From contig CAYNUG010000001.1 in assembly GCA_964400545.1 (NCBI GenBank), positions 2,394 through 66,393 of the forward strand: a DNA stretch of 64,000 nt, in the 5' to 3' direction. This stretch comes from an uncultured Clostridia bacterium (lineage in GTDB: Bacteria > Acidobacteriota > Aminicenantia > UBA2199). The number at the start of each line of letters is the position of its first letter. Within the stretch, counting starts at the first letter, position 1. Shown here piece after piece: positions 1 through 64,000 of the stretch. The notes below the pieces were generated by a model that saw only the letters and a program-made list of their open reading frames with translations, ran no database searches and was not told the DNA's origin. The position numbers and the translations under genes were made by a program.

Positions 1-501
1 TCCACCAACATCTTCTCTGTCGAGCATCATGCCGGGAACCAAGTTCATTATTGTCCAAGGGTTCCTTGCAGTAGGAAGTGATTCGATCATTTCCTTTGAT
101 ACGTTGACTGAAACTGTTGTCTTCCTTGTGTCAACTGTGCTGGCTTTACCTTTAACTTCAATAACTTCTTTTAACTTTGTCGTTTCCATCTGTACGTTAA
201 ATGTCTTGTCCTTACCAACATACAGTCTGATCCCTTTCTGAATTACCGTCTTGAACCCTTCGAGTTCAAACTTTAATTCAATGTCTCCCGGAGGAATGTT
301 AAGGAATCTAAAATTTCCCTGTTCGGATGTAACTGTAACTCTTTTACCGATAACTTCACCGGTCAGTGTTACTGCTACTCCGGGGATTGCTGATCCATCA
401 GGCAATACTACGGTTCCGTAGATGTCCGATGATGCTCCCTGTGCGAATGACAGTCCACTAAGAACTGCAATTGCTACGAGCAGTGTGAATAACTTTTTCA
501 T
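1..501 (-). CDS. TonB-dependent receptor-like outer-membrane protein, N-terminal fragment (gene runs off the left edge)
   Basis: Not in the ORF track. Reverse complement of 1-501 reads from ATG (501-499) without stops: MKKLFTLLVAIAVLSGLSFAQGASSDIYGTVVLPDGSAIPGVAVTLTGE...FRFLNIPPGDIELKFELEGF...SKEMIESLPTARNPWTIMNLVPGM. This gives a signal peptide, a carboxypeptidase-regulatory-like beta-sandwich and the start of a plug domain. GGAGG lies upstream on the - strand (507-511). Confidence 0.7.
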   Translation of the reverse strand, partial: MKKLFTLLVAIAVLSGLSFAQGASSDIYGTVVLPDGSAIPGVAVTLTGEVIGKRVTVTSEQGNFRFLNIPPGDIELKFELEGFKTVIQKGIRLYVGKDKTFNVQMETTKLKEVIEVKGKASTVDTRKTTVSVNVSKEMIESLPTARNPWTIMNLVPGMMLDREDVGG

Positions 502-740
502 ATAAACCTCCTTTAAGTTTATGGACATATAAGTAGCAAAAATGATACCAAGTTTATATAACACCTATATATTTGAATAAAATCTATTTTCAGCATTATT
601 AATCCAATAATTTGGACACATTCTGCAATAAGATGAATAAAGATGCACAGTTTGGAATGTTCTTATACAATTTTACATTATTTCTGAAAGGAATACTGGC
701 CTTCAGTGAAAAACCTGATCCCTATTCAATTTGTTAAAAT

Positions 741-769
741 TTGAAATTGTTGCTTAATTAATGTAGAAT
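741..769 (+). promoter_or_regulatory. sigma-70-like promoter candidate for the M16 peptidase gene
   Basis: TTGAAA (741-746), 17-nt spacer, TAGAAT (764-769); AGGAGG RBS at 784-789 and ATG at 794. Confidence 0.4.
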
Positions 770-793
770 ATTTTTCTATCTCCAGGAGGAAAT

Positions 794-3373
794 ATGAACA
801 CAAAAGTAATAAAAGTACTATTGACCATATTAGCATTATTTGCAGCAGCTCTTATAGGAAGCGAAATAACACCACTACCAAAGGGAGTTTCGATCTACCG
901 CCTCGATAACGGGATGGAAGTATTATTAATAAAGAATCCAGGCCTTCCAATGACAGGTGCCAATATGGTCGTCAAAGTCGGCTCTGCGTATGAAACTTTT
1001 GCATCAAGTGGAATGAGCCATATGCTCGAGCATCTCCTTTTCAATGGAACAAGTTCCAGAACACAAAAAGAATTGTATGACGATACAGACAGCATCGGAG
1101 GATACAACAATGCAAATACATCCAACTATTTTACCAATTATATGATGGTGACTCCTTCAGAGAATTTTGAAAAAGGACTTGAGATCCAGGCGGATATGTT
1201 GTTCAACTCTATTCTCCCCAGGAAAAAATTCAAAAAAGAGAAGGGTATAGTTCTGGAGGAGATATCCAAGAGTCTGGCAGAACCGGACGAACAGCTGAAT
1301 AGAAATTTGATCTCGATAATCTTCAAAGGACATGCTCTCTCTTTGCCCACGCTCGGGACATACTCTACAATCAAATCCATGAGCAGAGATGACGTCTATA
1401 AATTCTATAAGAACAATTATGTCCCCAACAACATGATCCTGAGTATCGTTGGTGATTTTAATACAAAAGAAATGATGGGCGTTGTCAACAGGATCTACGG
1501 AAATCAGAAAACTTCAAATGTGATCAGACCTGACTACAGTGAGTTAAAGACAGGTTTTAATATTCCTTCAAAAAGAGAAGATGCCACCGGGACTTTTAAC
1601 AGGTCTTATAACGGCAAAGATACCGTCTTACAGAAATTTTTCATGATAAATAAAAAACTGGGGCCGGCATATATTAAACTTATTGAAATATCCTTACGAA
1701 AGGAAACCAGGAAGATAAATTTACTTTTAAGAAAAAAATATCCCGACCTGGTAGGAAAAGCGAATCTTACTCTTCATGCAACTCCCGTAAAAAATTTCAT
1801 TGAAGCAAAAGTAACTTTGAAGAAGAGCAACAAGCTCGATCAGATATCAGGTGATATAGGATCCTTTATGAGTTCTGTTGATCTTACACTGGATGAAACT
1901 TCGACCAGAACGGAAATGCTGAAATCCAGGACAGACTTCCTTAAGAACATCGAAAAACCTCATATGTTTGGGATCTTCAATGCTTACTATTTAGCTGTAA
2001 ACGGGATAGAACCGGTACTTTCTTCATATATGGGATACAGCTTCCGATCCATTTCCAAAGATCTGAGAAATATCAAATTAACATCATCTGCGATCACTTT
2101 GATCCAGAATCCACTACCCGGGAATATTAAAGACAAGGTTGGAACAGGCTCGAGAACAAAATTATTTTACAATTCTGAGAAAGGCAAATCCCTGATAATC
2201 ACAAATAATGGAGGATCAAACCTTCTTGCAATCCATTATTTGTTCAAACATAAAGCAATGTACGAATCTCAATTCGGGAAAGATATAGCAAAAATACTTC
2301 ACCAATGTTTCGGCAACAGACTCAAATCTGAAGAAATTATGAAAAAAACAGCCCCTTTCGGACTTACCTACAAAGTTAATGATAACCCTTTCTTCCCGAT
2401 GGATGACATTTATATGCATCCCGATTTTGGATATATCAGGGTGGAAGGGTTGGCAGATGATGTCCCGGCTGTGATCGGGATCCATAATTCAGAACTATTT
2501 GATTTCAAACCATCAGAGGCTGAATTTAATAAAGCTCTCGCAGAAGTGAATAGAATGTTCTCTCCGATGATGATGCGGGGAAATATTGCAAAAAAGATCT
2601 TCGATAAAGAATATAACTCACAATTATTTGTTGAAAATAAATACAAACCGGGAAATAGGAAGATCACTTATGACAATTTGATAAAATTTTCTGAAAAATA
2701 TTTCAGACCGGAAAACATGATAATCTCAGTTTCATCTCCGGAAAAAATTGAAACAATAGATAAATTGTTCAGTAAATCCTTTACAGGAAACAATAATAAT
2801 GAACCAGATGCATGGGACAAGGAATTCAAGATGAGGGATAAACCTGTAAAAATAGAAAAGGACGGCAAGGGGAAAAGATCCTATCTCTTCTGGGGTTTCA
2901 CTAAAAAATTCGATCCTGAAGATGAAGTTGCTCTCAAAGCCTTATCTCTTTACATGTCCGATACCATTGTTTTTGATATCCGAGAGAAGAGAGGGATGGC
3001 ATACAGAATGAGCGCAGGGATAAAGATTAAAAATGGGAAAGCCATATTCTTTATAAATATGGGGACACGCACAAAAAATGTTGATAAGATAGTTCCCGAA
3101 TTTCCGGGGTTCTTCAATACAAAGAATATCAACAAACTGACCGAAAAAGAATTGAACAAACTGGTCAATATGTATCTCGGCAGAATGAAATTCAGGAGAC
3201 TCTCCAGCATAAACAGAGCATACTATTTCGCACACTCACTTTATTTTCACAAGGACATCAACAGCGATTCCAAATTCTTTTCAAAATTGAAAAAGATCAC
3301 AGTGGAAGATATAAAAAAAGTCGCAAAAAAATATATGGTTGCCAAAAATCCTATTTCTATAATTATCCGGTAA
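794..3373 (+). CDS. M16 (pitrilysin/insulinase) family zinc peptidase, two-lobed, exported
   Basis: 859-aa ORF with N-terminal hydrophobic signal MNTKVIKVLLTILALFAAALIG and the inverted zincin motif HxxEH in GMSHMLEHLLFNGT. The length fits active plus inactive M16 halves. Confidence 0.85.
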   Translation: MNTKVIKVLLTILALFAAALIGSEITPLPKGVSIYRLDNGMEVLLIKNPGLPMTGANMVVKVGSAYETFASSGMSHMLEHLLFNGTSSRTQKELYDDTDSIGGYNNANTSNYFTNYMMVTPSENFEKGLEIQADMLFNSILPRKKFKKEKGIVLEEISKSLAEPDEQLNRNLISIIFKGHALSLPTLGTYSTIKSMSRDDVYKFYKNNYVPNNMILSIVGDFNTKEMMGVVNRIYGNQKTSNVIRPDYSELKTGFNIPSKREDATGTFNRSYNGKDTVLQKFFMINKKLGPAYIKLIEISLRKETRKINLLLRKKYPDLVGKANLTLHATPVKNFIEAKVTLKKSNKLDQISGDIGSFMSSVDLTLDETSTRTEMLKSRTDFLKNIEKPHMFGIFNAYYLAVNGIEPVLSSYMGYSFRSISKDLRNIKLTSSAITLIQNPLPGNIKDKVGTGSRTKLFYNSEKGKSLIITNNGGSNLLAIHYLFKHKAMYESQFGKDIAKILHQCFGNRLKSEEIMKKTAPFGLTYKVNDNPFFPMDDIYMHPDFGYIRVEGLADDVPAVIGIHNSELFDFKPSEAEFNKALAEVNRMFSPMMMRGNIAKKIFDKEYNSQLFVENKYKPGNRKITYDNLIKFSEKYFRPENMIISVSSPEKIETIDKLFSKSFTGNNNNEPDAWDKEFKMRDKPVKIEKDGKGKRSYLFWGFTKKFDPEDEVALKALSLYMSDTIVFDIREKRGMAYRMSAGIKIKNGKAIFFINMGTRTKNVDKIVPEFPGFFNTKNINKLTEKELNKLVNMYLGRMKFRRLSSINRAYYFAHSLYFHKDINSDSKFFSKLKKITVEDIKKVAKKYMVAKNPISIIIR

Positions 3374-4049
3374 TTTCGTTCAGGATGACGGTGAAGGCTC
3401 CCCTGGGATCCTTACTGGCGGTGATGGGTCGGCCGATAACAAGATAATCTGCTCCGGCCTCAACTGCCATTTTTGGAGTGAAGACCCTTTTCTGATCCCC
3501 CTTTGCTGCCCAGTGAGGTCTGATACCCGGAGTCACCAATTTTATTCTTTCCCCCAGTTTTTCCTTTAATATTTTTATTTCTAGTGGAGAACACACAAAT
3601 GAATCAAGCCCCGAATCGAGCCCCAATCTGCAGAGTTTTAGCACAGCTTCTTCCGTTCCGTCATTAATGCCGGTCTCTGCAAGATCTTCATCCGAAAAAG
3701 AGGTGAGGACAGAGACTCCCAGTACTTTCATATCTGCAGAATCTTCAGCTGCAAGCACTGCTTTTTTTATCATATCCCTCCCTCCACTCAAATGGATCGA
3801 AATAAATCGCGGGTCATACATTAGTGAAGATTTGACAGCCCAGAAAACTGTATTAGGTATGTCTTTGAATTTGAGGTCCAGGAAAACATTTTTTTTCTTC
3901 TCTTTAAGCAACTTCATGATCTTGGATCCATATTTCATAAATGCCTGCAGCCCCACTTTATAAAAAACAGCCTCATTTAAGGTCTCAACAAAAGACTTTG
4001 CAACTTCAAACCTGTCAAAATCAAGAGCAACAATTATTCTTTCTCTCAT
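3363..4049 (-). CDS. pyrF: orotidine 5'-phosphate decarboxylase
   Basis: 228 aa with IVALDF, DLKFKDIPNTV and GADYLVIGRPI motifs. 4-nt start/stop overlap with pyrD; last gene of the pyrK-pyrD-pyrF string. Confidence 0.85.
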   Translation of the reverse strand: MRERIIVALDFDRFEVAKSFVETLNEAVFYKVGLQAFMKYGSKIMKLLKEKKKNVFLDLKFKDIPNTVFWAVKSSLMYDPRFISIHLSGGRDMIKKAVLAAEDSADMKVLGVSVLTSFSDEDLAETGINDGTEEAVLKLCRLGLDSGLDSFVCSPLEIKILKEKLGERIKLVTPGIRPHWAAKGDQKRVFTPKMAVEAGADYLVIGRPITASKDPRGAFTVILNEITG

Positions 4050-4957
4050 ATCTTCAGGCCTCCTCTTATTTCCTCAAGACTTTTGATCTTAAGTTGATCC
4101 ATCAATTCCATAGTTTCATTTATGATCCGGACAGATCCGGTAGGTTCTACAATATTAACGGTTCCCGTCTGAACAGCTGCAGCCCCTGCAAGAATGAACT
4201 CAAGTACATCTCTCCCTGTCATTATCCCCCCTATCCCAATAACAGGAATATCAACAGCATTAGCGACCTCCCATACGATCTTCAGCGCAAGAGGCTTGAT
4301 GGCAGGCCCGGATAATCCTGCAAAAAAGTTCTTGAATACAGGTCTCCTCTTTTCTATGTCAAGAGCAAGCCCGAGAAAAGTATTGACAACAGAAATCGCA
4401 TCCGCACCCGCCTCTTCAGCCGAACCCGCAATAGCGGCAATATCTGAAACATTAGGTGAAAGTTTTACGATCAGTGGTTTTTTTGTATTTTCCTTCACAA
4501 GTTTGACCACCCTACCGGTGTCATGTGGGCTCTGTGCAGGACAGCTGCCTCCCTCCCTCACATTCGGGCAGGAAATATTCAACTCCAACATTGCAACTTC
4601 TTCCATATCATCAAAGATACTGGCAACTGCAAGATATTCTTCATCAGAACCGCCACAAACATTAACGATGATCGGAGTAGATGTTTTCAAAGCCACATCT
4701 TTGATGATCGTGGTAAGACCTTCGGCACCTGGTCCGGCCAGACCTATCGAGTTAAGAAGACCGGAATAGGTTTCCCTTATCCGTGGAGGATCATTACCTT
4801 CCCTCTCTTCCAGATAAACCCCCTTCATCACAAATGCGCCGAGAAGATCAAGATCGAAGAACCGGAGAAATTCGCCACCGTATCCAAATGTACCCGATGC
4901 TGGTATAACAGGATTTTTCAGTTTTATAAATCCAAGATCTGCAGTCAGGTCAGCCAT
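4046..4957 (-). CDS. pyrD: dihydroorotate dehydrogenase, class 1B catalytic subunit
   Basis: 303 aa with LKNPVIPASGTFGYG, ELNISCPNV and IPVIGIGGI. Overlaps pyrK by 13 nt. Confidence 0.9.
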   Translation of the reverse strand: MADLTADLGFIKLKNPVIPASGTFGYGGEFLRFFDLDLLGAFVMKGVYLEEREGNDPPRIRETYSGLLNSIGLAGPGAEGLTTIIKDVALKTSTPIIVNVCGGSDEEYLAVASIFDDMEEVAMLELNISCPNVREGGSCPAQSPHDTGRVVKLVKENTKKPLIVKLSPNVSDIAAIAGSAEEAGADAISVVNTFLGLALDIEKRRPVFKNFFAGLSGPAIKPLALKIVWEVANAVDIPVIGIGGIMTGRDVLEFILAGAAAVQTGTVNIVEPTGSVRIINETMELMDQLKIKSLEEIRGGLKI

Positions 4958-5715
4958 TCAATATCCTCCATCCTGAATACAGGCCCATCTGTACAAACCT
5001 TCTTGTATTTTCCGTCACTGCCCTTCACGGCACAGCTGTGGCATACTCCGAAACCGCATCCCATATAGGCCTCCAGAGAGACAAAATTCCGGATATCGAG
5101 AGATCCGATTTCTTTATTCAATGATCTGAGCATTCCTTCAGGACCACAGGAAAAAGTAACGCTAATCCTGTTCCTTTCAACTATATTTTTTATATCAGTA
5201 GTAACAATTCCTTTTTTATATCCGGAGCCGTCATCTGTATAGAAAATCGTTTCTGTTAAAGGAAATCTTTCTATTTCTCCTGTGAAATTAAGATCGGATC
5301 CAGATCCGGCCCCATAGATCAATGAAACATTGTTCGACTCCGAATACCTTTCAAGTGCAAAATAAAGAGGAGCTATCCCTCTCCCTCCACCTATTAAAAG
5401 CAGATTTTCTCCTTCATATCCGGGAAAAGTATTGCCGAGGGGACCGATAGCCATCACTTTATCACCCTCCCTTTTTAATGCCATGAGATTACTTCCCCTT
5501 CCAACTACCTCATAGTAAATATAAAAATAGGGGGGATCAGTCTTGAATATTCCGAAAGGTCTCTTTAAAAGAGGATCGTGCCCTCCTGAAACAGCAACCA
5601 TTACAAAATTTCCGGGTTCACTGTTTTTTGATATATATTCCGATTCTATCTTCATAAGATAATATTTTCCCCGGACAACAGTGTTGGAGGCTATCCTGCA
5701 TTCTTCTTCTATCAT
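4945..5715 (-). CDS. pyrK: dihydroorotate dehydrogenase electron-transfer subunit (FAD/2Fe-2S)
   Basis: 256 aa with a flavin reductase-like fold (RPFGIF, LLIGGGRGIAPL) and the C-terminal Cys cluster CGFGVCHSCAV...C. Confidence 0.85.
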   Translation of the reverse strand: MIEEECRIASNTVVRGKYYLMKIESEYISKNSEPGNFVMVAVSGGHDPLLKRPFGIFKTDPPYFYIYYEVVGRGSNLMALKREGDKVMAIGPLGNTFPGYEGENLLLIGGGRGIAPLYFALERYSESNNVSLIYGAGSGSDLNFTGEIERFPLTETIFYTDDGSGYKKGIVTTDIKNIVERNRISVTFSCGPEGMLRSLNKEIGSLDIRNFVSLEAYMGCGFGVCHSCAVKGSDGKYKKVCTDGPVFRMEDIEWLT

Positions 5716-5876
5716 ACTCGAATTATCCCATTGTGCAGGTCGAAAGTAAACCCGGATAGATTGTAATAAAAACCGTATTTCATTAAAATATCACAGATAC
5801 ATCAAAATGAAAAAAATTAATACTAAAGTGAATGAAGTGACGGTTTTTCTAAATAAGGTAAAAATCAGGAGACAGA

Positions 5877-7073
5877 ATGAAAACGAAAATTAAAAGAAAA
5901 GATCTTGAAAAGTGGGCTGACTTTATTCTTGACCACTCACTGGGTGGCATAACACCAGAAGATGTTGTTATGATCAAAGGAGAACATATAACCTGGCCTC
6001 TTATATCTGTTCTGCAGGATAAGGTTTTCAAGGCCGGTGGAATCGCTGATGTGAATATTGTGGCCCCGGATAACAACAGAGGTCAGGTATGGGGTGCTTC
6101 AATTACAAAGTACGGCTCTGTCGAACAGATTGGCCGAATCCCCATCTGGCACAAAATAAGATATGAGTTAATGACAAAATATATTGAGATCCTCGGATCT
6201 GAATCACCAGACCTCTTTGCAAATCTACCGGAACAAACTTCAGCAGAACTAAACAGAGCCGATCTCCCGTTCAGAAAAACACGTCTCTCGAAGAACTGGA
6301 TCCTTACATTGTTCCCGACCAAAGCATTTGCGGATATGGAAGATATGTCACTTGAGGAGTACACCGGGATAGTTGTCGGCGCATCAGTTACAGATCCTGC
6401 ATTTCTTGAAGAAGTAGAAGAACCGATCCACAATATTCTTGATCGTACAAACAAATTGAGGATCGAAACAGAAGACCCATCATCTTTGGAAATTCTTAAG
6501 TTAGAGATGGATATTTCAGGAAGAAATGTCATAAAATGCACAGGGCTTAGAAATTTTCCTGATGGAGAGGTCTTTACAAGCCCTGATGCCAATTCAGTTG
6601 AAGGCGAAATATTTGTTGATCTTCCGGTTTATTACAACGGGGTTACTATTCAGGGGATCTATTTGAAATTCGAGAATGGTGTGATAACAAAATATAATTC
6701 CAATCAAGGATTTGAAACTCTCAGAAAAATCATTGAGACTGACGAAGGTTCTCACAGACTCGGAGAAGTTGCACTCGGGATGAACAGCGGATTGAGGAAA
6801 GCTCTTAAGCACCCGTTGTTCGTCGAAAAAGTAGGAGGTACACTCCATATTGCGATAGGGGACTCTTATCCTGAATGTTTTGTGAATGACCCCGGAGCTC
6901 CGAAGAATCATGCAAAACTTGAGATCTTCTACATGGAGGGAAAAGCAAACAGGTCTTCCCAACATGTGGATATCGTAACAGATTTCAGACCAGGAGGATC
7001 GGGCAGAGCAGTCTGGCTCGATGACACACGGTTAGAGGTAAAAAATAATATATGGATAGTTCCCGAAGAATAG
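5877..7073 (+). CDS. M29 family (AmpS/PepS-like) aminopeptidase
   Basis: 398 aa with GEVALGMN, TLHIAIGDSY and HVDIV, the pattern recalled for thermophilic-metalloprotease M29 aminopeptidases. GGAGA RBS before the ATG. Confidence 0.7.
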   Translation: MKTKIKRKDLEKWADFILDHSLGGITPEDVVMIKGEHITWPLISVLQDKVFKAGGIADVNIVAPDNNRGQVWGASITKYGSVEQIGRIPIWHKIRYELMTKYIEILGSESPDLFANLPEQTSAELNRADLPFRKTRLSKNWILTLFPTKAFADMEDMSLEEYTGIVVGASVTDPAFLEEVEEPIHNILDRTNKLRIETEDPSSLEILKLEMDISGRNVIKCTGLRNFPDGEVFTSPDANSVEGEIFVDLPVYYNGVTIQGIYLKFENGVITKYNSNQGFETLRKIIETDEGSHRLGEVALGMNSGLRKALKHPLFVEKVGGTLHIAIGDSYPECFVNDPGAPKNHAKLEIFYMEGKANRSSQHVDIVTDFRPGGSGRAVWLDDTRLEVKNNIWIVPEE

Positions 7074-7077
7074 ATCA

Positions 7078-7815
7078 TTAATTTAACTCCGTAAGATATC
7101 TGGAAGTGTTCAGATTGAATTCCCCATGATACTCTATTTTGTTTTTTAGGATCTGGAATATATGCCTGTATTCTTCAGAAGAGAGTGTTTTAAATATTTC
7201 GGATGTACCTTTCCTTTTTGTCCACTCTATAAAGTCAACTCCTGCTCTTCTCAGCAGGAGATCTTCCCCTTTTCTGCACTTTTCACAAACAACGCCTCTA
7301 AAATCCTGTGCGACCCATATTTTTTCGTTATTTCGGGAATTGCATTTACTGCATTTCCCCACCTCAAACATCATCCCCTCTATCCTCAGTATCCATACCA
7401 TAAAATAGATGATAAGATATTTCATCTCTGTTCCTTCCATACTGCTGTTCAGAACTGATTTAATTAATTTATATATTCTCTCTGTATTAAAGTTGGCGGG
7501 AACAAATCTCATAACTATCTCTGCTATCAGATAAAAATAGAATATCCTTCCGGGATCAGACACAGTTTCAAAATAACTTGTGATCAAATCACCCTTCGAA
7601 AGAGTAGCAAGTTCTCTGTCCTCCTTCCTGTAAAAGAAAAATTCTCCCTCTGTAAAAAGTTCAAGAAGAGACCCGAATCTGTTTTTTCCTCTTGATGATC
7701 CGGGAGCTACAATTTTCTGAATCCCGTTGCATGAGGTAAGCAGATGGACGATCTTGTCCTGTTCCTTGAAAATATATGAACCGATAACCAATGCCTCTTC
7801 GGATTCTAAAGGCAT
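7078..7815 (-). CDS. recO: DNA repair protein RecO
   Basis: 245 aa with an N-terminal OB-like region and a C-terminal zinc finger CSKCNS...VCEKCRK. Size and layout match RecO. Confidence 0.65.
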   Translation of the reverse strand: MPLESEEALVIGSYIFKEQDKIVHLLTSCNGIQKIVAPGSSRGKNRFGSLLELFTEGEFFFYRKEDRELATLSKGDLITSYFETVSDPGRIFYFYLIAEIVMRFVPANFNTERIYKLIKSVLNSSMEGTEMKYLIIYFMVWILRIEGMMFEVGKCSKCNSRNNEKIWVAQDFRGVVCEKCRKGEDLLLRRAGVDFIEWTKRKGTSEIFKTLSSEEYRHIFQILKNKIEYHGEFNLNTSRYLTELN

Positions 7816-7818
7816 TTT

Positions 7819-9180
7819 TTAGACAAGTATCATTGAAGACACTCCGAGGAAAAATAATAAACCGAGAGAATCAGTAAGCATAGTAACAATTAAACCTGAA
7901 GCAAGTGCAGGATCCAGCTTTATTTTTTTCAGTATATACGGAACAATAGTACCGAAAAATGTTCCATTAATAAGATTAAACAATATTGCCCCACCGAAAA
8001 TTATTCCGATTCTCCAGTCTTTAAAGAATAAAAAAGTTACCAGAGAAGCAAAAATCCCTATAATAATTCCATTCCCAAAACTAACCAGCATTTCCTTAAA
8101 TAGTATTTTTTTTGTCTTTTTCCACTCCATCGTTCCGATAACGATCTCTCTTACCATTATTGCAACCGTCTGGTTCCCAACTACTCCCCCTATTGCATTG
8201 ACCATACCCATAATTACAGCAAGCGTAATAAATTCTTCAATTGTTCCTTTAAAAAGAGTTATAACAAGAGCGGAAAATGATGCTGTGAAAAGACTGAGGA
8301 ATAGCCATGGCATCCTCTTGACAATTGATTTACCAACTCCCATTTCAACACTGTAGTCCTGTGTAACACCGGCAAGTTTATAAATATCTTCGGTCGCCTC
8401 ATCATGTATAATGTCAATTACATCATCAACTGTTACAACCCCCACAAGCTTATTCAGATCATCAACTACAGGGATCGCAAGGAGATTGTAGTTTGCAACT
8501 ACTGATGCAACCTCTTCCTGATCAGTGAACACATCTACTTTGTAAACTTCAGAATTCATTATATCTTTCAACTTCATCCTTGACTTTATCAGGATCAATT
8601 GCTTGAGAGATACAACACCAATAAGTCTTTCCTCTTCATCAATGACGTATAGATAAAAAGGGACTTCTACATCCTCCCCTGCCAGTTGAATTGCGGATAT
8701 TGCATCCGCTGCTGTGGTAGTCTCTGCCAAAGCAAGAAAATCCGATGACATTATCCTTCCTGCAGATTCTTCAGGATAAGAAAGCTGTTCCTGCAGATCG
8801 ACAGCTTCCTCATTCTTCATCTGTTTTAAAATATTGATCTGCAATTCTTCATCAAAGAGGGGGATGAGAGAAGCAGCATCGTCAGAGGACAACTCATTCA
8901 GGATCGGGACAATATTTTTTATCTCAAAATTTGACAAAATTTCAACTGCTATTTCAGGTTTTATCTCACTGATTATTTCTGAAAACTTCGGTGGTTCAAG
9001 CTTCCTGTCGAAAAAAAGCTGGAAAACTATCTGACGCTCTGATGGGCTTAAATGTTCAATTAAAGTAGCAACATCTGCATAATGCAACTTTATCAGAGCA
9101 TTCCATAAATGCCCGAGCGTACGCAGTTTTACAAACTGCTTTGTAAACCTAAGCAGTTTTTCCAGTGCTACATCTTTCAT
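7819..9180 (-). CDS. mgtE: magnesium transporter MgtE
   Basis: 453 aa with an acidic N-domain, tandem CBS domains (LLAIPVVDDLNKLVGVVTVDDVIDII), DEATEDIYKLAGV, and five C-terminal TM helices. Confidence 0.9.
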   Translation of the reverse strand: MKDVALEKLLRFTKQFVKLRTLGHLWNALIKLHYADVATLIEHLSPSERQIVFQLFFDRKLEPPKFSEIISEIKPEIAVEILSNFEIKNIVPILNELSSDDAASLIPLFDEELQINILKQMKNEEAVDLQEQLSYPEESAGRIMSSDFLALAETTTAADAISAIQLAGEDVEVPFYLYVIDEEERLIGVVSLKQLILIKSRMKLKDIMNSEVYKVDVFTDQEEVASVVANYNLLAIPVVDDLNKLVGVVTVDDVIDIIHDEATEDIYKLAGVTQDYSVEMGVGKSIVKRMPWLFLSLFTASFSALVITLFKGTIEEFITLAVIMGMVNAIGGVVGNQTVAIMVREIVIGTMEWKKTKKILFKEMLVSFGNGIIIGIFASLVTFLFFKDWRIGIIFGGAILFNLINGTFFGTIVPYILKKIKLDPALASGLIVTMLTDSLGLLFFLGVSSMILV

Positions 9181-9196
9181 TCAGATTCCTTTCCGC

Positions 9197-9433
9197 TCAG
9201 CCCTCTTCCTTTTCTGCTTCTATTGTTCCGGCCTTCTCTTTCGCTTCAGAGAGAAACCCGATCAATTCATCAACCTTTTCCGGTTTTACGGTTATCCCTT
9301 TTTTTGTAGGCCGCCATTCACCATTATCGGCCAGATAATAGATCCTTACTGAAATAAAATCAGAGCCCTTATAATTACTAGCTTCAATTCTCAGCCTTTC
9401 AGTATCATTTCTTTCAATTTCGCCAATTACCAT
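9197..9433 (-). CDS. PC4/YdbC-like single-stranded DNA-binding protein
   Basis: 78 aa: LRIEASNYKGSDFISVRIYYLADNGEWRPTKKGITV. This matches the recalled bacterial PC4 (YdbC) pattern fkG..y.diR.wy...ge..PTkKGisl. Confidence 0.6.
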   Translation of the reverse strand: MVIGEIERNDTERLRIEASNYKGSDFISVRIYYLADNGEWRPTKKGITVKPEKVDELIGFLSEAKEKAGTIEAEKEEG

Positions 9434-9499
9434 TGTTTCACCTCATATCAACAATTATTCAATTTACCATTTTTTTATTCACCGGTCAATATTTATGAC

Positions 9500-9527
9500 T
9501 TGCATTTGTAATGAAGCTCAAATGCAA
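9500..9527. promoter_or_regulatory. 9-bp inverted repeat in a divergent promoter region
   Basis: TTGCATTTG (9500-9508), 10-nt spacer, CAAATGCAA (9519-9527). Lies between the PC4-like gene (-) and the pgsA-like operon (+). Confidence 0.2.
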
Positions 9528-9633
9528 CAAATCATTTCTCTTGCATTCAAAATATTACAAAGTTTTTCGTGCTCAGGCAAACTTTGATCAAATAAATATT
9601 GATTTAAAGTCGTTATTATATTATATATTTTTC

Positions 9634-10176
9634 ATGAGATTTATTTTGAATGTTCCTAACTCACTTAGCATCCTGAGAATGATGCTGATCATTCCCATAT
9701 TCATTCTGATCATCTACTCAACACCCGGAACTTTTTGCTGGCTCATTATCGTATATTTTTTCTCTATATTTTTTGATTTCCTGGACGGGTACATCGCCAG
9801 AAGATTTTCAATGGAAACAGCATTGGGTAGGATTCTTGACCCTGTCGCAGACAAATTTTTAATGTTCTTTGTACTGATCGCACTGATACTAAAAACAGAT
9901 TTTCCGGTATGGATAGCAATTCCGATCTTCGTTAGAGATTTCCTTATCCTTCTTGCAAGTTTTTTCATCTACAAAAAGAACAAAGAGATCAAATCCTCTA
10001 TCACTATCGGAAAAATAGCCTTCGGAAGCCTCAGTTTTCTAATATTTCTCTACATAGTAGGAATTAATTCAGGATCTGAACTTGATCTTTTAAAAAAATT
10101 TGTGGCTGTTTTCACATTGAACTTTCTTCTATGGTCCTGGATTGAATATCTGTTTGTATATTTGAGGGAAACATGA
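9634..10176 (+). CDS. CDP-alcohol phosphatidyltransferase (PgsA-like)
   Basis: Signature D-x2-D-G-x2-A-R-x8-G-x3-D-x3-D in DFLDGYIARRFSMETALGRILDPVADK, and polytopic membrane profile. I prefer the ATG at 9634 (MRFILNVPNSLSILR); the track start 9511 adds a non-hydrophobic 41-aa extension. Confidence 0.8.
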   Translation: MRFILNVPNSLSILRMMLIIPIFILIIYSTPGTFCWLIIVYFFSIFFDFLDGYIARRFSMETALGRILDPVADKFLMFFVLIALILKTDFPVWIAIPIFVRDFLILLASFFIYKKNKEIKSSITIGKIAFGSLSFLIFLYIVGINSGSELDLLKKFVAVFTLNFLLWSWIEYLFVYLRET

Positions 10177-10550
10177 CAAGAAAAAAAGAAATTTTAATTA
10201 TTGAAGATGAGAGGGACATTAGCGAGATGCTGCAAAAATTCCTTGAAGAGAACGATTTCATCGTTTCTCTTGCTGAGGACGGCAATGCAGCTGTTGAGAT
10301 ACTGAAATCTAATGATTTTGATCTTCTCATTGTTGACATGCTTTTGCCGGGTGAACATGGTTTGGATATCATAAAAATGAAGGGACATAACTATATCACC
10401 CCGATTATAATCATCTCTGGAATTTATGATGAGAAAGAGATCTTTAAAAGGACAAAGGATTCTAATGTAAAATATTTTATCAAAAAACCTTTTAACCTCA
10501 AAGACCTTCTTGAAAAGGTGAAATCGGCTATTAATGCAGATCAGATATAA
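10173..10550 (+). CDS. stand-alone response regulator receiver (CheY-like)
   Basis: 125 aa with ILIIEDERD, DLLIVDMLLPGEHG (acceptor Asp) and IKKPF, and no output domain. ATGA overlap with the upstream gene. Confidence 0.8.
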   Translation: MTRKKEILIIEDERDISEMLQKFLEENDFIVSLAEDGNAAVEILKSNDFDLLIVDMLLPGEHGLDIIKMKGHNYITPIIIISGIYDEKEIFKRTKDSNVKYFIKKPFNLKDLLEKVKSAINADQI

Positions 10551-11442
10551 TTCTTTCAATTCATTTCTTAAAAAAAAATTCCCCGGGGAAAAGATCAGGA
10601 AGATACCGATAAATGCCGGATTCTCCTGCCCGAATAAAAATGGAGAGATTTCTGAAGAAGGATGTATCTTCTGCGATAAATACGGGTCAGGACCTATCGA
10701 AACTTTTTCACAACCGATCCGAAAACAGATCGAGATATTCACTTCTGTCAACAAAGGGAAAAAATTCATTGCATATTATCAGGCTCATTCGAACACATAT
10801 GCACCTCAGGATGAATTGGAAAAGAAATATAAAATTATTTTTGAATATAGTGATATTGTTGGATTATTCATAGGTACCAGACCTGATTCCATAGCCGGGA
10901 ATGTATATCCGCTACTCGAAGAGATAGGGGAGAAAACATATCTGTCAGTTGAGCTGGGTCTTCAATCTATTCATGAAAAAAGTCTGAATTTATTGAACAG
11001 AAATCATTCCTATAATATTTTTCTGGAAACATTCGAGAAATTAAGATCATCGGGTATTGATGTAATTGTTCATCTGATCGTAGGCATTCCCGGTGAGAGC
11101 ATGAGCGATATGCAGAAAACAATAAGTGAAATGAACAGAATAAAACCTGCCGGCATAAAATTTCACCTCCTTCATGTTCTGAAAGATACTGAACTTTTCA
11201 ACATGTATGAGAGGGGTGAAGTAAAACTGATGGAAAAAGAAAAATATGTGGACACCATAGTACAGCTTCTTGCCGGATTGGATAAAAACATTGTAATTCA
11301 CAGGCTGACAGGAGAACGGGATCTCCGGATATTCCATGCACCGGAATGGGCTCTTGACAAACCAGGTGTGATCTCATCCATTCACAAAAGGATGGAGGAT
11401 CTCGACCTTCAACAGGGACAATTGATCAGTAAGTTTCGATAA
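10534..11442 (+). CDS. radical SAM protein, TIGR01212/YhcC-like family
   Basis: 302 aa with the Cys cluster FSCPNKNGEISEEGCIFCD and a downstream TIM-barrel-like region (GTRPD, VELGLQS). Overlaps the receiver gene by 17 nt. Confidence 0.75.
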   Translation: MQIRYNSFNSFLKKKFPGEKIRKIPINAGFSCPNKNGEISEEGCIFCDKYGSGPIETFSQPIRKQIEIFTSVNKGKKFIAYYQAHSNTYAPQDELEKKYKIIFEYSDIVGLFIGTRPDSIAGNVYPLLEEIGEKTYLSVELGLQSIHEKSLNLLNRNHSYNIFLETFEKLRSSGIDVIVHLIVGIPGESMSDMQKTISEMNRIKPAGIKFHLLHVLKDTELFNMYERGEVKLMEKEKYVDTIVQLLAGLDKNIVIHRLTGERDLRIFHAPEWALDKPGVISSIHKRMEDLDLQQGQLISKFR

Positions 11443-11475
11443 GAACATATTTCTTCTCAAGATAGTTTTCGGATT

Positions 11476-11503
11476 TTGTCAAACCGAGTAAATGTCGTAT
11501 AAT
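11476..11503 (+). promoter_or_regulatory. sigma-70-like promoter candidate
   Basis: TTGTCA (11476-11481), 16-nt spacer, TATAAT (11498-11503); GGAGG RBS before the ATG at 11546. Confidence 0.4.
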
Positions 11504-11545
11504 TATTGCTTGTTTAAGGATTTTTTGCCAATGGAGGAACAATAA

Positions 11546-12226
11546 ATGGCTGAGAAAAAGAAAAAAGAAATTGTCCCTATTATTCTTAAGAACGGGATAA
11601 TAGTTGCAGGACACCCAAGAAGCGGAACCTCTCTGGCGTGTCAACTTGTAGAGAGTGCAGGGATCTCATTTCCCTCCGACCTCGGGGCCGATCTATATAA
11701 TAAAGAAGGATATTTTGAAATGGCGGATGCAAAGGAACTTGAAAAATCACTTATTGATGAAGCCATGACAGATAACAACACTGTTGAACTTAATAAGATC
11801 GTCAAAACACTAAATTCAACCTCAGGTCTTACAGGACTTAAAATAGTTCATATCCCTGCGATCTTTTTCTATAACCATATCGCGAAAAATATGAGGGTGG
11901 TCTTTATTTACAGAAATCCTTCAGATGTAAAATCAAGCATGTTCAGAAGAGGTATTTCCCAGTTCAAACTAAGCTGGTTCGAGAACAACAACGCACTTAT
12001 TGCAGCCTATGAAAATATTCCTAAAAGCATAATTATCAGTTACGAATCCATAATCGAAGGGAAAGCAAGCGTAAAGAACGGTTTTAAAAAACTTGGCCTC
12101 AATGTGAACATGGATGTAATGAAAAAAGGGCATAGGACACAGGAGAACAGCGGGATAATCCTCACTGAAGATGAACTCAAATTATATAAATATTTAAAAA
12201 AACTTGAGAAGAAAAGTTGCAGTTGA
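11546..12226 (+). CDS. sulfotransferase-family protein
   Basis: 226 aa with GHPRSGTSL (5'-PSB-like loop) and IYRNPSDVKSS (3'-PB-like RxPxD motif). Confidence 0.55.
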   Translation: MAEKKKKEIVPIILKNGIIVAGHPRSGTSLACQLVESAGISFPSDLGADLYNKEGYFEMADAKELEKSLIDEAMTDNNTVELNKIVKTLNSTSGLTGLKIVHIPAIFFYNHIAKNMRVVFIYRNPSDVKSSMFRRGISQFKLSWFENNNALIAAYENIPKSIIISYESIIEGKASVKNGFKKLGLNVNMDVMKKGHRTQENSGIILTEDELKLYKYLKKLEKKSCS

Positions 12227-12236
12227 GGAGTACAGA

Positions 12237-12494
12237 ATGGCAGAGAATGATAAAATAACGATCCTTGATGATGAAGCAAAAGACCTTTTCTCTAATCTGA
12301 TCTCATTCAATATTAATCCGGAAGAAATGTGTATGGGGTTGGGAATAAGAGATGTGAAAGATCCGAATATTGTCAAAGTCCACTCCTATCTCCATATGAC
12401 CATTCCACACTTTTTGCGCTATGCCGAATCTGTAAATAAGCAGGTTGAACTATTAATAGAGAAAGGTGTTATATCTAGAGAACCGGAACAATAG
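12237..12494 (+). CDS. hypothetical protein (85 aa)
   Basis: ATG at 12237 preceded by GAGGAG (12224-12229). No recognisable motif. Confidence 0.4.
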   Translation: MAENDKITILDDEAKDLFSNLISFNINPEEMCMGLGIRDVKDPNIVKVHSYLHMTIPHFLRYAESVNKQVELLIEKGVISREPEQ

Positions 12495-12498
12495 AAGT

Positions 12499-13350
12499 CT
12501 AAACAATCCAACTGTTATCGTGAATAATTAATACAGAAGAATATTTGTTCTTCAATTTCCCGGAAGAATAATCAAGTTCAGATCCGAGAGTTGAGTGCGG
12601 GATAAGATACACAAATATCATCATTACTGTTGCTGTGAATACCCACCATTTGCTCTTCTTCCTCAGGAAAAATGCCAACAACCAGAATATAAATGCAAAA
12701 AGCGTTTTATTATCGGTTAGATCTGTCCCATAAGGGATCCCCGTCCAGAAATCACCAAAAGCATACTTCTGAACTATCGGCCCAAGTATCATCCCGCCAA
12801 TAAAAACTATGCCCAATGTCCATTTAACAAGATTCAGGAATCGGCCCTCTTTTCTGAGAGCCTCAAGGCCGGTTCTGATAGCAAACAAAAATCCGAAAAT
12901 CATAAAAATTATATGCGTTAGAAGGAATGCTGTAGGGACGCTATCCTTAAATCTCGCAACGATGGTTCTCCCTTTGTTAAGAACAAGCTTTTCATTACCA
13001 TGACCAATTCTGATGGTATATTCGACTTTTCCGGCACTTGGTTGCCCCGGCAATTCCGCAATAAGCTTTCCTTCTTTTCTTACCATTTCTATTTCTGTCC
13101 AATCATCACCACTCTTATACCTTCTGTATTTAATAAAACCGAATACATTTTTTTCTGCAGTTTTCACTTCAATTGGAAGAAGTTCAAAAGAAGTGTGACT
13201 CCTCGGCAACCTGTAACTTATCTCTACACCATTTATCGATTCGTGTCCTTTGATCGGATAAGTAGGACCTGTCATCCTCTGATAAAAAATCACTATTACT
13301 GTCAAAAAAAACGCTAGTACCCATAATGAAATTGAAACCTTTTTATTCAT
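12499..13350 (-). CDS. hypothetical membrane protein (N-terminal extracytoplasmic domain plus about 5 TM helices)
   Basis: 283 aa. ATG at 13350 has GGAGG 6 nt upstream; the track start 13356 is a TTG. Signal anchor SISLWVLAFFLTVIVIF, a beta-rich domain of about 130 aa, then several TM helices. Confidence 0.5.
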   Translation of the reverse strand: MNKKVSISLWVLAFFLTVIVIFYQRMTGPTYPIKGHESINGVEISYRLPRSHTSFELLPIEVKTAEKNVFGFIKYRRYKSGDDWTEIEMVRKEGKLIAELPGQPSAGKVEYTIRIGHGNEKLVLNKGRTIVARFKDSVPTAFLLTHIIFMIFGFLFAIRTGLEALRKEGRFLNLVKWTLGIVFIGGMILGPIVQKYAFGDFWTGIPYGTDLTDNKTLFAFIFWLLAFFLRKKSKWWVFTATVMMIFVYLIPHSTLGSELDYSSGKLKNKYSSVLIIHDNSWIV

Positions 13351-13456
13351 TCTCAACTCCTTCCCGTTTGTCTGATTATAGATTTAACAATAATACCTTG
13401 TCAAGTGAAGCAGAAAGAATAAAATGGCTCAGATAGTATTTTTTTCACAAAGTTTA

Positions 13457-13484
13457 TTGACATAAAATTTTTATCAATTAAAAT
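13457..13484 (+). promoter_or_regulatory. sigma-70-like promoter candidate
   Basis: TTGACA (13457-13462), 16-nt spacer, TAAAAT (13479-13484); ATG at 13497. Confidence 0.4.
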
Positions 13485-13496
13485 ACATATAAAGAG

Positions 13497-13883
13497 ATGG
13501 GAAATTTTGGAAATTACCTCAGGGAGAAGAGAATCGAAAAAGGGATAACAATCGAATATATATCTCTTCATTCTCCTTTGAACGAGAACATAATCAAAGC
13601 GATTGAAAATGAAAAATATGATTTCTTTAACAGTTCTTTTTATTTCTCAAACTTTCTTAACAGTTATCTCGATTTTCTTAAAATAGACAGAGACCTGTTC
13701 TACTCAGAATTTTCTAATGAAATTAATTCTCTTAAACAGAATGAAAACAACAGCATTACCAAATCAATAACAGGATTAAGATATTCTGAATTTCGTAACA
13801 GAAAAATGGTCATTAAGGGGATTATATCCGGTATTATAGTAGCTATCCTATTCTATTTACTGTTTATTAATAAAGTGATCTGA
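13497..13883 (+). CDS. membrane-anchored helix-turn-helix protein (RodZ-like)
   Basis: 128 aa with an N-terminal XRE-type HTH (LREKRIEKGITIEYIS) and a C-terminal TM helix GIISGIIVAILFYLLFI. Confidence 0.5.
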   Translation: MGNFGNYLREKRIEKGITIEYISLHSPLNENIIKAIENEKYDFFNSSFYFSNFLNSYLDFLKIDRDLFYSEFSNEINSLKQNENNSITKSITGLRYSEFRNRKMVIKGIISGIIVAILFYLLFINKVI

Positions 13884-14938
13884 TGGAACCTTTAATCTCA
13901 AAAGACCCCATAGTTGAAAAGATAGTAAACGGAAACCCGGGCAAAGAAATTCTTGAACTCCTACTAAATAAAAACCTCCCTCTCAAAGATGAAGAATACA
14001 TGGAAACACTTGTTTTTGTGATTCCTGACAAAGAATTCGGAGATAGAGCAGGCATAAATTTTATGAACATTCCCTCCTCGGTCAAACTCGGATACATAAA
14101 GAAAAAGGAAGCTAATCACAATGTAGCAAGATTTATACTCACAAACGCTCTTCATACTGATGACAGCAATATAATGATCGCTGCTGTCAACAACCAGGCG
14201 CTCCCTGTTGATATACTTATGATGATAGCTGAACAAAGTTCTTTTCAAATACTTACCGCCCTGCTTGAGAACCAAATAAAGATGATCGCCTATCCGGAAA
14301 TAATGGAAGCGATCGAAAAGAACAATTCCGCAGATTCATTCATAAAAGGAAAGATCAGGGAAATAAGAGAATACTATCTTGAGGCCGAGGACACACCTCC
14401 CATTCCGGAGAAAGAAATTCTTGAAGACCTTCATGACATCACGGACTCTGAAGAAATAAAAGAGATCCTTTCAGAAATTGAGAATAAAGACTGGCTTGAA
14501 AGTATTACTATCGAAGAAAAAACTCTGACAACACTGCAGAAGATCAACAAAATGAAAATGCCTGAGAAAGTTAAACTGGCACTGGAAGGGACGAAAACAG
14601 AAAGAATGATCCTGTTGCGTGATCCCAGTAAATTTGTTGTTAAATCCGTATTGAACAGTCCAAAGATATCTGAAGATGAAATAATCATTTTTCTTAAGAT
14701 CAAAAGTATTGACAAAGAATTTATAGAAAAAATTGCAAAGAGCAAAGAATGGACAAAAAAATATCCGATAGTTCAAGGGCTGGTTCACAATCCGAAAACT
14801 CCTGTGACAGAAGCCATGCGTCTTACACGTAATCTTCATCAACGGGATCTGACTATCCTTTCAAGAGACAGAAATGCCAATCCCGTTGTTATGAAGTTTG
14901 CAAAAAACCTGCTCTCACAGAGGCAGGGAATCAAATAA
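13883..14938 (+). CDS. hypothetical acidic alpha-helical repeat protein
   Basis: 351 aa. Segments such as VHNPKTPVTEAMRL and LNSPKISEDEII resemble LRV/HEAT-like helical repeats. 1-nt stop/start overlap with the HTH gene. Confidence 0.4.
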   Translation: MEPLISKDPIVEKIVNGNPGKEILELLLNKNLPLKDEEYMETLVFVIPDKEFGDRAGINFMNIPSSVKLGYIKKKEANHNVARFILTNALHTDDSNIMIAAVNNQALPVDILMMIAEQSSFQILTALLENQIKMIAYPEIMEAIEKNNSADSFIKGKIREIREYYLEAEDTPPIPEKEILEDLHDITDSEEIKEILSEIENKDWLESITIEEKTLTTLQKINKMKMPEKVKLALEGTKTERMILLRDPSKFVVKSVLNSPKISEDEIIIFLKIKSIDKEFIEKIAKSKEWTKKYPIVQGLVHNPKTPVTEAMRLTRNLHQRDLTILSRDRNANPVVMKFAKNLLSQRQGIK

Positions 14939-14940
14939 AA

Positions 14941-16401
14941 TTATTTTAGTTCTTTCAGTAGTTCTGAGATGAAATCACGAATCATCCCGACAGTACCTAT
15001 ATGAACCTTTTCATCGGGACTGTGGGGATACTTCAATGTCGGTCCAATAGAGATCATGTCCATTCCTGGATTTTTATCTCCGATAATTCCACATTCCAGT
15101 CCTGCATGAATAACCTCAACAACCGGTTTTTTGTTGTACATCTTTTCGTAAAGTTTAACACTTCTTGCAAGCAGGGGGGAATCCATATTAGGCTCCCACG
15201 GAGGATAGCCATCACTGCTTTTCCCTTCTCCTCCGGCCAGTCTTGCAATAGCCTCAATACTGTTAGTTAAAGCATCAAGCCTTGAAACAAGTGAACTTCT
15301 CTGGCTTGTAAGTACCATGACCTTTCCGTTTTCTAACTTAATGTTTGCAAGGTTATTTGATGTTTCTACAAGATCATCTATATCTGCAGACATGGCAGAA
15401 ACACCGTGAGGAATTGCAAGAACAAAATCACATATTCTTTTTATTCCTGAAGAATTTACGCTTTCTGAAACTGAAGAGCCATTTTCAGCGATCAACTTTA
15501 TTTCAAGATCAGGATCAGTTAGAGAATGTTCGAATTTTATAGTTTGCTCACTATCGCTCACAATTTCTTTGACCTTTTCAACATCTCCATCCCCTACAAA
15601 AACAACAGCTTCCGCATCCCGAGGAATTGCATTATGAGCACTTCCCCCTGTTATATCGGAAAGATAAATATCATACCCATTATTAACAACGGAATTTATG
15701 GTTCTTGCAAGAACTTTTATCGCATTAGCTTTTCCGAGAGCAATATCAATTCCCGAATGACCACCTTTCATTCCACCGGCTTTTAATTTAAATGAGCTGA
15801 ATCCCGAAGGAACATTCTCGAGTTCGACCGGGAGTGTCAGATTAGTATTAATTCCTCCGGCACATCCTACTGTAAAAACGCCCTCATCTTCAGAATCTAC
15901 ATTTATTAGAAGCTTTCCTTCAATAAATCCCGGTTCCAACGAATTGGCACCTGTCAATCCGGTTTCTTCATCAACGGTAAAAAGTAGTTCAAGCGGGGGA
16001 TGCACAATATCCTTATCTAAAGCTGCAGCCATTGCCATTGCAACTGCGATCCCATTATCAGCACCGAGAGTCGTCTTATCAGCAGTAAGCCATTCACCGT
16101 CATAAACAAGTTTGATCGGATCCTTTGTGAAATCATGATCCGAATCAGGTGTTTTTTCACAAACCATATCCATATGTCCCTGGATAACAACAGGAGAAGA
16201 TTCTTCATACCCTGCTGAGGCCGGCACCTTTATAACAATGTTCTGTACACTATCAAGTTTATACTCAAAACCTTTTTCCTTTGACCATTCTTCCAGATAC
16301 TTGACGATCTTATCTTCATGTTTTGAACATCTGGGTATTTTACTTATCTCTTCAAACCATTTTAAAATTTCTTCTGTTTTTTCATGGGTAACATTTTCCA
16401 T
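14941..16401 (-). CDS. pepD: aminoacyl-histidine dipeptidase (M20 family, PepD)
   Basis: 486 aa from ATG 16401 (GGAGA RBS), with ILKWFEEISKIPRCSKHEDKI, IQGHMDMVCEK, TVDEETGLTG and VIHAGLECG. The track start 16455 adds 18 aa. Confidence 0.85.
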   Translation of the reverse strand: MENVTHEKTEEILKWFEEISKIPRCSKHEDKIVKYLEEWSKEKGFEYKLDSVQNIVIKVPASAGYEESSPVVIQGHMDMVCEKTPDSDHDFTKDPIKLVYDGEWLTADKTTLGADNGIAVAMAMAAALDKDIVHPPLELLFTVDEETGLTGANSLEPGFIEGKLLINVDSEDEGVFTVGCAGGINTNLTLPVELENVPSGFSSFKLKAGGMKGGHSGIDIALGKANAIKVLARTINSVVNNGYDIYLSDITGGSAHNAIPRDAEAVVFVGDGDVEKVKEIVSDSEQTIKFEHSLTDPDLEIKLIAENGSSVSESVNSSGIKRICDFVLAIPHGVSAMSADIDDLVETSNNLANIKLENGKVMVLTSQRSSLVSRLDALTNSIEAIARLAGGEGKSSDGYPPWEPNMDSPLLARSVKLYEKMYNKKPVVEVIHAGLECGIIGDKNPGMDMISIGPTLKYPHSPDEKVHIGTVGMIRDFISELLKELK

Positions 16402-16522
16402 TGATTTCTCCTTATACTGAAAGGTAAATATATGGAAAAACATACCAATTGTCAAGATTATTTTGATAATTCTTTGCTATAGCAAATTGCAAAATATTTA
16501 CAGGAATGCTAAACTATCCCAG

Positions 16523-17467
16523 ATGATTCTGGAAGACATACAAACCCCTGTTAAAAAAATGCTGAATTCTACCACAGAGATACTCGCTTCAGCAATGGAA
16601 AGCAATATCAATCTGATAGATCAGATCAAATCCATTATTCCAGTATCAAAAGGCAAAAAAATAAGGTCAACACTTTTATTTCTCCTTAGCGGTGCAAACA
16701 ATAACTTTTCCAGTGATCTGCCTGTCATCGCATCTTCTATTGAATTATTTCACCTGTCAAGCCTGATCCATGATGATATACTGGATAACGCAGAGCAGAG
16801 ACGGGGAGAAAAAACACTTAACAGCGCAATGGGAAATCTAATATCTGTACTCGGTGGAGATTTTCTGTTCGTTCATTCCCTCGATCTTATGAACGGTATC
16901 AATGATCGCAGATTTATTGATATTCTTCTAAGTTCCACAAGAGAAATGGTAGAAGGTCAATTGCAGGAAATTGAGAATAATTTCAATTATGATGTTACCC
17001 TTAAAACCTATCTTGAAATAATTTCGAAAAAAACATCTTCCCTCTTCGGCGCGATATCAAGGATGTCCGCCGTTATAAATAAAGAACAAATTGATACAGA
17101 GAACGAGTTTCTTGAATTCGGAATAAATTTCGGGAACATCTTTCAGATCAGTGACGATCTGATTGATATTTTTTCGACAAACTCAGGAAAAGACAGATTC
17201 CGGGATCTGCAGGAGGGAAAGATCACACTCCCATTTATTCTTCTTCAGGATATTTCAGAGGAAAAGAATGTTAAAGAAAAATTTTCCTTCGAACATACAG
17301 GGAAACTTCTGGAATTATTCTATAAATATGATATTAAGGAAAAATCACTCAATAAGATAGATGAATACTACATCAAATGTTTTAAATTTCTCGAGAGATT
17401 TCCAGAATCTGTATACAAGGAATCCTTAGTAAAAATGCTCGATTTTATCAGGTTCAGGGAATATTGA
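16523..17467 (+). CDS. trans-polyprenyl diphosphate synthase
   Basis: First DDxxD in LIHDDILDN and second in FQISDDLID. I prefer ATG 16523 (MILEDIQTPV). Confidence 0.85.
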   Translation: MILEDIQTPVKKMLNSTTEILASAMESNINLIDQIKSIIPVSKGKKIRSTLLFLLSGANNNFSSDLPVIASSIELFHLSSLIHDDILDNAEQRRGEKTLNSAMGNLISVLGGDFLFVHSLDLMNGINDRRFIDILLSSTREMVEGQLQEIENNFNYDVTLKTYLEIISKKTSSLFGAISRMSAVINKEQIDTENEFLEFGINFGNIFQISDDLIDIFSTNSGKDRFRDLQEGKITLPFILLQDISEEKNVKEKFSFEHTGKLLELFYKYDIKEKSLNKIDEYYIKCFKFLERFPESVYKESLVKMLDFIRFREY

Positions 17468-18321
17468 CGAATTTTTTCATTCTCGCAGGAGGACTCGGAA
17501 CAAGAGCTGAACCCCTTTCCAGTATCCTTCCCAAACCGTTATTTCCTCTCGGTGGTAAACCTCTGCTCAAGCTTCTTGCAGAACAGTTGAAATCCAATAG
17601 ATTTAGAAGAGGGTTCATTAACGTACATCATAAAGCATCCATGATCACAGATTTCCCATTGCCCGGACTTGACACGACCTATCTGAAAGAAGAAACCCTG
17701 TCAGGGAACAGGATCCTTTCCACGATCGGGAATTATACGAACGAAGATCTTCTGGTAATTAACGGAGATACATATATAGATATTCCATGTTTGCAACTTC
17801 AAAAAGAACTGGATCAAAGCGGATCTGATGGTGTTATCCTCGTCAGAAAAAAGGACGGTGTCTATTCATCTATAATTACTCATGACAGATTTTTTAAAAA
17901 AAGAGACAAAGACCCCGAAATCACTGATATTATGTATGCAGGTGTATCCATTTTTAAAAACAGTTTTCTTAAAAAGCTCCGGAGTGAAAATCTTTTTGAT
18001 TCGCTGGAAAAATCGGGTGGATCGATCAGAATCATTGAATACAATAAAATATGGCTGGATCTTGGCACTCCTGAAAACTATTTTCACTCAAATGCGATCT
18101 TCAGAGAAAAAGAACGCATACATTCCTCAAATTCTTTATCTGACGATATTTTCATATCGGACAATGCAGAAGTTATTAATTCGATCATATGGAACAACAC
18201 AAAAATAAGCGGTCATACTACTATCAGAGATTCCATTGTTACGGGAAACCAGGAGATCCGGGAGAAAAATTTTCTTAAAAAGATAGTTACAGAAAAAGGA
18301 ATTTTCAACCTCTCGGTCTGA
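17464..18321 (+). CDS. sugar-phosphate nucleotidyltransferase (NTP_transferase family)
   Basis: 285 aa from a TTG start, with ILAGGLGTRAEPLSSILPKPLFPLGGKPLL (G-x-G-t-R-l...K-P). Overlaps the upstream gene by 4 nt. Confidence 0.7.
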   Translation: MTNFFILAGGLGTRAEPLSSILPKPLFPLGGKPLLKLLAEQLKSNRFRRGFINVHHKASMITDFPLPGLDTTYLKEETLSGNRILSTIGNYTNEDLLVINGDTYIDIPCLQLQKELDQSGSDGVILVRKKDGVYSSIITHDRFFKKRDKDPEITDIMYAGVSIFKNSFLKKLRSENLFDSLEKSGGSIRIIEYNKIWLDLGTPENYFHSNAIFREKERIHSSNSLSDDIFISDNAEVINSIIWNNTKISGHTTIRDSIVTGNQEIREKNFLKKIVTEKGIFNLSV

Positions 18322-18331
18322 TATCGCTTGC

Positions 18332-19594
18332 CTACCAGCTAACAGACTTGCGGCTTACCGGCATCGTCATGCACCGACATCCGCCACCACCCCTTGACAA
18401 TTCACCGCCATGTATAGTGATAACATATTTTTCGTGATCTTTAATATCAACTTTACCCGAAATAATATCGGCAGCCTTAATTACTTCAAAACCTTTCTGG
18501 TTCATCTCTTCAATAGTATAATTGTTTCTGCCATATCCTATGACTTTCCCCTCTCCAAGAGCAAAAAAGTTTGCCCCGCTATGCCATTGTTCCCTCTCCT
18601 GGACCCAACTATCCTTTCGGCCACCGCAATAGACCGGTTCAAGATCAAGCCCTAAATCACTCAGCACTTCGAGAATATTCTTCTCTTCTCTGATGGAGAC
18701 CACCTTGCCATTATCCAGACTTATCCTAACAGTCTGATACTTGTTCGCACTTAGAACAGCCGGTTCATAGATCATACATTTATCTTTATCAAGCATTGTA
18801 AAGATCATATCAAGGTGAATAAACGATTCCGGACTCATTGGGAGCTCCTGCACGATTATATCCATTTTTCTTTTACGTTCATTCATTTTATCGATGATAT
18901 AGTCAACTCCTTCAGTCGAAGTTCTGGCTCCGATTCCCACGACCAATATATCATTTCTTACGACCAGGATATCGCCTCCTTCTATAGAAAGATTTTCACT
19001 CACTTTCAGGTCTTCAAGAGGACTCATCGTTTTTGTATTAAACATTTGATGGAAATCAAATATCGTCTCCATAATCAAAGATTCCCTTCCCCTGACCTTA
19101 TTCTTCATCCGGCCGATCAGCACCGATTCTCCAATGGAAATTGACGCATCTCTGACATAAAAAAAGTTATGGAGAGGTTTAAGAGAATATTTTTCTCTGC
19201 TTAAAAATTTTGTAAGTGAATCAGATACTTTTTCAGTACCTTCAATAAGAGCTTCAGACAAACGATCCGTATTCATTCCCAACAGTTCATCACGGATGTC
19301 ATAAACATCCTCATTCTCACATACTTTTTCCACAAGGGTCTCTTTGACCTTCTCATTTAACAATACATCTTTAAGGAGATCCCTTATCTGATAAGTTACG
19401 GTAATCTTATTTAGAACATCTCTCATTTGTGAATACTCTTTTGATACTACGGAGAGATTCAATATATCACTATAAAGTGCTCTCTCCACATTTTCGGGGG
19501 TCATATTCTCGACCTCTCTGCCGGGAGTATGCAGGATCACACTTTCCAATTCACCAATCTCAGAGTTTATTTCAACTTTACATTCTTTTTGCAT
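18332..19594 (-). CDS. arcA: arginine deiminase
   Basis: 420 aa with FYVRDASI, HLDMIFTM, and the C-terminal catalytic Cys region GGGGCRCMTMPVSR. Confidence 0.85.
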   Translation of the reverse strand: MQKECKVEINSEIGELESVILHTPGREVENMTPENVERALYSDILNLSVVSKEYSQMRDVLNKITVTYQIRDLLKDVLLNEKVKETLVEKVCENEDVYDIRDELLGMNTDRLSEALIEGTEKVSDSLTKFLSREKYSLKPLHNFFYVRDASISIGESVLIGRMKNKVRGRESLIMETIFDFHQMFNTKTMSPLEDLKVSENLSIEGGDILVVRNDILVVGIGARTSTEGVDYIIDKMNERKRKMDIIVQELPMSPESFIHLDMIFTMLDKDKCMIYEPAVLSANKYQTVRISLDNGKVVSIREEKNILEVLSDLGLDLEPVYCGGRKDSWVQEREQWHSGANFFALGEGKVIGYGRNNYTIEEMNQKGFEVIKAADIISGKVDIKDHEKYVITIHGGELSRGGGGCRCMTMPVSRKSVSW

Positions 19595-19828
19595 TAATTA
19601 GTCCTCCAGAAAATTCATTATATACTCTATACATCATTCAGTACAACAAGATCACATCCTCCAAAAAATATAGGGACGGTTCCCATTTACGAATAAAATT
19701 TAAAGCAAATCTGTCAAATCTGCAAAGAACCCGGAAATCTTATCCTGAAGATCTATTGACCTATAATTGAAATCAATCTCTGTATTTACTAAGGAACTAC
19801 ACGTTTTATTTTTCTACCCATAATTATC

Positions 19829-19853
19829 CAGGGCACCCGGGAAGGGTACCCTG
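19829..19853 (-). terminator. hairpin downstream of the NO reductase gene
   Basis: CAGGGCACCC (19829-19838), loop GGGAA, GGGTACCCTG (19844-19853); 10-bp stem with one mismatch. There is no clear U-tract, so the call is weak. Confidence 0.3.
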
Positions 19854-19874
19854 AACGATTCTATATAGAAATAT

Positions 19875-22121
19875 CTATACTTTAACTGCCTTTTTTCCCA
19901 TAAATGTTTTTTTGAACAGATCCACAAATATCATAATACCGCCCAGGATCATTAACGTATCAGGTAAAATACGGAACCACATCCAACCACGGACGATCTC
20001 GATCGCTTCCCGTGTTCTGGTAAAATAGTAACCCATTTCGGCAGCGATCCTGGTCTGTTCCAAACCGATGATCAATGTTGGAAGCGCAAAAAGCAAGACA
20101 CCGATCGTTAGAGACCAGAACCCGATCTTACTCAATTTGTCATTCCACTCCCATCCGTTTGCCATCGAATTAGCTCGAGAGGTCATATAGAGGAAAGCGA
20201 TCGAGATGTAACCGAACGCTCCCAATAAAGCAACATGGCCATGGGGCATGATCAGATAAGTTCCATGAGAATAATATGAGATCGTAGGAGTATTAATAAC
20301 CATACCGAAGAATCCGGCTCCTATCCAATTCAGGATGGCAGATCCTGCAATCCACATAAAAGGCGTGCTGAACTGATTTTCTTCTCCTGACAATTTTTTC
20401 TTCCTCAAATTTTTCCAGGCTTCAACGATCATCAACGCAAGAGGAAGCGGTTCAAGTGCAGAAAAAATTCCGCCGATAGCTATCCAGTATTGATCCAGTC
20501 CCTGCCAGAAGTAATGATGACCAACTCCCAGTGTCCCCGACATCATAATAAGGAACAACTCGAAAAACATCGTCCTTTCAGCGGTCTTTCGGGAAATCAA
20601 TCCGAGAGTGACTGTGAAATATGCGATCACACCGGCAGCAAACAGTTCAAAAGTCAACTCGACCCATAGATGTATAACCCACCATCGATAGTAATCATCG
20701 ACTGTAAAGTTAGGCATGATCTTATGAATAGGCATCATACCTGCAATGTATAATGTTGCTATTGCAAAAGCTGACCATATAATTGTCCCGACAAGCGGAT
20801 TGTTCGTCGAAGCTTTTTTGATCAAAGTTATGATCAGAATAAACCAGAAAACCAATCCCAGGACCAGTCCTATATCCCATACTCGTCCCAGATTCAGTAA
20901 CTCCCGACCTTCATTCCCAAACCAGAACCATACCTTACGCAAATAACCATTTGCCCCCAGATACAATCCTATGGTAGAACCAACAGCAACCACGACCAGT
21001 GCTGACCAGAGTACATCAATCAGCCATGGCATTTTATGATCTTTATTTGCAATCAACGGCGCAATTAACAAACCCCCTACCAGCCAGCCAACAGCTACCC
21101 ACAGAATGGCCAACTGAGTATGAATGGAACGAAGTACATTAAATGGCAACAAACTTTGTGAAAAAATAAAATTCTGTGTAGGATTTGCATACAGGTGGGC
21201 TAAGTATGCACCTATGATCAATTGAACCACAAATAATAAACTTACTACAGGAATATATTTCAAAAGTTTTTTCTGTGATTTGAATAAAGTAGTTATTTTT
21301 AAAGCAGGCTCAAGTTTCTCGTTCTCTTCTTTTTTGAAAAGGTATTCATAAGACAAAAAGATAACGATTATAGTAAGGGTCCACAATAACAGGAACTCCC
21401 ATAATGAAACTATATGACTGTTGTATGAAGTATCCTGATCAACGAGCGGTTCCTTTGGCCAGTTGTTTGACCAGGTTCTCTCTTCACCGATCTTCCCCTC
21501 GGTTCCGGGCCGAAGTGATGATGCCACAAGCTGGGACCAATCAATAAAAGTTGCAATTTTTTTTGCTTCTGACTCTAATATCACTCCGCCAACGAATGCT
21601 CTTTCCTTATCCCCGTTTACCAGCATATCCGTTAAATGTTCGACATTTTTCTTATATGCTAATGCTGAAGCATCAGTATAGGTAACTCCGGACTCCATTA
21701 ACTTAGTCTGCTTCCGGAAATCTTCCTTGACGCGAACTTTCACTCCGCCTCTTTCAATATCCGTCAGATCTTTTGCTGATTTACCATACATCTGCCCGGC
21801 ATAATAATCATACAGAAACTCTGCTCTATGGTGAAAGAACTCCGTAGTAAAATCAGGACCCATATAAGCGCCCATCCCCAACAGAGTCCCCCAATCCATC
21901 AAATCGAATTCCTGAAAATACCCTTTCCCCTCAACCACATCATCGTAAGTATACAAAACTTCACCAGATTCGGATTGAACTACTTTAGGAATAGGTGGAA
22001 CTTCCTTCTGCAAATTCGCAGTAAAATAGATTAGGATAGAAACCATAAAAATGGCAATCATCCAGAAACCGACATAGAGACTTTTTCGGCTCATAAATTT
22101 GTCTAACAATGATTCTTTCAT
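19875..22121 (-). CDS. quinol-dependent nitric oxide reductase (qNOR; NorB fused to a heme-less NorC-like extension)
   Basis: 748 aa. The N-terminal extension of about 250 aa has one TM helix and no Cys, hence no CxxCH. It is followed by a 12-TM heme-copper-oxidase subunit I-like core with His ligands (HGHVALLG, VGHHYFWQG). Confidence 0.85.
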   Translation of the reverse strand: MKESLLDKFMSRKSLYVGFWMIAIFMVSILIYFTANLQKEVPPIPKVVQSESGEVLYTYDDVVEGKGYFQEFDLMDWGTLLGMGAYMGPDFTTEFFHHRAEFLYDYYAGQMYGKSAKDLTDIERGGVKVRVKEDFRKQTKLMESGVTYTDASALAYKKNVEHLTDMLVNGDKERAFVGGVILESEAKKIATFIDWSQLVASSLRPGTEGKIGEERTWSNNWPKEPLVDQDTSYNSHIVSLWEFLLLWTLTIIVIFLSYEYLFKKEENEKLEPALKITTLFKSQKKLLKYIPVVSLLFVVQLIIGAYLAHLYANPTQNFIFSQSLLPFNVLRSIHTQLAILWVAVGWLVGGLLIAPLIANKDHKMPWLIDVLWSALVVVAVGSTIGLYLGANGYLRKVWFWFGNEGRELLNLGRVWDIGLVLGLVFWFILIITLIKKASTNNPLVGTIIWSAFAIATLYIAGMMPIHKIMPNFTVDDYYRWWVIHLWVELTFELFAAGVIAYFTVTLGLISRKTAERTMFFELFLIMMSGTLGVGHHYFWQGLDQYWIAIGGIFSALEPLPLALMIVEAWKNLRKKKLSGEENQFSTPFMWIAGSAILNWIGAGFFGMVINTPTISYYSHGTYLIMPHGHVALLGAFGYISIAFLYMTSRANSMANGWEWNDKLSKIGFWSLTIGVLLFALPTLIIGLEQTRIAAEMGYYFTRTREAIEIVRGWMWFRILPDTLMILGGIMIFVDLFKKTFMGKKAVKV

Positions 22122-22251
22122 AACACCTCCGTTATAAACTCATCTATTTTTTATACTGTAGTCTAAATACAAAATCAATATTTTTTCTACTTACAGACCG
22201 ATAGTATTAATCGTTATATTTTAATTATTTTAATACAACCGATCTGGTTAA

Positions 22252-22268
22252 GTCAAATTTGCTTTGAC
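22252..22268. promoter_or_regulatory. inverted repeat upstream of the NO reductase gene
   Basis: GTCAAA (22252-22257), TTTGC, TTTGAC (22263-22268); lies 131-147 nt upstream of the qNOR ATG (22121). Confidence 0.2.
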
Positions 22269-22502
22269 ATACGTTCGTTTTGGATCAGGCCCCTTTCTAT
22301 TCAAAAAAAAATATTCTCTTATTTCTCAGAAAACAAAAACCTAAGTTATCAATCAAATCGTATCAGTGAAAGTTGTGAGAAAGAGCTATCCCCCATGCTA
22401 AAATAATCCTGAGAAATTGTAAGACGGATTGCAAAATATCACTATAGAAAAACACACCGGCATTCTGATAATTATTTTTTCACAAAAACCGGAACAGCAG
22501 GA

Positions 22503-23192
22503 TCAAGAACCTGAAAGCAATTTTATTTTCTTAGAAGCTTCCCCGCTCAACGGACTGAACATTTTCTCCAACATCCTCAATTCCTTTAGTGCATCGCCTT
22601 TCCTGTTCATCCTCAGAAAACAAATACTCCGGTAGTAAATCGCCTCATCATAATAGGATGGGTCCATACTATTCGTGATCATGTTGAAAAAAGAAAGTGC
22701 ATTTTCATTTTCTCCATTTATCAGACCAAGTATCCCGCTGAAAAACCATATTTGCGGATTCCCATTCTTAATGGTTTTAATGATTTTATATGAACTGTCA
22801 TAATCACCTTTCGAGTAATATTCCATCAATTGATCGAATACAGACGGCACATTGTACCCCCTGTTTTCGCCTTTGATATAGAGCGGTGGGGTAAAACAGG
22901 AAATTTCGATCAATTTTTTATTTCTGCTGCCAAGATCTACAAAAAACAATGAAGAAAACACAATAAGGATCAATGCGGCAACAACAAGTAAAGGTTTGAA
23001 AACAAAAAAATGCTTACGTTTCTCTCCGGAAACAATATTTACCTTTTTTCTATACAGGATCTCATTAACTTTCAGTGAAGCAAAACAATCATTACATATG
23101 AAATAATGCTCTTCAAAGTTTTCTTTTTTTTCATCCGGAATCGTCCCGTCCAAATAGCTGCCGATAAGAGATTCAAATTCACTACAGTTCAT
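22503..23192 (-). CDS. anti-sigma factor (zf-HC2, single TM, extracytoplasmic TPR-like domain)
   Basis: 229 aa with H-x3-C-x2-C in EEHYFICNDC, TM FKPLLVVAALILIVFSSLFFV, and a helical-repeat C-terminus. Lies 10 nt downstream of the ECF sigma gene. Confidence 0.65.
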   Translation of the reverse strand: MNCSEFESLIGSYLDGTIPDEKKENFEEHYFICNDCFASLKVNEILYRKKVNIVSGEKRKHFFVFKPLLVVAALILIVFSSLFFVDLGSRNKKLIEISCFTPPLYIKGENRGYNVPSVFDQLMEYYSKGDYDSSYKIIKTIKNGNPQIWFFSGILGLINGENENALSFFNMITNSMDPSYYDEAIYYRSICFLRMNRKGDALKELRMLEKMFSPLSGEASKKIKLLSGS

Positions 23193-23202
23193 GTTTCCTC
23201 TG

Positions 23203-23763
23203 TCATTTAAATAGATCTTCAGCTCTCATTATCTCACTTTTTATTTTTTTTAACGCCCTCTCTTTTCGGACACTTACATAATGTTTTGTCCTTTGCAATA
23301 ATACGGATATTTCACCCACAGAGTTCTCTTTCATAAAAAATTCCTTTAAGATCGTCCTGTCGATTTCTTTAAGTTTTTCAATGTGAGTATTTATAAGTTT
23401 TATCAACCTGTCATTGTTCAGGATATCCTCACCTGAAAAATCAACAAAAGGATAATGAGTGTTTTCTGCTTTCTTTCTTATATTTTCAGTTTTCTTTTTC
23501 TTGTAAAAAAAATTGTAAACGACTCTTTTTGCAATACCGAAAATAAAAGGTGCTATAAACACATCTTCAGAGATCTTTCCTTTTTTCACAGCGTCAAAAA
23601 AAGAAACAAAAACCTCCTGAACAAGATCATCGTAGTTATCCACACCTTTTATTCTTGATCTGAAATAAGTGAAGAGTCTGGAATTATATTTGCCGACAAT
23701 TATCGTATCAACGGAAGAGTTATCTGTTTTTAATAATTGTATTAAACTTTTGTCTCCCTTCAT
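23203..23763 (-). CDS. ECF-type RNA polymerase sigma factor
   Basis: 186 aa with region 2 (DDLVQEVFVSFF) and region 4 HTH (SVGEISVLLQRTKHYVSVRKERALKKI). Confidence 0.8.
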   Translation of the reverse strand: MKGDKSLIQLLKTDNSSVDTIIVGKYNSRLFTYFRSRIKGVDNYDDLVQEVFVSFFDAVKKGKISEDVFIAPFIFGIAKRVVYNFFYKKKKTENIRKKAENTHYPFVDFSGEDILNNDRLIKLINTHIEKLKEIDRTILKEFFMKENSVGEISVLLQRTKHYVSVRKERALKKIKSEIMRAEDLFK

Positions 23764-23790
23764 TACCCTTTCCCTGATAAATCCAAAATA

Positions 23791-23819
23791 ATTCTAATGG
23801 ATTATCATTCATTAATCAA
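23791..23819 (-). promoter_or_regulatory. sigma-70-like promoter candidate for the ECF sigma operon
   Basis: On the - strand: TTGATT (23819-23814), 17-nt spacer, TAGAAT (23796-23791). Sits about 28 nt upstream of the ATG at 23763. Confidence 0.3.
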
Positions 23820-26604
23820 GAAATTGAAACTTTTTTCTATTTTCAATAAGATTAAATTTATGAGACAGAAATTTCTGTTGTTATTTATACTATCATTTAC
23901 ACTGAATATTTGCCCCGTCCCCCGGGAAAAAAGCAACATTCCGGTAGAAACACTTAACACTCTCATGGAGAACGTTCACAATTTCAATAGTGCTGAAGAT
24001 AATATCTGGACACTAAAGCAGGATCTGAGAAGTATCAATCGCTATGGAAAGAGTATCAACAACCATAAGAAAGTCTTTCTTTTTTTCAATCAACTGCTCA
24101 GAGAAAAAAAATTTAAAGATATTCATTACTTCATTTATCTTCAACTTGCAAAACGGACTAAAAATAAAAAGAGATCCTATTTAAGAAAAGCTCTTCAACT
24201 CTCTCTTAATGATGAATCCAGACTTGAAGTTCTTGTGAAGCTCTATGAGTATCATAAGTGGAAAGGTGATACTGAAAGTGAAATATTTTATCTGAAGAAG
24301 CAGGTCAATATCAGGAAAAAATCCGGAAACAGAAAGGGATTGCAAAAAACATATACTGCAATCGGAGATTACTACCTGTTGGAGAATAATCTCATAAGAT
24401 CCCTTCAAAATTTCTTTGAAGCACTGAAATATTCTGAACGTACAATAAATGCAAAAAATGGATATATCTATGAGAAGATAGCAATAGTTTTCTCTTCACT
24501 GGGAAGAAATAAACTGGCGCTCAAATATTTGAAAAAAGCCCTCGATTGTTCAACAAAATTCAGAACTGATACTCTCCGCAGATCAGTTCTTAATGATTTC
24601 GGAAAAATTTACTTTTCCATAGGAGATTATAAGAATGCAGATTATTACAACAATCTCAGTCTGAAAATCTCAGAGAAAAAAAATTTGCCTGTATTGAAAT
24701 TAAATTCGGATTATTTAAAAGCCCGAATATATTTTAAGACCGGAAAGGAAATAGAAGGGCTAAGCTTACTTAAAACTGCAGTTGACAATGGTATCCGTTC
24801 AGAATCATATATTGATCTCCTCCCTGTCCTTTATGAGTTCATAAGAAAAGCCATTCTGTATGGAAACCTTGAGATCGCCTCCTCGTATCTGCAGTGGCTG
24901 GACGAAATCTACGCACCGTATCATAGAGGTTATTTCCTTTACTATTTTCTGAAAGCTGTCATTAGCGAAAAAAAAGGAGATCTCGGAAATGCCGGAAAAT
25001 TTTTTGACAGAACCGTAAACAATCTAGAAAAATTCTTTTCAGGATTGAAAAACCTTAAGTATTACCCTTTCAAGAAAGAAATAACATATATATATTCGAT
25101 TATTGCCAGATTTAATTTCAGAATGTTCGACCTTACAAATGATGTCAAATTTCTTAAGAAAGCAATTTATGCCGGAGAAGTTAAGAATCCTTATATGTTC
25201 CGGCTTTCACATAAAAAGACGAAACAGTCCTTAAATATCTCAATTGAAAGAAATAGGATCAAAAATGAGATCAGCTCAACAAAAAACAGACTTACGTCAG
25301 TTGAAAATAATAGTAATGAAAAAACATTTTTCAAAAACAGACTTTCAAAGTTAAGGACACAACTTGTTGAAATGGACGATCTGCTGATAGAAGTACCGAA
25401 GAATTATAGTAGATACCGGATTTCCGATCTGGATATATCCGGGATCCAGAAAACATTGGCGAAAGATACTGTAATAATAAGATTTTTGATTCTTGAAAAA
25501 AACGCATACGCATTTGTTATAGATAACAAATCAATAGGATATAAAAAGCTGGAAAGAAGCAGTAAATATATCCGGGAACTGACCAATACCCTTATAAACC
25601 CGATAGAAGATTATGCTGAAGGTTCTGTGGATTTCCTTAGAATTAAATACGATCTGAAAAAATCTCAGGAATTGTATAACATCATTCTGTTTGAAATTCT
25701 CGAATTTCAAAAAGATAAAAAAAAGTTGATCATCATTCCCGATAATGTACTTTTCAAGATCCCGTTCGAAGCTCTCGCAACCGACATCGGGAATATCACA
25801 AGATCATCAGGGATCATTTTTTCAGAATACGAAAATGCACGATTCCTTATTGACAACTATTCTGTAGAATATGTTCTCTCTCTGTTTCATTTACATAAAA
25901 AGAAAAAATCGGGGAAGAACATTTATAACCTTGCTGCATTCGGTTTCCCGGAAATAATATCAAAGAACAAAGATTCCCGGGATTATTTCGGTTTCCCCGA
26001 TTCAGGGCTACTAAGCCTTCCGTCATCCGGTATAGAAATAAACAAGATAAAAAAGATTTGGGGGAAAAACAGAAATCGGTACTTTACGGGAACAGGCTTC
26101 ACAAAAGAAAATTTTATACGAATTGCACCGGAATCAAGAATAGTCCATATTGCAACCCACTTTGTAAGCAACGAAGAATACCCTTGGTACTCATTCTTTT
26201 TGTTTTCTCCCGGCAAGAAAGGCGACGCCATTTATTACGTTTCGGAAATGTCAAAATTAAAACTGAATTGCGAACTGATGTTCCTGAGCACCTGTAAAAG
26301 TTCTGAGAACCACCTTATGGGCGAACAATTGATCAACGGTGTGACAGCTGCGCTCTTCAATTCCGGAGTAAGATCAATTATTGCAAGTTCATGGCCGGTA
26401 AATGAATTCAGCACCGGATTGATCACTCCGTTCTATACGGAATTAATGAAGGATCCTGAGGTTAGTAATGATGTTTCAAGATTAATGAGAAAAATAAAAA
26501 TATCTTTTAAGAAAAAAAGGATCCGGCTAAAAAGCGGACAAATTGTATCTTTCAGCCATCCCCTTATATGGGCAAATTTCAATTTATACAGATTCAATTT
26601 ATAA
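23797..26604 (+). CDS. exported TPR-repeat protein with C-terminal CHAT (caspase-like) domain
   Basis: 935 aa; alternative start M22 at 23860 gives the signal-like MRQKFLLLFILSFTLNICPV. About 600 aa of TPR-like helical repeats plus coiled coil precede the CHAT domain from about 25726 (LIIIPDNVLFKIPFEALA). Putative dyad: His in VHIATHF (26146-26160) and Cys in LMFLSTCKSS (26293-26295). Confidence 0.8.
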   Translation: MDYHSLIKKLKLFSIFNKIKFMRQKFLLLFILSFTLNICPVPREKSNIPVETLNTLMENVHNFNSAEDNIWTLKQDLRSINRYGKSINNHKKVFLFFNQLLREKKFKDIHYFIYLQLAKRTKNKKRSYLRKALQLSLNDESRLEVLVKLYEYHKWKGDTESEIFYLKKQVNIRKKSGNRKGLQKTYTAIGDYYLLENNLIRSLQNFFEALKYSERTINAKNGYIYEKIAIVFSSLGRNKLALKYLKKALDCSTKFRTDTLRRSVLNDFGKIYFSIGDYKNADYYNNLSLKISEKKNLPVLKLNSDYLKARIYFKTGKEIEGLSLLKTAVDNGIRSESYIDLLPVLYEFIRKAILYGNLEIASSYLQWLDEIYAPYHRGYFLYYFLKAVISEKKGDLGNAGKFFDRTVNNLEKFFSGLKNLKYYPFKKEITYIYSIIARFNFRMFDLTNDVKFLKKAIYAGEVKNPYMFRLSHKKTKQSLNISIERNRIKNEISSTKNRLTSVENNSNEKTFFKNRLSKLRTQLVEMDDLLIEVPKNYSRYRISDLDISGIQKTLAKDTVIIRFLILEKNAYAFVIDNKSIGYKKLERSSKYIRELTNTLINPIEDYAEGSVDFLRIKYDLKKSQELYNIILFEILEFQKDKKKLIIIPDNVLFKIPFEALATDIGNITRSSGIIFSEYENARFLIDNYSVEYVLSLFHLHKKKKSGKNIYNLAAFGFPEIISKNKDSRDYFGFPDSGLLSLPSSGIEINKIKKIWGKNRNRYFTGTGFTKENFIRIAPESRIVHIATHFVSNEEYPWYSFFLFSPGKKGDAIYYVSEMSKLKLNCELMFLSTCKSSENHLMGEQLINGVTAALFNSGVRSIIASSWPVNEFSTGLITPFYTELMKDPEVSNDVSRLMRKIKISFKKKRIRLKSGQIVSFSHPLIWANFNLYRFNL
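23824..23852 (+). promoter_or_regulatory. sigma-70-like promoter candidate for the CHAT gene
   Basis: TTGAAA (23824-23829), 17-nt spacer, TAAGAT (23847-23852). The predicted TSS falls at or next to the internal ATG 23860 (MRQKF...), which would imply a near-leaderless mRNA. Confidence 0.25.
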
Positions 26605-26668
26605 AAAGGAGAAATAAAATGAGATATAGTAAATGTATTTATATATATAGAATAAGGAGAATCATACT

Positions 26669-29272
26669 ATGAAGAAAACTCTGTTTTATGTGATACTAAT
26701 TTCATTATTTTGTACTCCATTTGTAGTGGGAGAAAACATAACATCCAACCCCGGACAAATCTTCCCGGGAACTGTGGTGAATTTCGGAATTCATGCTGGC
26801 AATCCTTCAAATATCTCACCTGCCTATAAATGGGACTTCGGTGACAACACGCCTCCCCAAACCAGTCAAAACCAATCTCCGACACATACTTATAAAGAAC
26901 CTGGAAATTATAATGTAACTTGCACAATAACTCATCCCGGAGGACCGCCGGCGATCCTTTCCATGCGCTTAACCGTAACAGAAAGAAGGACGGTAGAACC
27001 CAAGGGCAATACCTTCAAGGCTGGGACCCCGGTATTGTTGGAATCAAAGTATTTCGTTGATAATTCTCTGAATTGGGATTTCGGAGATAATACGATCACT
27101 AATGGCCAGAAAAATATGGAGCATACTTATCGGAACCCGGGAAATTATACAGTTAAAGTAAAAGATTATAGCGGTCATTCTTCTTCGGTTATTACCTGCA
27201 CCGTCAATATCGCTCCGGATAACAGATCTATAACCATGAATCCACAGAACCCTTCACTTTATGATGAGGTTACTTTTAATGCTGTCAACTTCCCCTCCGG
27301 ATCAATAGAGTGGGATTTTGACAGAGGAAATAAAAAGAACGGAGGACCGGTCGAAAAACACATATTCACTAATATGGGGACATTCAAAATAAAAGCGAGA
27401 GAATCCGGTTCAAGCACCCCTTTCGTAACTTTAAATATCTCCGTTAACCGGGATAAAAGAAAAATATCTACACAACCTAATTCAGCTTTTGTCGGTCAGG
27501 ATGTATCCATTAAACTTCAGAACAGTTCGGCAAATACTGTAAAATGGAAGATAGGAAAAGAAAACCCAATAAATAATTCCCCTCTGAATATCATGCATAA
27601 ATTCAAAAGCCCGGGAAGAATAGAGATAATCGCAGAGATACAGGGACAATCTCCTGTAAGAGGAACAATATCAATAAACGAAAATCGAAAGATCGAATCG
27701 GAAAGTAAATATCTTTTTGAAAAGGGCGAACTGAAGTTTACCGCCAGAAGATTTAACACTCCCTCCTCTCTCAAGTGGGATTTTGGAGATGGGACCGTAC
27801 GTACCGGAAATGACCGGATGATCTTCAGATACAAGAGACCGGGAAATTTTACAATAAAAGTATATGATTTCAACGGTTCCGCTGTCGTTCCGGTTAAGCT
27901 GAGAGTAAAAGTGATCAGGGATAACAGAGAAATAGTTTCCGTAAATAAAAAATTCTTTGAAAACACTGAGATCGAGTTCAATGCAAGAGGTTTTATCGAT
28001 AACAGGGTCAAGTGGAATTTCGGCGATGGAATAGAAATGAAAGGTTCAAAGCGTATTAAGCATAAATACAACAGAGCCGGAACATACAGAATATATGCTA
28101 TTGATATGGACGGTAAAGGAGATAAAAAAATAGATCTGAATGTTACTGTTCTTAAGGACACCAGGAATTTTCAGTTGGGGGATAAGATCATTGCAGGTGT
28201 ACCCGTTTCAATGCAGATAACAAATTCACAAGGCGGGAACTTCGAATGGAAATTGCCGGGCGGAAAAATTTCGTCAGGCCAGAGACCCGGAATGTTTGTG
28301 TTTTCCAAACCGGGAATGCAGACAATTGTTATCAAAGACAGATCAGGAATATATCCTCCGGTTACAAAAACAATAAATGTACAACAAGATAACAGATCTC
28401 TCGAGATCAAATCAGATTCACTGCTTATAGGAGACCCTTTAAAAATCACTCTTAAAAATTTCATCGGCAAATCAGTAAAGTATGATTTCGGAGATGGAAC
28501 TTCACCGGAAGTATCGGCAGGAACGGTTACACATAAATACATCTCCGCAGGTTCATTTGTAATCACAGTTATGGATTTTAAAGGTGCAGGGAAAAAGCAC
28601 TTTAAAAAAACCGTGACGATTAATGAGCAGATGGATGATTTTCAAATAATTAAAATGGAATTTACTTTCAATAACGGTAAATATTTCAGATTGATCCCGA
28701 GAAAAAGTTTTTCGCCCGGATATGTTCTTAAGCTCAACTTTAGAGGGAGAGGGATATTAACCGGCAACTGGATTTTTGACGGGCATATACTCGGAATTTT
28801 CACAAAACTTTCATCAGGAAGGAACCAGATCATATTCAAAGGAAATGAATTACCCAAACTGCCTGTATTAGATTCTGGAATTCATTCTTTAAGTTTTGAA
28901 TTTACAAATTTCAGATTCAAAGGACGGATCCCTATCCTGAGATATTTTGTAACTAATGGCAGATCTATCAAAACAATTTCCCCATCTCCCGGCGCCAAAT
29001 TCAGTATAGGAGAAAGCATTCGGTTGAAATGGAAGAACTTGGAAAAAGGAGACAGATTTCAAATAGCTGTTTCGAAGATCCCATTTCAATTCCTCAGCAA
29101 AAAAAATATCAAATGGAAAGATACAGGTGAAAATAATTATTTCGATCTTGACACGGATTCTTATACTAAAGGAGCATGGATCTACTGGCAAGTTAGAATA
29201 CTGGACGCAACGAACACGGTTTCGACAATGTCGGAAATTTCTTATTTCAGATTATTGAAAAACCGAATTTAG
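26669..29272 (+). CDS. secreted protein with 8 PKD-like repeats and a C-terminal uncharacterised module
   Basis: 867 aa with signal MKKTLFYVILISLFCTPFVVG. The PKD signature recurs eight times, e.g. WDFGDNT...HTYKEPGNYNVT and WDFGDGT...YKRPGNFTIKV. The C-terminal ~215 aa is paralogous to 32079-32733. Confidence 0.8.
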   Translation: MKKTLFYVILISLFCTPFVVGENITSNPGQIFPGTVVNFGIHAGNPSNISPAYKWDFGDNTPPQTSQNQSPTHTYKEPGNYNVTCTITHPGGPPAILSMRLTVTERRTVEPKGNTFKAGTPVLLESKYFVDNSLNWDFGDNTITNGQKNMEHTYRNPGNYTVKVKDYSGHSSSVITCTVNIAPDNRSITMNPQNPSLYDEVTFNAVNFPSGSIEWDFDRGNKKNGGPVEKHIFTNMGTFKIKARESGSSTPFVTLNISVNRDKRKISTQPNSAFVGQDVSIKLQNSSANTVKWKIGKENPINNSPLNIMHKFKSPGRIEIIAEIQGQSPVRGTISINENRKIESESKYLFEKGELKFTARRFNTPSSLKWDFGDGTVRTGNDRMIFRYKRPGNFTIKVYDFNGSAVVPVKLRVKVIRDNREIVSVNKKFFENTEIEFNARGFIDNRVKWNFGDGIEMKGSKRIKHKYNRAGTYRIYAIDMDGKGDKKIDLNVTVLKDTRNFQLGDKIIAGVPVSMQITNSQGGNFEWKLPGGKISSGQRPGMFVFSKPGMQTIVIKDRSGIYPPVTKTINVQQDNRSLEIKSDSLLIGDPLKITLKNFIGKSVKYDFGDGTSPEVSAGTVTHKYISAGSFVITVMDFKGAGKKHFKKTVTINEQMDDFQIIKMEFTFNNGKYFRLIPRKSFSPGYVLKLNFRGRGILTGNWIFDGHILGIFTKLSSGRNQIIFKGNELPKLPVLDSGIHSLSFEFTNFRFKGRIPILRYFVTNGRSIKTISPSPGAKFSIGESIRLKWKNLEKGDRFQIAVSKIPFQFLSKKNIKWKDTGENNYFDLDTDSYTKGAWIYWQVRILDATNTVSTMSEISYFRLLKNRI
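26756..28625 (+). repeat. eight tandem PKD-like coding units (protein-level repeat)
   Basis: Equivalent Trp codons lie at 26831, 27074, 27311, 27545, 27776, 28013 and 28247, with Tyr at 28481, giving a period of 231-243 nt, all in frame. The units are diverged at nucleotide level. Confidence 0.75.
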
Positions 29273-29355
29273 TTGCCTCTTACAGTCTTGAATTTTTTAT
29301 TATTTTCATATATTGTTTTTAACAACATCATGAGTATCCAAGAAGGAGTGAAAAA

Positions 29356-31263
29356 ATGCAAACAAAATTTCATTATGTCTTAATCCTGCTTTTATTATTG
29401 AATTTCGGTCTTTGGAGCAAATCTTTCGGATTCTCCAACTATCTTCCGGTTATTGAAAAGGGAGATAGTGAAATTACTATCAAAGTTACTACTCTTAGCC
29501 GTGGAGATGATTTTTATCTCTATTATAAAACGGAAGGACTTAGTCACTATCAGGTAAGAAAGATGCTAGTCAATTCGAAAGGAGAGATCTATTATAAACT
29601 TCCGGTTGAGAATCTATACGGAAAAAATCTGGAGTATTTCATCTTTGAAAAAGACAAGAGTAAAATAAGACCCCTTTCTCCTGTTTTCACGATTACTAAT
29701 TTTACAAAGAAAGAATCTCCAAGAATATATTTCATGGATGCAGGATCTGGATCATCCACTCCGAAAAAGAGAAATCCTTTTATTAAGATCAGTCCTTCGT
29801 ACTCTGCATCATTAAGGTTATATGACAACATGAATAATCAGGAAGAACCATTCGCAAATGATGGGAGATTGAAATTATACAGGAATATTTATGATGGTGA
29901 ATATCAATTTGATTTCGAATCCGAATTAACATATCTGGATCAGATCGGACCTGACGAGAGTCATATCAACCTTTCAAGCATGATAATAAGATTCAAGAAG
30001 GGAAATCATAAATTTGAAGCCGGTGATGTTTCAATGTGTTATACAAATTTCACTGCTCCCATGTTGAATAGAAGGGGATTGAACTATGAAATGACAGGGA
30101 AAAAAGTAAACTTGAATCTCTTTTCATTAAATTCCCAACAGAAGACCGGTTTTGAAGGTTTTGGAATTCCTATCCCCGATGCAAATTTATTCGGAGCATC
30201 AACCGGGTATAAGATCGGGCAAAATTTTAAGGTAACAACTCTTTTCATCACGGGAAAAGACAGAACTGACAGTAAAACGGTATATTCCAATGAGGATCCT
30301 TATAGAGAAGGAGATATTATTTCGTTATGGGGGGAATTAAAACTTTTAAAAAGAAGCCTTACATTAAAAGGAGAGATCGCTCAAAGTAATTTCGGGAAGG
30401 GCGAATCCAGTAACGATATAACCAAAGAGAAAGATACTGCCTGGAAAGCAGGTTTTAACTATTACAAAGGTAAAGTATCTGCAAGCGGAACATTTAAGAG
30501 GATTGGTACCGACTATCATTCTATTGCAAATCTGATGCTTCTTAATGACCGCGAAGGTCTTAACACAACTATAGGTCTGACATTCTCTAAACTCACATGG
30601 AATGTCACATATATGGATGAAAAAAACTATCTTAACAGCACTGAATGGAACAAAGAAAGGACAAAAGAGATCAAAACAGATGTAAATTGGACATTGGGAA
30701 ATCACTTTAGTATTGGAGGAAATGTTGGAAGAAATAATCTCAATTATGATGAGTCAACAGGGCTTCAAAACTCAGGTAACCCGATGAATACAACAACATA
30801 TCAGGGAAATATCAGATACTTTGCAGGCAGAAACAGTATCTCATTCGGAATTGGTCAAATAGAATCAGAAAATTTCAGATCTAACTTCAGTACAAATCTG
30901 TCAATGATGCTGAATCTTGGGAAGTTCCTGTCCCTTACGCCTTCAGCATCATATACCAGCACCGAGAATTTGACCGATAACTCAACCTCAAAGACACTCA
31001 ACGTAACATTAAGCTCCGAACTGACATTCATTCCGGAAATTTTCACTATAAGCAACTATTCATCGTACTACAAGAGTGATAATGTTAATTCACAAATGGA
31101 AATATTCTCCACGGATCTAAGTCTTAATTTCTTTATGGCCAAGATTTTTAAGAACAAGATCCGCCCCTCACTATCATTAAAAAGCAATTATAAAAGTGAA
31201 AACAATTCGGGAGTAATAGTTGACACACTCACTCTGTATTTAAAAGCAAACATATCATTCTAG
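29356..31263 (+). CDS. outer-membrane beta-barrel protein candidate with N-terminal soluble domain
   Basis: 635 aa with signal MQTKFHYVLILLLLLNFGLWS. The first ~110 aa are beta-rich. A long run of alternating amphipathic strands rich in Y/N/S/T/G follows, ending in a C-terminal aromatic (LKANISF). No family recognised. Confidence 0.55.
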   Translation: MQTKFHYVLILLLLLNFGLWSKSFGFSNYLPVIEKGDSEITIKVTTLSRGDDFYLYYKTEGLSHYQVRKMLVNSKGEIYYKLPVENLYGKNLEYFIFEKDKSKIRPLSPVFTITNFTKKESPRIYFMDAGSGSSTPKKRNPFIKISPSYSASLRLYDNMNNQEEPFANDGRLKLYRNIYDGEYQFDFESELTYLDQIGPDESHINLSSMIIRFKKGNHKFEAGDVSMCYTNFTAPMLNRRGLNYEMTGKKVNLNLFSLNSQQKTGFEGFGIPIPDANLFGASTGYKIGQNFKVTTLFITGKDRTDSKTVYSNEDPYREGDIISLWGELKLLKRSLTLKGEIAQSNFGKGESSNDITKEKDTAWKAGFNYYKGKVSASGTFKRIGTDYHSIANLMLLNDREGLNTTIGLTFSKLTWNVTYMDEKNYLNSTEWNKERTKEIKTDVNWTLGNHFSIGGNVGRNNLNYDESTGLQNSGNPMNTTTYQGNIRYFAGRNSISFGIGQIESENFRSNFSTNLSMMLNLGKFLSLTPSASYTSTENLTDNSTSKTLNVTLSSELTFIPEIFTISNYSSYYKSDNVNSQMEIFSTDLSLNFFMAKIFKNKIRPSLSLKSNYKSENNSGVIVDTLTLYLKANISF

Positions 31264-31275
31264 GAGAACAGAAAA

Positions 31276-33060
31276 ATGAAAAAAACAATATTGATACTAA
31301 CAATTTCATTTATTTTTGCATTGTCATCTTATTCAGCGATCATTGTAAATAATGACGGTCCCTACCATATAGGAGTCAGAATAGGATTTAATAAGGATTG
31401 TCATGACTTCGGCAGGGGTGAATCCAATTGGGAATTCGGAGACGATACTGTCAAAGGGTTCGCAGATGATCTCGACCACGGTTGGCAATATCATTCTTAC
31501 TCTATTCCCGGGACATATAAAGTGACATATACTCATGGTTCAACTATATCAACCCCAATGTGTGGAGTTACATCTGCAGCCTATTCTGAGACTTATATGA
31601 TAACCATTCTACCCGGCAGATTACTCACGGCTTCGCCCTCTAATCCGGGAGTCGACCAACTCGTTTATTTTAGTGCCTTGAACTTTAACGGATCCTCTCT
31701 TTTATGGAACTTCGGAGAAAGTTCATCAATATGGGGAAGCCCTTATCAAACTCACCGATATTCACGGGAAGGAGTTTATACTGTTTCAGTAATGGAAAAG
31801 GATATCAGACATACTCCCGTTACTACTGTTGTTACAGTTTTGCCTGATAACAGGTTCATCCAGGTTTCTAATTCTGAAATAAGGACCGGACAACCGATAA
31901 TTATCTATGCCAGGAATTTTTACGGGGAAACTATTCTCTGGAATTTTGGTGACGGGACAATAATTCTGGGCGGACAAACTGTTTCTCATATTTATAAAAG
32001 ACCCGGCAACTATACTATCACAGCTATTGATGACGAAGGAACAAGTAAAAAGAAATTTGAGACAAAAATACATGCTTTCGGAATATCTGACACAGTTCTT
32101 CTTGAAATAGCCGAACTCAGCTTTGCCAACGGGAAATATTTCATGGTAGTTCCAAGAAAATCGGACATACTGAAACCAATTCTGAGATTGAAAATGAGAG
32201 GAACCGGGGTTGTCACAGGATACTGGTTATATGATGGAGCAGTTTTTGGATTTATTAATGAATTATCAACTCAGGGTGCTGTTAAAGAGATAACAATGGA
32301 TAAAACTCATCCGTTACCAACCATCGATCCCGGAGTTCATACAATTACATTCCATCTCACAAATCCGGAAACCGAAGCAGTTTTCCCTATTCTGCGATAC
32401 TATGTATTGCCATATGAAAGAGGATTCACACTGCTCTCTCCTCCAGATGGTTTCGTTGCAAAAGACAAAGAGATCCCGGAATTTTCATGGGAACAGATAA
32501 AAGGAGGAGCGGCGAAATATCAGATAGCTTTCGAGAAATCTCTTTATAATCTTATGGATAACAAATCTTCAGTGAAATGGACAGATGTTAAGGGAAGTCT
32601 GAATTTCACTCCAGACAAAATTATATGGAACGGACTAAAAAGGAACAGATGGACATACTGGAAAGTTAGAGCTTTTGACAGTTTTAATAATGTTGTAGGA
32701 GAAAGTGGAATTAATGAGATAAAGGTCGTTATAGCCAAAGCGGAGATCACACTGAACAAGATCACAGATCTTGAAGGAAAAAAGATCCATTTGGGCAAGG
32801 ATGGCATTTTCTCCGGGTCAGATATGATTCTGATAAACGGCAGCGTGGAATACAAAGGAGATTCAAAGTTCCTTATTCTTCAGGTCATGGTAAATGATAA
32901 AATGATCGATCAGCTCCTTTTTAGAGATGTTAAGAAAAACGAGATAAGAACATTTGAAACATCCGTGCCAGGAAAAAAGAAAGGTAAGATAGTTTTCCGT
33001 GTTCTAAAATCCTCATCTCCCTCTGTTGTCGTCGGGATAAAAGGGATATTACTGAAGTAA
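31276..33060 (+). CDS. secreted protein with 3 PKD-like repeats, the shared C-terminal module and an extra C-terminal beta domain
   Basis: 594 aa with signal MKKTILILTISFIFALSSYSA and repeats WEFGDDT, WNFGESS and WNFGDGT...YKRPGNYTITA. The module at 32079-32733 aligns with 28631-29269. Starts 12 nt after the barrel gene. Confidence 0.75.
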   Translation: MKKTILILTISFIFALSSYSAIIVNNDGPYHIGVRIGFNKDCHDFGRGESNWEFGDDTVKGFADDLDHGWQYHSYSIPGTYKVTYTHGSTISTPMCGVTSAAYSETYMITILPGRLLTASPSNPGVDQLVYFSALNFNGSSLLWNFGESSSIWGSPYQTHRYSREGVYTVSVMEKDIRHTPVTTVVTVLPDNRFIQVSNSEIRTGQPIIIYARNFYGETILWNFGDGTIILGGQTVSHIYKRPGNYTITAIDDEGTSKKKFETKIHAFGISDTVLLEIAELSFANGKYFMVVPRKSDILKPILRLKMRGTGVVTGYWLYDGAVFGFINELSTQGAVKEITMDKTHPLPTIDPGVHTITFHLTNPETEAVFPILRYYVLPYERGFTLLSPPDGFVAKDKEIPEFSWEQIKGGAAKYQIAFEKSLYNLMDNKSSVKWTDVKGSLNFTPDKIIWNGLKRNRWTYWKVRAFDSFNNVVGESGINEIKVVIAKAEITLNKITDLEGKKIHLGKDGIFSGSDMILINGSVEYKGDSKFLILQVMVNDKMIDQLLFRDVKKNEIRTFETSVPGKKKGKIVFRVLKSSSPSVVVGIKGILLK

Positions 33061-33126
33061 AATATTTTAATGGTCACTGCTTCTAAAAAGCAGGCGGACT
33101 TTTATAAAGTTACAGAGCCTTTGCAG

Positions 33127-33783
33127 TTATTTATTATTTTCTTTAATAAAAAATGTCAGTGAAGTGCTTTTTCCTTTGTAAAAAGTGGAAAGAAGATAAT
33201 ATCCGCTGTATTTAAGTTTCAGAAAATAATGATTAGTTTTCCCTGAGTAAAGATAAACAGGTTTTTTACCTTCCGGTATAACAATGAGTTTTGATCTCAC
33301 GGACTTCCCATCTGACAGAATTCTGATCCGTAGATCGTCTGACATTTTTTTATTGAACAGATCTTCGGGAATGATCTCCAATCCTTGTCCAGAAAACAAT
33401 TTTTCGTCATCAGCTTCTCTCTTTCCCGGAAAGACAACAGCTCTTCCATAAAAGAAAGGTGTCTTTGATAGTTTTTTCTTCAAACTGAAAACGATCAAAT
33501 ACTCCGAATCCGGGACCGCATCAACCACTCCTGTCCATGTTTTACCTTTCCTCAAAATTTCAACCGGTTTCTTCACTCCATGATCAACGAAATAAACACT
33601 ACCGATCATTTCTCGTTTCAGCAATAATTCATTTTCAGGGAATTTATGTCCACAGCATATCCGGAACATGATACCTTTTTCGGCTCCGGATATTCCTGTC
33701 TCGGGAATTATCCATTTATAATGTGAAAATACAGGTAATGAAAAAAATAATACCATAATTACTATTTGAATTTTTTTATTCAT
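33127..33783 (-). CDS. DUF4198-like periplasmic protein (family linked to Ni/Co uptake)
   Basis: 218 aa. Signal peptide ends ...LPVFS followed by HYKWIIP (mature N-terminal His), plus CCGHKFPENE and GLEIIPE, the pattern recalled for DUF4198. Strong GAGGAG RBS. Confidence 0.5.
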   Translation of the reverse strand: MNKKIQIVIMVLFFSLPVFSHYKWIIPETGISGAEKGIMFRICCGHKFPENELLLKREMIGSVYFVDHGVKKPVEILRKGKTWTGVVDAVPDSEYLIVFSLKKKLSKTPFFYGRAVVFPGKREADDEKLFSGQGLEIIPEDLFNKKMSDDLRIRILSDGKSVRSKLIVIPEGKKPVYLYSGKTNHYFLKLKYSGYYLLSTFYKGKSTSLTFFIKENNK

Positions 33784-33806
33784 CTTTTCTTCTCCTCAAT
33801 ACTTTG

Positions 33807-33833
33807 GTGTTACGATATTTGCAAACGTAACAC
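33807..33833. promoter_or_regulatory. perfect 8-bp inverted repeat (operator candidate) in a divergent intergenic region
   Basis: GTGTTACG (33807-33814), 11-nt spacer ATATTTGCAAA, CGTAACAC (33826-33833). Lies in the 106-bp gap between 33783 (-) and 33890 (+). Confidence 0.35.
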
Positions 33834-33889
33834 TTGGCACGCAAAAAGTCAATCATTTTTTTATTATTCACTTTGTAGTAAAATTAAGT

Positions 33890-35008
33890 ATGGGACTAAA
33901 AAAAATTATATTTATTAGCATATCCGTGTTTTTTCTTTCACAAATACTTCCGGCCTCAGGTCCTCCTGGAGGAAGTAAAACCGAATTTGATCTTAAAATT
34001 GATGTCAGGTCATATTTTTCTAACGACCAGAGGATCCAGTGGAGCGGAGCGGAAGCAACATTTGGAACAGAAGCGATCATCCGTGGAAATGCAAAAAAAA
34101 TGATCAGGAACACCGAGTTCTTTGCAGGTGGGGAGATCAGGCTGAATCAGTCATTTGACAATAATTTCCTTGTTGATGAGTATAGAGAAAAATATATTCA
34201 GAACTTCAAGACAGACCGCTTTCAGATAGCAGGGATGTTTGTCGGGCTGAGAGTAAAGAATTTCGAATTATCATTGGGGAAGAGGAGATCGATCTTCGGA
34301 AATGACCAATTGGTACATCTTACAAACGGAGAAATTTTCCAGCCTTTCATCAGAACTGAATCCGTGCTATGGTGGGAGACAGGGCTTTTCCTGAAATACA
34401 GAAAGGGAATAATTCGGCTCGATCTGTCGGTTGTGAACGGAGGACCCGATAAAGATACCAACTCCAGTAAAGCCGCAGTAGCAAGAGCCGGGATCGAATT
34501 GAAGAATTTTGCTATCGGTGTATCGGCAAAAGTTCAGGACGGAATAGGTTCAGAACAGCAAAAACAATATAAGAACCATATAGGATTTGATATTTCATTC
34601 AGATCAGGAAAGTTCAGACTTTCCGCAGAAGGGATCTATGATGAATATGGATTCAGGAAAGAATTTAACAGCGATGATATATTCTGGGAAAGGAGTCTGT
34701 ACTACAGAGATCAGTTTTATAAATCGGAGACTCCTATCACAGGAATTGGCGGATATATTGATCTCAGCTATCACAACAACAAGATCCTTGTGAATATTAA
34801 CTACGGGGAATTCCATCCTGAGAAGATCAATAATCCTTATCATGATCCCCCGATAAGGAGAGGAATATTGAAGTTCATATATAATTTTTCACACGGATTT
34901 GGTATTTTTCTTAGTACTTTAATAGAGAATGACAGGTTAAGAGAGCCTGTTTTTTCAGGGGCTGAAGGCTACGCATATATAGTTGGCATGACATTTTCTA
35001 TAAATTGA
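33890..35008 (+). CDS. porin-like outer-membrane protein candidate
   Basis: 372 aa with signal MGLKKIIFISISVFFLSQILPASG and an alternating beta-strand pattern throughout. No specific family recognised. Confidence 0.4.
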   Translation: MGLKKIIFISISVFFLSQILPASGPPGGSKTEFDLKIDVRSYFSNDQRIQWSGAEATFGTEAIIRGNAKKMIRNTEFFAGGEIRLNQSFDNNFLVDEYREKYIQNFKTDRFQIAGMFVGLRVKNFELSLGKRRSIFGNDQLVHLTNGEIFQPFIRTESVLWWETGLFLKYRKGIIRLDLSVVNGGPDKDTNSSKAAVARAGIELKNFAIGVSAKVQDGIGSEQQKQYKNHIGFDISFRSGKFRLSAEGIYDEYGFRKEFNSDDIFWERSLYYRDQFYKSETPITGIGGYIDLSYHNNKILVNINYGEFHPEKINNPYHDPPIRRGILKFIYNFSHGFGIFLSTLIENDRLREPVFSGAEGYAYIVGMTFSIN

Positions 35009-35061
35009 TTTTTTTTGAGATATCAGATATCCGATCTTTATTTATAAGCAAGGAGAAAAAA

Positions 35062-35517
35062 ATGAAAAAAATAATTATACTTATTTCAATCACAATGCTG
35101 ATAGCAACAGGAATATTGCTTAGCAATGAGAATAAATCCTTCCAGCCTGTTTCATCTTCAAAGATAATGGAAATATCAGGAAAGATCCAGGCAATCATGA
35201 CAAACATCCCGGTCAGGAGATCAGCAATGGAGGGCCCTTCGGTCGCATTTATAAAGATCAAAGTTAAGAACCTGACTACCGGACAGGAGAGTTCTGTTCA
35301 GATCGCACCGGGCTATTTTCTCAAGATTAAAGGGGTAGTTCTTCAGAAAAATGACCAAATCAAGATCAAAGCATTCAGAAAGGATAATTCCGCCGAAATA
35401 CAATCCCTGGAGATCGAAACGAGAGGCAGGGTCCTTGTCATCAGAGATCGATTCGGCAATGGCTTGTGGGAAAAACCTCAACTCAGACCTAAAAGATCCG
35501 GATTTGGCAAAAAATAA
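35062..35517 (+). CDS. small periplasmic protein (possibly MamS/MamX-N-domain-like)
   Basis: 151 aa from ATG 35062 (AAGGAG RBS at 35050-35055); the track start 35005 is a TTG. Signal MKKIIILISITMLIATGILL. VQIAPGYFLKIKG...GRVLVIRDRFGNGLW resembles a recalled small periplasmic family; this is a low-confidence family call. Confidence 0.45.
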   Translation: MKKIIILISITMLIATGILLSNENKSFQPVSSSKIMEISGKIQAIMTNIPVRRSAMEGPSVAFIKIKVKNLTTGQESSVQIAPGYFLKIKGVVLQKNDQIKIKAFRKDNSAEIQSLEIETRGRVLVIRDRFGNGLWEKPQLRPKRSGFGKK

Positions 35518-36651
35518 TCAGATAAGATAAGACAATATTTCATTAAGGACAACCATTCTTGAGGGGATGACCCTGTAAGAATTTTTCATCTCCTCGAGAA
35601 ATCCTTCTTCAATAAGTTTTCGTATCCCGGGTTCATAGAAAGCGAACTTGTCCTTTTCAATACCTTTACTTAATCTCAATCCTGTCACGAGTGCTCTTTT
35701 CAATGGATCATTTTTTGTTCGTTCTTTTACCGGGATGATATTGTTCCTGACAGATCTGCCATAATCTCCCATGTTAGAATGGTTTGTATAATCAATCTCA
35801 TCCTCATATCCGGATGCAGATAATCCTGCCCCAATATAGTTCCCACTCTCCCAATAATTCATATTGTGTTTCGATATATTGCCATCCCTGGAGTAATTTG
35901 AAATTTCATACTGTTCAAATCCTTTTTCAGAAATTTTTTCTCTAAAGATATCATAAATATAACTTTGATGATCTGCATCAGGTTGCGGTCTATTGCCAAA
36001 TTCTTTTACTCCCTCAAGGAGATATGCTGACACATGATTGACATCTGATGAAGTAATAATGCTTATATTCTTTTCCAGTGTTTCTATTTCCTGACCGGGA
36101 ATTCCAATAATAAAGTCAACACTTACAGAATCAAAACCAGTCTTAAGTACAGTTTTAACAGCTTCCAATGCGATTGCGCCCGAATGATTTCTTGACAAAT
36201 ATCTCAGATCAGGATCATAAAAAGATTGGACACCAACACTAACTCTGTTAAATCCCAGGTCCTTAAAGAAATTCAGTTTTTCCTTGTTGCACTCTTCCGG
36301 ATTAATTTCTATGGTCATTTCAGTAACAATATCTGTTCTGAAATTATCATTAAGAAAAACTATTATTTTTTCGAGAGATGCTGCCGGAATTACGGCAGGC
36401 GAACCACCTCCGAAATAAACAGTATTAATCTCATGTTTGGAATTCTTCCTCATCTCCAATTCGGAACACAGAAGATCAGCATATTTTTTTGCAGAATCCT
36501 CCTCGTATTTGAACTTTGTAAAGTTGCAGTAATAGCATTCCCTTTTGCAGAAAGGGATATGGATATATATAGCCGAAGTATCTTTAGCCGGCATCTTCTT
36601 TACATCAGGATAACCCAGAGCCTCCGTTTCTTTTTTTAAGCTCAAGATCAT
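35518..36651 (-). CDS. hemW: radical SAM heme chaperone HemW (HemN-like, oxygen-independent coproporphyrinogen oxidase family)
   Basis: IYIHIPFCKRECYYCNF (CxxxCxxC), VYFGGGSP and a HemN_C-like tail. The alternative start M20 at 36594 would remove the 47-nt overlap with trmJ. Confidence 0.8.
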   Translation of the reverse strand: MILSLKKETEALGYPDVKKMPAKDTSAIYIHIPFCKRECYYCNFTKFKYEEDSAKKYADLLCSELEMRKNSKHEINTVYFGGGSPAVIPAASLEKIIVFLNDNFRTDIVTEMTIEINPEECNKEKLNFFKDLGFNRVSVGVQSFYDPDLRYLSRNHSGAIALEAVKTVLKTGFDSVSVDFIIGIPGQEIETLEKNISIITSSDVNHVSAYLLEGVKEFGNRPQPDADHQSYIYDIFREKISEKGFEQYEISNYSRDGNISKHNMNYWESGNYIGAGLSASGYEDEIDYTNHSNMGDYGRSVRNNIIPVKERTKNDPLKRALVTGLRLSKGIEKDKFAFYEPGIRKLIEEGFLEEMKNSYRVIPSRMVVLNEILSYLI

Positions 36652-37411
36652 TTTCCATGTACCATCTCATCTGCTTGCATATTCTGTCAAATACTGCAAT
36701 ATCTGCATTTGTCCATCGGGTCCTGTTCATTGCTCTTTTCAGAGACCGATGGAACAATCCTTTCTCTTCTTCAACGAAACTTGCACTCTTCATAAGATCG
36801 TTAATGTTTTGATTAAGCCGATCAAACGACTTCTTTGCAGCCATTTTCGGAAAGGGGGGAATAACATCTCCTTTTGTCATAAAAGAATAGATCGCATGAA
36901 CAGTGACCATTACAGCCTGGGACAGGTTTAGAGACGGATATCTGACGGCAGCGGGAATATTAATACAATAGTTTGCATATTGACTTTCATCGATGGTAAC
37001 ACCGGAATCTTCTCTTCCAAACACAACCCCTATCTTTTCTTTTACCGATTGCTGAGATATCAGCTCGGCAGAACTCTCAAGTGAAAGAAAATCTTTTTTC
37101 CACTTCCCCTTTCTTGTTGTGGTCAGGAAAACAACAGAAAGATCGGCAACAGCTTCTTTTAATGAACTGAATTCTCTGCTGCTTTCTATTATCTCCTGAG
37201 AGCGGTATCCGAGTTTCCTCTGTTCAACAACATTTCTATATTCTACCGGATTAACAAGTCTCAGGTCACTGAATCCCATATTCTTCATCGCTCTTACTGA
37301 CGACCCTATATTACCGGGATTTTTGGGTTCAACAAGTATTATACTAACATTCTTTAAAGCATCCGTTTTTCTCATTCCCGGCATTATAGTACAAACAGAA
37401 GTTGCGGGCAA
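36605..37411 (-). CDS. trmJ: SpoU/TrmH-family tRNA 2'-O-methyltransferase (TrmJ-like)
   Basis: 268 aa with IILVEPKNPGNIGSSVRAMKNMGFSDLRLVNP and VFGREDSGV...IPAAVRYPSLNLSQAV. Confidence 0.7.
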   Translation of the reverse strand: MPATSVCTIMPGMRKTDALKNVSIILVEPKNPGNIGSSVRAMKNMGFSDLRLVNPVEYRNVVEQRKLGYRSQEIIESSREFSSLKEAVADLSVVFLTTTRKGKWKKDFLSLESSAELISQQSVKEKIGVVFGREDSGVTIDESQYANYCINIPAAVRYPSLNLSQAVMVTVHAIYSFMTKGDVIPPFPKMAAKKSFDRLNQNINDLMKSASFVEEEKGLFHRSLKRAMNRTRWTNADIAVFDRICKQMRWYMENDLELKKRNGGSGLS

Positions 37412-37417
37412 ACTACC

Positions 37418-39583
37418 TTAAACCTTATCGAATTGTTCATCGAGCCTTTTCCGCAGGAGCGTTCTCCTTTCTCCGGGAGTAGACTTTACGACAGCTGCCC
37501 TGATTGTTTTTTTATCCGATACAATAAAGATCTTTTTTTTCGCTCTCGTGACCGCAGTATACAGCAACTCCCGATTAAGCATCATGGAATGAGAAGGAGA
37601 CAAAATAAGGATGAGAAAATCATACTCGGACCCTTGCGATTTGTGTATTGATATTACGTAAGAAAGGGTTATCTCATCTAATTCATCTTTTGAATATTCA
37701 ATCAGATTATTATCATAATTGATTGTTAAATGTTCTGTTTTTTTATCGAATTTTTCGACTACTCCGTGTTCACCGTTAAAGATCTCTTTCTCATAATTGT
37801 TCTTAAGTTGCATCACCTTATCACCCTCTTTCAATTTAAGCTTCTCACTCTCATATATGAAATCAGATTTGTTGAATTTATCCTGAATCAGCCGATTCAG
37901 ATTGTCGATCCCCGACTCACCCCGGTAAACAGGCGACAATATTTGATATGTCATTGAATTGAAATCAAAATCTAAATTGTGATATTCAATTATTTTTAAT
38001 ACTTTCCCCGGAATAACAACAGGATCCTGATAATTGATGAACACAAAATCAAGATCATCACTATATGGTCTGAATTCCGGTTCTTCTCCGTTATTGATTC
38101 TGTATGCATTGTCTATAATAAGACTATTCTCACTCTGTCTGAAATTTCTATTGAGATAGACGGTCATAAAATATCCCGATGTTATCAGATCCCTGAGCAC
38201 ATTTCCCGGGCCCACAGACGGCAACTGATCCTTATCTCCTATAATTATCAGTTTTGCGGATACCGGCACAGCTTTAAGCAGAGAGAAAAAAATATTTGTA
38301 TCTACCATTGAAAACTCATCAATAATGATCACATCCGCCTTAAGCGGATTAGATTCATCATGAATGAAGTGTCTCGTTTCCGGACTTATCTTCAGCATCC
38401 TGTGTATGGTTGATGTCTGACAAAATGTAGCTTCTTCGATCCTTTTTGCCGCTCTGCCTGTCGGTGCTGCAATCTGCACAAGTTTCCCATCATCTTCAAA
38501 TGCTTCGATTATTGCTCTTATTATAGTTGTTTTTCCTGTCCCCGGTCCCCCGGTGATTATGGTTATTTTATTATTTACCGCACTATCAACTGCCTCTTTC
38601 TGCTCTTCAGTAAGTTCAAACTCGATCCGTTCAATAACAGAAGCGGTATCGATCTTATCTTTATCAGGAGTATCCCCTTCCTTGCTCAGTTTCAATAGAT
38701 ACCTTGAGATTGCTTTCTCAATCAAAAAATTATTGTAAAGGATAATTATATTTTCAGGAATATTCTCAGATACAATCTCATTTCTGTCAATAAGATCAGA
38801 TATTCCACTTTCGACCTGATCTCCCGATACTCCCAGCAGTCTTTCACCTGCAACATATAATTCCTCTCTTGTCATGTAGAGATCGCCCTTTCGCTCTTCA
38901 TTTCCGGAAAGAACAAACTTCAGCCCCGACATGATCCGGAAAGGATCATCGGGTGATATCCCGAATCCCCGGGCTACCATATCCGCACGTTTGAAACCAA
39001 CCCCCCTGATCCTGTCGATCATGCTGTATGGATTCACACCCAATATCTCGAAAGTATTATCCCCGAACTCTTTATATATCTTAAAGACCGTATCATCACC
39101 TATCCCGTATGGGGAAAGTTTTACGAGTAATTCCCTTAAAACCTTGTTTTCCTTCAAAGAATCTGTCAGGCCCTTTATGATACTCATTCGAAGACCCCTG
39201 ATCTCTTTTAATCTTTCAGGAAATTTTTCAATTATCTCAAATGTATCCATTCCAAACTTATCAACGATCTTTTCAGCACTTTTCTTTCCTACTCCCTTTA
39301 CTCTTCCTGAGGATAGGAATTTCTTTATCCCGTCCAAATCCTGCGGCAGGACAGTTTTAAAACTTTCCACTTTGATCTGATTTCCGAATCTGGGATGATA
39401 AATATACTCGCCCTCTATCTCGAGAGTATCTCCCTCCCTCACATCAAAGAGATTCCCTACAATTATCTCACTGTCTCTTTCTGGAATGGAAATAACCCTG
39501 AACACACCAAATCCATTCTCCTGGGACACGAATATTTTTCTGTTTACTTTAACTTTAAGTCCGGAAATATGTAAAGATTCCAT
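37418..39583 (-). CDS. recD2: RecD2-type SF1B ATP-dependent DNA helicase
   Basis: 721 aa with Walker A ITGGPGTGKTT, Walker B IIIDEFSMVD, IIIGDKDQLPSVGPG, YVISIHKSQGSEY and an N-terminal HhH-like region. Confidence 0.85.
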   Translation of the reverse strand: MESLHISGLKVKVNRKIFVSQENGFGVFRVISIPERDSEIIVGNLFDVREGDTLEIEGEYIYHPRFGNQIKVESFKTVLPQDLDGIKKFLSSGRVKGVGKKSAEKIVDKFGMDTFEIIEKFPERLKEIRGLRMSIIKGLTDSLKENKVLRELLVKLSPYGIGDDTVFKIYKEFGDNTFEILGVNPYSMIDRIRGVGFKRADMVARGFGISPDDPFRIMSGLKFVLSGNEERKGDLYMTREELYVAGERLLGVSGDQVESGISDLIDRNEIVSENIPENIIILYNNFLIEKAISRYLLKLSKEGDTPDKDKIDTASVIERIEFELTEEQKEAVDSAVNNKITIITGGPGTGKTTIIRAIIEAFEDDGKLVQIAAPTGRAAKRIEEATFCQTSTIHRMLKISPETRHFIHDESNPLKADVIIIDEFSMVDTNIFFSLLKAVPVSAKLIIIGDKDQLPSVGPGNVLRDLITSGYFMTVYLNRNFRQSENSLIIDNAYRINNGEEPEFRPYSDDLDFVFINYQDPVVIPGKVLKIIEYHNLDFDFNSMTYQILSPVYRGESGIDNLNRLIQDKFNKSDFIYESEKLKLKEGDKVMQLKNNYEKEIFNGEHGVVEKFDKKTEHLTINYDNNLIEYSKDELDEITLSYVISIHKSQGSEYDFLILILSPSHSMMLNRELLYTAVTRAKKKIFIVSDKKTIRAAVVKSTPGERRTLLRKRLDEQFDKV

Positions 39584-39778
39584 TTGATAAAAAATTATAC
39601 CTTAACCTGTTCTAAAATCAACTTAATAAAAATCACAAACTGTAAATTTCATAAAAATGCCTGCCCCCTTTCCGCTGCATTAATTCTAAAATTATAATCA
39701 TTACGGGGTTTACTTTTTAGTATCGAAATGTTACTATTCCTCCAATTATACAATAAAAAAGGTGTCATCCCGTTCTCA

Positions 39779-41530
39779 ATGGAAATAAAAGATCAAATTA
39801 AAAGAAGTGTTTCAATTACGGACGTAGTTCAGAGTTATGGACTCGATCTGAAACCTGCCGGAAAAAATTACAAGGCACTTTGTCCTTTTCACACGGAAAA
39901 GACCCCTTCCTTTTTTGTAAAACCTGAATCAGATTCCTTTACTTGCTATGGATGCAACAGGTTTGGGGATATATTCACTTTCGTACAAAACATTGAAAAT
40001 GTGGGTTTTGTAGAAGCAATGAACATTCTAATAGAAAAATTCAATATTCAGGTGGAACAAAAAAAAGGATTCAATTATTCAAAAGAAAAAAAGTACTCGG
40101 TAATAAATGATATCGCCATGAAATATTTTACAGGGAACCTTTCCGGTTCCGGTGAAGGCAACAAGGCCATCAAGTATTTGAATGATCGCAATATATCCGA
40201 AAAAACAATAAAAGATTTCTCTCTTGGATATGCTCTCGACAAGTGGGACGGATTTCTTAGCTTTACAAAAAGCAGATCTCTTGATCTCGAGATGTGCATT
40301 GAATTGGGACTTCTTATCAGAAATAGTAAAGGCGAAATTTATGACCGTTTCAGGGGAAGAATAATATTCCCGATCTTCTCGGAATCAGGGACAGTTATCG
40401 GATTCGGCGGGAGAACAATATCGGATGACAAAGTAAAATACTTAAACTCTCCGGAAACTCCGCTCTTCAAAAAGGGAAAGAACCTTTACGGTTTCAACCT
40501 AACGAAACGTTTCATGAGGGAACAAAGATCTTCAATACTTGTTGAAGGATATTTCGATGTAATATCACTCTATCAATATGGAATAAAAAATGTGGCAGCA
40601 TCTCTCGGAACAGCATTGACACCGGGGCAGATTCACTTGTTAAGGAGAGTTTCCGAGGATATATTTATCGGATATGACTCAGATGAAGCAGGGATAGATG
40701 CAACGATAAGGGGAATTGAGAGAATGTTCGAACAGAATCTTAATCCCCGTATTTTGAAGTTCAGGGGGGAAAAAGATCCTGATGATTTTATCAGAAAATT
40801 CGGCACTGAAGAATTCGAAAAAGAACTCGGATCTTCAGTAGATGGTTTGAAATTCCTCATTTCCATGATCACGAAAAAGTATAATACGGATATTCCCGAA
40901 AAGAAAAGAGACGCAGTAAAAGAAATCGGCAGATTCATCAGTAAATTCGATGACCCGATAGTGAGGGACGGATATATTACAATAGCTTCAGATTTTTTCA
41001 ATGTAAATGAAAAAGAATTCGAACCTTTAAAAACTGTCTCTCCCAAATCAACAGGATCACCTGCGCCGGTGGAATTGCTCACATCCGAAAACATCCTTCT
41101 TCAATCTATATTGAAAGAGCCTTCGTTCATAGGAATGATAGAGCCATTGTTCAATTCCCGATTATACTCTGTCATAAATATCGGAAATCTGCTGAAAAAA
41201 ATATTTGAGAACTATGCTTCACAGGGGGTTCTTAATTTTGATCTGCTTCAGGAAGAACTCACTCCCATAGAAAAAATAACATTGAGAACCGTCTTCGATA
41301 GTATAGAAGATATTTCCGGAGATAACAGAGTCCTGGAACAGAATATTGAATCTTCCATGGTAAATTTCTTTAGTATTTTAAATGAAGTCGAAATCTCAGA
41401 AATAGGAAAAAAAATCAAGAGAGCTGAAAGAGAAGGAAATATCGAAGAGATCAAGAAGCTTATCAACATAAAAAACAAGTTCAATCAGCAAAAATATAAA
41501 GTCTCATTAGGAGGAAATATTGCCAAATAG
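39779..41530 (+). CDS. dnaG: DNA primase
   Basis: Zinc finger [13 protein letters not shown]...CYGC and [15 protein letters not shown]...GYDSDEAG. I prefer ATG 39779 ([11 protein letters not shown]). Confidence 0.9.
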
Positions 41531-43397
41531 TAAGACAGAAAAGATGAGCAAATCAGGAAAGAATAAAGGGAAGACCGTAATAGCTGATATTCAGATTTCT
41601 TCAAAAATGTACGATGAATTGATAGAAATAAGCAAAAAAAATGAAAACAAAATAGAACGCGAAGATTTCACAAGATTTCTTGAAGAGAACAATCTGAAGA
41701 AACAGAAAAAAGAGATCACTCACAGATTGAACACATTAAATATAAAAATAGCGCGGAAAAAATCTGTTATGAACTCTGAAAAACTTAAGCAATACAACAG
41801 TTTCCTGACAGATTATAAAAAAGAGCTTAAATCTATTGTGAGACGATCAAAGAAACACTTCGGAATTGTAGAAAATACTTATATATCAAGTTTATTCGAC
41901 CGTGAAGAGATAATTAAGATCAATCTGAAATTCCTGAAGCTTTTTCTAAAAGAGAATGAGATAAAACTTGTAAACCTTCCAAAACCGAAACCGACCTCTC
42001 CGGGTCAGGAAAAAAGTGATATCGTCGGTGACCCGGTAAGACAATATCTCCGGGAAATGGGGGGAGTCAATCTTCTTTCCAGAAGTGAAGAAGTGGTGAT
42101 CGCAAAGAAGATAGAGAGAGGCGAAAAGAAAGTTGTTAAAGCTCTGTCAAAAACGAATATAGTTCTGAATTCCGTAATTGAACTTGGAGTTGATATTCTG
42201 GAGGGAGTAAAAGATATCGATGATGTAATAGATGTGAATGAAGACATCCTTGATGAATCGAAAAAACAGAATGTCAGAAATCATTTTCTGAAACAATTTG
42301 AAATTCTCAATCAACTAAAAAGAGATCTTAAAACAGATAAAGGCAGTAAATCATCAAATTTTTCTATTGCAAAAAAGATGGTTGAGATCACCCAGTTGAT
42401 ACAGAGTATGTCACTCAGGCAGGAACACAAGAAATCTTTCATGTACAGGATAAAGCAGTTAAAAGAGAATTACACTCATATTCAGGGGCGGGTGGAAAAG
42501 CTGAAGGTTGAAACTTCCGGAAAGAAAGGAAAAGTATTAAAGAGCATCAAAGAAGAGATTTCAAATTATCAGAACAGACTCGAAGGCCTTAATAAAAAAT
42601 ATGATATCACTCCGGAAGATTTATTCAAAACCTGCAAAGATATCGAGAACGGGCAGAGACTTATAGAATTCTCGAAAAATGACCTCGTCGAATCAAATCT
42701 AAGACTTGTTGTATCAATTGCCAAAAAATATATAAATCGGGGACTTCAATTCTCAGATCTTATTCAGGAAGGTAATATCGGACTTATGAAAGCTGTTGAA
42801 AAATTTGAATACCAACGGGGATATAAATTCTCCACTTATGCCACCTGGTGGATAAGGCAAGCTATTACAAGAGCGATAGCCGATCAGGCGAGAACAATAA
42901 GAATTCCGGTACATATGATCGAAACGATCTATAAGATAAACAGGACACAGAGACGACTTGTTCAGGAACTGGGAAGAGAACCGACCGAAGAAGAGATCGG
43001 AGCAGAAACAGGATTCACTTCTGATAAGATCCGCAAGATCATGAAGATCGCTCAAGAACCGATATCACTTGAGACTCCCGTCGGAGATGACGAATCCCAT
43101 TTAAGAGATTTCCTTGAGGATGATCAAACCGCCTCACCTCCTGAGATGATAAATCAGATGAACCTCAGAGAACAACTCAACTTTGTCCTGTCAACTCTGA
43201 CCGAAAGAGAAGCGAGAGTTATCGAAATGAGATTCGGATTGATCGATGGAAACGAACATACTCTGGAAGAAGTTGGACAAGAATTCCAGGTAACAAGGGA
43301 AAGAATAAGGCAGATCGAGGCAAAAGCTTTAAGAAAACTCAAGAAAAAATCAAAGAAACTTGTCAGTTTTCTTGATAAACCCGAGAATATAAAATAA
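41520..43397 (+). CDS. rpoD: primary RNA polymerase sigma factor (sigma-70)
   Basis: 625 aa from a TTG start 4 nt after AGGAGGA (41509-41515). Region 2 is [27 protein letters not shown] and region 4 is [27 protein letters not shown]. Classic dnaG-rpoD order. Confidence 0.9.
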
Positions 43398-43398
43398 G

Positions 43399-44328
43399 TT
43401 ATTCTTCTGCATCACTTCTGGGGTGTAGTTTATCGTAAATCTTTTTAACCCTGTCTTTTGCTACAAATGTATATATCTCTGTTGTAGAAATATTGGAATG
43501 ACCCAACATCATCTGTATAGACCTGAGGTCTGCGCCCTGTTCCAGCAAATGTGTGGCAAACGAGTGTCGGAGCATATGTGGCGTCAGTATTTTTGATATT
43601 CCCGTTTTAACTCCATATCCTTTAATGATCTTCCATAGACCCTGACGACTTAATGGTCCTCCATTTTTGTTCAGAAAAATAAAATCAGTGCTATTTTTTT
43701 TTAATAATCTCGGGCGTGCCAGCTCATAATATCTTAATAGTTCTTTTTTAGCTTTTTCATTGAAGGGAACTATCCGCTCCCGGCTTCCCTTTCCCATTAC
43801 CCGGAGAAAATTATCATCAAGAAAAATGTTTTCAAATTTAAGTCCGATGGTCTCTGATATTCTTAGCCCTGTTGCATACATAAGTTCGAGAATGGCCCTG
43901 TCCCTTACTCCCGTATTCTTTGTTATATCCGGAGAATTTATCAGGTCTACCACATCTTTTTTTGAAAGATATTTCGGAATACTTTTCCATTTTTTTGGAA
44001 ATGAAATATTTGAGACGGGATTTACATCAATCTTTTCATCAATTATCAAATATTTGTAAAAACTCCTCAGAACGGATATCAAATGTGATTGAGTTGAGGG
44101 CATTTGACCTTTCCTGGATTCTACTCTGATAAAATCGAGGATATCTCCTTCTGAAACTTTTAGATATTCCAGATCTTTTTCTTTCAGAAAGTTTCCAAAT
44201 TTATCCATCTCTCCTACATATGAAGACAGTGTGTTCCCTGACAATCCTTTCTCGATATCAAGAAATACCCTGTATCTGTCTAATTCATAAAAGTATTTAT
44301 CTTTGTCCCACATTTTATCTTCCGGCAT
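43399..44328 (-). CDS. XerC/XerD-family tyrosine recombinase
   Basis: 309 aa with ATGLRISE and HMLRHSFATHLLEQGADLRSIQMMLGHSNISTTEIYTFV (R, H-x-x-R, H, Y set). Confidence 0.8.
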   Translation of the reverse strand: MPEDKMWDKDKYFYELDRYRVFLDIEKGLSGNTLSSYVGEMDKFGNFLKEKDLEYLKVSEGDILDFIRVESRKGQMPSTQSHLISVLRSFYKYLIIDEKIDVNPVSNISFPKKWKSIPKYLSKKDVVDLINSPDITKNTGVRDRAILELMYATGLRISETIGLKFENIFLDDNFLRVMGKGSRERIVPFNEKAKKELLRYYELARPRLLKKNSTDFIFLNKNGGPLSRQGLWKIIKGYGVKTGISKILTPHMLRHSFATHLLEQGADLRSIQMMLGHSNISTTEIYTFVAKDRVKKIYDKLHPRSDAEE

Positions 44329-44945
44329 TACATAAATGGATTAAATGCCAACTCCTTTTTTAGTGTTGTCTCCTCTCCATGCCCCGGAAGCAAAATAGTT
44401 TCCGGAGGGAAAAGCCTTAAAATATCGAGAGAATTCTGCAGAACACCAAAATCACCTCCCGGAAGATCTGTCCTCCCGACCGATCCGGCAAAGAGGGTGT
44501 CCCCGGTAAAAATGATATTCTCAGCCTTAAAACAAACGGACCCGGGAGTATGACCCGGTGTATGTATAACGGTCAGTTCAACATCTCCGACACCAATCTT
44601 ATCTCCGTTTTCAAAAAAGTTATCAGGGGGAGGAGGAATTGACAACCCTAAAGATTCTGCCAGACTCAAATTCACTCCTGAATTAAGGACAGGCAGATCT
44701 TCTTCGTGCATCATAAGTGGGATGTTAAATTCGTTAAGGATCCCGGAAACACCGCCGCAATGGTCCATATGTGCATGGGTGAGAATCACACCTTTGGGAA
44801 TCAGTTTCATCTTCCGGATTGTTTTTATTATCCGTTTGCCCTCATCTCCGGGATCAATTATAAAACAATTCTCCCCTGTTTCCCGATAGACTATATAACA
44901 ATTTACACCGAGTTCTCCAACAGTTATTTTATTATATCGCATCAC
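44328..44945 (-). CDS. MBL-fold metallo-hydrolase (glyoxalase II-like)
   Basis: 205 aa with THAHMDHCGG, HTPGHTPGS and LPGHG. Confidence 0.75.
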   Translation of the reverse strand: MMRYNKITVGELGVNCYIVYRETGENCFIIDPGDEGKRIIKTIRKMKLIPKGVILTHAHMDHCGGVSGILNEFNIPLMMHEEDLPVLNSGVNLSLAESLGLSIPPPPDNFFENGDKIGVGDVELTVIHTPGHTPGSVCFKAENIIFTGDTLFAGSVGRTDLPGGDFGVLQNSLDILRLFPPETILLPGHGEETTLKKELAFNPFM

Positions 44946-45157
44946 AAATACTAATCCTTCTGGAAAATATACCAGAATCCCATAATATTAGAAAGGGGAC
45001 AGGCACTTTTCAAAATAAAGATCAGATCCTAGATCCGAAACGACCCCGAATTAACCAAATCCAAATATTTAGAACGAGAATATAACTGCGTCTGAAATTT
45101 TTAATTTGAAAAAATGATGTTATAATTTAAAGTTATATAATTAAAGGAAGTGATAAA

Positions 45158-46672
45158 TTGAAGAAGCCGGTTTGTTTAATAATCAGAGACGGATGGGGCA
45201 AAGGTGATCAAACAGATTCAAATGCAATATTTGTAGCAAAAACACCTTTTACAGACGGTATAGAGAAAAAATTCCCTACAACAATGATTAAAACATCCGG
45301 ACTGGATGTAGGGCTACCGGAAAGATATCAGGGCAATAGTGAGGTCGGCCATCTTAATATCGGAGCAGGAAGGATCGTTTACCAGAGCCTCACTAGAATT
45401 GAGAATTCCATTAATAACGGAGAATTCTTTAAGAATAAGAAATTAAGAAAATCAATAATATCTGCGATCAAAAAAAAAGCCACTATTCATTTGATGGGAC
45501 TTATTCAGGAAGAAGGTGTCCACGCTGTTACCAGGCATTGCTTTGAAATATTGAAGATCGCAAAAGATGAAGGTGCCAAAGATGTGCTCATTCATGCAAT
45601 AACAGACGGGAGGGACACGCCACCGAGATCGGCACTGGAACATCTGAAATTTCTTCAGGATGGAATTAACAGAATAGGAATAGGAAGAATTGCATCTGTT
45701 ACCGGCAGATACTATATGATGGACAGGGACAAAAGGTGGGACAGAACCGAAATCGGCTATAGGGCCATAATGGAAGGAAAAGGACTGCATGTTAAGAACT
45801 GGGAAGAAGCAGTCCGGAATAATTACGCCCAGGGTATAACTGACGAATTCATTAAGCCCTGCACAATAAACTATACAGGGATCGATCGGGACGATACTTT
45901 TATTTTTTTCAACTACAGATTTGACAGAACACGCCAAATAACCAAAGCAATTGTCGAAAAAGATTTTTCTGAATTCAGTACCATTAGGCATAACATGGAT
46001 TTCCTGACAATGACCCATTATTATGATAACGGGAATTTTACCGAACTTTTTTCAGAACTCACATACAAAAACATTCTGGGAGAAATTATTTCTTTAGAGG
46101 GGATCAGACAATTAAGGATCTCTGAAACTGAAAAATTCGCCCATGTTACATTCTTCTTTAATGCACTCAGAAATAAACCATTTCCCGGAGAGGACAGAAT
46201 TCTCGTCAACAGTCCAAAAGTTGCAACCTATGATAAAAAACCTGAAATGTCCGCTTTCGAAATAACTGAAAAACTCCTGATCGCGATCAGGTCGAAAAAG
46301 TATGATTTAATAATAGTGAACTTCGCAAACTGTGACATGGTGGGTCATACCGGCGTTTTCAACAAGATACTAAAAGCAGTTGAAACTGTGGATTCATGTA
46401 CAAATAAAGTGTCTGAAGCTGTCCTTGATCAGGACGGAGTTGTCATTCTGACCGCAGATCACGGCAACGCCGAAGAGACAAAACTCGAGGACGGATCTCC
46501 GATGACATCACATACAACAAATCCGGTTCCTCTTACATTGCTTGGGGCGGGAAATATCAAACTCAGATCCGGCGGAAAGCTCAGTGACATCGCTCCAACC
46601 ATACTGGAGATCATGGGGATAAACCAACCTCCCGAAATGGATGGAGTAAGTCTTATAAAAAAATCTTCCTGA
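45158..46672 (+). CDS. gpmI: 2,3-bisphosphoglycerate-independent phosphoglycerate mutase
   Basis: 504 aa from a TTG start, with GNSEVGHLNIGAGR, TDGRDTPP, NFANCDMVGHTG and TADHGNAE. Confidence 0.9.
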   Translation: MKKPVCLIIRDGWGKGDQTDSNAIFVAKTPFTDGIEKKFPTTMIKTSGLDVGLPERYQGNSEVGHLNIGAGRIVYQSLTRIENSINNGEFFKNKKLRKSIISAIKKKATIHLMGLIQEEGVHAVTRHCFEILKIAKDEGAKDVLIHAITDGRDTPPRSALEHLKFLQDGINRIGIGRIASVTGRYYMMDRDKRWDRTEIGYRAIMEGKGLHVKNWEEAVRNNYAQGITDEFIKPCTINYTGIDRDDTFIFFNYRFDRTRQITKAIVEKDFSEFSTIRHNMDFLTMTHYYDNGNFTELFSELTYKNILGEIISLEGIRQLRISETEKFAHVTFFFNALRNKPFPGEDRILVNSPKVATYDKKPEMSAFEITEKLLIAIRSKKYDLIIVNFANCDMVGHTGVFNKILKAVETVDSCTNKVSEAVLDQDGVVILTADHGNAEETKLEDGSPMTSHTTNPVPLTLLGAGNIKLRSGGKLSDIAPTILEIMGINQPPEMDGVSLIKKSS

Positions 46673-46760
46673 TAACTGTTCTATCTCATTTCGTTATGTA
46701 CCATAATTATATTGTTTTTTTTATCTAAAAAAAATATAATCTGGATTAATAGGAGGATAT

Positions 46761-48035
46761 ATGAAAAATATGTTCAAAATTTTCAGCATTATTGTACTTA
46801 TGTTAGGACTCTCGTTCAGCGCATATTCAAATGGATTAAATCTGAACGGAATGGGTACTAAAGCTATAAGTATGGGTGGTGCATTTATTGCAGTTGCAGA
46901 CGATTACAGCGCAGTATTCTGGAATCCCGCAGGATTGACGCAGATGGACAAAGCAAACTTCACTGCTTTTTCATCCTTCATAGTTCCAACAGGCACCTAC
47001 AAGTATGCAGTCGCCGGTATAGACACGACATCAGAAAGTAAGATCTTTCCAGCCCCGGCAATTACATATTACAAACCACTTTCTGACAAACTGGTTTTCG
47101 GACTTACTTTTTATGCAACATCGGGAGCAGGGGCTTACTGGAATGGTGCAGACCTTAAACCGCTTAACGTAGGATTCCCCGCTGATACAAAAGCATACAA
47201 ATGGGAAAGTAAAGTTGGCGGACTTACCGTTTCACCTGTCATTGCATTCAAAATAAGCGATAAGTTCTCACTTGGCGCAACTCTAAATATTACATACGGA
47301 ATGCTGGATATGAACAGACATGCTCTTGGTTTACAATACACGGAATCCGCAACCGGTATCGGCTTTGGTGCAACAATCGGTGCAATGTTCAAACCTTCGG
47401 ATAAGTTCAGCATCGGATTAACATTTAAAACCCCTCAAAAGCTTACTTTGAAAGGGGATATTGCTCTTGAACGTCTCAGTAATGTGTTACCTATCCCGGG
47501 ATTAAATGATTCGGTAGAGATAACAAGAGATATCACATGGCCGATGTGGGCCGGTGTAGGAATCGCTTTCAAACCTACAGATAAACTTACAATTGCTTTT
47601 GATGTCCAGTATACCAAATGGTCAACTCTCGACGAACTTCCTGCCGAAACGGATGACACATTATGGAACACTTCATTGCCGTTTATCGGGAAACTGATCG
47701 ATGGAACTTCGTACGAATTGATGTGGGAAGATGCAACTCAGATAAGAGTGGGATTCGACTACAAACTTTCTGACACATTTTCACTGAGAGGCGGTTACTA
47801 TAACGATCCGGCTCCAGCACCTGATACAACACTCAACATACTCCTCCCCAGTATTACATATAATGTATTCACACTCGGTTTCGGTTACCATACCGAAAAG
47901 ATCGTTCTTGATGCAGGCTTTGAATATCTGAGCGGAGCTGACAGAGAGGCTGACATGTCTCTGAGTAAAGCAATGCCAGGTACACATGGGATGAAAATGC
48001 TGGTTCCGTCCATCAGCTTAACATTTAATTTTTAA
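46761..48035 (+). CDS. FadL/OmpP1/TodX-family outer-membrane transport protein
   Basis: 424 aa with a signal peptide, GTKAISMGGAFIAVADDYSAVFWNPAGL and the C-terminal aromatic ...SLTFNF. Confidence 0.7.
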   Translation: MKNMFKIFSIIVLMLGLSFSAYSNGLNLNGMGTKAISMGGAFIAVADDYSAVFWNPAGLTQMDKANFTAFSSFIVPTGTYKYAVAGIDTTSESKIFPAPAITYYKPLSDKLVFGLTFYATSGAGAYWNGADLKPLNVGFPADTKAYKWESKVGGLTVSPVIAFKISDKFSLGATLNITYGMLDMNRHALGLQYTESATGIGFGATIGAMFKPSDKFSIGLTFKTPQKLTLKGDIALERLSNVLPIPGLNDSVEITRDITWPMWAGVGIAFKPTDKLTIAFDVQYTKWSTLDELPAETDDTLWNTSLPFIGKLIDGTSYELMWEDATQIRVGFDYKLSDTFSLRGGYYNDPAPAPDTTLNILLPSITYNVFTLGFGYHTEKIVLDAGFEYLSGADREADMSLSKAMPGTHGMKMLVPSISLTFNF

Positions 48036-48055
48036 TACAAATATCAAAATAAAGG

Positions 48056-48089
48056 GGGAAAAGGTTTGTGCCTTTTCCCTTTTTTTTTC
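48056..48089 (+). terminator. Rho-independent terminator
   Basis: GGGAAAAGG (48056-48064), loop TTTGTG, CCTTTTCCC (48071-48079), then a T-run (48080-48088). Lies 20 nt after the FadL-like stop. Confidence 0.7.
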
Positions 48090-48134
48090 TTGAAAAAAAT
48101 TGGCTTATAATGTAGTATCCGTTCAGGAGGAAAA

Positions 48135-49046
48135 ATGGATAACGAGATACATATTCCGACAGATGTTCCGAACGGAAGTATAAATGAATATCTTTCAAAT
48201 GCCGATGAGATAACACTCGGTTCCGGGAGAGTTATGCTTTTCGCAGGTGACCAGAAAATTGAGCACCTGAATGCAGACTTTTATGGGGATAATATACACA
48301 AAGATGATGGTGATCCTGAGCATCTTTTCAGGATAGCCGACAAAGCCGAGATCGGGGTTTTTGCAACCCAGATGGGATTGATATCAATGTACGGCAGTGA
48401 TTATCCGGAAGTTCCATACCTTGTGAAGTTAAATTCAAAAACTAATCTGGTCAAGACTGCTCAGAAAGATCCGGTTTCACTACAGCATATAGATATGGAT
48501 CAGGTTATTGATTTCAAGAATAAATCGGGACTTAATATTCTCGGGATCGGTTACACAATATATCTCGGAAGTGAATTTGAGCACTTAATGATAAGAGAAG
48601 CAGCTCAGGCTATTCGTCACGCACATGAATACGGGCTGGTCTCAGTACTCTGGATATATCCGAGGGGACAGTCCGTAAAAAATGAAAAGGATCCCGATCT
48701 CATTGCAGGAGCTACCGGAGTAGCTGCAACACTTGGCACAGACTTTGTAAAGGTCAACTATCCGAAAAAAGAAGGCGAGGAATCATCAGAAATGTTTAAA
48801 AGAGCTGTGATCGCGGCAGGAAAAACAAAAGTAATATGTGCAGGAGGATCAAGTACTGATCCGAAACTTTTCCTACAGCGTCTTCATGACCAGATCCATA
48901 TATCCGGAGCAATGGGAAATGCAACAGGAAGAAATATCCATCAAAAATCCCTCGAGGATGCTGTACGGATCGCAAATGCAACTTCAGCAATAACTATCCA
49001 TGACAAAAGTGTTGAAGAGGCCTTTAAAATTTACAACGGAAAATAA
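48135..49046 (+). CDS. DhnA/archaeal-type class I aldolase (fructose-bisphosphate aldolase class Ia family)
   Basis: 303 aa of the DeoC/FbaB superfamily pattern, with GTDFVKVNYP (Schiff-base Lys context) and VICAGGSS. Substrate assignment is uncertain. Confidence 0.6.
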   Translation: MDNEIHIPTDVPNGSINEYLSNADEITLGSGRVMLFAGDQKIEHLNADFYGDNIHKDDGDPEHLFRIADKAEIGVFATQMGLISMYGSDYPEVPYLVKLNSKTNLVKTAQKDPVSLQHIDMDQVIDFKNKSGLNILGIGYTIYLGSEFEHLMIREAAQAIRHAHEYGLVSVLWIYPRGQSVKNEKDPDLIAGATGVAATLGTDFVKVNYPKKEGEESSEMFKRAVIAAGKTKVICAGGSSTDPKLFLQRLHDQIHISGAMGNATGRNIHQKSLEDAVRIANATSAITIHDKSVEEAFKIYNGK

Positions 49047-49112
49047 TCTTTTCTGATAATTATTAAGATTTATTCATATAAACTGAGCCGGTGTTATAAG
49101 CATTCGTATTAA

Positions 49113-49141
49113 TTGACACAATAAATTTATTTTGATAACAT
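49113..49141 (+). promoter_or_regulatory. sigma-70-like promoter candidate for metK
   Basis: TTGACA (49113-49118), 17-nt spacer, TAACAT (49136-49141); GGAGG RBS before the ATG at 49166. Confidence 0.3.
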
Positions 49142-49165
49142 CGACTGTTAACACACGGAGGAATT

Positions 49166-50317
49166 ATGATAAAAGGAAAATATCTGTTTACATCCGAATC
49201 GGTCACCGAAGGACATCCGGATAAGGTTTGCGACCAGATATCTGATGCAATTCTGGATAAATGTCTATCTCTTGACAAAGAATCAAAAGTGGCAGTAGAA
49301 TGCCTTATAAAAACCGGAGCAGTGATTGTAGCCGGAGAAATAACAACAAATTGTTATGTGAAAATCCCAAAAATAGTAAGAGAAACTCTCAAAGAAATAG
49401 GGTATACAAAATCAAGTTTTGGTATGGATGCCGACAATACCGCGGTTCTGGTTCATCTTGAAGAACAGTCTTCTGATATCTACCAGGGAGTAAATTCCGA
49501 AGATGGTCAATACAAAGAACAGGGAGCAGGAGACCAGGGAATGATGTTCGGATATGCAACTAATGAAACGAACAACTATATGCCGCTTCCTATTGATATG
49601 GCTCACAAACTTTCGAAAAAACTCGCCGAAGTAAGGAAAAATGGCACTCTCCCCTATCTGGGACCTGACGGGAAATCTCAAGTCACAGTCGAATATAACG
49701 ATGGCAAACCGCAAAAGATAACAACTGTCGTTATTTCGAATCAGCACGATGAGGGAATTGAACATAAGCAGATAAAAGATGATGTTATCAGGGAAGTGAT
49801 CAAGCCGGTTCTGGGAGATTTGATCAATAATGAAACAATATTTTTTGTTAATCCCACAGGAAAATTTGTTAGAGGTGGTCCCCAGGCTGATGCAGGTCTG
49901 ACAGGAAGAAAGATTATTGTCGATACTTATGGTGGAATGGGGAGACATGGAGGCGGTGCATTCTCAGGAAAAGATGCTTCAAAAGTTGACCGTTCCGGAG
50001 CATATGCCGCAAGATATATTGCAAAGAACGTAGTCGCTGCAGGCCTTGCCGACAGATGTGAGATCCAACTTGCTTATGCAATAGGAGTTGCAGAACCGGT
50101 ATCTGTAATGGCTAATACATTTGGGACAGGAAAGATTCCTGAAGAAAAAATAGTTGAGATGATCAGCGAGGTTTTTCCGTTAAAACCGGCTGATATAATT
50201 AAAGAATTAGGATTAAAAGAACCAATATTTAAACAGACAGCTGCTTACGGACATTTCGGAAGAGACTCTTTCCCATGGGAAAAACTGGACAAGGTTGACG
50301 ATCTAAAAAAATATTAA
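49166..50317 (+). CDS. metK: S-adenosylmethionine synthetase
   Basis: 383 aa with [34 protein letters not shown], and [19 protein letters not shown]. Confidence 0.95.
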
Positions 50318-50340
50318 AAATATAATAGAGCGAAAGATAT

Positions 50341-51432
50341 ATGAGCAGGAAAAGATATAAGGTCCTTATTACTGATGATGAGAGTGATATCAGGGAACTA
50401 CTGGGAGATTTTCTTGAAGATAAAGGATTCGATTACTTCCTTGCTGAAAATGCATTCGAATCCCTGGAGATATTCAAGAACAATCCCGATATAGACTTGG
50501 TAATGTCCGATATCAGAATGCCGGGGAGATCGGGCCTCGATCTACTCGGAGATATAAAGCAAATTGATGAAGATGTCATTGTGATAATGATCTCTGCCGT
50601 AAAAGATATTGAGTCAGCTATTTCTGCAATGTCCAGAGGTGCATACGACTATGTATCAAAACCTTTCAAACTGGCCGAAGTAGGAATAATAGTTGACAAA
50701 GCAATAGACAAAAGGAGACTTATTCTTGAAAACCGGGAATACCAACGGAATCTGGAGATAAAAGTCGCCGAAAGGACTGAAGAATTGAAAAATGCATTGA
50801 ATGAATTGGATACATCATACCTTATGACACTGGAATCACTTGCCACTGCTCTCGACATGAGAGATGAAGAAACACAAGGGCATTCGGTAAGGGTTCTACA
50901 ATATGCAATGAAACTGGCCGAACTCATGAACATAAAAGATCCTGCTAAACTTAAAATTCTTGAATATGGGTCTCTCCTCCATGATATCGGAAAAATTGGG
51001 ATACCGGATGCAATCTTAAAAAAACCATCCAGTCTTAATGAAGAAGAATGGAAGATAATGAGAACTCATCCGTCAGCCGGATATAAAATACTCAGCAATA
51101 TCCGATTCCTTGAAGAAGCCTCAAAAATAGTCCTTTATCATCATGAGAACTATGACGGGACCGGTTACCCGGATAAACTCAAAGGGAATGACATACCGTG
51201 GGCAGCCAGAATATTTTCAGTTGCAGATGCTCTTGATGCAATGACCTCTCACCGTTCATACCGAGATGCCCTTTCTTTCGAAAAAGCAGAAGCGGAATTG
51301 AGGCAATACTCAGGGACAAGATTTGATCCGGAAGTAGTCGAGGCATTTTTGACCATTTCCATCACAGATTGGGAAAAAGAAGGTCAAAAAGCGATCAGAA
51401 AAGTTAAAGAAAACCACTCGTCTGATAATTAA
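50341..51432 (+). CDS. response regulator with HD-GYP phosphodiesterase output (RpfG-like)
   Basis: Receiver domain (VLITDDESD, DLVMSDIRMPGRSG, SKPF), coiled-coil linker, and HD-GYP domain (LLHDIGKIGIPD, HHENYDGTGYP). Confidence 0.85.
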   Translation: MSRKRYKVLITDDESDIRELLGDFLEDKGFDYFLAENAFESLEIFKNNPDIDLVMSDIRMPGRSGLDLLGDIKQIDEDVIVIMISAVKDIESAISAMSRGAYDYVSKPFKLAEVGIIVDKAIDKRRLILENREYQRNLEIKVAERTEELKNALNELDTSYLMTLESLATALDMRDEETQGHSVRVLQYAMKLAELMNIKDPAKLKILEYGSLLHDIGKIGIPDAILKKPSSLNEEEWKIMRTHPSAGYKILSNIRFLEEASKIVLYHHENYDGTGYPDKLKGNDIPWAARIFSVADALDAMTSHRSYRDALSFEKAEAELRQYSGTRFDPEVVEAFLTISITDWEKEGQKAIRKVKENHSSDN

Positions 51433-51896
51433 TTCAGATCAAGCCTTAATATCAGAGCATCATCTCCGGGATTATTATAGTATCCTTTTCTGATCCGGAG
51501 AAATTTGAACCCTGACTTCTCATAGAATTGTACTGCTCTTTTATTTTGAGATCTCACTTCAAGAAAGACTGATTCCATTTTTTCTCCAACAGCAATTTCT
51601 ATCAGGGATGATAAAAGACCCCATCCTATTCCCTTCCTTCTTGATTTCCTCTTCACTGCAATATTGTTTATTTCTATGATATCGATAATTTTCCTGAAAA
51701 CTATAAACCCCTCAATATTTCTGTTCTCAAAACTGCGAAAAACGAGTATAGTGGAAATTTTATTATTAAACTCTTCCTCAAAAAATGATCTTTTCCATGG
51801 ATTTGGCGAACTTTCTCTCTCTATATCCAAAATATCATCAATATCTTCCGGCTTCGCCTTCTCAATTTTTCCTTTTTCCAAAATTTTTCTCGGCAT
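51429..51896 (-). CDS. rimI: ribosomal-protein-alanine N-acetyltransferase (GNAT)
   Basis: 155 aa with the acetyl-CoA motif VKRKSRRKGIGWGLL. Directly downstream of and overlapping tsaB. Confidence 0.7.
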   Translation of the reverse strand: MPRKILEKGKIEKAKPEDIDDILDIERESSPNPWKRSFFEEEFNNKISTILVFRSFENRNIEGFIVFRKIIDIIEINNIAVKRKSRRKGIGWGLLSSLIEIAVGEKMESVFLEVRSQNKRAVQFYEKSGFKFLRIRKGYYNNPGDDALILRLDLN

Positions 51897-52557
51897 CCGG
51901 AATCCTTATGTACAAAGGTTCAATATTGCCTGTCCCTTTCTTATAATTACCAGCATTAAATTCCGTCAATGCAATGGACCCGACTTCACTTGATATAAAA
52001 GGAGATCTGTTGACAACAATGCTTCCCGGAAAATCTTCTGAAAGAAGATCTTTATATACCAAAGAACCCATGCCGGTAAAACAAATATTGCTTTCATTTT
52101 GCAATTCACCCTTCAGTTCTCCGACCTTTATCAATGTCGGTTCAATACTCCGGACCAAATCATTCTTTTTGCTCTTGTATGAAGCAAAATATATTTCTTC
52201 CCTTCGTGCATCAAGTATGGGAATAATGGTCATCCCCGTATAGGTCAATTTTGCTGCTGCAGCTTCCAGCGAACTTACAGGAACAACAGGGATAGGCTTG
52301 CCGAAGAACAGTCCTTTCAATGTTGCAAGACCGACTCTGATCCCTGTAAAAAATCCCGGCCCGACAGAGACTCCTATAAGACCGATGTCATCAGCATTGA
52401 TCTTTAATGTTAAAAACACTGAATCAATATATGAAACAAGTGTTTTGGAAAGTTCCTCTGAAGAAATAAAATTAAACTCAGTAAGGATCTCTTCCCCTTT
52501 CAGAATAGTGATAGAACAATAATTGGAAGTCGTATCAAGTGCAAGAGTAAACTTCAT
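51862..52557 (-). CDS. tsaB: tRNA t6A biosynthesis protein TsaB
   Basis: 231 aa with MKFTLALDTTSNYCSITIL and VSVGPGFFTGIRVGLATLKG. Confidence 0.8.
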   Translation of the reverse strand: MKFTLALDTTSNYCSITILKGEEILTEFNFISSEELSKTLVSYIDSVFLTLKINADDIGLIGVSVGPGFFTGIRVGLATLKGLFFGKPIPVVPVSSLEAAAAKLTYTGMTIIPILDARREEIYFASYKSKKNDLVRSIEPTLIKVGELKGELQNESNICFTGMGSLVYKDLLSEDFPGSIVVNRSPFISSEVGSIALTEFNAGNYKKGTGNIEPLYIRIPDAEKNFGKRKN

Positions 52558-52970
52558 ACTGCTTTTTCAAGAATGACTCTCGTCCCGGTTCCGATATTTG
52601 AAAAATCTACACGATCCATATAGTTCCTCATTATAAGAATCCCCCTTCCGTTAAGTGAAAGGACGTCCTTAGATTCGATCTTCTTTGACATCTCCTCGAA
52701 ATCAACTATTTCAGTATTCTGATCCGTTACTGTCAATTTCAGTTTCCTTTTCTCCCATTCGAAATCGAGGAAGACCCTTTTCTTCGGATCATATTTGTTC
52801 CCGTGAATGATCGCATTGTTAATTACTTCTCTGAGAGATATCTCGATCTTGAACATATCATCATCCGATATCTTCAAAATGTTCTTCAGATAATTAAGGA
52901 TGAATACAGTGAATTCAGTAAATTTAAGATTACTGACAAAATTCGTAGATATTTTTCTGCCTGTTAGCAT
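52554..52970 (-). CDS. RsbW/SpoIIAB-like anti-sigma serine kinase (HATPase_c fold)
   Basis: 138 aa with N-box EVINNAIIHGN, G2-like NGRGILIMRNYMD, and GTGTRV. 4-nt overlap with tsaB. Confidence 0.55.
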   Translation of the reverse strand: MLTGRKISTNFVSNLKFTEFTVFILNYLKNILKISDDDMFKIEISLREVINNAIIHGNKYDPKKRVFLDFEWEKRKLKLTVTDQNTEIVDFEEMSKKIESKDVLSLNGRGILIMRNYMDRVDFSNIGTGTRVILEKAV

Positions 52971-53066
52971 ATCAAAAGTATATCAAAAGAAAGAGAGATT
53001 TTCAAAAACCTGATTTATCGATATGCTGACATATTGCGTCCCAACTCCAGAGAAAAAGGAACATCC

Positions 53067-53095
53067 TTGACATTATTTTCCCCCAAACATAGAAT
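53067..53095 (+). promoter_or_regulatory. sigma-70-like promoter candidate heading the 53.1-64 kb same-strand gene array
   Basis: TTGACA (53067-53072), 17-nt spacer, TAGAAT (53090-53095); GGAGA RBS before the ATG at 53128. Confidence 0.4.
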
Positions 53096-53127
53096 TAATT
53101 GTTCTATAATAATAATAGGAGAATATT

Positions 53128-53970
53128 ATGACAGTAAAGAAAAAAACAGCAACTAAAGAAAACTGTAATTGGGTCTTTAACCTTATAGTAAAATTTGTCG
53201 ATGTAATGAGAAATGTACTTAGTGAGAAACTTTTCAAATTTTTAAAAAAATGGCTTCTCATCCTCGGGAATTGCGGATTTTATGTAGCTTCCGCTCTCGC
53301 TTTTCTAATAGGTCTCATAGCTGCAATCAGAACAGAATCATTCGGGGTATTTGCAACAGGATTCGGATATGCGATCGGGTTTTTCGTCCTTCAGTACGTA
53401 GCGGTAAAATTTGCAAATGCCGGAGATAAGCTGATAGAGAACAACAAGACGGGACTGGCTTCAGCGGCCTTCCTTGATAGCATAGGTCTATTGTTCATGA
53501 TCGGAGGTGCACTTATTCTGCTATTCAATTCATACTTAGCTATAAAGCAAGGGGCATTTTCACCGTTTTTAGAAGGAATTGCAGCCTTTATTGTGTTTGA
53601 ACTGTTCGCACTTCTTGCACTTAACCCGAAAACAGTAACTTTAGAGGTTGTTCCCGGAACTTCAGCAGGACAGGAAGCAATAGGGATCGTCACTTTCTTC
53701 CTGAAATCGTTCATGAAACTAGTTCCTATCATTTACGGCGTAGGGATTATTGTTACAACGATCCTTATGTTCATCCACTCCTTTGGATTGTTCAAGGAAG
53801 GCAGAATGACATTTGCGTGGCTGAGAGTTACGGGAGATTTCCAGACAATAGCAATAATTGCGTTGCTTCCTCTATTAGCTTACATTATTTTTGCTTTTGT
53901 TTTCCTTGCTATTGATGTAATAAGGGCGATACTTTCTATCCCATCGAAACTGGACAAACTGGCAAAATAG
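53128..53970 (+). CDS. hypothetical polytopic membrane protein
   Basis: 280 aa with about 6 hydrophobic helices and no recognisable motif. First gene of the nucleoside array. Confidence 0.45.
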   Translation: MTVKKKTATKENCNWVFNLIVKFVDVMRNVLSEKLFKFLKKWLLILGNCGFYVASALAFLIGLIAAIRTESFGVFATGFGYAIGFFVLQYVAVKFANAGDKLIENNKTGLASAAFLDSIGLLFMIGGALILLFNSYLAIKQGAFSPFLEGIAAFIVFELFALLALNPKTVTLEVVPGTSAGQEAIGIVTFFLKSFMKLVPIIYGVGIIVTTILMFIHSFGLFKEGRMTFAWLRVTGDFQTIAIIALLPLLAYIIFAFVFLAIDVIRAILSIPSKLDKLAK

Positions 53971-53989
53971 ATCAGATTAATCCCTTAAA

Positions 53990-56284
53990 ATGGCAATAAA
54001 TCTGATAATAAACGGTTGCCCTCTCGAGATATTCGATGGGGCAACCATAGGAGACGCCATAAGGAAATTCTCTCCTGATACACTTTCTGATGTTGAGCAG
54101 GGAAGATCCGAAGTCAGGGATTTGGACGGCAACTTGTACTACCTTAGCGGAGAACTGACCGGAGGAGAAGTATTTGGAATTGAAAAAAAATCACAATCGG
54201 AGAAAAATATGGATCAATCAAAACACTCACTGATTACTATAGTTTTAATAGCATTATCTCTCATACTTCTTGGAACATTCCTGATCAGGGCAGATAGTGA
54301 AGAAACAACAATCACCATATTTCATCTTAATGATATACACGGAACTATCAAAAATATGGGGAAAATCACTTCAATTGTTGAAACAGAAAAAGCAAATAAT
54401 CCGAATGTATTCCTTATGGAGGCAGGAGATAATTTCAGTGGAAATCCGGTTGTCGATCAGTATGATCCTAAGGGCGAGCCCATATTGGTATTGATGAATA
54501 AAATGAAGTTTGATGTGGGAGTATTAGGTAATCACGATTTTGATTTCGGGAAAAAGATATTAAAAAGATTTATGAAGAAAGCAAATTTTCCGATCTTATG
54601 CTGTAATGTAAAAAGCAATGATCCCGACTTCCCTCAGCCTGAACCTTATACAGTATTAAAAACCGAGAACGGAATTGATCTGGTTATTCTCGGATTGATC
54701 CAAACAGAAGCACATTCGGGAATTCCCAGCACGCTTCCTGCTAACGTTAAAGATCTTAGATTTTTTAAAGGAACTGAATTTGCTTTAAAATACAAATATT
54801 TGAAAAAAGATAACAATATCTTCATTGCCCTCAGCCATCTCGGATTTGGAAAAGACAAGGAACTTGCTGCCAACATGAAGGAACTTGACTTGATAATTGG
54901 TGGTCACTCTCACACACTGATTGAGAACCCCGCGTTTGAGAACGGAGTACTAATTGCACAGGCCGGGGCACATGCAGACTACCTTGGCAGAATCGATATT
55001 GTGGTCAAAAATGGTAAAATAATAAGCAGGAAGGGCTCTGTTATTGATCTTCATAAAGTAAAAACAAGTAACAAAGAAATTGATAAACTTGTTACAGATT
55101 TCAACAGCGAAAGTTCTCTGAACAATGTCCTTACCGTGATCGACACCACTATCACCGGAAGAAACGACCTGGGTCTAATGGTCACTGATGCTGTTCGTGA
55201 GGACCTTGGCCTCGACATGATCTTCTACAATAAAGGAGGGATCAGGATAAACAGATTATCCGGTAAGGTCAGGGCCAAAGATATTTACTCTATGCATCCT
55301 TTCGGGAACTATATCGTTGAGATATTGATGGATACTTCGGAAATAAAAAACCTTATCAAAAATGATTATGAAAGTCACAGGGGACTCGATATAATCCCTT
55401 CGGGACTAACCTACAGAGTAACCAGAGATCTGAACAAAAAAGTTATTAAAGTTGAATTATTCGATCTTAACGGATACAGGTTGCCGGACAACAGAAAATT
55501 CAGGGTCGGACTCAACAACTATATCGTAAGTTCTTATAATTTCACACATAAAGATCCGGGGAAATCTACAAATGCGAAAACAGTGGATATTATGCTCAGA
55601 TTCTTTTCTAACCTGAAAAAGAAATTGAATTACTCTGATGTAGTAAGAGCCGAAGAAAAAATCGTCTATTCAGGGAATGTTAAAACTTTGGGTGTAACGG
55701 AAACGGATATTTTTGCAGCAAAGAAAACATTCTATAAAAACTCCCCATCCGGAAATCTTATAACAGATGCGATGAGGGTTCAAACAAGTTCTGATCTGGC
55801 GTTATTCCCGACCAGGCTTTTAAGAGAAGGATTGATCATACAAAAAGGAAAAAAGATATACAAAGAGGTACTTCCCGATCTTTACAGTTTCATAAAACAA
55901 AGCAAAGTTATAAAGATCACACTTACCGGGAAGCAATTAAAAGATTTCATATTTAAAAGGACCGGACAGAAGAACAATATAGACCTTCAGATATCGGGAG
56001 CATCATACTCCGTCCTTTATGATAAGGAAAATAAGGTTTGTAATGTAGAATTTAGTTTATCCACAGATCCGATCTTCAGTGAAGCAAAATCCTACAGCAT
56101 TGCCATGATCGAATATGAATTCAGGAATTTCTATAAATTGAAAAAATTAACCGCCAAACCTGAAAGGGTAAAGAAAGGACTTGAGGATATTTTGTCAGAA
56201 TATATCATGGCTAAAAAGATCATCACAGAACAAATAGCAATACCAAGGATCCTATTAAAAAAACAAGTGAAAGCGAGGAGGTAA
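53990..56284 (+). CDS. membrane-anchored 5'-nucleotidase / metallophosphoesterase (UshA-like)
   Basis: Motifs LNDIHG, GDNFSGN, GNHDFDFG and GGHSH, plus a C-terminal 5'-nucleotidase domain and TM LITIVLIALSLILLGTFLI. The alternative start ATG 54209 has GGAG 6 nt upstream. Confidence 0.8.
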   Translation: MAINLIINGCPLEIFDGATIGDAIRKFSPDTLSDVEQGRSEVRDLDGNLYYLSGELTGGEVFGIEKKSQSEKNMDQSKHSLITIVLIALSLILLGTFLIRADSEETTITIFHLNDIHGTIKNMGKITSIVETEKANNPNVFLMEAGDNFSGNPVVDQYDPKGEPILVLMNKMKFDVGVLGNHDFDFGKKILKRFMKKANFPILCCNVKSNDPDFPQPEPYTVLKTENGIDLVILGLIQTEAHSGIPSTLPANVKDLRFFKGTEFALKYKYLKKDNNIFIALSHLGFGKDKELAANMKELDLIIGGHSHTLIENPAFENGVLIAQAGAHADYLGRIDIVVKNGKIISRKGSVIDLHKVKTSNKEIDKLVTDFNSESSLNNVLTVIDTTITGRNDLGLMVTDAVREDLGLDMIFYNKGGIRINRLSGKVRAKDIYSMHPFGNYIVEILMDTSEIKNLIKNDYESHRGLDIIPSGLTYRVTRDLNKKVIKVELFDLNGYRLPDNRKFRVGLNNYIVSSYNFTHKDPGKSTNAKTVDIMLRFFSNLKKKLNYSDVVRAEEKIVYSGNVKTLGVTETDIFAAKKTFYKNSPSGNLITDAMRVQTSSDLALFPTRLLREGLIIQKGKKIYKEVLPDLYSFIKQSKVIKITLTGKQLKDFIFKRTGQKNNIDLQISGASYSVLYDKENKVCNVEFSLSTDPIFSEAKSYSIAMIEYEFRNFYKLKKLTAKPERVKKGLEDILSEYIMAKKIITEQIAIPRILLKKQVKARR

Positions 56285-56286
56285 AA

Positions 56287-56856
56287 TTGGCTCAACTATA
56301 CTACAGACACTCAACAATGAACGCCGGGAAATCAACAGAAGTATTGAAAATAGCACACAATTATGAAGAACAGAATAAAAAAGTTCTCCTCTTTACACCT
56401 TCAATTGACGACAGGTACGGAGAGGGAAAGATCACATCAAGAATGGGTTTCCAGCGTGAAGCAATAATGATCAAATCGGATACAGATATTTATGCAATCG
56501 CCGAGAAAGAGAGTCCTTTTTGTATTCTCATTGATGAAGGACAATTCCTTAACCGCCAGCAGGTGATCACGCTGACAAAAATAGTTGATGAACTTAATAT
56601 ACCCGTAATTGTTTACGGGCTTAAGAACGATTACAGGAACCAATTATTTCCGGGAAGCGAAGCACTTCTCCTCCTTGCAGATAAGATAGAGGAAGTGAAA
56701 ACAGTATGCTGGTATTGTACAAGAAAGGCAACCATGCTTATAAAATTCAAGGATGGAAAGCCTGTCAACAAAGGTGAGCAGATAGAGATCGGTGGAAACG
56801 ATAAGTACACTTCTGTATGTAGAAAATGCTATTCTGCCAGATTACCGATCATTTAA
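56287..56856 (+). CDS. tdk: thymidine kinase
   Basis: 189 aa from a TTG start, with P-loop MNAGKSTE, ILIDEGQF, and the zinc ribbon CWYC...CRKCY. Confidence 0.9.
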   Translation: MAQLYYRHSTMNAGKSTEVLKIAHNYEEQNKKVLLFTPSIDDRYGEGKITSRMGFQREAIMIKSDTDIYAIAEKESPFCILIDEGQFLNRQQVITLTKIVDELNIPVIVYGLKNDYRNQLFPGSEALLLLADKIEEVKTVCWYCTRKATMLIKFKDGKPVNKGEQIEIGGNDKYTSVCRKCYSARLPII

Positions 56857-56921
56857 ACAGTTAATAACCCTTATCGAACTTGAAAATAGTATAATAAAGT
56901 TGTAAAGTCATATAATAAAAA

Positions 56922-57560
56922 ATGGAAAACAATAAGCCGCTGGTAATTGGTGTAGCCGGAGGGAGTGGATCCGGGAAGACCACGATCATTAATTCGATAA
57001 TAGAAAAGATCAATCCTTTTGATGTGGTAACACTTCAGCATGATTCCTACTATAAGAACAACAATCATCTTCCTCTACTCGAAAGAGAGAATATTAATTA
57101 CGACCATCCTGATTCGCTAGAAACAGATCTTTTAGTTTCAAATCTGGAAGGTCTATTGGAATGGAAAGAAATCGAAACACCGATCTATGATTTCAAAACC
57201 CATTCAAGAAAAAAAAAGGGACTGATAAAGAAACCAGCCGAAGTAGTGATAGTTGACGGTATCCTGATATTTGTTGAGGAAAGATTAAGAGAACTTATGG
57301 ATGTAAAGATATTCGTGAACACCGATAGCGATATAAGGTTCATAAGAAGATTGAAAAGGGATATGATCGAAAGGAACAGAAGTCTTGACTCTGTAATAAA
57401 TCAATATCTGGCAACAGTAAAACCTATGCATCTCGCTTTTGTTCAACCCAGCCGTAGATTTGCAGATATCATTATTCCAGAGGGAAAAAGTCCTATCTCA
57501 ACAGCAATGGTTGTAAATCTTATAGAAAGCCATTTAAAAAAAGGTCAGAAAAAGAACTGA
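56922..57560 (+). CDS. udk: uridine kinase
   Basis: 212 aa with P-loop VIGVAGGSGSGKTT, HDSYY and VIVDGILIF. Confidence 0.9.
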   Translation: MENNKPLVIGVAGGSGSGKTTIINSIIEKINPFDVVTLQHDSYYKNNNHLPLLERENINYDHPDSLETDLLVSNLEGLLEWKEIETPIYDFKTHSRKKKGLIKKPAEVVIVDGILIFVEERLRELMDVKIFVNTDSDIRFIRRLKRDMIERNRSLDSVINQYLATVKPMHLAFVQPSRRFADIIIPEGKSPISTAMVVNLIESHLKKGQKKN

Positions 57561-57566
57561 AGGCTT

Positions 57567-58163
57567 ATGTCTGGAGAATTTGTTATGGTAGAAAAAGAAT
57601 TTATAAGTGCACAGCAGTTGTTGGAAGATTCTTTCCGGCTTGGCATTAAGATCCTCGAGAGTGGTTTTAGACCAAACTACATTGTCGGGATCTGGAGAGG
57701 CGGCACTCCCGTAGGAATAGCCGTTCAGGAATTGTTGGATTATTTTGGAATAAAAACAGACCATATCGCAATAAGAACATCATCCTATGAAGGGATCGGC
57801 AAAAGAAAAAAAGAGATCAGGGTTCACGGTCTGGATTATATCTCAAACAGTATCAATTACGATGATAATCTGCTGATCGTTGATGATGTATTCGATACAG
57901 GGTTAAGCATTGAAGGAGTTTTAAATTCTCTCAAAGCGAAAGCCAGAAGGAACACTCCCAAAGATATAAGGATCGCAACATCCTATTACAAACCGGACAA
58001 CAAAAAAACTGACTTCAAACCAGATTATTATATTCATGAAACATCCAACTGGCTTATTTTTCCGCATGAACTTGATGGATTATCAAAAGATGAGATCGAA
58101 AAATATAAACCAAATGTTTCAAAACTAATTAAGGCGGTAAACAAAAATGGAAATAACACGTAA
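57567..58163 (+). CDS. purine phosphoribosyltransferase-family protein
   Basis: 198 aa with the PRPP-binding loop LLIVDDVFDTGLS. Base specificity cannot be determined from sequence. Confidence 0.6.
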   Translation: MSGEFVMVEKEFISAQQLLEDSFRLGIKILESGFRPNYIVGIWRGGTPVGIAVQELLDYFGIKTDHIAIRTSSYEGIGKRKKEIRVHGLDYISNSINYDDNLLIVDDVFDTGLSIEGVLNSLKAKARRNTPKDIRIATSYYKPDNKKTDFKPDYYIHETSNWLIFPHELDGLSKDEIEKYKPNVSKLIKAVNKNGNNT

Positions 58164-59361
58164 ATTTATAGAAAAGATACCAAAAACTGATTTGCATCTT
58201 CATTTAGACGGTTCTTTGAGATTGGAAACACTTATTGAACTTGCCGATGATGCAGGTATAGAACTTCCGGCCAAGACTGTCGAAGGTCTGAAAAAAACTG
58301 TTTTTAAAGATAAGTACAATAACCTTGGAGAATATCTGAAGGGGTTTTTCTATACTGGCTCAGTAATGCAGACAGCAGATTCTCTTGAACGAATATCTTA
58401 CGAACTCGCTCTGGATAACATCAACGAAGGAGTTAAATATATAGAGGTCAGGTTTGCACCGCAATTACATCAGAATGATGATCTCGGTATAATCGATGTC
58501 CTAAAAGCAGTTAACAAAGGGTTGAAAAAAGCTCAGACAGAATTCAATGATCGCAAAGAGATAGGTTCCGGTACAGAACCGCCTTTCGAATACGGAATAA
58601 TCTCCTGTGCAATGAGAATGTTTGATTACGGATTTTCCAAATATTTCGATGATCTGCTGAACGTTCACAAATATTCTGACAGAAAATGGATATTCTCATT
58701 AGCTTCACAGGAACTCGTAAGAGCTTCAGTAGATGCCAGGGATAATCATGACATTCCGGTTGTCGGATTTGATCTGGCTGGAATGGAAAAGGGATATCCT
58801 GCTGTTGATCATAAATATGCATACAACCTCGCACACAAAAGTTTTCTGAAAAAAACTGTCCATGCCGGGGAAGCTTACGGGCCTGAAAGTATTTTTCAAG
58901 CAATAACCGAACTACATGCTGACAGGATCGGACATGGGCTTCATCTGTTTGATGCGAACATTATCAAGAATGATGACATAATTGATAAAGAGGATTATGT
59001 AAACGATCTTGCCCAGTACATTGCTGACAGGAGAATCACAATCGAAGTTTGTCTTACTTCAAATATGCAGACGAATCCTAAATACAAAACTCTCGAAGAC
59101 CATCCTTTCAGAAAAATGAAAGATGCACGATTATCTCTGACCTTTTGCACGGACAACAGAACCGTATCATCAACAACGGTAACTGATGAGATATTTAAAG
59201 CTGTCAACACATTCGATATTTCTCATAAGGATCTCAGAGACATAGTCGTATACGGCTTTAAAAGGAGCTTCTTTCCGGGATCATACCTGAAGAAAAGACG
59301 ATATGTAAGAAGGATCCTCAATTATTATGATGAAATTGAAAAAGAATTCGGACTAAAATAA
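58147..59361 (+). CDS. add: adenosine deaminase
   Basis: 404 aa with PKTDLHLHLDGS, VHAGEAYG, and FCTDNRTVS. Overlaps the upstream gene by 17 nt. Confidence 0.85.
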   Translation: MEITRKFIEKIPKTDLHLHLDGSLRLETLIELADDAGIELPAKTVEGLKKTVFKDKYNNLGEYLKGFFYTGSVMQTADSLERISYELALDNINEGVKYIEVRFAPQLHQNDDLGIIDVLKAVNKGLKKAQTEFNDRKEIGSGTEPPFEYGIISCAMRMFDYGFSKYFDDLLNVHKYSDRKWIFSLASQELVRASVDARDNHDIPVVGFDLAGMEKGYPAVDHKYAYNLAHKSFLKKTVHAGEAYGPESIFQAITELHADRIGHGLHLFDANIIKNDDIIDKEDYVNDLAQYIADRRITIEVCLTSNMQTNPKYKTLEDHPFRKMKDARLSLTFCTDNRTVSSTTVTDEIFKAVNTFDISHKDLRDIVVYGFKRSFFPGSYLKKRRYVRRILNYYDEIEKEFGLK

Positions 59362-59383
59362 CACTACTTACAAAAGGAGTATT

Positions 59384-60736
59384 ATGGAATTGATAACCAT
59401 ACTGAGAGGATTGGCAGGAGTCATTTTTATTCTGGGAATTACATTTTTATTTTCGAACAATAAAAAAAAGATCAATTGGAGACTCGTGGGAACAGGACTT
59501 TCCATACAGTTGATATTTGCTGTTTTTATCATTCACGGTGAAACATTCAGATCCTGGTTCTTTATCCTGGGGTGGCCAAAAGATATGCTCAACTGGTTCG
59601 GGGGAGTAGTGGTTAAGATCCTCAGTTTTATTGCCGAAGGGTCTCAGTTCGTATTCGGATCTCTTGCAGTAAGTCCGGGAAGTAATGGCAGTTTGGGATT
59701 CTTTTTTGCATTTCAGGTTCTACCGACAATAATATTTTTTGCTTCTTTAACAGCTGTATTGTATTACACGGGTGTGCTTCAGATGATCGTAAAATGGATG
59801 GCATTTATTATGGCAAAACTACTCGGCACAAGTGGAGCAGAATCATTATCCAATACAGCAAATATTTTTATAGGGCAAACGGAAGCTCCGATCCTCATAA
59901 GACCTTATATTAATTCAATGACAAATTCAGAACTCCTTACAATAATGATAGGCGGGATGGCGACAGTAGCGGGGGGTGTTATGGCCAGCTACATTCAAAT
60001 GTTGGGTCATGCAATGTCAGTGGCAAAAGGTATCCCTTTAAATGAGGCACAATTGGGATTTGCCATCCATCTTATTACAGCCAGCGTAATGGCTGCACCG
60101 GCTTCGATCGTTATAGCAAAAATGCTTCACCCCGAAACAAAAGTTCCTGTAACACTCGGAAAAGTTACAATGGAAGTTGAGAAAAATGGTTCCAATGTTA
60201 TCGAAGCTGCGGCAAACGGTGCATCTGACGGACTTAAACTGGCACTGAATGTCGGGGGAATGCTGATTGTTTTTATAGCTTTCATCTATTTGTTCAATTA
60301 TCTGTTCCATAGTTTCGGTGACATCATCGGGATCAATGCATGGCTTACTGCAAAATTCGGACAACCATTATCTATGCAACTTATTATGGGACTTCCATTA
60401 AAATATCTGGCAATAGGTATCGGTGTTCCTACCCAGGATGCATTCGACTTCGGGAGACTATTCGGAACGAAGATCGTTCTTAATGAATTTGTTGCTTATC
60501 TGGATCTTGTAAAAATAATAAAAGCTAATGCAATGAGCGCAAAGGGTATAACAATGGCCACTTTCGCACTTTGTGGTTTTGCAAACTTTTCATCAATTGC
60601 TATCCAGCTTGGAGGTATTGCACCCCTTGCTCCTGGCAGAAAAAAGGACATAGCCGCTCTCGGTCTGAAATCTGTTCTCGGGGGAGGATTGGTAACACTC
60701 CTCACTGCTACACTTGCCGGTGTTCTTATCTGGTAG
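59384..60736 (+). CDS. nupC: NupC-family concentrative nucleoside transporter
   Basis: 450 aa, polytopic, with IFIGQTEAP, MATVAGGVMASY, and CGFANFSSIAIQLGGI. Confidence 0.85.
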   Translation: MELITILRGLAGVIFILGITFLFSNNKKKINWRLVGTGLSIQLIFAVFIIHGETFRSWFFILGWPKDMLNWFGGVVVKILSFIAEGSQFVFGSLAVSPGSNGSLGFFFAFQVLPTIIFFASLTAVLYYTGVLQMIVKWMAFIMAKLLGTSGAESLSNTANIFIGQTEAPILIRPYINSMTNSELLTIMIGGMATVAGGVMASYIQMLGHAMSVAKGIPLNEAQLGFAIHLITASVMAAPASIVIAKMLHPETKVPVTLGKVTMEVEKNGSNVIEAAANGASDGLKLALNVGGMLIVFIAFIYLFNYLFHSFGDIIGINAWLTAKFGQPLSMQLIMGLPLKYLAIGIGVPTQDAFDFGRLFGTKIVLNEFVAYLDLVKIIKANAMSAKGITMATFALCGFANFSSIAIQLGGIAPLAPGRKKDIAALGLKSVLGGGLVTLLTATLAGVLIW

Positions 60737-60777
60737 AACTATAAAGTTCCTTAAATTCATATATAGCAGCACCTCTA

Positions 60778-60806
60778 TTGAAATATTTTCTTCTATACTT
60801 TAAAAT
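60778..60806 (+). promoter_or_regulatory. sigma-70-like promoter candidate for the BMC locus
   Basis: TTGAAA (60778-60783), 17-nt spacer, TAAAAT (60801-60806), 60 nt upstream of ATG 60866. Lies in the only sizeable gap (129 nt) of the 53-64 kb array. Confidence 0.4.
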
Positions 60807-60865
60807 AATCTGATGTCGGGGAGTTGTTATCTCTTTTTTATGAGCAGCCGGAAATATAAAATATA

Positions 60866-62272
60866 ATGGAGACAAAAATAAACAGCAAGATCGCGATCGG
60901 AGCCGATCATGGAGGATTCCCTCTTAAAGAGGTCCTTAAAAGTTTCCTTGAAGAAAAAGGATATCAGATCATTGACTGCGGGACAAACAGTACTGATCCG
61001 GTAGATTATCCGGTATACGCAACCAAAGTGGCAACACTTTTATCCAATTCCGAAGTTGATATCGGTATCATGATTGATGGTGCCGGGATCGGATCGTCCA
61101 TGGTTGCCAATAAGATAAACGGAGTCAGAGCAGCTCAATGTTATGATGTAACAACGGCAGTGAATGCAAGGGAACACAATAATGCAAACCTTCTTACCCT
61201 TGGAGCGGGACTAACCGGAACTGAACTAGCAAAAAAAATTGCAGAGGCTTTCCTGACCCACGAATGCACAATAGACCGCCATATAAATAGGGTGGCAATG
61301 ATTGATGCCCTTGACAATGACAAGACATCCATGGGAGGTCCAGGAGATCCTGTCGGGGAGGATAATTTGGAAGCTATTACAGAAAAAGATATCGATCAGA
61401 TCGCAGAAAAAGTAAGATCAATAATCTCTTCAGAAAATAATATTTCTGAGACTAAAGTAAATGAGGACCCGGAAAGAGAAATGATATGCCAATGCGGAGT
61501 TCATGTAGAGAGGAAACCGGAAACATTGAGAAAATTCATAGAATTTGGTGTTGCCAGGCTCGGTTATAACGATGCCATCGGAGTGGAGTGCGTCCCGGAA
61601 GACATTGCAGCTTGTATCGACCATACGCTGCTTAAACCTGAGGCTACAGTTGATGATATTAAAAAATTATGCGCAGAAGCCAAGGAATACAAATTTGCCG
61701 CCGTCTGTATAAGCCCTAGTTATGTGGCTCTCGCTTCACGTGAACTTACAGGAAGCAATGTTATAGTATGTACTGTGGTCGGATTTCCATCTGGAGCACA
61801 CGTTTCAGATATCAAGGGAATGGAAACAAGAAGAGCAATAAGAGATGGAGCTAAAGAAATTGATATGGTTATCAATATAGGTGCCCTGAAGAGTAATAAT
61901 GACGATCTGGTATACAAAGATATAAGGACAGTATGTGAAGCTTGCGAGGATGGAGGAGCACACAGTAAAGTGATAATCGAAGCCGCACTTCTTACGGACG
62001 ATGAGAAGGTCAGGGCCTGTCAATTGGCAAAAAAAGCAAGAGCGGACTTTGTAAAAACATCAACCGGATTCGGGCCACACGGGGCAACAGCAGCTGATGT
62101 CGAACTAATGAGCAGTATTGTAAGGGAATCGGGGATTGGTGTTAAAGCTGCGGGTGGGATCAGATCGCTTGAGGACGCTGCAGCGATGATCAATGCAGGT
62201 GCAACCCGAATAGGAGCCAGTGCCGGAATAAAGATTCTAAAAGCCGCAGGTGGAATAACAGTTTCATCCTGA
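60866..62272 (+). CDS. fusion protein: RpiB/LacAB-type sugar-phosphate isomerase + deoxyribose-phosphate aldolase (DeoC)
   Basis: 468 aa. The N-domain has [10 protein letters not shown]...[17 protein letters not shown]...[16 protein letters not shown] linker of about 85 aa follows. The C-domain has [18 protein letters not shown] and [10 protein letters not shown] (Lys codon 62054-62056). Confidence 0.85.
61385..61426 (+). other. candidate internal encapsulation peptide (amphipathic helix) in the RpiB-DeoC linker
   Basis: [14 protein letters not shown]. It matches EEIDRIAERVVSLL of the AldDH N-terminus at 7 of 14 positions, with conservative changes at 5 more. Confidence 0.45.
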
Positions 62273-62285
62273 TAAGGAGGATAAT

Positions 62286-62909
62286 TTGGTCGATCTGAGA
62301 GCATACGTTTTTTTAGATAAGATCCAACCCCAGTATGCAGCATTTCTGGGAACAATTGCACAGGGATTCTTACCTGTTGCAGGAATGTCTTCACTTTATA
62401 TCGAGATCTCACCCGGAATAGAGATCAACAGGGTTACTGATATCGCATTAAAATCTACAAATGTCACACCGGGCATGCAGATCGTTGAAAGGTTGTACGG
62501 AATGCTTGAGATTCACTCTGCATCCCAGGCCGATGTCAGGCAGGCCGGAAGAGCGATCCTTGAAGCTCTGGATATCAAAGAAGAGGAAAGGTGGAAACCC
62601 AAGATCTATTCACAGCAGGTTATCAGAAGAATAGATGATTATCAGACACAATTAATAAATAGAATGAGACACGGCAACATGATTGTCCCCGGAGAGACAA
62701 TGTTCGTTCTGGAAGTCCAACCCGCAGCCTATGCAGCACTTGCTGCAAATGAAGCAGAAAAAGCTGCATCCATTAATATCCTGGAAGTAAGATCCTTCGG
62801 TAGTTTCGGAAGAGTATATCTCGGTGGGGATGAGAGAGATATTGATGTCGGATGGAGAGCGGCTGTAAATGCGATCGAAGATGTGACAGGAAAAACAGAT
62901 CATAAGTGA
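62286..62909 (+). CDS. tandem BMC-domain shell protein (BMC-T-like)
   Basis: 207 aa from a TTG start 4 nt after AGGAGG (62275-62280). Two halves each carry a BMC-like core: [24 protein letters not shown]...[13 protein letters not shown] and [29 protein letters not shown]...[12 protein letters not shown]. Subtype undetermined. Confidence 0.6.
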
Positions 62910-62940
62910 TCAAATATATAATATTAAACAGGAGGAAAAA

Positions 62941-63249
62941 ATGGCAGATGCACTGGGAATGATAGAAACGAGGAATTTTCCCGCAGTAGTAGAAGCAGCG
63001 GATGCGATGGTAAAAGCTGCAAAAGTGGAATTAGTATCATATGAAAAAACTGGCGGCGGATATGTGACAGCAATAATCCGTGGAGATGTGGCAGCGGTAA
63101 AAGCTGCCTGTGACGCAGGGAGAATTGGTGCAGCCAGGGTCGGGGAAGTTGTTGCGATCCATATCATTGCAAGGCCTCATCAAAATGTTGATGCTGTTAT
63201 ACCGCTGGGAAGAACTAAAGAAGGAAAGTCTGAAATGAAGGACAAGTAA
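62941..63249 (+). CDS. BMC-H hexameric shell protein (PduA/EutM/CcmK-like)
   Basis: 102 aa: [56 protein letters not shown]...HIIARPH. AGGAGG RBS. Confidence 0.9.
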
Positions 63250-63264
63250 CCTTTTGGAGAAGAC

Positions 63265-63564
63265 ATGATCCTCGCAAAAGTTATCGGCACTGTAGTATCA
63301 ACCCAAAAAGAGTCCACAATGGATGGGCTTAAACTCCTGCTCCTTCAGCAGATAGATTCAGAAGGAAAGGAAAAAGGGAATACCGTTGTTGCGGCAGATG
63401 CAGTTGATGCCGGTGTAGGTGAGATCGTCCTGTATGCAAGCGGAAGTTCAGCCAGACAGACAAAAAGAACTGATAATCGCCCATGTGATGCAGTAGTTAT
63501 GGCCATTGTAGATAATTGGGAAGTTAATGGAAAGATCGTTTATAAAAAAGGTGCGGACGGCTGA
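63265..63564 (+). CDS. BMC-P pentameric vertex protein (EutN/CcmL/PduN-like)
   Basis: 99 aa: MILAKVIGTVVSTQKESTMDGLKLLLLQ...VAADAVDAGVGEIVLYASGSSAR. Confidence 0.85.
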   Translation: MILAKVIGTVVSTQKESTMDGLKLLLLQQIDSEGKEKGNTVVAADAVDAGVGEIVLYASGSSARQTKRTDNRPCDAVVMAIVDNWEVNGKIVYKKGADG

Positions 63565-63643
63565 AGAAATCCAGGATCAGGGGGAAAAAGATTTACTCCA
63601 TTAAACTCCCTGTTCCCGGGACCACATCTTCCAGGAGATCAGA

Positions 63644-64000
63644 ATGGCACCATTAAAAACAGAAGAGATAGACAGAATAGCAGAGAGAGTAGTCTCACTT
63701 TTAAAGAAGGACACTACTGCCAGCAATACGTTCTCCGGTGGTAATGGCATTTTCTCTTCAGTTGATTCTGCCGTAAACGCAGCTGCAAAAGCTCAGAAAG
63801 AATTTGTGAGACTCCCTCTTGAAGAAAGAAAAAAGATAATTGCGAACATAAGAAAAGAGATGCTCGCTAAAGCAGAAGAACTTGCAAAAATGGCATGGGA
63901 AGAAACAGGCATGGGAAGATGGGAAGACAAGATTGAAAAGAACCGTCTTGTGATCAACAAAACTCCCGGGACAGAGATATTAAAACCGGATGCATATTCA
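63644..64000 (+). CDS. acylating aldehyde dehydrogenase (PduP/EutE-like), 5' fragment running off the right edge
   Basis: Not in the ORF track. ATG 63644 follows AGGAG (63633-63637); 119 codons are open to the window end: MAPLKTEEIDRIAERVVSLLKKD...GIFSSVDSAVNAAAKAQKEFVRLPLEERKKIIANIRKEML...WEETGMGRWEDKIEKN. This is the typical start of BMC-associated AldDH. Confidence 0.75.
   Translation, partial: MAPLKTEEIDRIAERVVSLLKKDTTASNTFSGGNGIFSSVDSAVNAAAKAQKEFVRLPLEERKKIIANIRKEMLAKAEELAKMAWEETGMGRWEDKIEKNRLVINKTPGTEILKPDAYS
63662..63703 (+). other. candidate N-terminal encapsulation peptide of the aldehyde dehydrogenase
   Basis: EEIDRIAERVVSLL, with amphipathic helix periodicity, is followed by a Ser/Thr/Gly-rich linker (TTASNTFSGGNG) before the catalytic domain. 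Confidence 0.5.

Follow-up and report, generated by a model that had tools for sequence, protein, structure and literature searches.

We describe here a six-gene locus of Aminicenantes that encodes an ECF sigma factor, its zinc-type anti-sigma factor, a TPR-CHAT protein that is predicted to be exported, two PKD-repeat proteins (PKD8 and PKD3) and a candidate outer-membrane beta-barrel (Table 1). We tentatively read the locus, at a little short of an even chance, as a split envelope signalling module resembling the DdvA/DdvS system of Myxococcus, in which the CHAT protein would provide the input and a promoter motif that we call P1 would drive the PKD and barrel genes as output. We favor this reading because the synteny persists between deeply diverged genomes, the six-gene form being found on deep branches of both the ECF and barrel trees; because the CHAT protein has an invariant His/Cys pair in register with that of DdvA, and all orthologues have signal-like N-termini; because the same triad of sigma factor, anti-sigma factor and CHAT protein is met again in 5 of 9 other neighbourhoods of CHAT genes and DdvA fuses the same parts; and because P1 is enriched ahead of the anti-sigma, PKD8, barrel and small exported genes, with sigma-70-like promoters at the CHAT and ECF genes. 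The P1 motif is what is new here; the DdvA-like pairing of anti-sigma factor and CHAT protein is already known in kind.

Organization of the locus

The DNA analysed is a contig stretch of 64,000 nucleotides (the window). A preliminary description of it listed six open reading frames, all of which we find at the coordinates given there, and its intergenic gaps (33/96, 64, 83 and 12 nt) are also correct, as is its position for the CHAT Cys codon, which agrees with codon arithmetic on the aligned residues. The limits that it set to the island, qNOR on one side and hemW on the other, do not hold. Three further conserved genes (33127-35517) come before the radical-SAM gene, and qNOR is an insertion in the window's lineage: in five related loci (L004, L006, L011, L021 and L033) an arginine-deiminase gene abuts the anti-sigma gene instead. 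More broadly, the neighbours of the cluster are envelope and housekeeping genes. Proteins of 372 and 151 aa encoded near the cluster have no assignment from Pfam, NCBIfam or PDB sequence searches; the precomputed Pfam record of the 151-aa protein is MamS_MamX, which our own scan did not reproduce, giving no Pfam match. Each exported candidate of the cluster has one hydrophobic segment, at its N-terminus.

Table 1. Genes and promoter candidates of the locus (window coordinates)
Feature	Position	Strand	Basis and remarks
Anti-sigma factor, 229 aa	22503..23192	-	Pfam zf-HC2, TM helix (putative), TPR-like tail
ECF sigma factor, 186 aa	23203..23763	-	TIGR02937, Pfam; sigma-2 and sigma-4 regions only
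P1-like, TGAGAT-N17-TATTTA	23208..23236	-	Inside 3' end of ECF gene, 44 nt upstream of anti-sigma start codon
Sigma-70-like promoter candidate, ECF operon, TTGATT-17-TAGAAT	23791..23819	-	Conserved architecture in relatives
Sigma-70-like promoter candidate, CHAT gene, TTGAAA-17-TAAGAT	23824..23852	+	Back to back with ECF promoter
TPR-CHAT protein, 914 aa (935 aa from alternative start 23797)	23860..26604	+	Pfam CHAT and TPR_12
P1-like, TGAGAT then TATATA or ATATAT after 16-17 nt	26620..26648	+	CHAT-PKD8 gap, 49 nt before PKD8 start codon
PKD8	26669..29272	+	Predicted signal peptide, eight PKD domains, C-terminal two-domain beta-sandwich module
Weak sigma-70-like promoter candidate, barrel gene, TTGAAT-15-TATATT	29288..29314	+	Sub-optimal spacing, low confidence
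Outer-membrane beta-barrel candidate, 635 aa	29356..31263	+	AlphaFold model, terminal Phe
PKD3	31276..33060	+	Three PKD domains between a predicted signal peptide and a tandem array of three beta-sandwich domains (aa 262-594)
P1-like, TGAGAT-N17-TATTTA	35016..35044	+	46 nt upstream of 151-aa gene
Small exported protein (candidate), 151 aa	35062..35517	+	Gene call; N-terminal hydrophobic segment; candidate P1 regulon member

The sigma factor and its anti-sigma factor

Like other group IV (ECF) factors, which have sigma-2 and sigma-4 regions only and about 180-200 aa, the sigma factor is short and two-domained. It scores 50.9 bits with TIGR02937 (cut-off 42.9) and 27.4 bits with Sigma70_r2 (cut-off 24), with Sigma70_r4 falling just under its cut-off (20.8 bits against 24.1), and has no close relative among solved structures. 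The cognate anti-sigma gene is directly downstream, as is also characteristic of the group, with a 10-nt gap in the window; across the ECF orthologues (42-78% identity) the sigma and anti-sigma genes are neighbours wherever both are visible.

The anti-sigma factor matches Pfam zf-HC2 at 31.2 bits (cut-off 22.2). Its N-terminal domain contains the zinc-type motif H29-x3-C33-x2-C36 (EEHYFICNDC), all three residues of which are invariant, making it by motif a ZAS (class I) protein with predicted zinc binding. A single internal hydrophobic segment (aa 61-89) forms one putative TM helix, beyond which lie a conserved juxtamembrane motif, F-x-P-P...E-x-R (aa 100-111), and a predicted periplasmic tail (aa about 110-227) of three TPR-like units, which matches TPR structures (PP5 TPR, E = 0.0016). 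An alignment of 11 orthologues shows the anti-sigma motifs as invariant columns, and they are retained in 34.

The TPR-CHAT protein

In the TPR-CHAT protein, for which the public contig gene call gives the 914-aa form, a signal-like N-terminus is followed by about 550 aa of TPR-like helical repeats and a C-terminal CHAT domain that covers almost the whole Pfam model (PF12770, 117.5 bits against a cut-off of 24, E = 1e-33, model positions 3-287 of 289). The putative catalytic residues, His (codon 26158-26160) and Cys (26293-26295), are invariant across 14 orthologues with identities down to 26%, and also in a broad 21-sequence CHAT alignment. When a broad CHAT-domain profile, which includes the window protein, is compared with solved structures, the two residues align with H862 and C907 of DdvA, confirming the catalytic positions that had been proposed from the letters of the sequence. 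DdvA is the best solved-structure match to this profile (E = 2.4e-10), ahead of Csx29 and separase. These three proteins are reached only with the broadened profile: a narrow profile of full-length orthologues finds TPR matches only, and its CHAT domain alone finds nothing. The protein carries an intact caspase-type His/Cys pair, and is a putative clan CD peptidase.

The N-terminus has a conserved hydrophobic segment after basic residues, the sole hydrophobic segment of the protein; the label signal-like is based on hydrophobicity and alignment. Such N-termini are found in all CHAT orthologues and in outgroup CHAT proteins. In line with the earlier suggestion of export, the protein is not predicted to be cytoplasmic; it is predicted to be exported or membrane-anchored through this segment.

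Conservation and distribution

The gene combination is not peculiar to this genome, as the six-gene layout is present in about half of 35 Aminicenantes species genomes, a group sampled here from metagenome assemblies only. The locus is nevertheless a composite and not the self-contained module that it had been taken for. The barrel-PKD3 pair, which has its own promoter, occurs in every relative sampled and stands alone in about half of the genomes, with PKD3 following the barrel gene in every locus that reaches far enough. PKD8 is always found together with the CHAT protein, and the two have been lost together in one large clade, in which the anti-sigma factor is unchanged. In addition, three well-covered loci have the ECF/anti-sigma pair without a CHAT gene within 9 kb, and retain the anti-sigma juxtamembrane motif and tail. 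The CHAT protein is therefore not obligatory for the pair, unless it is encoded elsewhere in these genomes. We had considered conservation of F-x-P-P...E-x-R as a mark of a CHAT-specific target; the motif is equally conserved without an adjacent CHAT gene, so this test does not discriminate. Most relatives also encode a small exported protein upstream of the ECF gene, with no assignment in Pfam, NCBIfam and PDB sequence searches.

The joint loss of CHAT and PKD8 beside an unchanged anti-sigma factor means that PKD8 remains a rival substrate. The CHAT protein could be a protease that matures or sheds PKD8, and perhaps PKD3 too, with the sigma pair confined to transcriptional control and activated by a different site-1 protease or by the small exported protein encoded upstream of the ECF gene. 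As would be expected of such a protease, CHAT and PKD8 are present or absent together, with the ECF/anti-sigma and barrel-PKD3 pairs persisting without both; the PKD8 gene is immediately downstream of that for CHAT; and the anti-sigma periplasmic motifs are equally well conserved where CHAT is absent. We nonetheless consider this alternative rather unlikely, given that outside Aminicenantes such CHAT proteins sit beside ECF/anti-sigma genes without PKD8 or the barrel, that PKD8 and CHAT appear to be differently regulated (P1 against a sigma-70-like promoter), and that the fused protein DdvA ties CHAT to an anti-sigma factor (PMC11506125).

In the 5 of 9 unrelated neighbourhoods that have the triad, an ECF sigma factor, an anti-sigma factor of the same plan (anti-sigma domain, TM helix and TPR tail) and an exported (by its signal-like N-terminus) TPR-CHAT protein are encoded without PKD and barrel genes. 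Two of the anti-sigma factors of these outgroup triads are homologous to that of the window (hhalign 98% and 95.8%). The CHAT gene lies beside the ECF/anti-sigma genes in divergent, convergent and tandem orientations.

The P1 promoter motif

P1 (TGAGAT-N17-TATnTn) has 54 strict matches in 883 kb of sequence, against 3.9 expected from shuffles (maximum 8). All but two of the matches (52/54) lie 44-98 nt upstream of the start of an anti-sigma, PKD8, barrel or small exported gene, and the motif is almost unseen elsewhere. At the anti-sigma gene the motif is embedded within the ECF gene, in 26 of 28 non-identical loci, and the Glu codon in the P1 box is GAG in 25 of 25 cases, compared with 34% GAG elsewhere in these genes, a bias that shows the DNA sequence itself to be under selection within the ECF gene. 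A TGAGAT box precedes PKD8 in all 22 loci displayed; in the window, by crude gene calls, just two TGAGAT sites are intergenic, and this is one of them. P1 precedes the barrel gene where PKD8 is absent, and the orthologous 151-aa gene also in L003-L007 and L011. Neither the region upstream of the ECF gene nor the outgroup triads outside Aminicenantes contain the motif, and none is seen in the displayed sequences upstream of CHAT; the calls for the CHAT, PKD8 and 151-aa genes were taken from displayed upstream sequences.

A search for the promoter motif of the ECF group had been suggested upstream of 23797, 26669 and 29356. P1 is present at the second of these, ahead of PKD8, and is not seen at the first and third, where the CHAT and barrel genes have sigma-70-like candidates. 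The CHAT element (TTGnnn-N17-TAnAAT) is, by eye, conserved in both AT-rich and GC-rich relatives. The ECF-operon candidate is not above chance in a scan of the window alone; in relatives its architecture is kept, with variable hexamers, ahead of the ECF gene or, where a small exported gene comes first, ahead of that gene. Other six-gene loci have elements comparable to the barrel candidate (TTGnnn/TATAnn) at the same place and, since the barrel gene has a sigma-70-like promoter candidate of its own, P1 dependence in the window rests on read-through from PKD8. The commonest ECF promoter motifs are of the AAC...CGT type. Both the -35 box (TGAGAT) and the TATA-like -10 element of P1 are unlike these; a different sigma factor could recognize P1, or an activator could bind there.

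The sigma-70-like character of the -10 element is also compatible with a quite different view, in which the neighbourhood is a chance-conserved set of independent units (the sigma pair, an unrelated CHAT protein and the PKD/barrel genes) and P1 is the site of another regulator. Each unit does have its own promoter, about every second genome has the barrel-PKD3 pair alone, and three loci have the ECF/anti-sigma pair alone. Such independence is hard to square with a motif that joins the anti-sigma, PKD8 or barrel, and small exported genes and is so rare in the rest of the 883 kb, or with a CHAT-ECF/anti-sigma adjacency that recurs in unrelated lineages in three orientations, and we regard it as distinctly improbable.

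Relationship to known systems

The preliminary description knew of no characterized counterpart. There is one: DdvA, of the DdvA/DdvS system, fuses a zinc anti-sigma domain to a periplasmic TPR-CHAT region in one polypeptide, and its CHAT domain has been proposed to be the site-1 protease (PMC11506125). Both systems have an ECF sigma factor beside a zinc-type (H/C-x3-C-x2-C) single-pass anti-sigma factor and an extracytoplasmic (here predicted) TPR-CHAT region with an aligned His/Cys pair, and the proposed logic of a CHAT-dependent first cut followed by intramembrane proteolysis is the same. They differ in that the window TPR-CHAT protein is the product of a separate gene on the opposite strand, with its own signal-like N-terminus, leaving the anti-sigma factor with only a short TPR tail. 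By Pfam profile coverage the CHAT domain of the window protein is near-complete, whereas DdvA lacks three CHAT helices. The phylum is a different one, DdvA-like fusions having been reported only in Myxococcota and one Comamonas (PMC11506125). The locus thus falls outside the DdvA type as such, although its way of working may be similar.

DdvA/DdvS regulates a CBASS-CRISPR island and confers protection against a phage (PMC11506125), and CHAT proteases recur in defence systems. By extension, the PKD surface proteins of Aminicenantes might be phage receptors or decoys, with CHAT sensing phage and turning on a defence regulon. We think this highly improbable. PADLOC models give only a weak TPR match to the cluster proteins, there are no adjacent CRISPR, CBASS or nuclease genes among the envelope and housekeeping neighbours, and the synteny is that of a conserved chromosomal region and not of a variable island. 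The likely regulon here is one of PKD/barrel envelope genes, in contrast to the CBASS/CRISPR genes of DdvA.

In craspase, Cas7-11 acts with the TPR-CHAT protein Csx29, which cleaves Csx30 and so releases an ECF-type sigma factor. A TPR-CHAT protease is thus functionally linked to sigma factor release there as is proposed here, Csx29 being a weaker match to the profile (E about 1e-6). However, Csx29 is cytoplasmic and RNA-guided, whereas the window protein has a predicted export signal; there are no cas genes in the cluster, and an Rfam scan of the whole window found no match. In classical regulated intramembrane proteolysis (RseA/DegS/RseP, RsiW/PrsW) a periplasmic anti-sigma domain blocks site-2 cleavage until the site-1 cut has been made. 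The anti-sigma factor described here is likewise single-pass with a periplasmic (predicted) domain, but the candidate site-1 enzyme would belong to the clan-CD cysteine proteases and not to the serine or metallo types. The main text of the ECF reclassification paper does not mention CHAT.

Proposed mechanism

In the split module that we favor, the ECF sigma factor would be held at the inner membrane by its anti-sigma factor, with the short TPR domain of the latter in the periplasm. The TPR-CHAT protein would be made from an ordinary sigma-70-like promoter, divergent from the sigma operon, as a constitutive periplasmic input. By analogy with the DdvA proposal, on some signal it would bind the anti-sigma tail or cut near the membrane, after which a site-2 protease would complete anti-sigma cleavage and free the ECF sigma factor to read, as we infer, the P1 promoters. 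P1 before the anti-sigma gene would constitute negative feedback. The other outputs would be PKD8 with barrel-PKD3 (the barrel being reached in the window by read-through from PKD8), barrel-PKD3 directly where PKD8 is absent, and the small exported protein. The products would be beta-sandwich repeat proteins and a large outer-membrane barrel, presumably forming a surface or outer-membrane assembly.

Validation of the first cut proposed for DdvA is considered possible only once the activating signal has been found (PMC11506125). In the natural two-protein version the putative protease and its candidate substrate are separate molecules, making this cleavage testable in trans, with the conserved E-x-R region of the anti-sigma factor as the candidate cleavage site. 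With the triad present in several lineages, this kind of control over ECF sigma factors may be general and have gone unnoticed. A wider proposal, which we offer as a possible but doubtful one, is that exported TPR-CHAT proteins are widespread, unrecognized, periplasmic caspase-like site-1 proteases or sensors acting in trans on TPR-tailed anti-sigma factors to free ECF sigma factors, that DdvA is a rare fused form of these, and that the Aminicenantes switch drives a TGAGAT-N17-TATnTa promoter class and an undescribed outer-membrane assembly of barrel and PKD-repeat surface proteins.

The PKD and barrel proteins

P1 provides a first candidate for a promoter-defined regulon in Aminicenantes and points to the barrel/PKD pair, which belongs to no curated family and is in all relatives sampled, as a central envelope structure. 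PKD8 matches Pfam PKD at 163 bits (E = 1.6e-48, cut-off 23.5), with eight W-x-F-G-D-like units visible by eye. Its C-terminal module is shared with PKD3 (aligning with PKD3 aa 162-485 at 30% identity, E = 3e-44), which itself matches Pfam PKD at 58.9 bits (cut-off 23.5). The C-terminal region of PKD3 (aa 262-594) is the best-conserved part of that protein in a conservation profile and has no assignment in Pfam, NCBIfam or PDB sequence searches; the AlphaFold model (pLDDT 87.8) finds only generic FnIII/Ig/MG arrays at low TM-scores.

The barrel protein has no Pfam, NCBIfam or PDB sequence match. Its AlphaFold model (pLDDT 71) contains a signal helix, an N-terminal beta-sandwich (aa 32-114) and about 26 strands (aa 144-634), and the C-terminal residue, F635, is invariant in 20 sequences. 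By this model the protein has the signal peptide, amphipathic all-beta barrel and C-terminal aromatic residue of an outer-membrane beta-barrel (BAM substrate). The best Foldseek matches, led by MtrB with PapC and SlpA, are generic large barrels with TM-scores of 0.44 or less. The strand number and a gene next to that of a secreted partner are shared with MtrB/PioB porins and PapC ushers, but the TM-score is only 0.44 and there is no chaperone or plug architecture. We dropped an MtrB-like porin-cytochrome identity, as no neighbour contains a CxxCH haem motif. A set of 1.84 billion proteins contains 336 representatives of the barrel family, whose distant members give sub-threshold matches only, to Porin_4, SlpA_C or MtrB_PioB.

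Organization and conservation of the cluster

All six open reading frames of the cluster were found exactly as in the preliminary description, whose intergenic gaps and position for the codon of the putative catalytic cysteine are also correct. In the four plus-strand proteins, only the N-terminus contains a hydrophobic segment, one in each. The barrel candidate matched no curated family in Pfam or NCBIfam scans.

Features of the cluster, its surroundings and related loci (L numbers denote loci of other genomes and metagenome contigs; other positions refer to the window)
Feature	Position	Strand	Observation
Arginine-deiminase gene	18332-19594		
Quinol-type nitric-oxide reductase gene (qNOR)	19875-22121		Insertion in window lineage
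Anti-sigma factor	22503-23192	-	Pfam zf-HC2 match; EEHYFICNDC; one internal hydrophobic segment; C-terminal tail matches TPR structures
ECF sigma factor	23203-23763	-	Above TIGR02937 cut-off
P1 copy	23236-23208	-	
TPR-CHAT protein (CHAT)	23797 or 23860 to 26604	+	TPR_12 and near-full-length CHAT domain (E = 1e-33)
P1 copy	26620-26648	+	
PKD8	26669-29272	+	First gene after CHAT; eight PKD domains
Barrel	29356-31263	+	Second gene after CHAT; 635 aa
PKD3	31276-33060	+	Third gene after CHAT; three PKD domains
372-aa exported protein	33890-35008		No family match; sequence resembles a smaller outer-membrane barrel
P1 copy	35016-35044	+	
151-aa exported protein	35062-35517	+	
Small exported protein, ~130 aa	L047:9018-9422		Directly upstream of ECF
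Unrelated 159-aa exported protein	L009:17301-17830	-	Strict P1 50 nt upstream; far from cluster
Duplicated PKD3 gene	L003:7662-11311		Tandem
Duplicated PKD3 gene	L011:11893-15500		Tandem
Duplicated PKD3 gene	L037:9089-15468		
TPR-CHAT paralogues	L068:1-8297		Three in tandem, ~1,090 aa; no sigma factor nearby

We compared all window proteins with 35 loci from a barrel-anchored scan that used one genome per species, and two layouts emerged. About 17 of the 35 loci, some of them cut by contig ends, have the anti-sigma and ECF genes with CHAT, PKD8, barrel and PKD3 running divergently from them; the synteny of the window, whose recurrence the preliminary description had left to a neighborhood search, is thus a repeated arrangement. 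In about 17 others, barrel and PKD3 stand alone and the upstream genes are unrelated. Identity to the window proteins falls as low as 26% for CHAT, 30% for the anti-sigma factor, 42% for ECF and 40% for the barrel. An independent scan, this time of metagenome contigs and with the anti-sigma factor as anchor, yielded 25 loci, where CHAT adjoins the sigma pair wherever the upstream sequence suffices, except in L047, L051 and L062, in which the 9 kb searched upstream holds other genes and no CHAT. Neighbor-joining trees place the sigma loci that lack CHAT in a single derived clade and the barrel-only loci in two, one large and one small, while the full gene set sits on the deepest branches. The six-gene arrangement is therefore probably ancestral in the group, with at least one loss or relocation of CHAT-PKD8.

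The flanks, too, are syntenic in relatives, so the cluster is not a mobile island, and qNOR, named earlier with hemW as a boundary of the cluster, is itself a lineage-specific insertion. A homolog of the arginine-deiminase gene directly abuts the anti-sigma gene in L004, L006, L011, L021 and L033, and in L006 an insertion of ~2.2 kb separates the barrel gene from PKD3. The gene for the 372-aa protein is syntenic in the window's clade (53-74% identity), just upstream of the 151-aa gene, a candidate for control by P1.

The window itself belongs to a metagenome contig. Barrel homologs with a named source all come from Candidatus Aminicenantes or Acidobacteriota MAGs, bar a few obviously mislabeled bins. 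Among the cluster-bearing MAGs of L005, L010, L012, L016, L019, L021, L022, L024, L025 and L033, several are titled 'uncultured Clostridia bacterium' and others Victivallales or Chrysiogenia, probably as placeholders or through mistaken taxonomy.

Relationship of the CHAT protein to DdvA

His788 and Cys833 (935-aa numbering) are invariant in 14 CHAT orthologs, within H-[LIM]-A-T-H and S-[AST]-C. Profiles built from these orthologs alone reached no CHAT structure among solved structures. With a broader CHAT-domain profile that takes in the window protein, 8rot_B scored best (E = 2.4e-10); Csx29 chains came next, and separase matched weakly. We identified 8rot_B as DdvA, the Myxococcus protein in which a zinc anti-sigma factor is fused to a periplasmic TPR-CHAT, judging by its length and by the His aligning at residue 862. 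In this alignment the His and Cys columns of the profile coincide with H862 and C907, named as the catalytic residues of DdvA (PMC11506125), and thus lie at catalytic CHAT positions. Every ortholog begins with basic residues followed by a hydrophobic stretch, a signal-like N-terminus that makes a cytoplasmic protein the less expected case; neither finding speaks against the preliminary view of CHAT.

The same match supplies a TPR-CHAT/anti-sigma precedent for a system said earlier to have no known characterized counterpart. DdvA is one fused polypeptide, whereas the window system appears to be a split, DdvA-like sigma/anti-sigma/CHAT module. DdvA-like fusions are reported only in Myxococcota and one Comamonas, and CHAT-mediated self-cleavage of DdvA as site-1 proteolysis is proposed, not demonstrated (PMC11506125). 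In a full-text literature search, CHAT domains were linked to ECF and anti-sigma factors only in papers on DdvA and on the CRISPR craspase, and TPR-CHAT was combined with the periplasm only in the DdvA structure paper (PMC11506125).

Among the neighborhoods of nine other TPR-CHAT proteins resembling that of the window, five have an ECF sigma and an ASD-TM-TPR-tail anti-sigma immediately next to a TPR-CHAT with a signal sequence; the genes may be divergent, convergent or in tandem. According to hhalign, two of these five anti-sigmas are homologs of the window family (98% and 95.8%). None of these neighborhoods contains a PKD8 or barrel gene, so the core conserved across lineages is sigma, anti-sigma and CHAT, and the PKD and barrel genes would be its Aminicenantes-specific output. 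The L068 paralogs, from a Bacteroidota MAG, indicate that the CHAT group is not sigma-linked in every member.

A shared promoter motif

Several genes of the cluster share a promoter-like motif, P1 (TGAGAT-N17-TATnTn), that is new here. In 22/22 displayed CHAT-PKD8 intergenic regions, AT-rich and GC-rich alike, TGAGAT(A/T) is followed ~17 nt on by a TATA-like hexamer. The loci, 883 kb in all, contain 54 strict matches where Markov shuffles gave 3.9 (maximum 8), and 52 of the 54 sit 44-98 nt upstream of a start codon. Sorted by downstream gene, strict matches precede the anti-sigma (27), PKD8 (8 so labeled and 3 labeled PKD3 by paralog query), the barrel in barrel-only loci and L035 (10), the 151-aa exported protein (7) and the unrelated protein of L009 (1), which may be a further regulon member. 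In L012 and L030 the small exported gene before ECF has a looser match in front of it. The base preceding TGAGAT varies, so the box is more than a TTGACA variant.

Upstream of the anti-sigma gene, P1 overlaps the 3' end of the ECF coding sequence. All 25 genes compared use GAG for the Glu that the box encodes, as against 34% GAG elsewhere in the same genes, and the codon before it always ends in T; this codon usage shows selection on the P1 DNA motif itself.

Promoters upstream of CHAT and of ECF (or the small gene before it) are of a variable TTGnnn-N17-TAnAAT type instead, and the 28 loci examined showed no TGAGAT box before ECF. Of the starts proposed earlier for a promoter search, 26669 (PKD8) has P1 upstream; CHAT has the TTGnnn type, and the barrel gene (29356 in the window) is preceded by the box in barrel-only loci and not in six-gene loci. 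Since P1 is linked to the sigma/anti-sigma pair in every locus, we infer that the neighboring ECF sigma is its likeliest reader. Transcription from the three window copies is predicted to start near 23201 (minus strand), 26654-26656 and 35051 (both plus strand).

Barrel-only loci (L013, L014, L017-L020, L022, L023, L025-L027, L029, L031, L034) carry P1 ~50-75 nt upstream of the barrel gene, overlapping a second conserved promoter, TTGAAA-N18-TGnTATTTT (sigma-70 type, extended -10). It looks as if deletion of PKD8 had joined the two.

Possible role of CHAT in the sigma switch

Conserved in 34 anti-sigma sequences are H-x3-C-x2-C, the TM segment, a juxtamembrane F-x-P-P-x-[YF]-x-x-x-E-x-R and the tail end M-[DN]-P-S-Y-[YF]-D-E-A. 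The juxtamembrane motif, which ends in E109-x-R111 in the window protein, is an obvious candidate for a cleavage or docking site; as it is equally conserved in loci without CHAT, it is not assignable to CHAT on such evidence.

That CHAT is an input to the sigma switch is the reading we tentatively favor. DdvA offers a precedent as a fusion, the triad recurs, and CHAT has a promoter of constitutive type where the PKD and barrel genes have P1. PKD8 might instead be the substrate of CHAT, in keeping with the joint loss of CHAT and PKD8 while the anti-sigma is unchanged; we consider this rather unlikely. Mutual independence of the cluster's units is less likely still, and a role in defense very improbable. 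The preliminary reading is supported in part: there remains a recurrent module with an apparently exported CHAT that has His and Cys at the catalytic positions; the lack of a counterpart and the island setting fall away. The system would then be a split, DdvA-like module with a promoter-defined envelope regulon, and thanks to the split the site-1 cut proposed for CHAT could be tested in trans.

The small exported protein encoded directly upstream of ECF in most relatives (L047; also L009, L012, L030, L043, L044, L050-L053, L057-L059) is CARDB-like by eye and gave no match in a Pfam scan. The window's clade, which has CHAT, lacks this protein, while the CHAT-less clade retains it.

The barrel and PKD proteins

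AlphaFold models the barrel protein (pLDDT 71) with a signal helix and a beta-sandwich at the N-terminus, followed by 26 strands; the terminal Phe is invariant. Fold matches to MtrB, PapC and SlpA mirror barrel size only. The best-conserved part of PKD3 is its C-terminal 333 residues, predicted to fold as three beta-sandwich domains (pLDDT 87.8; generic matches only), the first two of which are common to PKD8. A reasonable guess is that the barrel anchors or exports the PKD repeat proteins in a surface or outer-membrane assembly. With 336 representatives at E <= 1e-3 among 1.84 billion proteins, the family of the barrel is a small one; its distant members have only sub-threshold porin, SlpA or MtrB matches, and some carry N-terminal Big or PKD domains.

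Follow-up and report, generated by a model that had tools for sequence, protein, structure and literature searches.

The window analyzed here, a 64,000-nt stretch of DNA from an uncultured Aminicenantes bacterium, carries a seven-gene nucleoside array on its plus strand, followed by the start of an SPU-type BMC locus that encodes an RpiB-DeoC fusion, shell proteins, and an aldehyde dehydrogenase (AldDH). The ORF coordinates bore out the layout given by the first-pass annotation: the seven genes follow a promoter-like site with gaps of 65 nt or less or overlaps (spacings of 19, 2, 65, 6, −17 [an overlap], and 22 nt), and a gap of 129 nt (60737 to 60865) then separates the NupC gene from the gene that encodes RpiB-DeoC (60866 to 62272).

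The first gene of the array (53128 to 53970) encodes an unknown multi-pass membrane protein of 280 aa with 5 to 7 hydrophobic helices. It had no matches in Pfam or NCBIfam, only 68 homologs were found, all labeled Aminicenantes or Acidobacteriota, and its AF2 model, confident with a pLDDT of 85.7, had no fold neighbor in the PDB. Its homologs at 46 to 52% identity had no adjoining 5′-nucleotidase gene, with one of the contigs (L092) stopping just past the homolog. The second gene (53990 to 56284) encodes a membrane-anchored 5′-nucleotidase/UshA-family phosphoesterase of 764 aa with Metallophos and 5_nucleotid_C domains and one TM helix (aa 81 to 99), which scored below all NCBIfam equivalog cutoffs. 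Its N-terminal extension of 72 aa is conserved and has no Pfam match; in L090, L091, and L096, a signal-peptide-like start takes its place. A thymidine kinase gene, tdk (56287 to 56856; PF00265, 2e-51; NF003300, 243 bits against a cutoff of 195), and a uridine/cytidine kinase gene, udk (56922 to 57560; NF004018, 272 against 180; TIGR00235, 249 against 220), come next, followed by a gene for a divergent purine (6-oxopurine-type) phosphoribosyltransferase (PRTase; 57567 to 58163; PF00156), whose scores against HGPRT models were weak and below cutoff and whose closest PDB entries were the purine PRTases 1vdm and 4z1o. The last two genes encode an adenosine deaminase (58147 to 59361; PF00962, 5e-70; TIGR01430, 217.3 against a cutoff of 216.55), which shows the metal-binding HxH motif in DLHLHLDGS, and a NupC-family concentrative nucleoside transporter (59384 to 60736) with all three Pfam CNT domains (Nucleos_tra2_N, Gate, and Nucleos_tra2_C) and a TIGR00804 score of 351 bits, which falls short of the subfamily threshold (442). 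Three of the products, Tdk, Udk, and the PRTase, act in anabolic salvage; they compete with catabolism and do not feed a compartment. The array is thus not a "complete" scavenging array, as had been proposed, since these three enzymes divert nucleosides and bases from the compartment.

The BMC locus, also on the plus strand, begins with the SPU signature enzyme, the RpiB-DeoC fusion (PF02502 and PF01791), which scored 276 against a cutoff of 117 for deoC (TIGR00126) and 147 against 139 for rpiB (TIGR01120). Among 22 homologs, no variation was seen in the Schiff-base and acid/base residues of FVKTSTG, VKAAGG, and EIDMV, and an alignment of seven fusions showed Asp in every one at the position of the catalytic Cys66 of E. 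coli RpiB. Three shell genes follow, encoding a BMC-T protein of the CsoS1D/CcmP-like double-domain type (62286 to 62909; CsoS1D_N and BMC matches; NF053796 CcmP, 335 bits against a cutoff of 340), a BMC-H hexamer protein (62941 to 63249; PF00936, 3e-28), and a BMC-P pentamer (EutN/CcmL) protein (63265 to 63564; PF03319). The N-terminal part of an acylating AldDH (63644 to 64000; Aldedh) is cut by the window end; a contig that is 99.97% identical to the window (L001) holds the complete protein of 473 aa. An amphipathic helix at the AldDH N terminus (aa 5 to 22) resembles the helix in the RpiB-DeoC linker (aa 171 to 188; nucleotides 61376 to 61429), and both look like encapsulation peptides. 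Past the AldDH gene, L001 has genes for a tandem BMC-T protein (202 aa) and two BMC-P proteins. The locus encodes neither a PTAC nor an alcohol dehydrogenase that would recycle cofactors.

The first-pass annotation had noted that deoA, deoB, deoD, udp, and cdd are lacking in the window, and Pfam scans of 30 mid-sized ORFs and phmmer searches of all ORFs with the E. coli proteins confirmed this. Its expectation that the missing enzymes lie downstream or elsewhere held in part. A pyrimidine-nucleoside phosphorylase gene, pdp, lies on the minus strand of L001 about 2.2 kb past the window end, convergent after the last shell gene (TIGR02644, 562 against a cutoff of 409; 337 bits with E. coli DeoA), and cdd comes after pdp in four relatives (TIGR01354, 156 against 114). 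However, searches of the 64-kb window and of up to about 10 kb on either side of the loci of the relatives gave neither a phosphopentomutase (of the DeoB or PGM/PMM type) nor a purine nucleoside phosphorylase.

Both the array and the BMC operon are preceded by a promoter-like site on the plus strand. P1 (53067 to 53095; TTGACA-17-TAGAAT, 11/12 match), upstream of the array, was the top-scoring site in a scan of 11.5 kb, and its CTTGACA and adjacent spacer were invariant in five relatives including L096, with the −10 element, TA(G/A)AAT, being nearly so. P2 (60778 to 60806; TTGAAA-17-TAAAAT, 10/12 match) lies in the gap between nupC and rpiB-deoC. Its block CTATTGAA ... TA(A/G)AAT was invariant across six relatives and the remaining gap averaged 66% identity, P2 being the most conserved portion of the gap and the only strongly conserved element there. 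Since each has its own conserved sigma-70-type promoter, the array and the BMC operon are probably separate but adjacent transcription units, between which read-through is possible, and the claim that the array runs "straight into" the BMC locus is doubtful because the gap carries P2. One long operon driven from P1, as that claim implied, would agree with the common strand of all these genes and with the gap itself, which showed neither a terminator-like hairpin nor a stable RNA fold (z = 0.31) and had no match in Rfam. However, a sigma-70-like −35/−10 pair with 17-nt spacing as the sole strongly conserved element argues against it, as does the finding that sister BMC loci start their operon at their own promoter upstream of deoR, and we regard a single operon as unlikely.

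The whole layout is kept in five related Aminicenantes lineages (among them L086, L088/L089, L090/L091, and L094/L095), with 77 to 78% DNA identity or 73 to 82% RpiB-DeoC identity. The sister lineage L096 shares the array, its promoter, and the convergent pdp-cdd, but there a stand-alone deoC of 226 aa replaces the whole BMC locus. In a tree of concatenated Udk, PRTase, adenosine deaminase, and NupC, the BMC-bearing loci formed one clade in 199 of 200 bootstraps, to which L096 was sister. The adjacency of array and BMC was conserved within this clade but not beyond it: it was absent from all 28 other SPU-type loci screened (DeoC plus shell genes), and in a phmmer screen reaching out 10 kb, only three of these showed a nucleoside gene of any kind. 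As members of the clade also have housekeeping genes in common around the locus (upstream, tsaB and rimI; downstream, waaA and lpxK), the conservation of the adjacency is partly plain synteny.

The nearest foreign BMC loci, of the Marinimicrobia/Calditrichia type (L004 to L007 and L174 to L176), encode RpiB-DeoC proteins that are 64 to 67% identical and have no nucleoside array. All of them have a B. subtilis-type DeoR homolog gene immediately upstream (PDB 8r7y, 4e-78; NF053881, 377 bits). In B. subtilis, DeoR keeps dra-nupC-pdp repressed until the repressor is released by deoxyribose-5-P (PMC11229326). A PGM/PMM-family mutase gene stands directly upstream in three of the nearest foreign loci and about 8 kb upstream in a fourth, L176; downstream of the BMC, L174 carries pdp. 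In other phyla, deoB and pdp come after the BMC in a Lentisphaerae locus (L014), and deoA and a cdd-like gene are linked to the BMC in a Chloroflexi locus (L023). Together, pdp (with cdd in relatives), the deoC of L096, the foreign DeoR homologs, and the deoB, pdp, and deoA genes of other phyla make a functional link, in which nucleoside catabolism would feed the DeoC compartment, well supported at the level of comparative genomics. The core of the first-pass proposal stands on this comparative evidence, although three genes of the array serve salvage, and deoB and a purine nucleoside phosphorylase were found neither in the window nor in the flanks of the relatives.

The seven genes could instead be an ordinary salvage operon independent of the compartment, their adjacency being an inherited order in one clade with no metabolic meaning. 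The separate conserved promoters, the three anabolic enzymes, the 28 SPU-type loci without the adjacency, and the clade-wide flanking genes all fit such a reading, as do operons that have no BMC: cdd-tdk-nupC, or tdk-nupC where flanks are short, occurs in about 55 metagenomic loci, and the udk-PRT-ADA-nupC core is also found alone. However, nucleoside genes bracket the BMC on both sides, L096 has deoC at exactly the position of the BMC, DeoR, pdp, or deoB accompanies the BMC in its foreign relatives, and Firmicutes have a classical pdp-deoC-cdd operon (L044 to L071), so that we find an independent salvage operon improbable. It is likely, judging from gene content and order, that the locus is a supercluster for nucleoside utilization, in which the SPU-type BMC locus stands where plain deoC sits in ordinary nucleoside operons.

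In the pathway we propose, the anchored 5′-nucleotidase, by its family and topology, would dephosphorylate (deoxy)nucleotides in the periplasm, and NupC, by its family, would import the nucleosides. Part of the pool would be salvaged, with Tdk and Udk rephosphorylating pyrimidine nucleosides and adenosine deaminase and the purine PRTase recycling purines. The remainder would be catabolized by Cdd and Pdp, encoded convergently just past the shell genes, which would convert (deoxy)cytidine, thymidine, and deoxyuridine to the base and (deoxy)ribose-1-phosphate. A mutase would then make the 5-phosphate, which is the missing step in the window and the flanks of the relatives. Within the shell, the DeoC domain would split deoxyribose-5-P into glyceraldehyde-3-P and acetaldehyde, and the AldDH, a putative cargo together with RpiB-DeoC because of their common amphipathic helices, would trap the acetaldehyde as acetyl-CoA, while the RpiB domain may hand ribose-5-P to the pentose phosphate pathway. 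A main substrate other than nucleoside-derived deoxyribose-5-P (another sugar phosphate, or a condensing DeoC for aldehyde detoxification or assimilation, with peripheral nucleoside genes) would suit an RpiB domain without an evident function in deoxyribose cleavage and without Cys66, the absence of PTAC and ADH, the additional class II aldolase of some relatives (L090 and L174), and the name of the type, called only "sugar phosphate utilising" by Axen et al. in 2014 (PMC4207490), but is very unlikely given the high DeoC equivalog score and invariant catalytic residues, the DeoR homologs that precede the nearest BMC loci and whose B. subtilis prototype senses deoxyribose-5-P (PMC11229326), and the linkage of the BMC to pdp, deoB, or cdd in four separate lineages.

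A nucleic-acid- or DNA-scavenging role of SPU compartments, which the first-pass annotation had suggested, is not new, having been proposed in 2014 and 2021 (PMC4207490, PMC8217296); the present locus adds good genomic support to the published idea that the compartment burns the sugar of scavenged nucleic acids. With the SPU loci described by Axen et al. (PMC4207490) and Sutter et al. (PMC8217296), it shares RpiB (PF02502) and DeoC (PF01791), a PF00171 AldDH, a shell set of BMC-H, CsoS1D/CcmP-like BMC-T, tandem BMC-T, and three BMC-P proteins, the absence of PduL, as noted in 2014 for Marinimicrobia SPU loci (PMC4207490), and a proposed substrate, deoxyribose-5-P released when DNA is degraded. 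It differs in its Aminicenantes host and in being embedded between the array and pdp-cdd, and, compared with its nearest foreign relatives, it lacks their DeoR regulator and TGAACAnnTGTTCA boxes.

The B. subtilis deoR/dra(deoC)-nupC-pdp regulon (PMC11229326) likewise clusters deoC, nupC, and pdp, with cdd nearby, and has the same logic of deoxynucleoside import, phosphorolysis, and deoxyribose-5-P cleavage. In the present locus, however, deoC is fused to rpiB and its product would be encapsulated with AldDH, the window has no deoR, the order is nupC, deoC-BMC, and convergent pdp, and there are extra salvage kinases, a deaminase, and an ecto-nucleotidase. E. coli deoCABD with nupC/nupG has DeoC and a thymidine/pyrimidine phosphorylase homolog in common, whereas here no deoB or deoD homolog was found in the window or flanks and the aldolase step would be compartmentalized. 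The metagenomic cdd-tdk-nupC and udk-PRT-ADA-nupC operons encode NupC proteins that are 55 to 75% identical and have the same partner genes, but no BMC, deoC, or pdp in the available flank; the array looks like an elaboration of them. One metagenomic nupC operon (L099) had unrelated flanking genes. A preprint on SPU-type microcompartments of Hodarchaeales makes the same proposal, with 5′-nucleotidase, nucleoside phosphorylase, phosphopentomutase, and encapsulated DERA and AldDH (PMC12747264); their upstream enzymes were found genome-wide, away from the shell genes, whereas here most are physically linked.

All seven plus-strand reading frames that the first-pass annotation had placed in the nucleoside array were found where it put them, and family scans backed its gene calls. 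They occupy 53128-53970, 53990-56284, 56287-56856, 56922-57560, 57567-58163, 58147-59361, and 59384-60736, with successive spacings of 19, 2, 65, 6, -17, and 22 nt, followed by a gap of 129 nt before the RpiB-DeoC gene. The second gene encodes a Metallophos/5_nucleotid_C phosphoesterase with a single transmembrane helix (amino acids 81 to 99). The tdk and udk products each exceed their NCBIfam equivalog cutoff, the PRTase is divergent, with 6-oxopurine PRTases as its closest solved structures, the adenosine deaminase scores barely over the TIGR01430 cutoff, and the seventh product is a NupC-family transporter. The promoter-like site assigned to the array (TTGACA-17-TAGAAT, 53067-53095) was confirmed as the best match in the region scanned; among five relatives its -35 box and the spacer next to it do not vary, and its -10 box hardly does. 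In two of the relatives, L086 and L089, the array promoter has an inverted repeat, GAACA-N10-TGTTC, lying partly over its -10 box. In the window this repeat is degenerate (AACA-N10-TGTT, 53085-53115), and L090, another relative, and the sister-lineage locus L096 lack it; an operator specific to some lineages, or chance, could account for it.

The first reading frame of the array (53128-53970) had no family match in Pfam or NCBIfam. All of its 68 homologs are labelled Aminicenantes or Acidobacteriota, and those at 46-52% identity do not keep the linkage to nucleoside genes. The homolog in locus L093 has an unknown gene and then a dUTPase gene after it. Its AF2 model is confident and all-helical, with no fold neighbour in the PDB (best Foldseek E-value 0.18, TM-score ≤0.23). 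The 5'-nucleotidase carries a cytoplasmic N-terminal extension of 72 amino acids (first 73 codons, 53990-54208), whose protein sequence is kept among the window, L086, and L088, and which gave no Pfam match even at an E-value of 1. The extension is missing from the enzymes of L090, L091, and L096, which have a signal-peptide-like start instead. Elsewhere in the window, pyrF, pyrD, and pyrK (the DHOD B electron-transfer subunit) lie on the minus strand at 3363-5715, so the organism also makes pyrimidines de novo and is not dependent on salvage.

The genes downstream of the gap belong to a microcompartment locus of the SPU type. The first encodes an RpiB-DeoC fusion of 468 amino acids (60866-62272, plus strand; PF02502 and PF01791). 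Its DeoC domain is well supported (PF01791, 2.6e-22; TIGR00126, 276 bits versus a cutoff of 117) and has invariant catalytic residues in the alignment with homologs, and its N-terminal domain is RpiB (PF02502, 6.5e-49; TIGR01120, 147 versus 139). All three shell classes are present, namely BMC-T (62286-62909), BMC-H (62941-63249), and BMC-P (63265-63564), followed by a PF00171 acylating AldDH that starts at 63644 and is interrupted by the window end. In L001, a 99.97%-identical ENA contig from the same population that extends further, the complete AldDH has 473 amino acids and is followed by a tandem BMC-T (202 amino acids) and two further BMC-P genes. PTAC and alcohol dehydrogenase are absent from the BMC locus. 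The RpiB-DeoC linker (amino acids 171 to 188) and the AldDH N-terminus (KTEEIDRIAERVVSLLKK) have amphipathic helices that resemble each other in sequence, and the linker helix is kept in relatives; we regard the two as candidate encapsulation peptides only. The BMC genes are richer in GC (0.41-0.46 versus 0.37-0.41), but GC3 is equal (0.33-0.40 versus 0.34-0.40), and we therefore dropped a recent horizontal transfer read from base composition; the excess is due to a different amino-acid composition.

Within the RpiB domain, residue D71 (61076-61078) stands in the place of Cys66, the catalytic base of the E. coli enzyme, and Thr68 is replaced by Ala. The seven BMC-type RpiB domains that were aligned (window, L004, L009, L012, L086, L090, and L174) all have both replacements, and all retain the other invariant residues, Asp9, His10, His99, Arg133, His134, and Arg137. 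Such a change could point to another catalytic base or to another substrate.

As in clusters of the deo or dra-nupC-pdp type, a transporter gene and deoC are clustered here, the end of NupC lying 129 nt before RpiB-DeoC. Across six relatives the sole conserved block of this gap is CTATTGAA ... TA(A/G)AAT, which in the window forms a promoter-like site (TTGAAA-17-TAAAAT, 60778-60806); the remainder averages 66% identity. The gap has no terminator-like hairpin and no stable fold (z-score 0.31), and Rfam returned no riboswitch or structured leader at E ≤ 0.1 over 50000-64000. To judge from these sequence features, the array and the BMC locus are most likely two adjacent transcription units, with read-through possible.

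The first-pass annotation had found no deoA, deoB, deoD, udp, or cdd in the window, and our searches agreed. Of the three functions it had listed as missing, the phosphorylase and the cytidine deaminase are encoded just past the shell genes, but a phosphopentomutase was still not found there. In L001 a convergent pdp directly follows the last BMC-P; it encodes a pyrimidine-nucleoside phosphorylase of 449 amino acids (TIGR02644, 562 bits versus a cutoff of 409), and the contig stops there. The gene is also present in L086, L088, L090, L094, and L096, and cdd, for a tetrameric-type cytidine deaminase, comes next after it in four relatives (TIGR01354, 156 versus 114). Purine nucleoside phosphorylases, including deoD, were not found in the window or, in relatives, up to about 10 kb beyond the locus on either side. 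Searches with phmmer for phosphopentomutase, using Ec_DeoB and the PGM/PMM-family mutase of the foreign locus L174 as queries, gave no match in the window or in the relatives' flanks; the only Metalloenzyme-family protein in the window is iPGM (45158-46672). A second DeoC/LacD-family reading frame (48135-49046, 303 amino acids) was excluded as deoC, being a DhnA-type class I aldolase (PRK06852, 512 bits versus 420); it adjoins the iPGM gene and that of a FadL-type outer-membrane channel (46761-48035). Beside cdd, L086 (17321-18241, minus strand), L088, and L094 encode a radical SAM protein resembling spore photoproduct lyase, the L086 protein scoring far under equivalog cutoffs (92 bits versus 400).

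The host is a member of the Aminicenantes, as judged from RpoD, which is 91% identical to that of "Candidatus Aminicenantes" and 81% to that of "Acidobacteriota," and from the labels of the homologs of the first array frame. The full gene order (upstream tsaB/rimI, array, BMC locus, convergent pdp-cdd) recurs in L086, L088/L089, L090/L091, and L094/L095; RpiB-DeoC is 73-82% identical in these relatives, and three of them are 77-78% identical in DNA. A test of whether the array-BMC adjacency is conserved had been proposed: the adjacency is kept in related lineages, but the seven-gene array was found within up to 10 kb at none of 28 other SPU-type loci. These came from a GTDB-wide scan of many phyla with an RpiB-DeoC alignment, a locus being counted as SPU-type if it had DeoC and shell genes of two or more types. 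This makes the adjacency specific to the clade, and ordinary synteny accounts for part of its conservation there.

A metagenome scan with a NupC alignment yielded L096, a locus that matches the window in its upstream genes, its promoter, and its array of seven genes. After NupC it has a 43-nt gap, a stand-alone deoC encoding 226 amino acids, and convergent pdp and cdd, with neither shell genes nor AldDH in the locus. In a neighbor-joining tree of concatenated udk, PRT, ADA, and NupC, the loci that bear a BMC form one clade in 199 of 200 bootstraps, with L096 as their sister. Within one nucleoside cluster, then, the position taken by the BMC locus in this clade is taken by a free deoC in L096. 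As to which replaced which, L099, the next outgroup, carries udk-PRT-ADA-nupC alone amid unrelated genes, with neither a deoC nor the BMC locus. Identity to the DeoC domain of the window is just 65% for the L096 DeoC, versus 76-78% for Marinimicrobia BMC DeoC domains, a pattern that fits a BMC module imported from another phylum; GC3 bears no sign of recent transfer, and in a DeoC neighbor-joining tree, which carries no support values, L096 is sister to the BMC-type DeoCs.

A tentative reading, which we consider somewhat more doubtful than probable, is that a complete BMC module (RpiB-DeoC, shell, and AldDH) and a free deoC can stand in for each other at a single chromosomal position of a conserved nucleoside cluster, and that the front end of the cluster is an undescribed nucleotide-acquisition apparatus. 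If so, the BMC clade and L096 would make a naturally matched pair for what the cell gains by encapsulating one acetaldehyde-producing step, and the front end would comprise a membrane protein of no known fold, restricted to Aminicenantes, and a 5'-nucleotidase whose cytoplasmic N-terminal domain is conserved.

The nearest foreign RpiB-DeoC proteins, 64-67% identical, are those of Neomarinimicrobiota (L004-L007), L174 (labelled Calditrichia), L175, and L176. Directly upstream of the BMC genes, on the same strand, all of these loci encode a SorC-family regulator of 313-315 amino acids whose best solved and curated matches are B. subtilis DeoR (PDB 8r7y, 4e-78; NF053881, 377 bits, below the cutoff of 420). 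The B. subtilis protein is a repressor of dra-nupC-pdp that responds to deoxyribose-5-P (PMC11229326). The foreign deoR genes are preceded by a CTTGACA promoter, a TTGAACAnATGTyA box, and then the exact palindrome TGAACAnnTGTTCA, which is similar to ATTGAACAAAATTTCAAT, half of the operator in B. subtilis (PMC11229326). Among the 176 fetched loci the palindrome occurs in six only (L004, 9016-9029; L005, 3511-3524; L006, 4998-5011; L007, 5787-5800; L174, 8961-8974; L175, 8979-8992), in each case ahead of the deoR start by about 20 nt at most. Both boxes are candidate DeoR operators of a putatively autoregulated deoR-BMC operon. Three of the foreign loci also have a PGM/PMM-family mutase gene just upstream of this operon (L174, 7281-8618; L175, 7441-8790; L006, 3427-4794), and the L176 copy lies about 8 kb upstream. 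The mutase matches TIGR03990 (537 bits) and PDB 1wqa, and scores 183 bits to 9ix8, a solved member of the family whose chain is named phosphopentomutase; the L174 protein is nearer to generic phospho-sugar mutases than to that structure. The linked enzyme may be a non-DeoB phosphopentomutase of these SPU systems. L174 also has a class II aldolase gene and pdp downstream. Among other SPU-type loci, L014 of Lentisphaerae has deoB and pdp straight after the shell genes, and L023 of Chloroflexi has deoA and a cdd-like gene.

In contrast to these nearest foreign loci, the window has no DeoR/SorC homolog, no PGM/PMM mutase, and no TGAACAnnTGTTCA box near either of its promoters; a dedicated repressor (SorC-family DeoR or CytR) with operators was not found in it. 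A class II aldolase gene (PF00596) right after the last BMC-P, which recalls the "SPU-like" loci of Axen et al. (2014), occurs in L090 (15439-16071) and L174 (15682-16323) and is absent in the window lineage.

Four independent lines of context, from the locus and its relatives, point to nucleoside-derived deoxyribose-5-phosphate as the SPU substrate: the flanking uptake, salvage, and phosphorolysis genes, the free deoC of the sister lineage, the DeoR-type regulators of the foreign loci, and the linkage to deoB or pdp in other phyla. The sequence shows the enzyme families, the nucleotidase topology, the conserved DeoC catalytic residues, and the similar amphipathic helices; the route itself is our proposal. 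Dephosphorylation would occur in the periplasm, before import by NupC, and the nucleosides would then be split between salvage (Tdk, Udk, and Ada plus PRTase) and catabolism (Cdd and Pdp). A mutase, for which the window and the relatives' flanks gave no gene, would act after the catabolic branch, and deoxyribose-5-P would be cleaved inside the shell, the acetaldehyde being trapped as acetyl-CoA. The RpiB domain would serve in routing ribose-5-P.

The idea that this BMC serves nucleic-acid scavenging, raised in the first-pass annotation, is largely right as to function by gene context, but the concept had already been published. SPU loci were defined in single-cell genomes of Atribacteria, Gemmatimonadetes, and Marinimicrobia by Axen et al. 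(2014), who linked them to deoxyribose-5-P and DNA catabolism (PMC4207490). Sutter et al. (2021) counted more than 280 such loci in 26 phyla, making SPU one of the most widespread microcompartment types, and proposed DNA degradation products as the substrate (PMC8217296); in both studies the substrate was a genomic inference only. A Hodarchaeales preprint of 2025 drew the identical pathway from genome-wide annotation (PMC12747264). In the part of the literature that we covered, we found no biochemical test of the SPU substrate and no description of Aminicenantes SPU loci or of a physical linkage between a nucleoside array and a BMC. What is new here, by sequence comparison, is the context: the bracketing nucleoside genes, the apparent equivalence of deoC and BMC at one position, the DeoR-type regulators of sister loci, and the relocated pdp-cdd. 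It suggests that, in anoxic sediments, products of nucleic-acid breakdown supply some Aminicenantes with carbon and energy in addition to nucleotides. An operon of three genes, cdd-tdk-nupC, recurs very often among metagenomic NupC relatives of 55-70% identity (L103, L107, L108, L110, L113-L120, L128-L149, and others), and none of these loci has a BMC nearby.

Follow-up and report, generated by a model that had tools for sequence, protein, structure and literature searches.

A probable SPU3-type microcompartment operon beside a nucleoside-scavenging gene run

The window analysed here, a stretch of 64,000 nucleotides, ends in what is, with a probability of about 0.8, the 5' part of a metabolosome operon of the SPU3 (sugar-phosphate-utilising) type, predicted to serve the breakdown of deoxyribose-5-phosphate derived from scavenged DNA. 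Five intact plus-strand genes occupy positions 60866-64000 and encode an RpiB-DeoC (RPI-DERA) fusion protein, the shell proteins BMC-Tdp, BMC-H and BMC-P, and the beginning of an acylating aldehyde dehydrogenase (AldDH) (Table 1). The analysis established the identities of these genes, the intact catalytic residues of DERA and AldDH, a shell set that matches the solved shell of Haliangium ochraceum (HO) and a pair of near-identical amphipathic helices on the cargo proteins. The locus is not a new system but a further example of a type whose partial characterisation in 2024 followed its cataloguing in 2014 and 2021. Its additions to the known picture are modest and consist of the nucleoside-scavenging setting, the near-identical putative cargo helices and an RPI domain of re-tooled appearance.

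Table 1. Positions of the features discussed (window numbering unless a contig is named)
Feature	Position	Strand	Evidence
Nucleoside-scavenging run, same strand, upstream	53128..60736	+	NCBIfam and Pfam matches
Sigma-70-like promoter candidate TTGAAA-N17-TAAAAT	60778..60806	+	consensus scan, 10/12 matches
RPI-DERA fusion cargo protein, 468 aa	60866..62272	+	PF02502 E 6.5e-49; TIGR00126 deoC 276 bits
RpiB-like domain, residues 8-150	60887..61315	+	alignment to E. coli RpiB; Asp71 for catalytic Cys66
Internal amphipathic helix, residues 168-190, putative encapsulation peptide	61367..61435	+	likeness to AldDH N-terminus
DERA (DeoC) class I aldolase domain, residues 246-460	61601..62245	+	structure match 8qps E 2.8e-74
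BMC-Tdp, CcmP-like double-stacking trimer (pseudohexamer), 207 aa	62286..62909	+	NF053796 334.8 bits; 5lsr E 3.8e-81
BMC-H, major hexamer, 102 aa	62941..63249	+	PF00936 E 2.8e-28; HO-5815 5djb E 2e-41
BMC-P vertex pentamer, first of three, 99 aa	63265..63564	+	PF03319 E 7.7e-31
PduP-like acylating AldDH, first 119 codons, runs off window	63644..64000	+	PF00171; PRK15398 E 3.8e-31
BMC-P, copies two and three	L001 12733-13017, 13014-13283		

Gene content and class of the locus

An exact-sequence look-up of BMC-H gave contigs that extend the locus past the window edge. L001, a metagenome contig 99.97% identical to the window over 11,060 nt, supplies the rest of AldDH, a BMC-Ts, two further BMC-P and a convergent pyrimidine-nucleoside phosphorylase (PYNP), and L002 and L003, both 100% identical to the window, also supply downstream genes. 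The full cassette comprises eight genes in the order RPI-DERA fusion, BMC-Tdp, BMC-H, BMC-P, AldDH, BMC-Ts, BMC-P, BMC-P, of which the window holds genes 1-4 and the first 119 codons of gene 5; it counts against the main reading that a near-identical contig, and not the window, supplied three-quarters of AldDH and the final three shell genes. The initial annotation had proposed an SPU-class microcompartment locus of five plus-strand genes, cut by the window edge, and this was borne out by the Pfam matches (PF00936, PF03319, PF02502, PF01791 and PF00171 were all found in 60866-64000), by the acylating type of the AldDH and by the downstream continuation. PF00936 was matched in two of the clustered window genes and PF03319 in one, to which L001 adds one PF00936 gene and two PF03319 genes. 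Among these shell genes lie a DeoC-type DERA with its Asp/Lys/Lys intact and a CoA-acylating AldDH with its catalytic Cys, available in full length on L001 and as residues 1-119 in the window.

Every feature published as defining SPU3 (Axen 2014, PMC4207490; Sutter 2021, PMC8217296) is present, and inside the cassette itself no difference from the SPU3 descriptions (PMC4207490; PMC8217296 supplement; PMC11585597) was found. As in these descriptions, pfam02502 precedes pfam01791 in a fusion protein that accompanies an AldDH, one encapsulation peptide lies at the N-terminus of AldDH and another between the two fused domains, RPI Cys66 is changed to Asp, and a phosphotransacylase is lacking. The shell likewise consists of a single standard BMC-H, three BMC-P, a BMC-Tdp of the CcmP-like kind and a BMC-Ts devoid of a pore Cys, and PduS is absent. 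The initial annotation had suggested looking past the window edge for the catalytic Cys of AldDH, further shell paralogues and a PduL/Pta-type phosphotransacylase; the first two appeared on L001, and the third (PF06130) gave no match among the scanned proteins of the window or L001. The absence of PduL is the defined state of SPU3 and does not refute the SPU assignment. Neither an alcohol dehydrogenase nor PduS was found at the locus, and the lack of any cofactor-recycling enzyme within it counts against the main reading.

The gene for BMC-Tdp has a TTG start with AAGGAGG 5 nt ahead. The CcmP model NF053796 covers the full protein with a score slightly below the cutoff of 340 bits, PF00936 matches in the C-terminal half only, and the structure matches include, besides CcmP, HO-5816 (5v74, E 5e-72) and CsoS1D (E 2e-53). 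Residues E68 and R69 are invariant in 69/69 homologues, and the protein corresponds to the CcmP-like BMC-Tdp of SPU3 as judged by profile and structure-match scores. The motifs KAAK, ARPH and KTGGGY of BMC-H are conserved. BMC-Ts, encoded on L001, is a PduT-like single trimer (PduT 3pac, E 8.6e-34) whose His40 aligns with Cys38 of PduT; this position is occupied by His, Ser or Gln, never Cys, in 43 homologues, and no PduS co-occurs, as described for SPU3. The BMC-P triplet was recognised by its paralogue count, with one copy in the window and two on L001. The nearest solved homologues of three of the shell proteins belong to the HO shell (PDB 5V74 and related), namely HO-5815 for BMC-H, HO-5816 for BMC-Tdp and 5dih for BMC-Ts (E 1.6e-22). 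The HO shell also has a BMC-P triplet; it differs in having two Tdp paralogues and belongs to an organelle of unknown cargo and function.

For three shell proteins the top NCBIfam name comes from carboxysomes (CcmP, CcmO/CcmK-like and CcmL), which could mean that the genes are what is left of a carboxysome, or a shell cluster that has decayed and lost its function. However, these scores all lie below the equivalog cutoffs, and neither RuBisCO nor carbonic anhydrase was found in the window or on L001. Decay is likewise contradicted by intact ORFs throughout, invariant catalytic and pore residues and low dN/dS. Gene content effectively refutes such an origin, which we regard as highly improbable.

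A genome scan yielded 80 full-length relatives as the comparison set for the SPU3-type cassette. The eight-gene order is complete in 42 of these 80 loci, and 23 more carry a contig-truncated prefix of it, the phyla concerned being Neomarinimicrobiota, KSB1, Calditrichota, Zixibacteria, Krumholzibacteriota, Fibrobacteres, Acidobacteriota and Verrucomicrobia. The nearest genome, at 77% nucleotide identity, is a MAG labelled Ca. Aminicenantes UBA647, and the host lineage is new for SPU3. When the neighbours of the 80 loci were clustered, no PduS, PduL, TPI or class II aldolase recurred; the only recurrent genes were a mutase, unrelated genes and regulators, the latter being DeoR/SorC (12 loci) and a winged-helix protein (16 loci). 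A PduS-like gene was absent from the window and L001 as well.

The fusion protein and the cargo helices

In the fusion protein, PF02502 spans residues 9-146 and PF01791 residues 250-459, and the TIGR00126 deoC equivalog score far exceeds its cutoff of 117 bits. An upstream in-frame start is absent, so that the fusion has no N-terminal extension, and the SPU3 arrangement of pfam02502 ahead of pfam01791 with an encapsulation-peptide-like helix between them is found here. An exact-sequence look-up of the protein gave no match, and a single-sequence AlphaFold2 model was poor (mean pLDDT 39, pTM 0.29). The DERA residues D333, K397 and K427, which align with E. coli D102, K167 and K201, are invariant in 81/81 fusion sequences.

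The full AldDH on L001 has 473 aa and is best matched by the PduP structure 5jfl (E 1.9e-134); its Cys274, aligned with the catalytic Cys of 5jfl, is conserved in 55/55 sequences, which agrees with the earlier view of the fragment as an acylating enzyme and not a non-acylating ALDH. For residues 4-21 of AldDH (LKTEEIDRIAERVVSLLK) the hydrophobic moment is 0.62, and a low-complexity linker comes after them; the motif, conserved in 55 homologues, corresponds to the N-terminal encapsulation peptide of SPU3. The internal helix of the fusion closely resembles the AldDH N-terminus LKTEEIDRIAERVVSLL, has a hydrophobic moment of 0.51 and retains the conserved pattern T..DI.QI..K...I. Both cargo proteins carry near-identical amphipathic helices, which are predicted to act in targeting. 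The internal element of the SPU3 fusion was already described in the supplement of Sutter 2021 (PMC8217296).

The position of RpiB Cys66 is Asp in 79/81 fusion proteins and Asn in 2/81, while the equivalents of RpiB D9, H10, H99, R133 and R137 are invariant among the 81; in the alignment, Ser sits at the position of mycobacterial RpiB Glu75. Thus a catalytic base of a functional RpiB is present neither at the Cys66 position, which is Asp71, nor as Glu at the mycobacterial site. Of the initial description of an RpiB/LacAB-type isomerase domain, membership in the RpiB fold family stands, and ribose-5-phosphate isomerisation is not to be assumed. Judging from the aligned residues, the domain should not be filed as a ribose-5-phosphate isomerase; such a reaction is unlikely, and the domain probably has a core assembly role or another activity. 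The Cys-to-Asp change was reported for all SPU RPIs (Dwyer et al. 2024, PMC11585597).

In the present fusion, the RPI domain gives the impression of re-tooling and not of decay. A tentative proposal, which is compatible with the main reading and adds to it, is that the domain may be functional, either as an enzyme or as a module for ligand binding, with its active site re-tooled. It might open the furanose ring of deoxyribose-5-phosphate for DERA or isomerise another sugar phosphate; the organelle would then exceed a two-step DERA-AldDH pathway. Since 2-deoxyribose-5-phosphate has no C2 hydroxyl, its own aldose-ketose isomerisation is chemically impossible, which counts against the proposal. 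The domain is conserved nearly as well as DERA (mean pairwise identity 0.63 vs 0.68, with 27/143 columns invariant) and has a dN/dS of 0.066 against UBA647, although purifying selection is also expected on a scaffold protein. Every residue that binds the sugar phosphate is invariant. The changes are not scattered but fixed (Cys66 to Asp, Thr68 to Ala, IDRH for GGRH), and they include Cys134, which is invariant at a position held by Phe or Tyr in canonical RpiB. A carboxylate base functions in the RpiB of M. tuberculosis, as cited in PMC11585597, whereas LacA shares the Asp yet is not the catalytic subunit. Moreover, the RPI of SPU6 had negligible activity on ribose-5-phosphate, and complex formation gave no kinetic gain to DERA (PMC11585597). 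In its broader form, which we consider possible but doubtful, the proposal would make the RpiB-like domain of SPU3 fusions no dead scaffold but an enzyme or sensor for sugar phosphates that has been neofunctionalised and partners DERA. In this lineage the organelle would moreover belong to a single ~19-kb unit for extracellular-nucleotide foraging, leading from ecto-nucleotidase to acetyl-CoA. The alternative active site would be fixed and consist of Asp71, Ala73 and the invariant Cys134, next to phosphate-binding and ring-opening residues that are unchanged.

Nucleoside setting and direction of the pathway

The genes of the upstream run encode a membrane protein, a membrane-anchored 5'-nucleotidase, thymidine kinase, uridine kinase, a phosphoribosyltransferase, adenosine deaminase and a NupC transporter, with intergenic gaps of <=65 nt, and the cassette sits between this nucleoside importer and the nucleoside phosphorylase. 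The run is lineage-specific, being found in the window, L001 and a further locus (L025) only, which counts against the main reading. Thymidine kinase, uridine kinase and the phosphoribosyltransferase are salvage and not catabolic enzymes, and salvage may be as much a function of the run as catabolism. The TTGAAA-N17-TAAAAT site noted initially ahead of the five genes is present, but promoter-like sites are not enriched in the region (8 found vs 6.7 expected). The block 60774-60817, which holds this candidate, is ~90% identical to UBA647 while the flanking intergenic DNA has diverged, and this conservation gives some support to a real promoter or operator. The terminator scan found no plus-strand terminator inside the locus. 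Upstream of the operon, Rfam searches (whole window at the gathering threshold, 52.9-64 kb at E<=1) returned no riboswitch or RNA element, and the tRNA scan found no tRNA.

In the proposed route, extracellular nucleotides would be dephosphorylated by the membrane-anchored 5'-nucleotidase, and the nucleosides would enter via NupC. Deoxyribose-1-phosphate would be released by the pyrimidine-nucleoside phosphorylase and converted to deoxyribose-5-phosphate by an unlinked mutase. Deoxyribose-5-phosphate would then cross the shell and be split by DERA to give glyceraldehyde-3-phosphate along with acetaldehyde, and this volatile, toxic aldehyde would be turned into acetyl-CoA and NADH by the co-packaged AldDH. 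Because a phosphotransacylase, an alcohol dehydrogenase and PduS are lacking, the gated CcmP-like pore would presumably be the route of CoA and NAD(H) exchange. Searches of the 64-kb window with E. coli DeoB and the PGM/PMM-type mutase of sister loci gave no phosphopentomutase, and therefore the feed into deoxyribose-5-phosphate is incomplete as seen. The only Metalloenzyme-family protein in the window is iPGM, and E. coli DeoD has no homologue there. A Bacillus-type DeoR lies immediately upstream of the cassette in 12 sister loci (350 bits to NF053881), and in other sister loci a PGM/PMM-type mutase with PYNP adjoins it.

The clustered functions of NupC importer, DERA and pyrimidine-nucleoside phosphorylase are shared with the Bacillus subtilis dra-nupC-pdp operon, which has DeoR, and with the E. 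coli deoCABD operon, both of which serve cytosolic deoxynucleoside catabolism; the Bacillus-type DeoR of the sister loci is a further likeness to the former. In contrast to both operons, the present DERA forms one protein with an RPI-like domain and would share a protein shell with an acylating AldDH, and no DeoB or DeoD is linked. The reactions of DERA and acylating AldDH are reversible, and the pathway could run in the condensing direction: as a sink for NADH, AldDH would form acetaldehyde from acetyl-CoA, and DERA with RPI would condense acetaldehyde and glyceraldehyde-3-phosphate to a storage sugar phosphate. This is the model of Nobu et al. 2016 for Atribacteria, as summarised in PMC6281690, and the missing phosphotransacylase fits acetyl-CoA entering and not leaving. 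However, the flanking nucleoside importer and phosphorylase, the DeoR of sister loci as a regulator of deoxynucleoside catabolism, and an RPI partner with negligible isomerase activity in SPU6 (PMC11585597) make condensation quite unlikely, and the breakdown of deoxyribose-5-phosphate is preferred.

Relation to other SPU systems and meaning

Beyond the SPU3 descriptions, the present locus is embedded directly in a nucleoside-uptake and processing run, which is not discussed in those papers; the word 'nucleoside' has 0 occurrences in PMC11585597. The statement of the initial annotation that no member had been purified or characterised biochemically is outdated, as Dwyer et al. 2024 purified the DERA and RPI of SPU6, found DERA to be active and demonstrated a DERA-RPI complex (PMC11585597). 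This SPU6, from Chloroflexi bacterium GWB2_54_36, is the one SPU system from which enzymes have been purified (PMC11585597), and the biochemistry was done on SPU6 enzymes. SPU6 has in common with the present locus the DERA Asp/Lys/Lys, the RPI Asp at Cys66, DERA-RPI association, a BMC-Tdp and three BMC-P; it differs in its unfused DERA and RPI, an encapsulation peptide at the C-terminus of AldDH, a BMC-H and a BMC-Tdp from other clades, and a GntR-type regulator. A 2025 preprint reconstituted SPU-type shells (PMC12747264). The SPU-type archaeal microcompartments of Hodarchaeales share the DERA and AldDH core and a proposed route from nucleic acid to deoxyribose-5-phosphate via 5'-nucleotidase, phosphorylase and mutase (PMC12747264). 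Unlike the present locus, which has none of these, their operons encode PTAC, an NADH dehydrogenase resembling PduS and a BMC-P with extensions that bind DNA.

The SPU class ranks among the most widespread kinds of microcompartment, and yet, to our knowledge, none of its organelles has been isolated natively; we also know of no SPU3 organelle that has been seen or assayed, which counts against the main reading. The present locus leaves the SPU picture unchanged with respect to the role of the RPI partner and to cofactor recycling without a phosphotransacylase. It is a compact, complete eight-gene SPU3 cassette with shell proteins near the solved HO shell, and is a reasonable candidate for heterologous reconstitution. 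Its setting of nucleotidase, nucleoside importer and phosphorylase provides direct gene-neighbourhood support for the hypothesis of SPU organelles feeding on scavenged DNA and nucleosides.

Gene content and type of the locus

The five consecutive plus-strand genes claimed in the initial annotation were all found, and their identities were upheld by Pfam and NCBIfam. The fusion of RpiB-like (RPI) and DeoC aldolase (DERA) domains matched PF02502 at residues 9-146 (E 6.5e-49) and PF01791 at 250-459 in Pfam, and reached 276 bits with the NCBIfam deoC equivalog TIGR00126 (cutoff 117). The 207-aa shell protein (BMC-Tdp) matched the NCBIfam CcmP model end to end at 334.8 bits, below its cutoff of 340. 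The 102-aa protein (BMC-H) and the 99-aa vertex protein (BMC-P) matched the Pfam families PF00936 (E 2.8e-28) and PF03319 (E 7.7e-31), and the partial aldehyde dehydrogenase (AldDH) matched PF00171 and the acylating subfamily PRK15398 (E 3.8e-31). A carboxysome, suggested by NCBIfam names, was rejected because RuBisCO and carbonic anhydrase were absent from the window and L001 and all its scores fell below cutoff. The GC content was 0.42-0.44 across the organelle genes (window 60001-64000) and about 0.38 in the whole window, which could be a trace of horizontal transfer of the cassette or just a consequence of its strong protein-level conservation.

Features of the locus, of its upstream gene run and of sister loci
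Feature	Position	Strand	Description
Upstream run gene 1		+	multi-pass membrane protein
Upstream run gene 2		+	5'-nucleotidase, N-terminal transmembrane anchor
Upstream run gene 3		+	thymidine kinase (TK)
Upstream run gene 4		+	uridine kinase (Udk)
Upstream run gene 5		+	phosphoribosyltransferase
Upstream run gene 6		+	adenosine deaminase
Upstream run gene 7		+	NupC nucleoside transporter
RPI-DERA fusion	60866-62272	+	468 aa; ORF listing and direct reading
BMC-Tdp	62286-62909	+	207 aa; TTG start 5 nt after AAGGAGG
BMC-H	62941-63249	+	102 aa
BMC-P	63265-63564	+	99 aa
AldDH, partial	63644 onward	+	leaves window after 119 codons
BMC-Ts (tandem-BMC)	L001 12125-12733		202 aa; past AldDH
Mutase-bearing sister loci	L005 3445-5963; L013 3469-5902; L037 7533-9949; L023 17661-20499; L024 17980-20786		PGM/PMM-type mutase

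Three extension contigs were obtained from metagenomes by exact-protein look-up with BMC-H. L001 matches window 52941-64000 at 99.97% identity across 11,060 nt, and L002 and L003 are 100% identical across the last 1,523 nt of the window, an agreement by which they can be used in place of the sequence missing past its edge. The full AldDH read from them has 473 aa, and L001 encodes BMC-Ts and two further PF03319 proteins of 94 and 89 aa downstream, all three within L001 12125-13283. The initial annotation had looked to the sequence past 64000 for the AldDH catalytic cysteine and further shell paralogues, both of which are present on these contigs, and for a PduL/Pta-type phosphotransacylase; neither in the window nor on L001 was a PduL, alcohol dehydrogenase or PduS found. 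Downstream, the opposite strand encodes a pyrimidine-nucleoside phosphorylase (TIGR02644, 562 bits). L001 and L002 stop just past this gene and L003 stops sooner, within BMC-Ts; the sequence beyond the contig ends may be a repeat or vary between strains.

Sugar-phosphate-utilising (SPU) loci were defined by Axen et al. 2014 (PMC4207490), and Sutter et al. 2021 (PMC8217296, supplement) gave the subtype SPU3, with 31 loci, five defining features. Its enzymes are AldDH and pfam02502/pfam01791, the latter two forming one protein with pfam02502 N-terminal in 12 loci, and its peptides are N-terminal in AldDH and inter-domain in the fusion; its shell combines a single standard BMC-H with three BMC-P, a BMC-Tdp of the CcmP-like kind and a BMC-Ts without pore cysteine and without PduS (PMC8217296). 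All five features are found in the present locus, the last part being read from a near-identical contig; therefore, the SPU classification in the initial annotation and its chemistry, in which DERA would split deoxyribose-5-phosphate and AldDH would trap the aldehyde as acetyl-CoA, match the published model. The locus is a new example of an already catalogued type, SPU3. The accompanying statement that no member had been characterised is outdated, as SPU6 DERA and RPI have been purified (Dwyer et al. 2024, PMC11585597) and Hodarchaeales SPU-type shells have been reconstituted (2025 preprint, PMC12747264).

Relatives of the fusion were collected by scanning one genome per species, which gave 488, and the best 80 of these 488 all span both domains. 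Within these 80, the eight-gene order (RPI-DERA, BMC-Tdp, BMC-H, BMC-P, AldDH, BMC-Ts, BMC-P, BMC-P) is identical in 42 and broken off by a contig end in 23 more, the remainder having a duplicated or swapped gene. The hosts are labelled Neomarinimicrobiota, KSB1, Calditrichota, Zixibacteria, Krumholzibacteriota, Fibrobacteres, Acidobacteriota, Gemmatimonadota, Verrucomicrobia and others. The closest genome, a MAG that carries the label Ca. Aminicenantes UBA647, shows 80% protein identity and 77% nucleotide identity over 11 kb.

Cargo enzymes and shell proteins

The nearest solved structures to AldDH are PduP (5jfl, E 1.9e-134; 4c3s, E 8.9e-128), with AdhE and acetylating acetaldehyde dehydrogenases next. 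Its catalytic cysteine aligns with that of the PduP structures and is kept in 55/55 homologues, and AldDH belongs to the CoA-acylating type. In the DERA domain, E. coli DeoC D102, K167 and K201 align with D333, K397 and K427, invariant in 81 fusion proteins. Both cargo proteins carry a near-identical amphipathic helix, at the AldDH N-terminus (LKTEEIDRIAERVVSLL) and at the inter-domain site of the fusion, which has no N-terminal peptide because its ORF cannot extend upstream.

The RPI domain aligns with E. coli RpiB D9, H10, H99, R133 and R137 retained, while the catalytic Cys66 is replaced by Asp71 (window 61076-61078; Asp in 79/81 and Asn in 2/81 fusion proteins), Thr68 by Ala73 and the canonical GGRH by IDRH. 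A Cys-to-Asp substitution occurs in all SPU RPIs (PMC11585597). Cys134 (window 61265-61267), at a position taken by Phe or Tyr in solved RpiBs, is invariant in all 81; it lies one helical turn ahead of the phosphate-binding Arg and is found together with the fixed Cys66-to-Asp change. Mean pairwise identity is 0.63 in the RPI domain and 0.68 in the aldolase domain, with 27/143 RPI columns invariant and an RPI dN/dS of 0.066 against UBA647. Such conservation near the aldolase level, low dN/dS and departures from RpiB (Asp71, Ala73, Cys134, IDRH) that are fixed and not scattered are more in keeping with a site that was re-tooled than with one in decay. Re-tooling is, however, a rather unlikely, minority reading, as conservation would be expected of a scaffold too, and SPU6 RPI had negligible activity, with none on ribose-5-phosphate and no kinetic gain for DERA (PMC11585597). 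In that study SPU6 DERA was active on deoxyribose-5-phosphate and formed a complex with RPI, and the SPU3 chimera with its internal helix was considered as well.

Among shell proteins, BMC-H is nearest to Haliangium ochraceum HO-5815 (E 2e-41), BMC-Tdp to CcmP (E 3.8e-81) and HO-5816 (E 5e-72), and BMC-Ts to PduT (E 8.6e-34). Glu68 and Arg69 of BMC-Tdp, invariant in 69/69 homologues, align with the Glu-Arg pair that gates the CcmP pore. The Fe-S ligand Cys38 of PduT is replaced by His in BMC-Ts, and 43 homologues have His (31/43), Ser or Gln there, never Cys. The three His at the trimer pore could serve as a metal-binding site or a gate.

Nucleoside context and surroundings

Directly upstream of the organelle genes are seven genes (window 53128-60736) that share their strand and lie no more than 65 nt apart. 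This nucleoside run is common only to the window, L001 and the UBA647 MAG, and is lineage-specific. The TTGAAA-N17-TAAAAT site claimed in the initial annotation is present at 60778-60806, although the region is not enriched in promoter-like sites, with 8 where shuffled sequence gives 6.7. A 44-nt intergenic block with both hexamers (60774-60817) is about 90% identical to UBA647, the remaining spacer having diverged. Since the block was kept while its flanks diverged, it may be a promoter or operator.

Together with the convergent phosphorylase, the locus resembles a Bacillus-type dra-nupC-pdp module, with the difference that the aldolase gene is expanded into an organelle. Evidence from other lineages agrees: in 12 loci the gene directly upstream encodes a DeoR of Bacillus type (SorC family; 350 bits to NF053881). 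No phosphopentomutase is encoded within the 64-kb window, and the mutase step is a gap in the proposed route. In five sister loci a PGM/PMM-type mutase (Arch_GlmM model, 473 bits) adjoins this DeoR or a nucleoside phosphorylase beside the cassette and is a candidate for the missing phosphopentomutase. A reverse, aldehyde-condensing organelle, as proposed for Atribacteria (summarised in PMC6281690), is chemically possible, but it fits poorly with the importer and phosphorylase around the locus and with the deoxyribonucleoside repressor beside its relatives.

The remainder of the window is ordinary chromosome, with pyrimidine biosynthesis, recO, mgtE, primase, rpoD, metK, iPGM, a qNOR-like oxidase and several secreted PKD-domain proteins, and scans of the window for RNA genes and Rfam elements gave no match. 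The regions 19875-22121 (-) and 23797-33060 (+) encode a qNOR-like NorB bearing a cytochrome c-like domain, a CHAT-TPR protein of 935 aa and PKD-domain proteins of 867 and 594 aa; the 635-aa protein between the latter two has no Pfam match. A second PF01791-family aldolase (48135-49046; DhnA/PRK06852 type, 512 bits), 12 kb upstream, has no terminal extension and does not adjoin shell genes; it is probably a class I aldolase of the cytosol with no link to the organelle.

Nucleosides are not mentioned in the text of PMC11585597, and the gene neighbourhood lends small, independent support to the hypothesis that the organelle would serve DNA or nucleoside scavenging. The locus holds no surprise for a specialist; it is useful as a compact candidate for reconstitution and for its nucleoside context.
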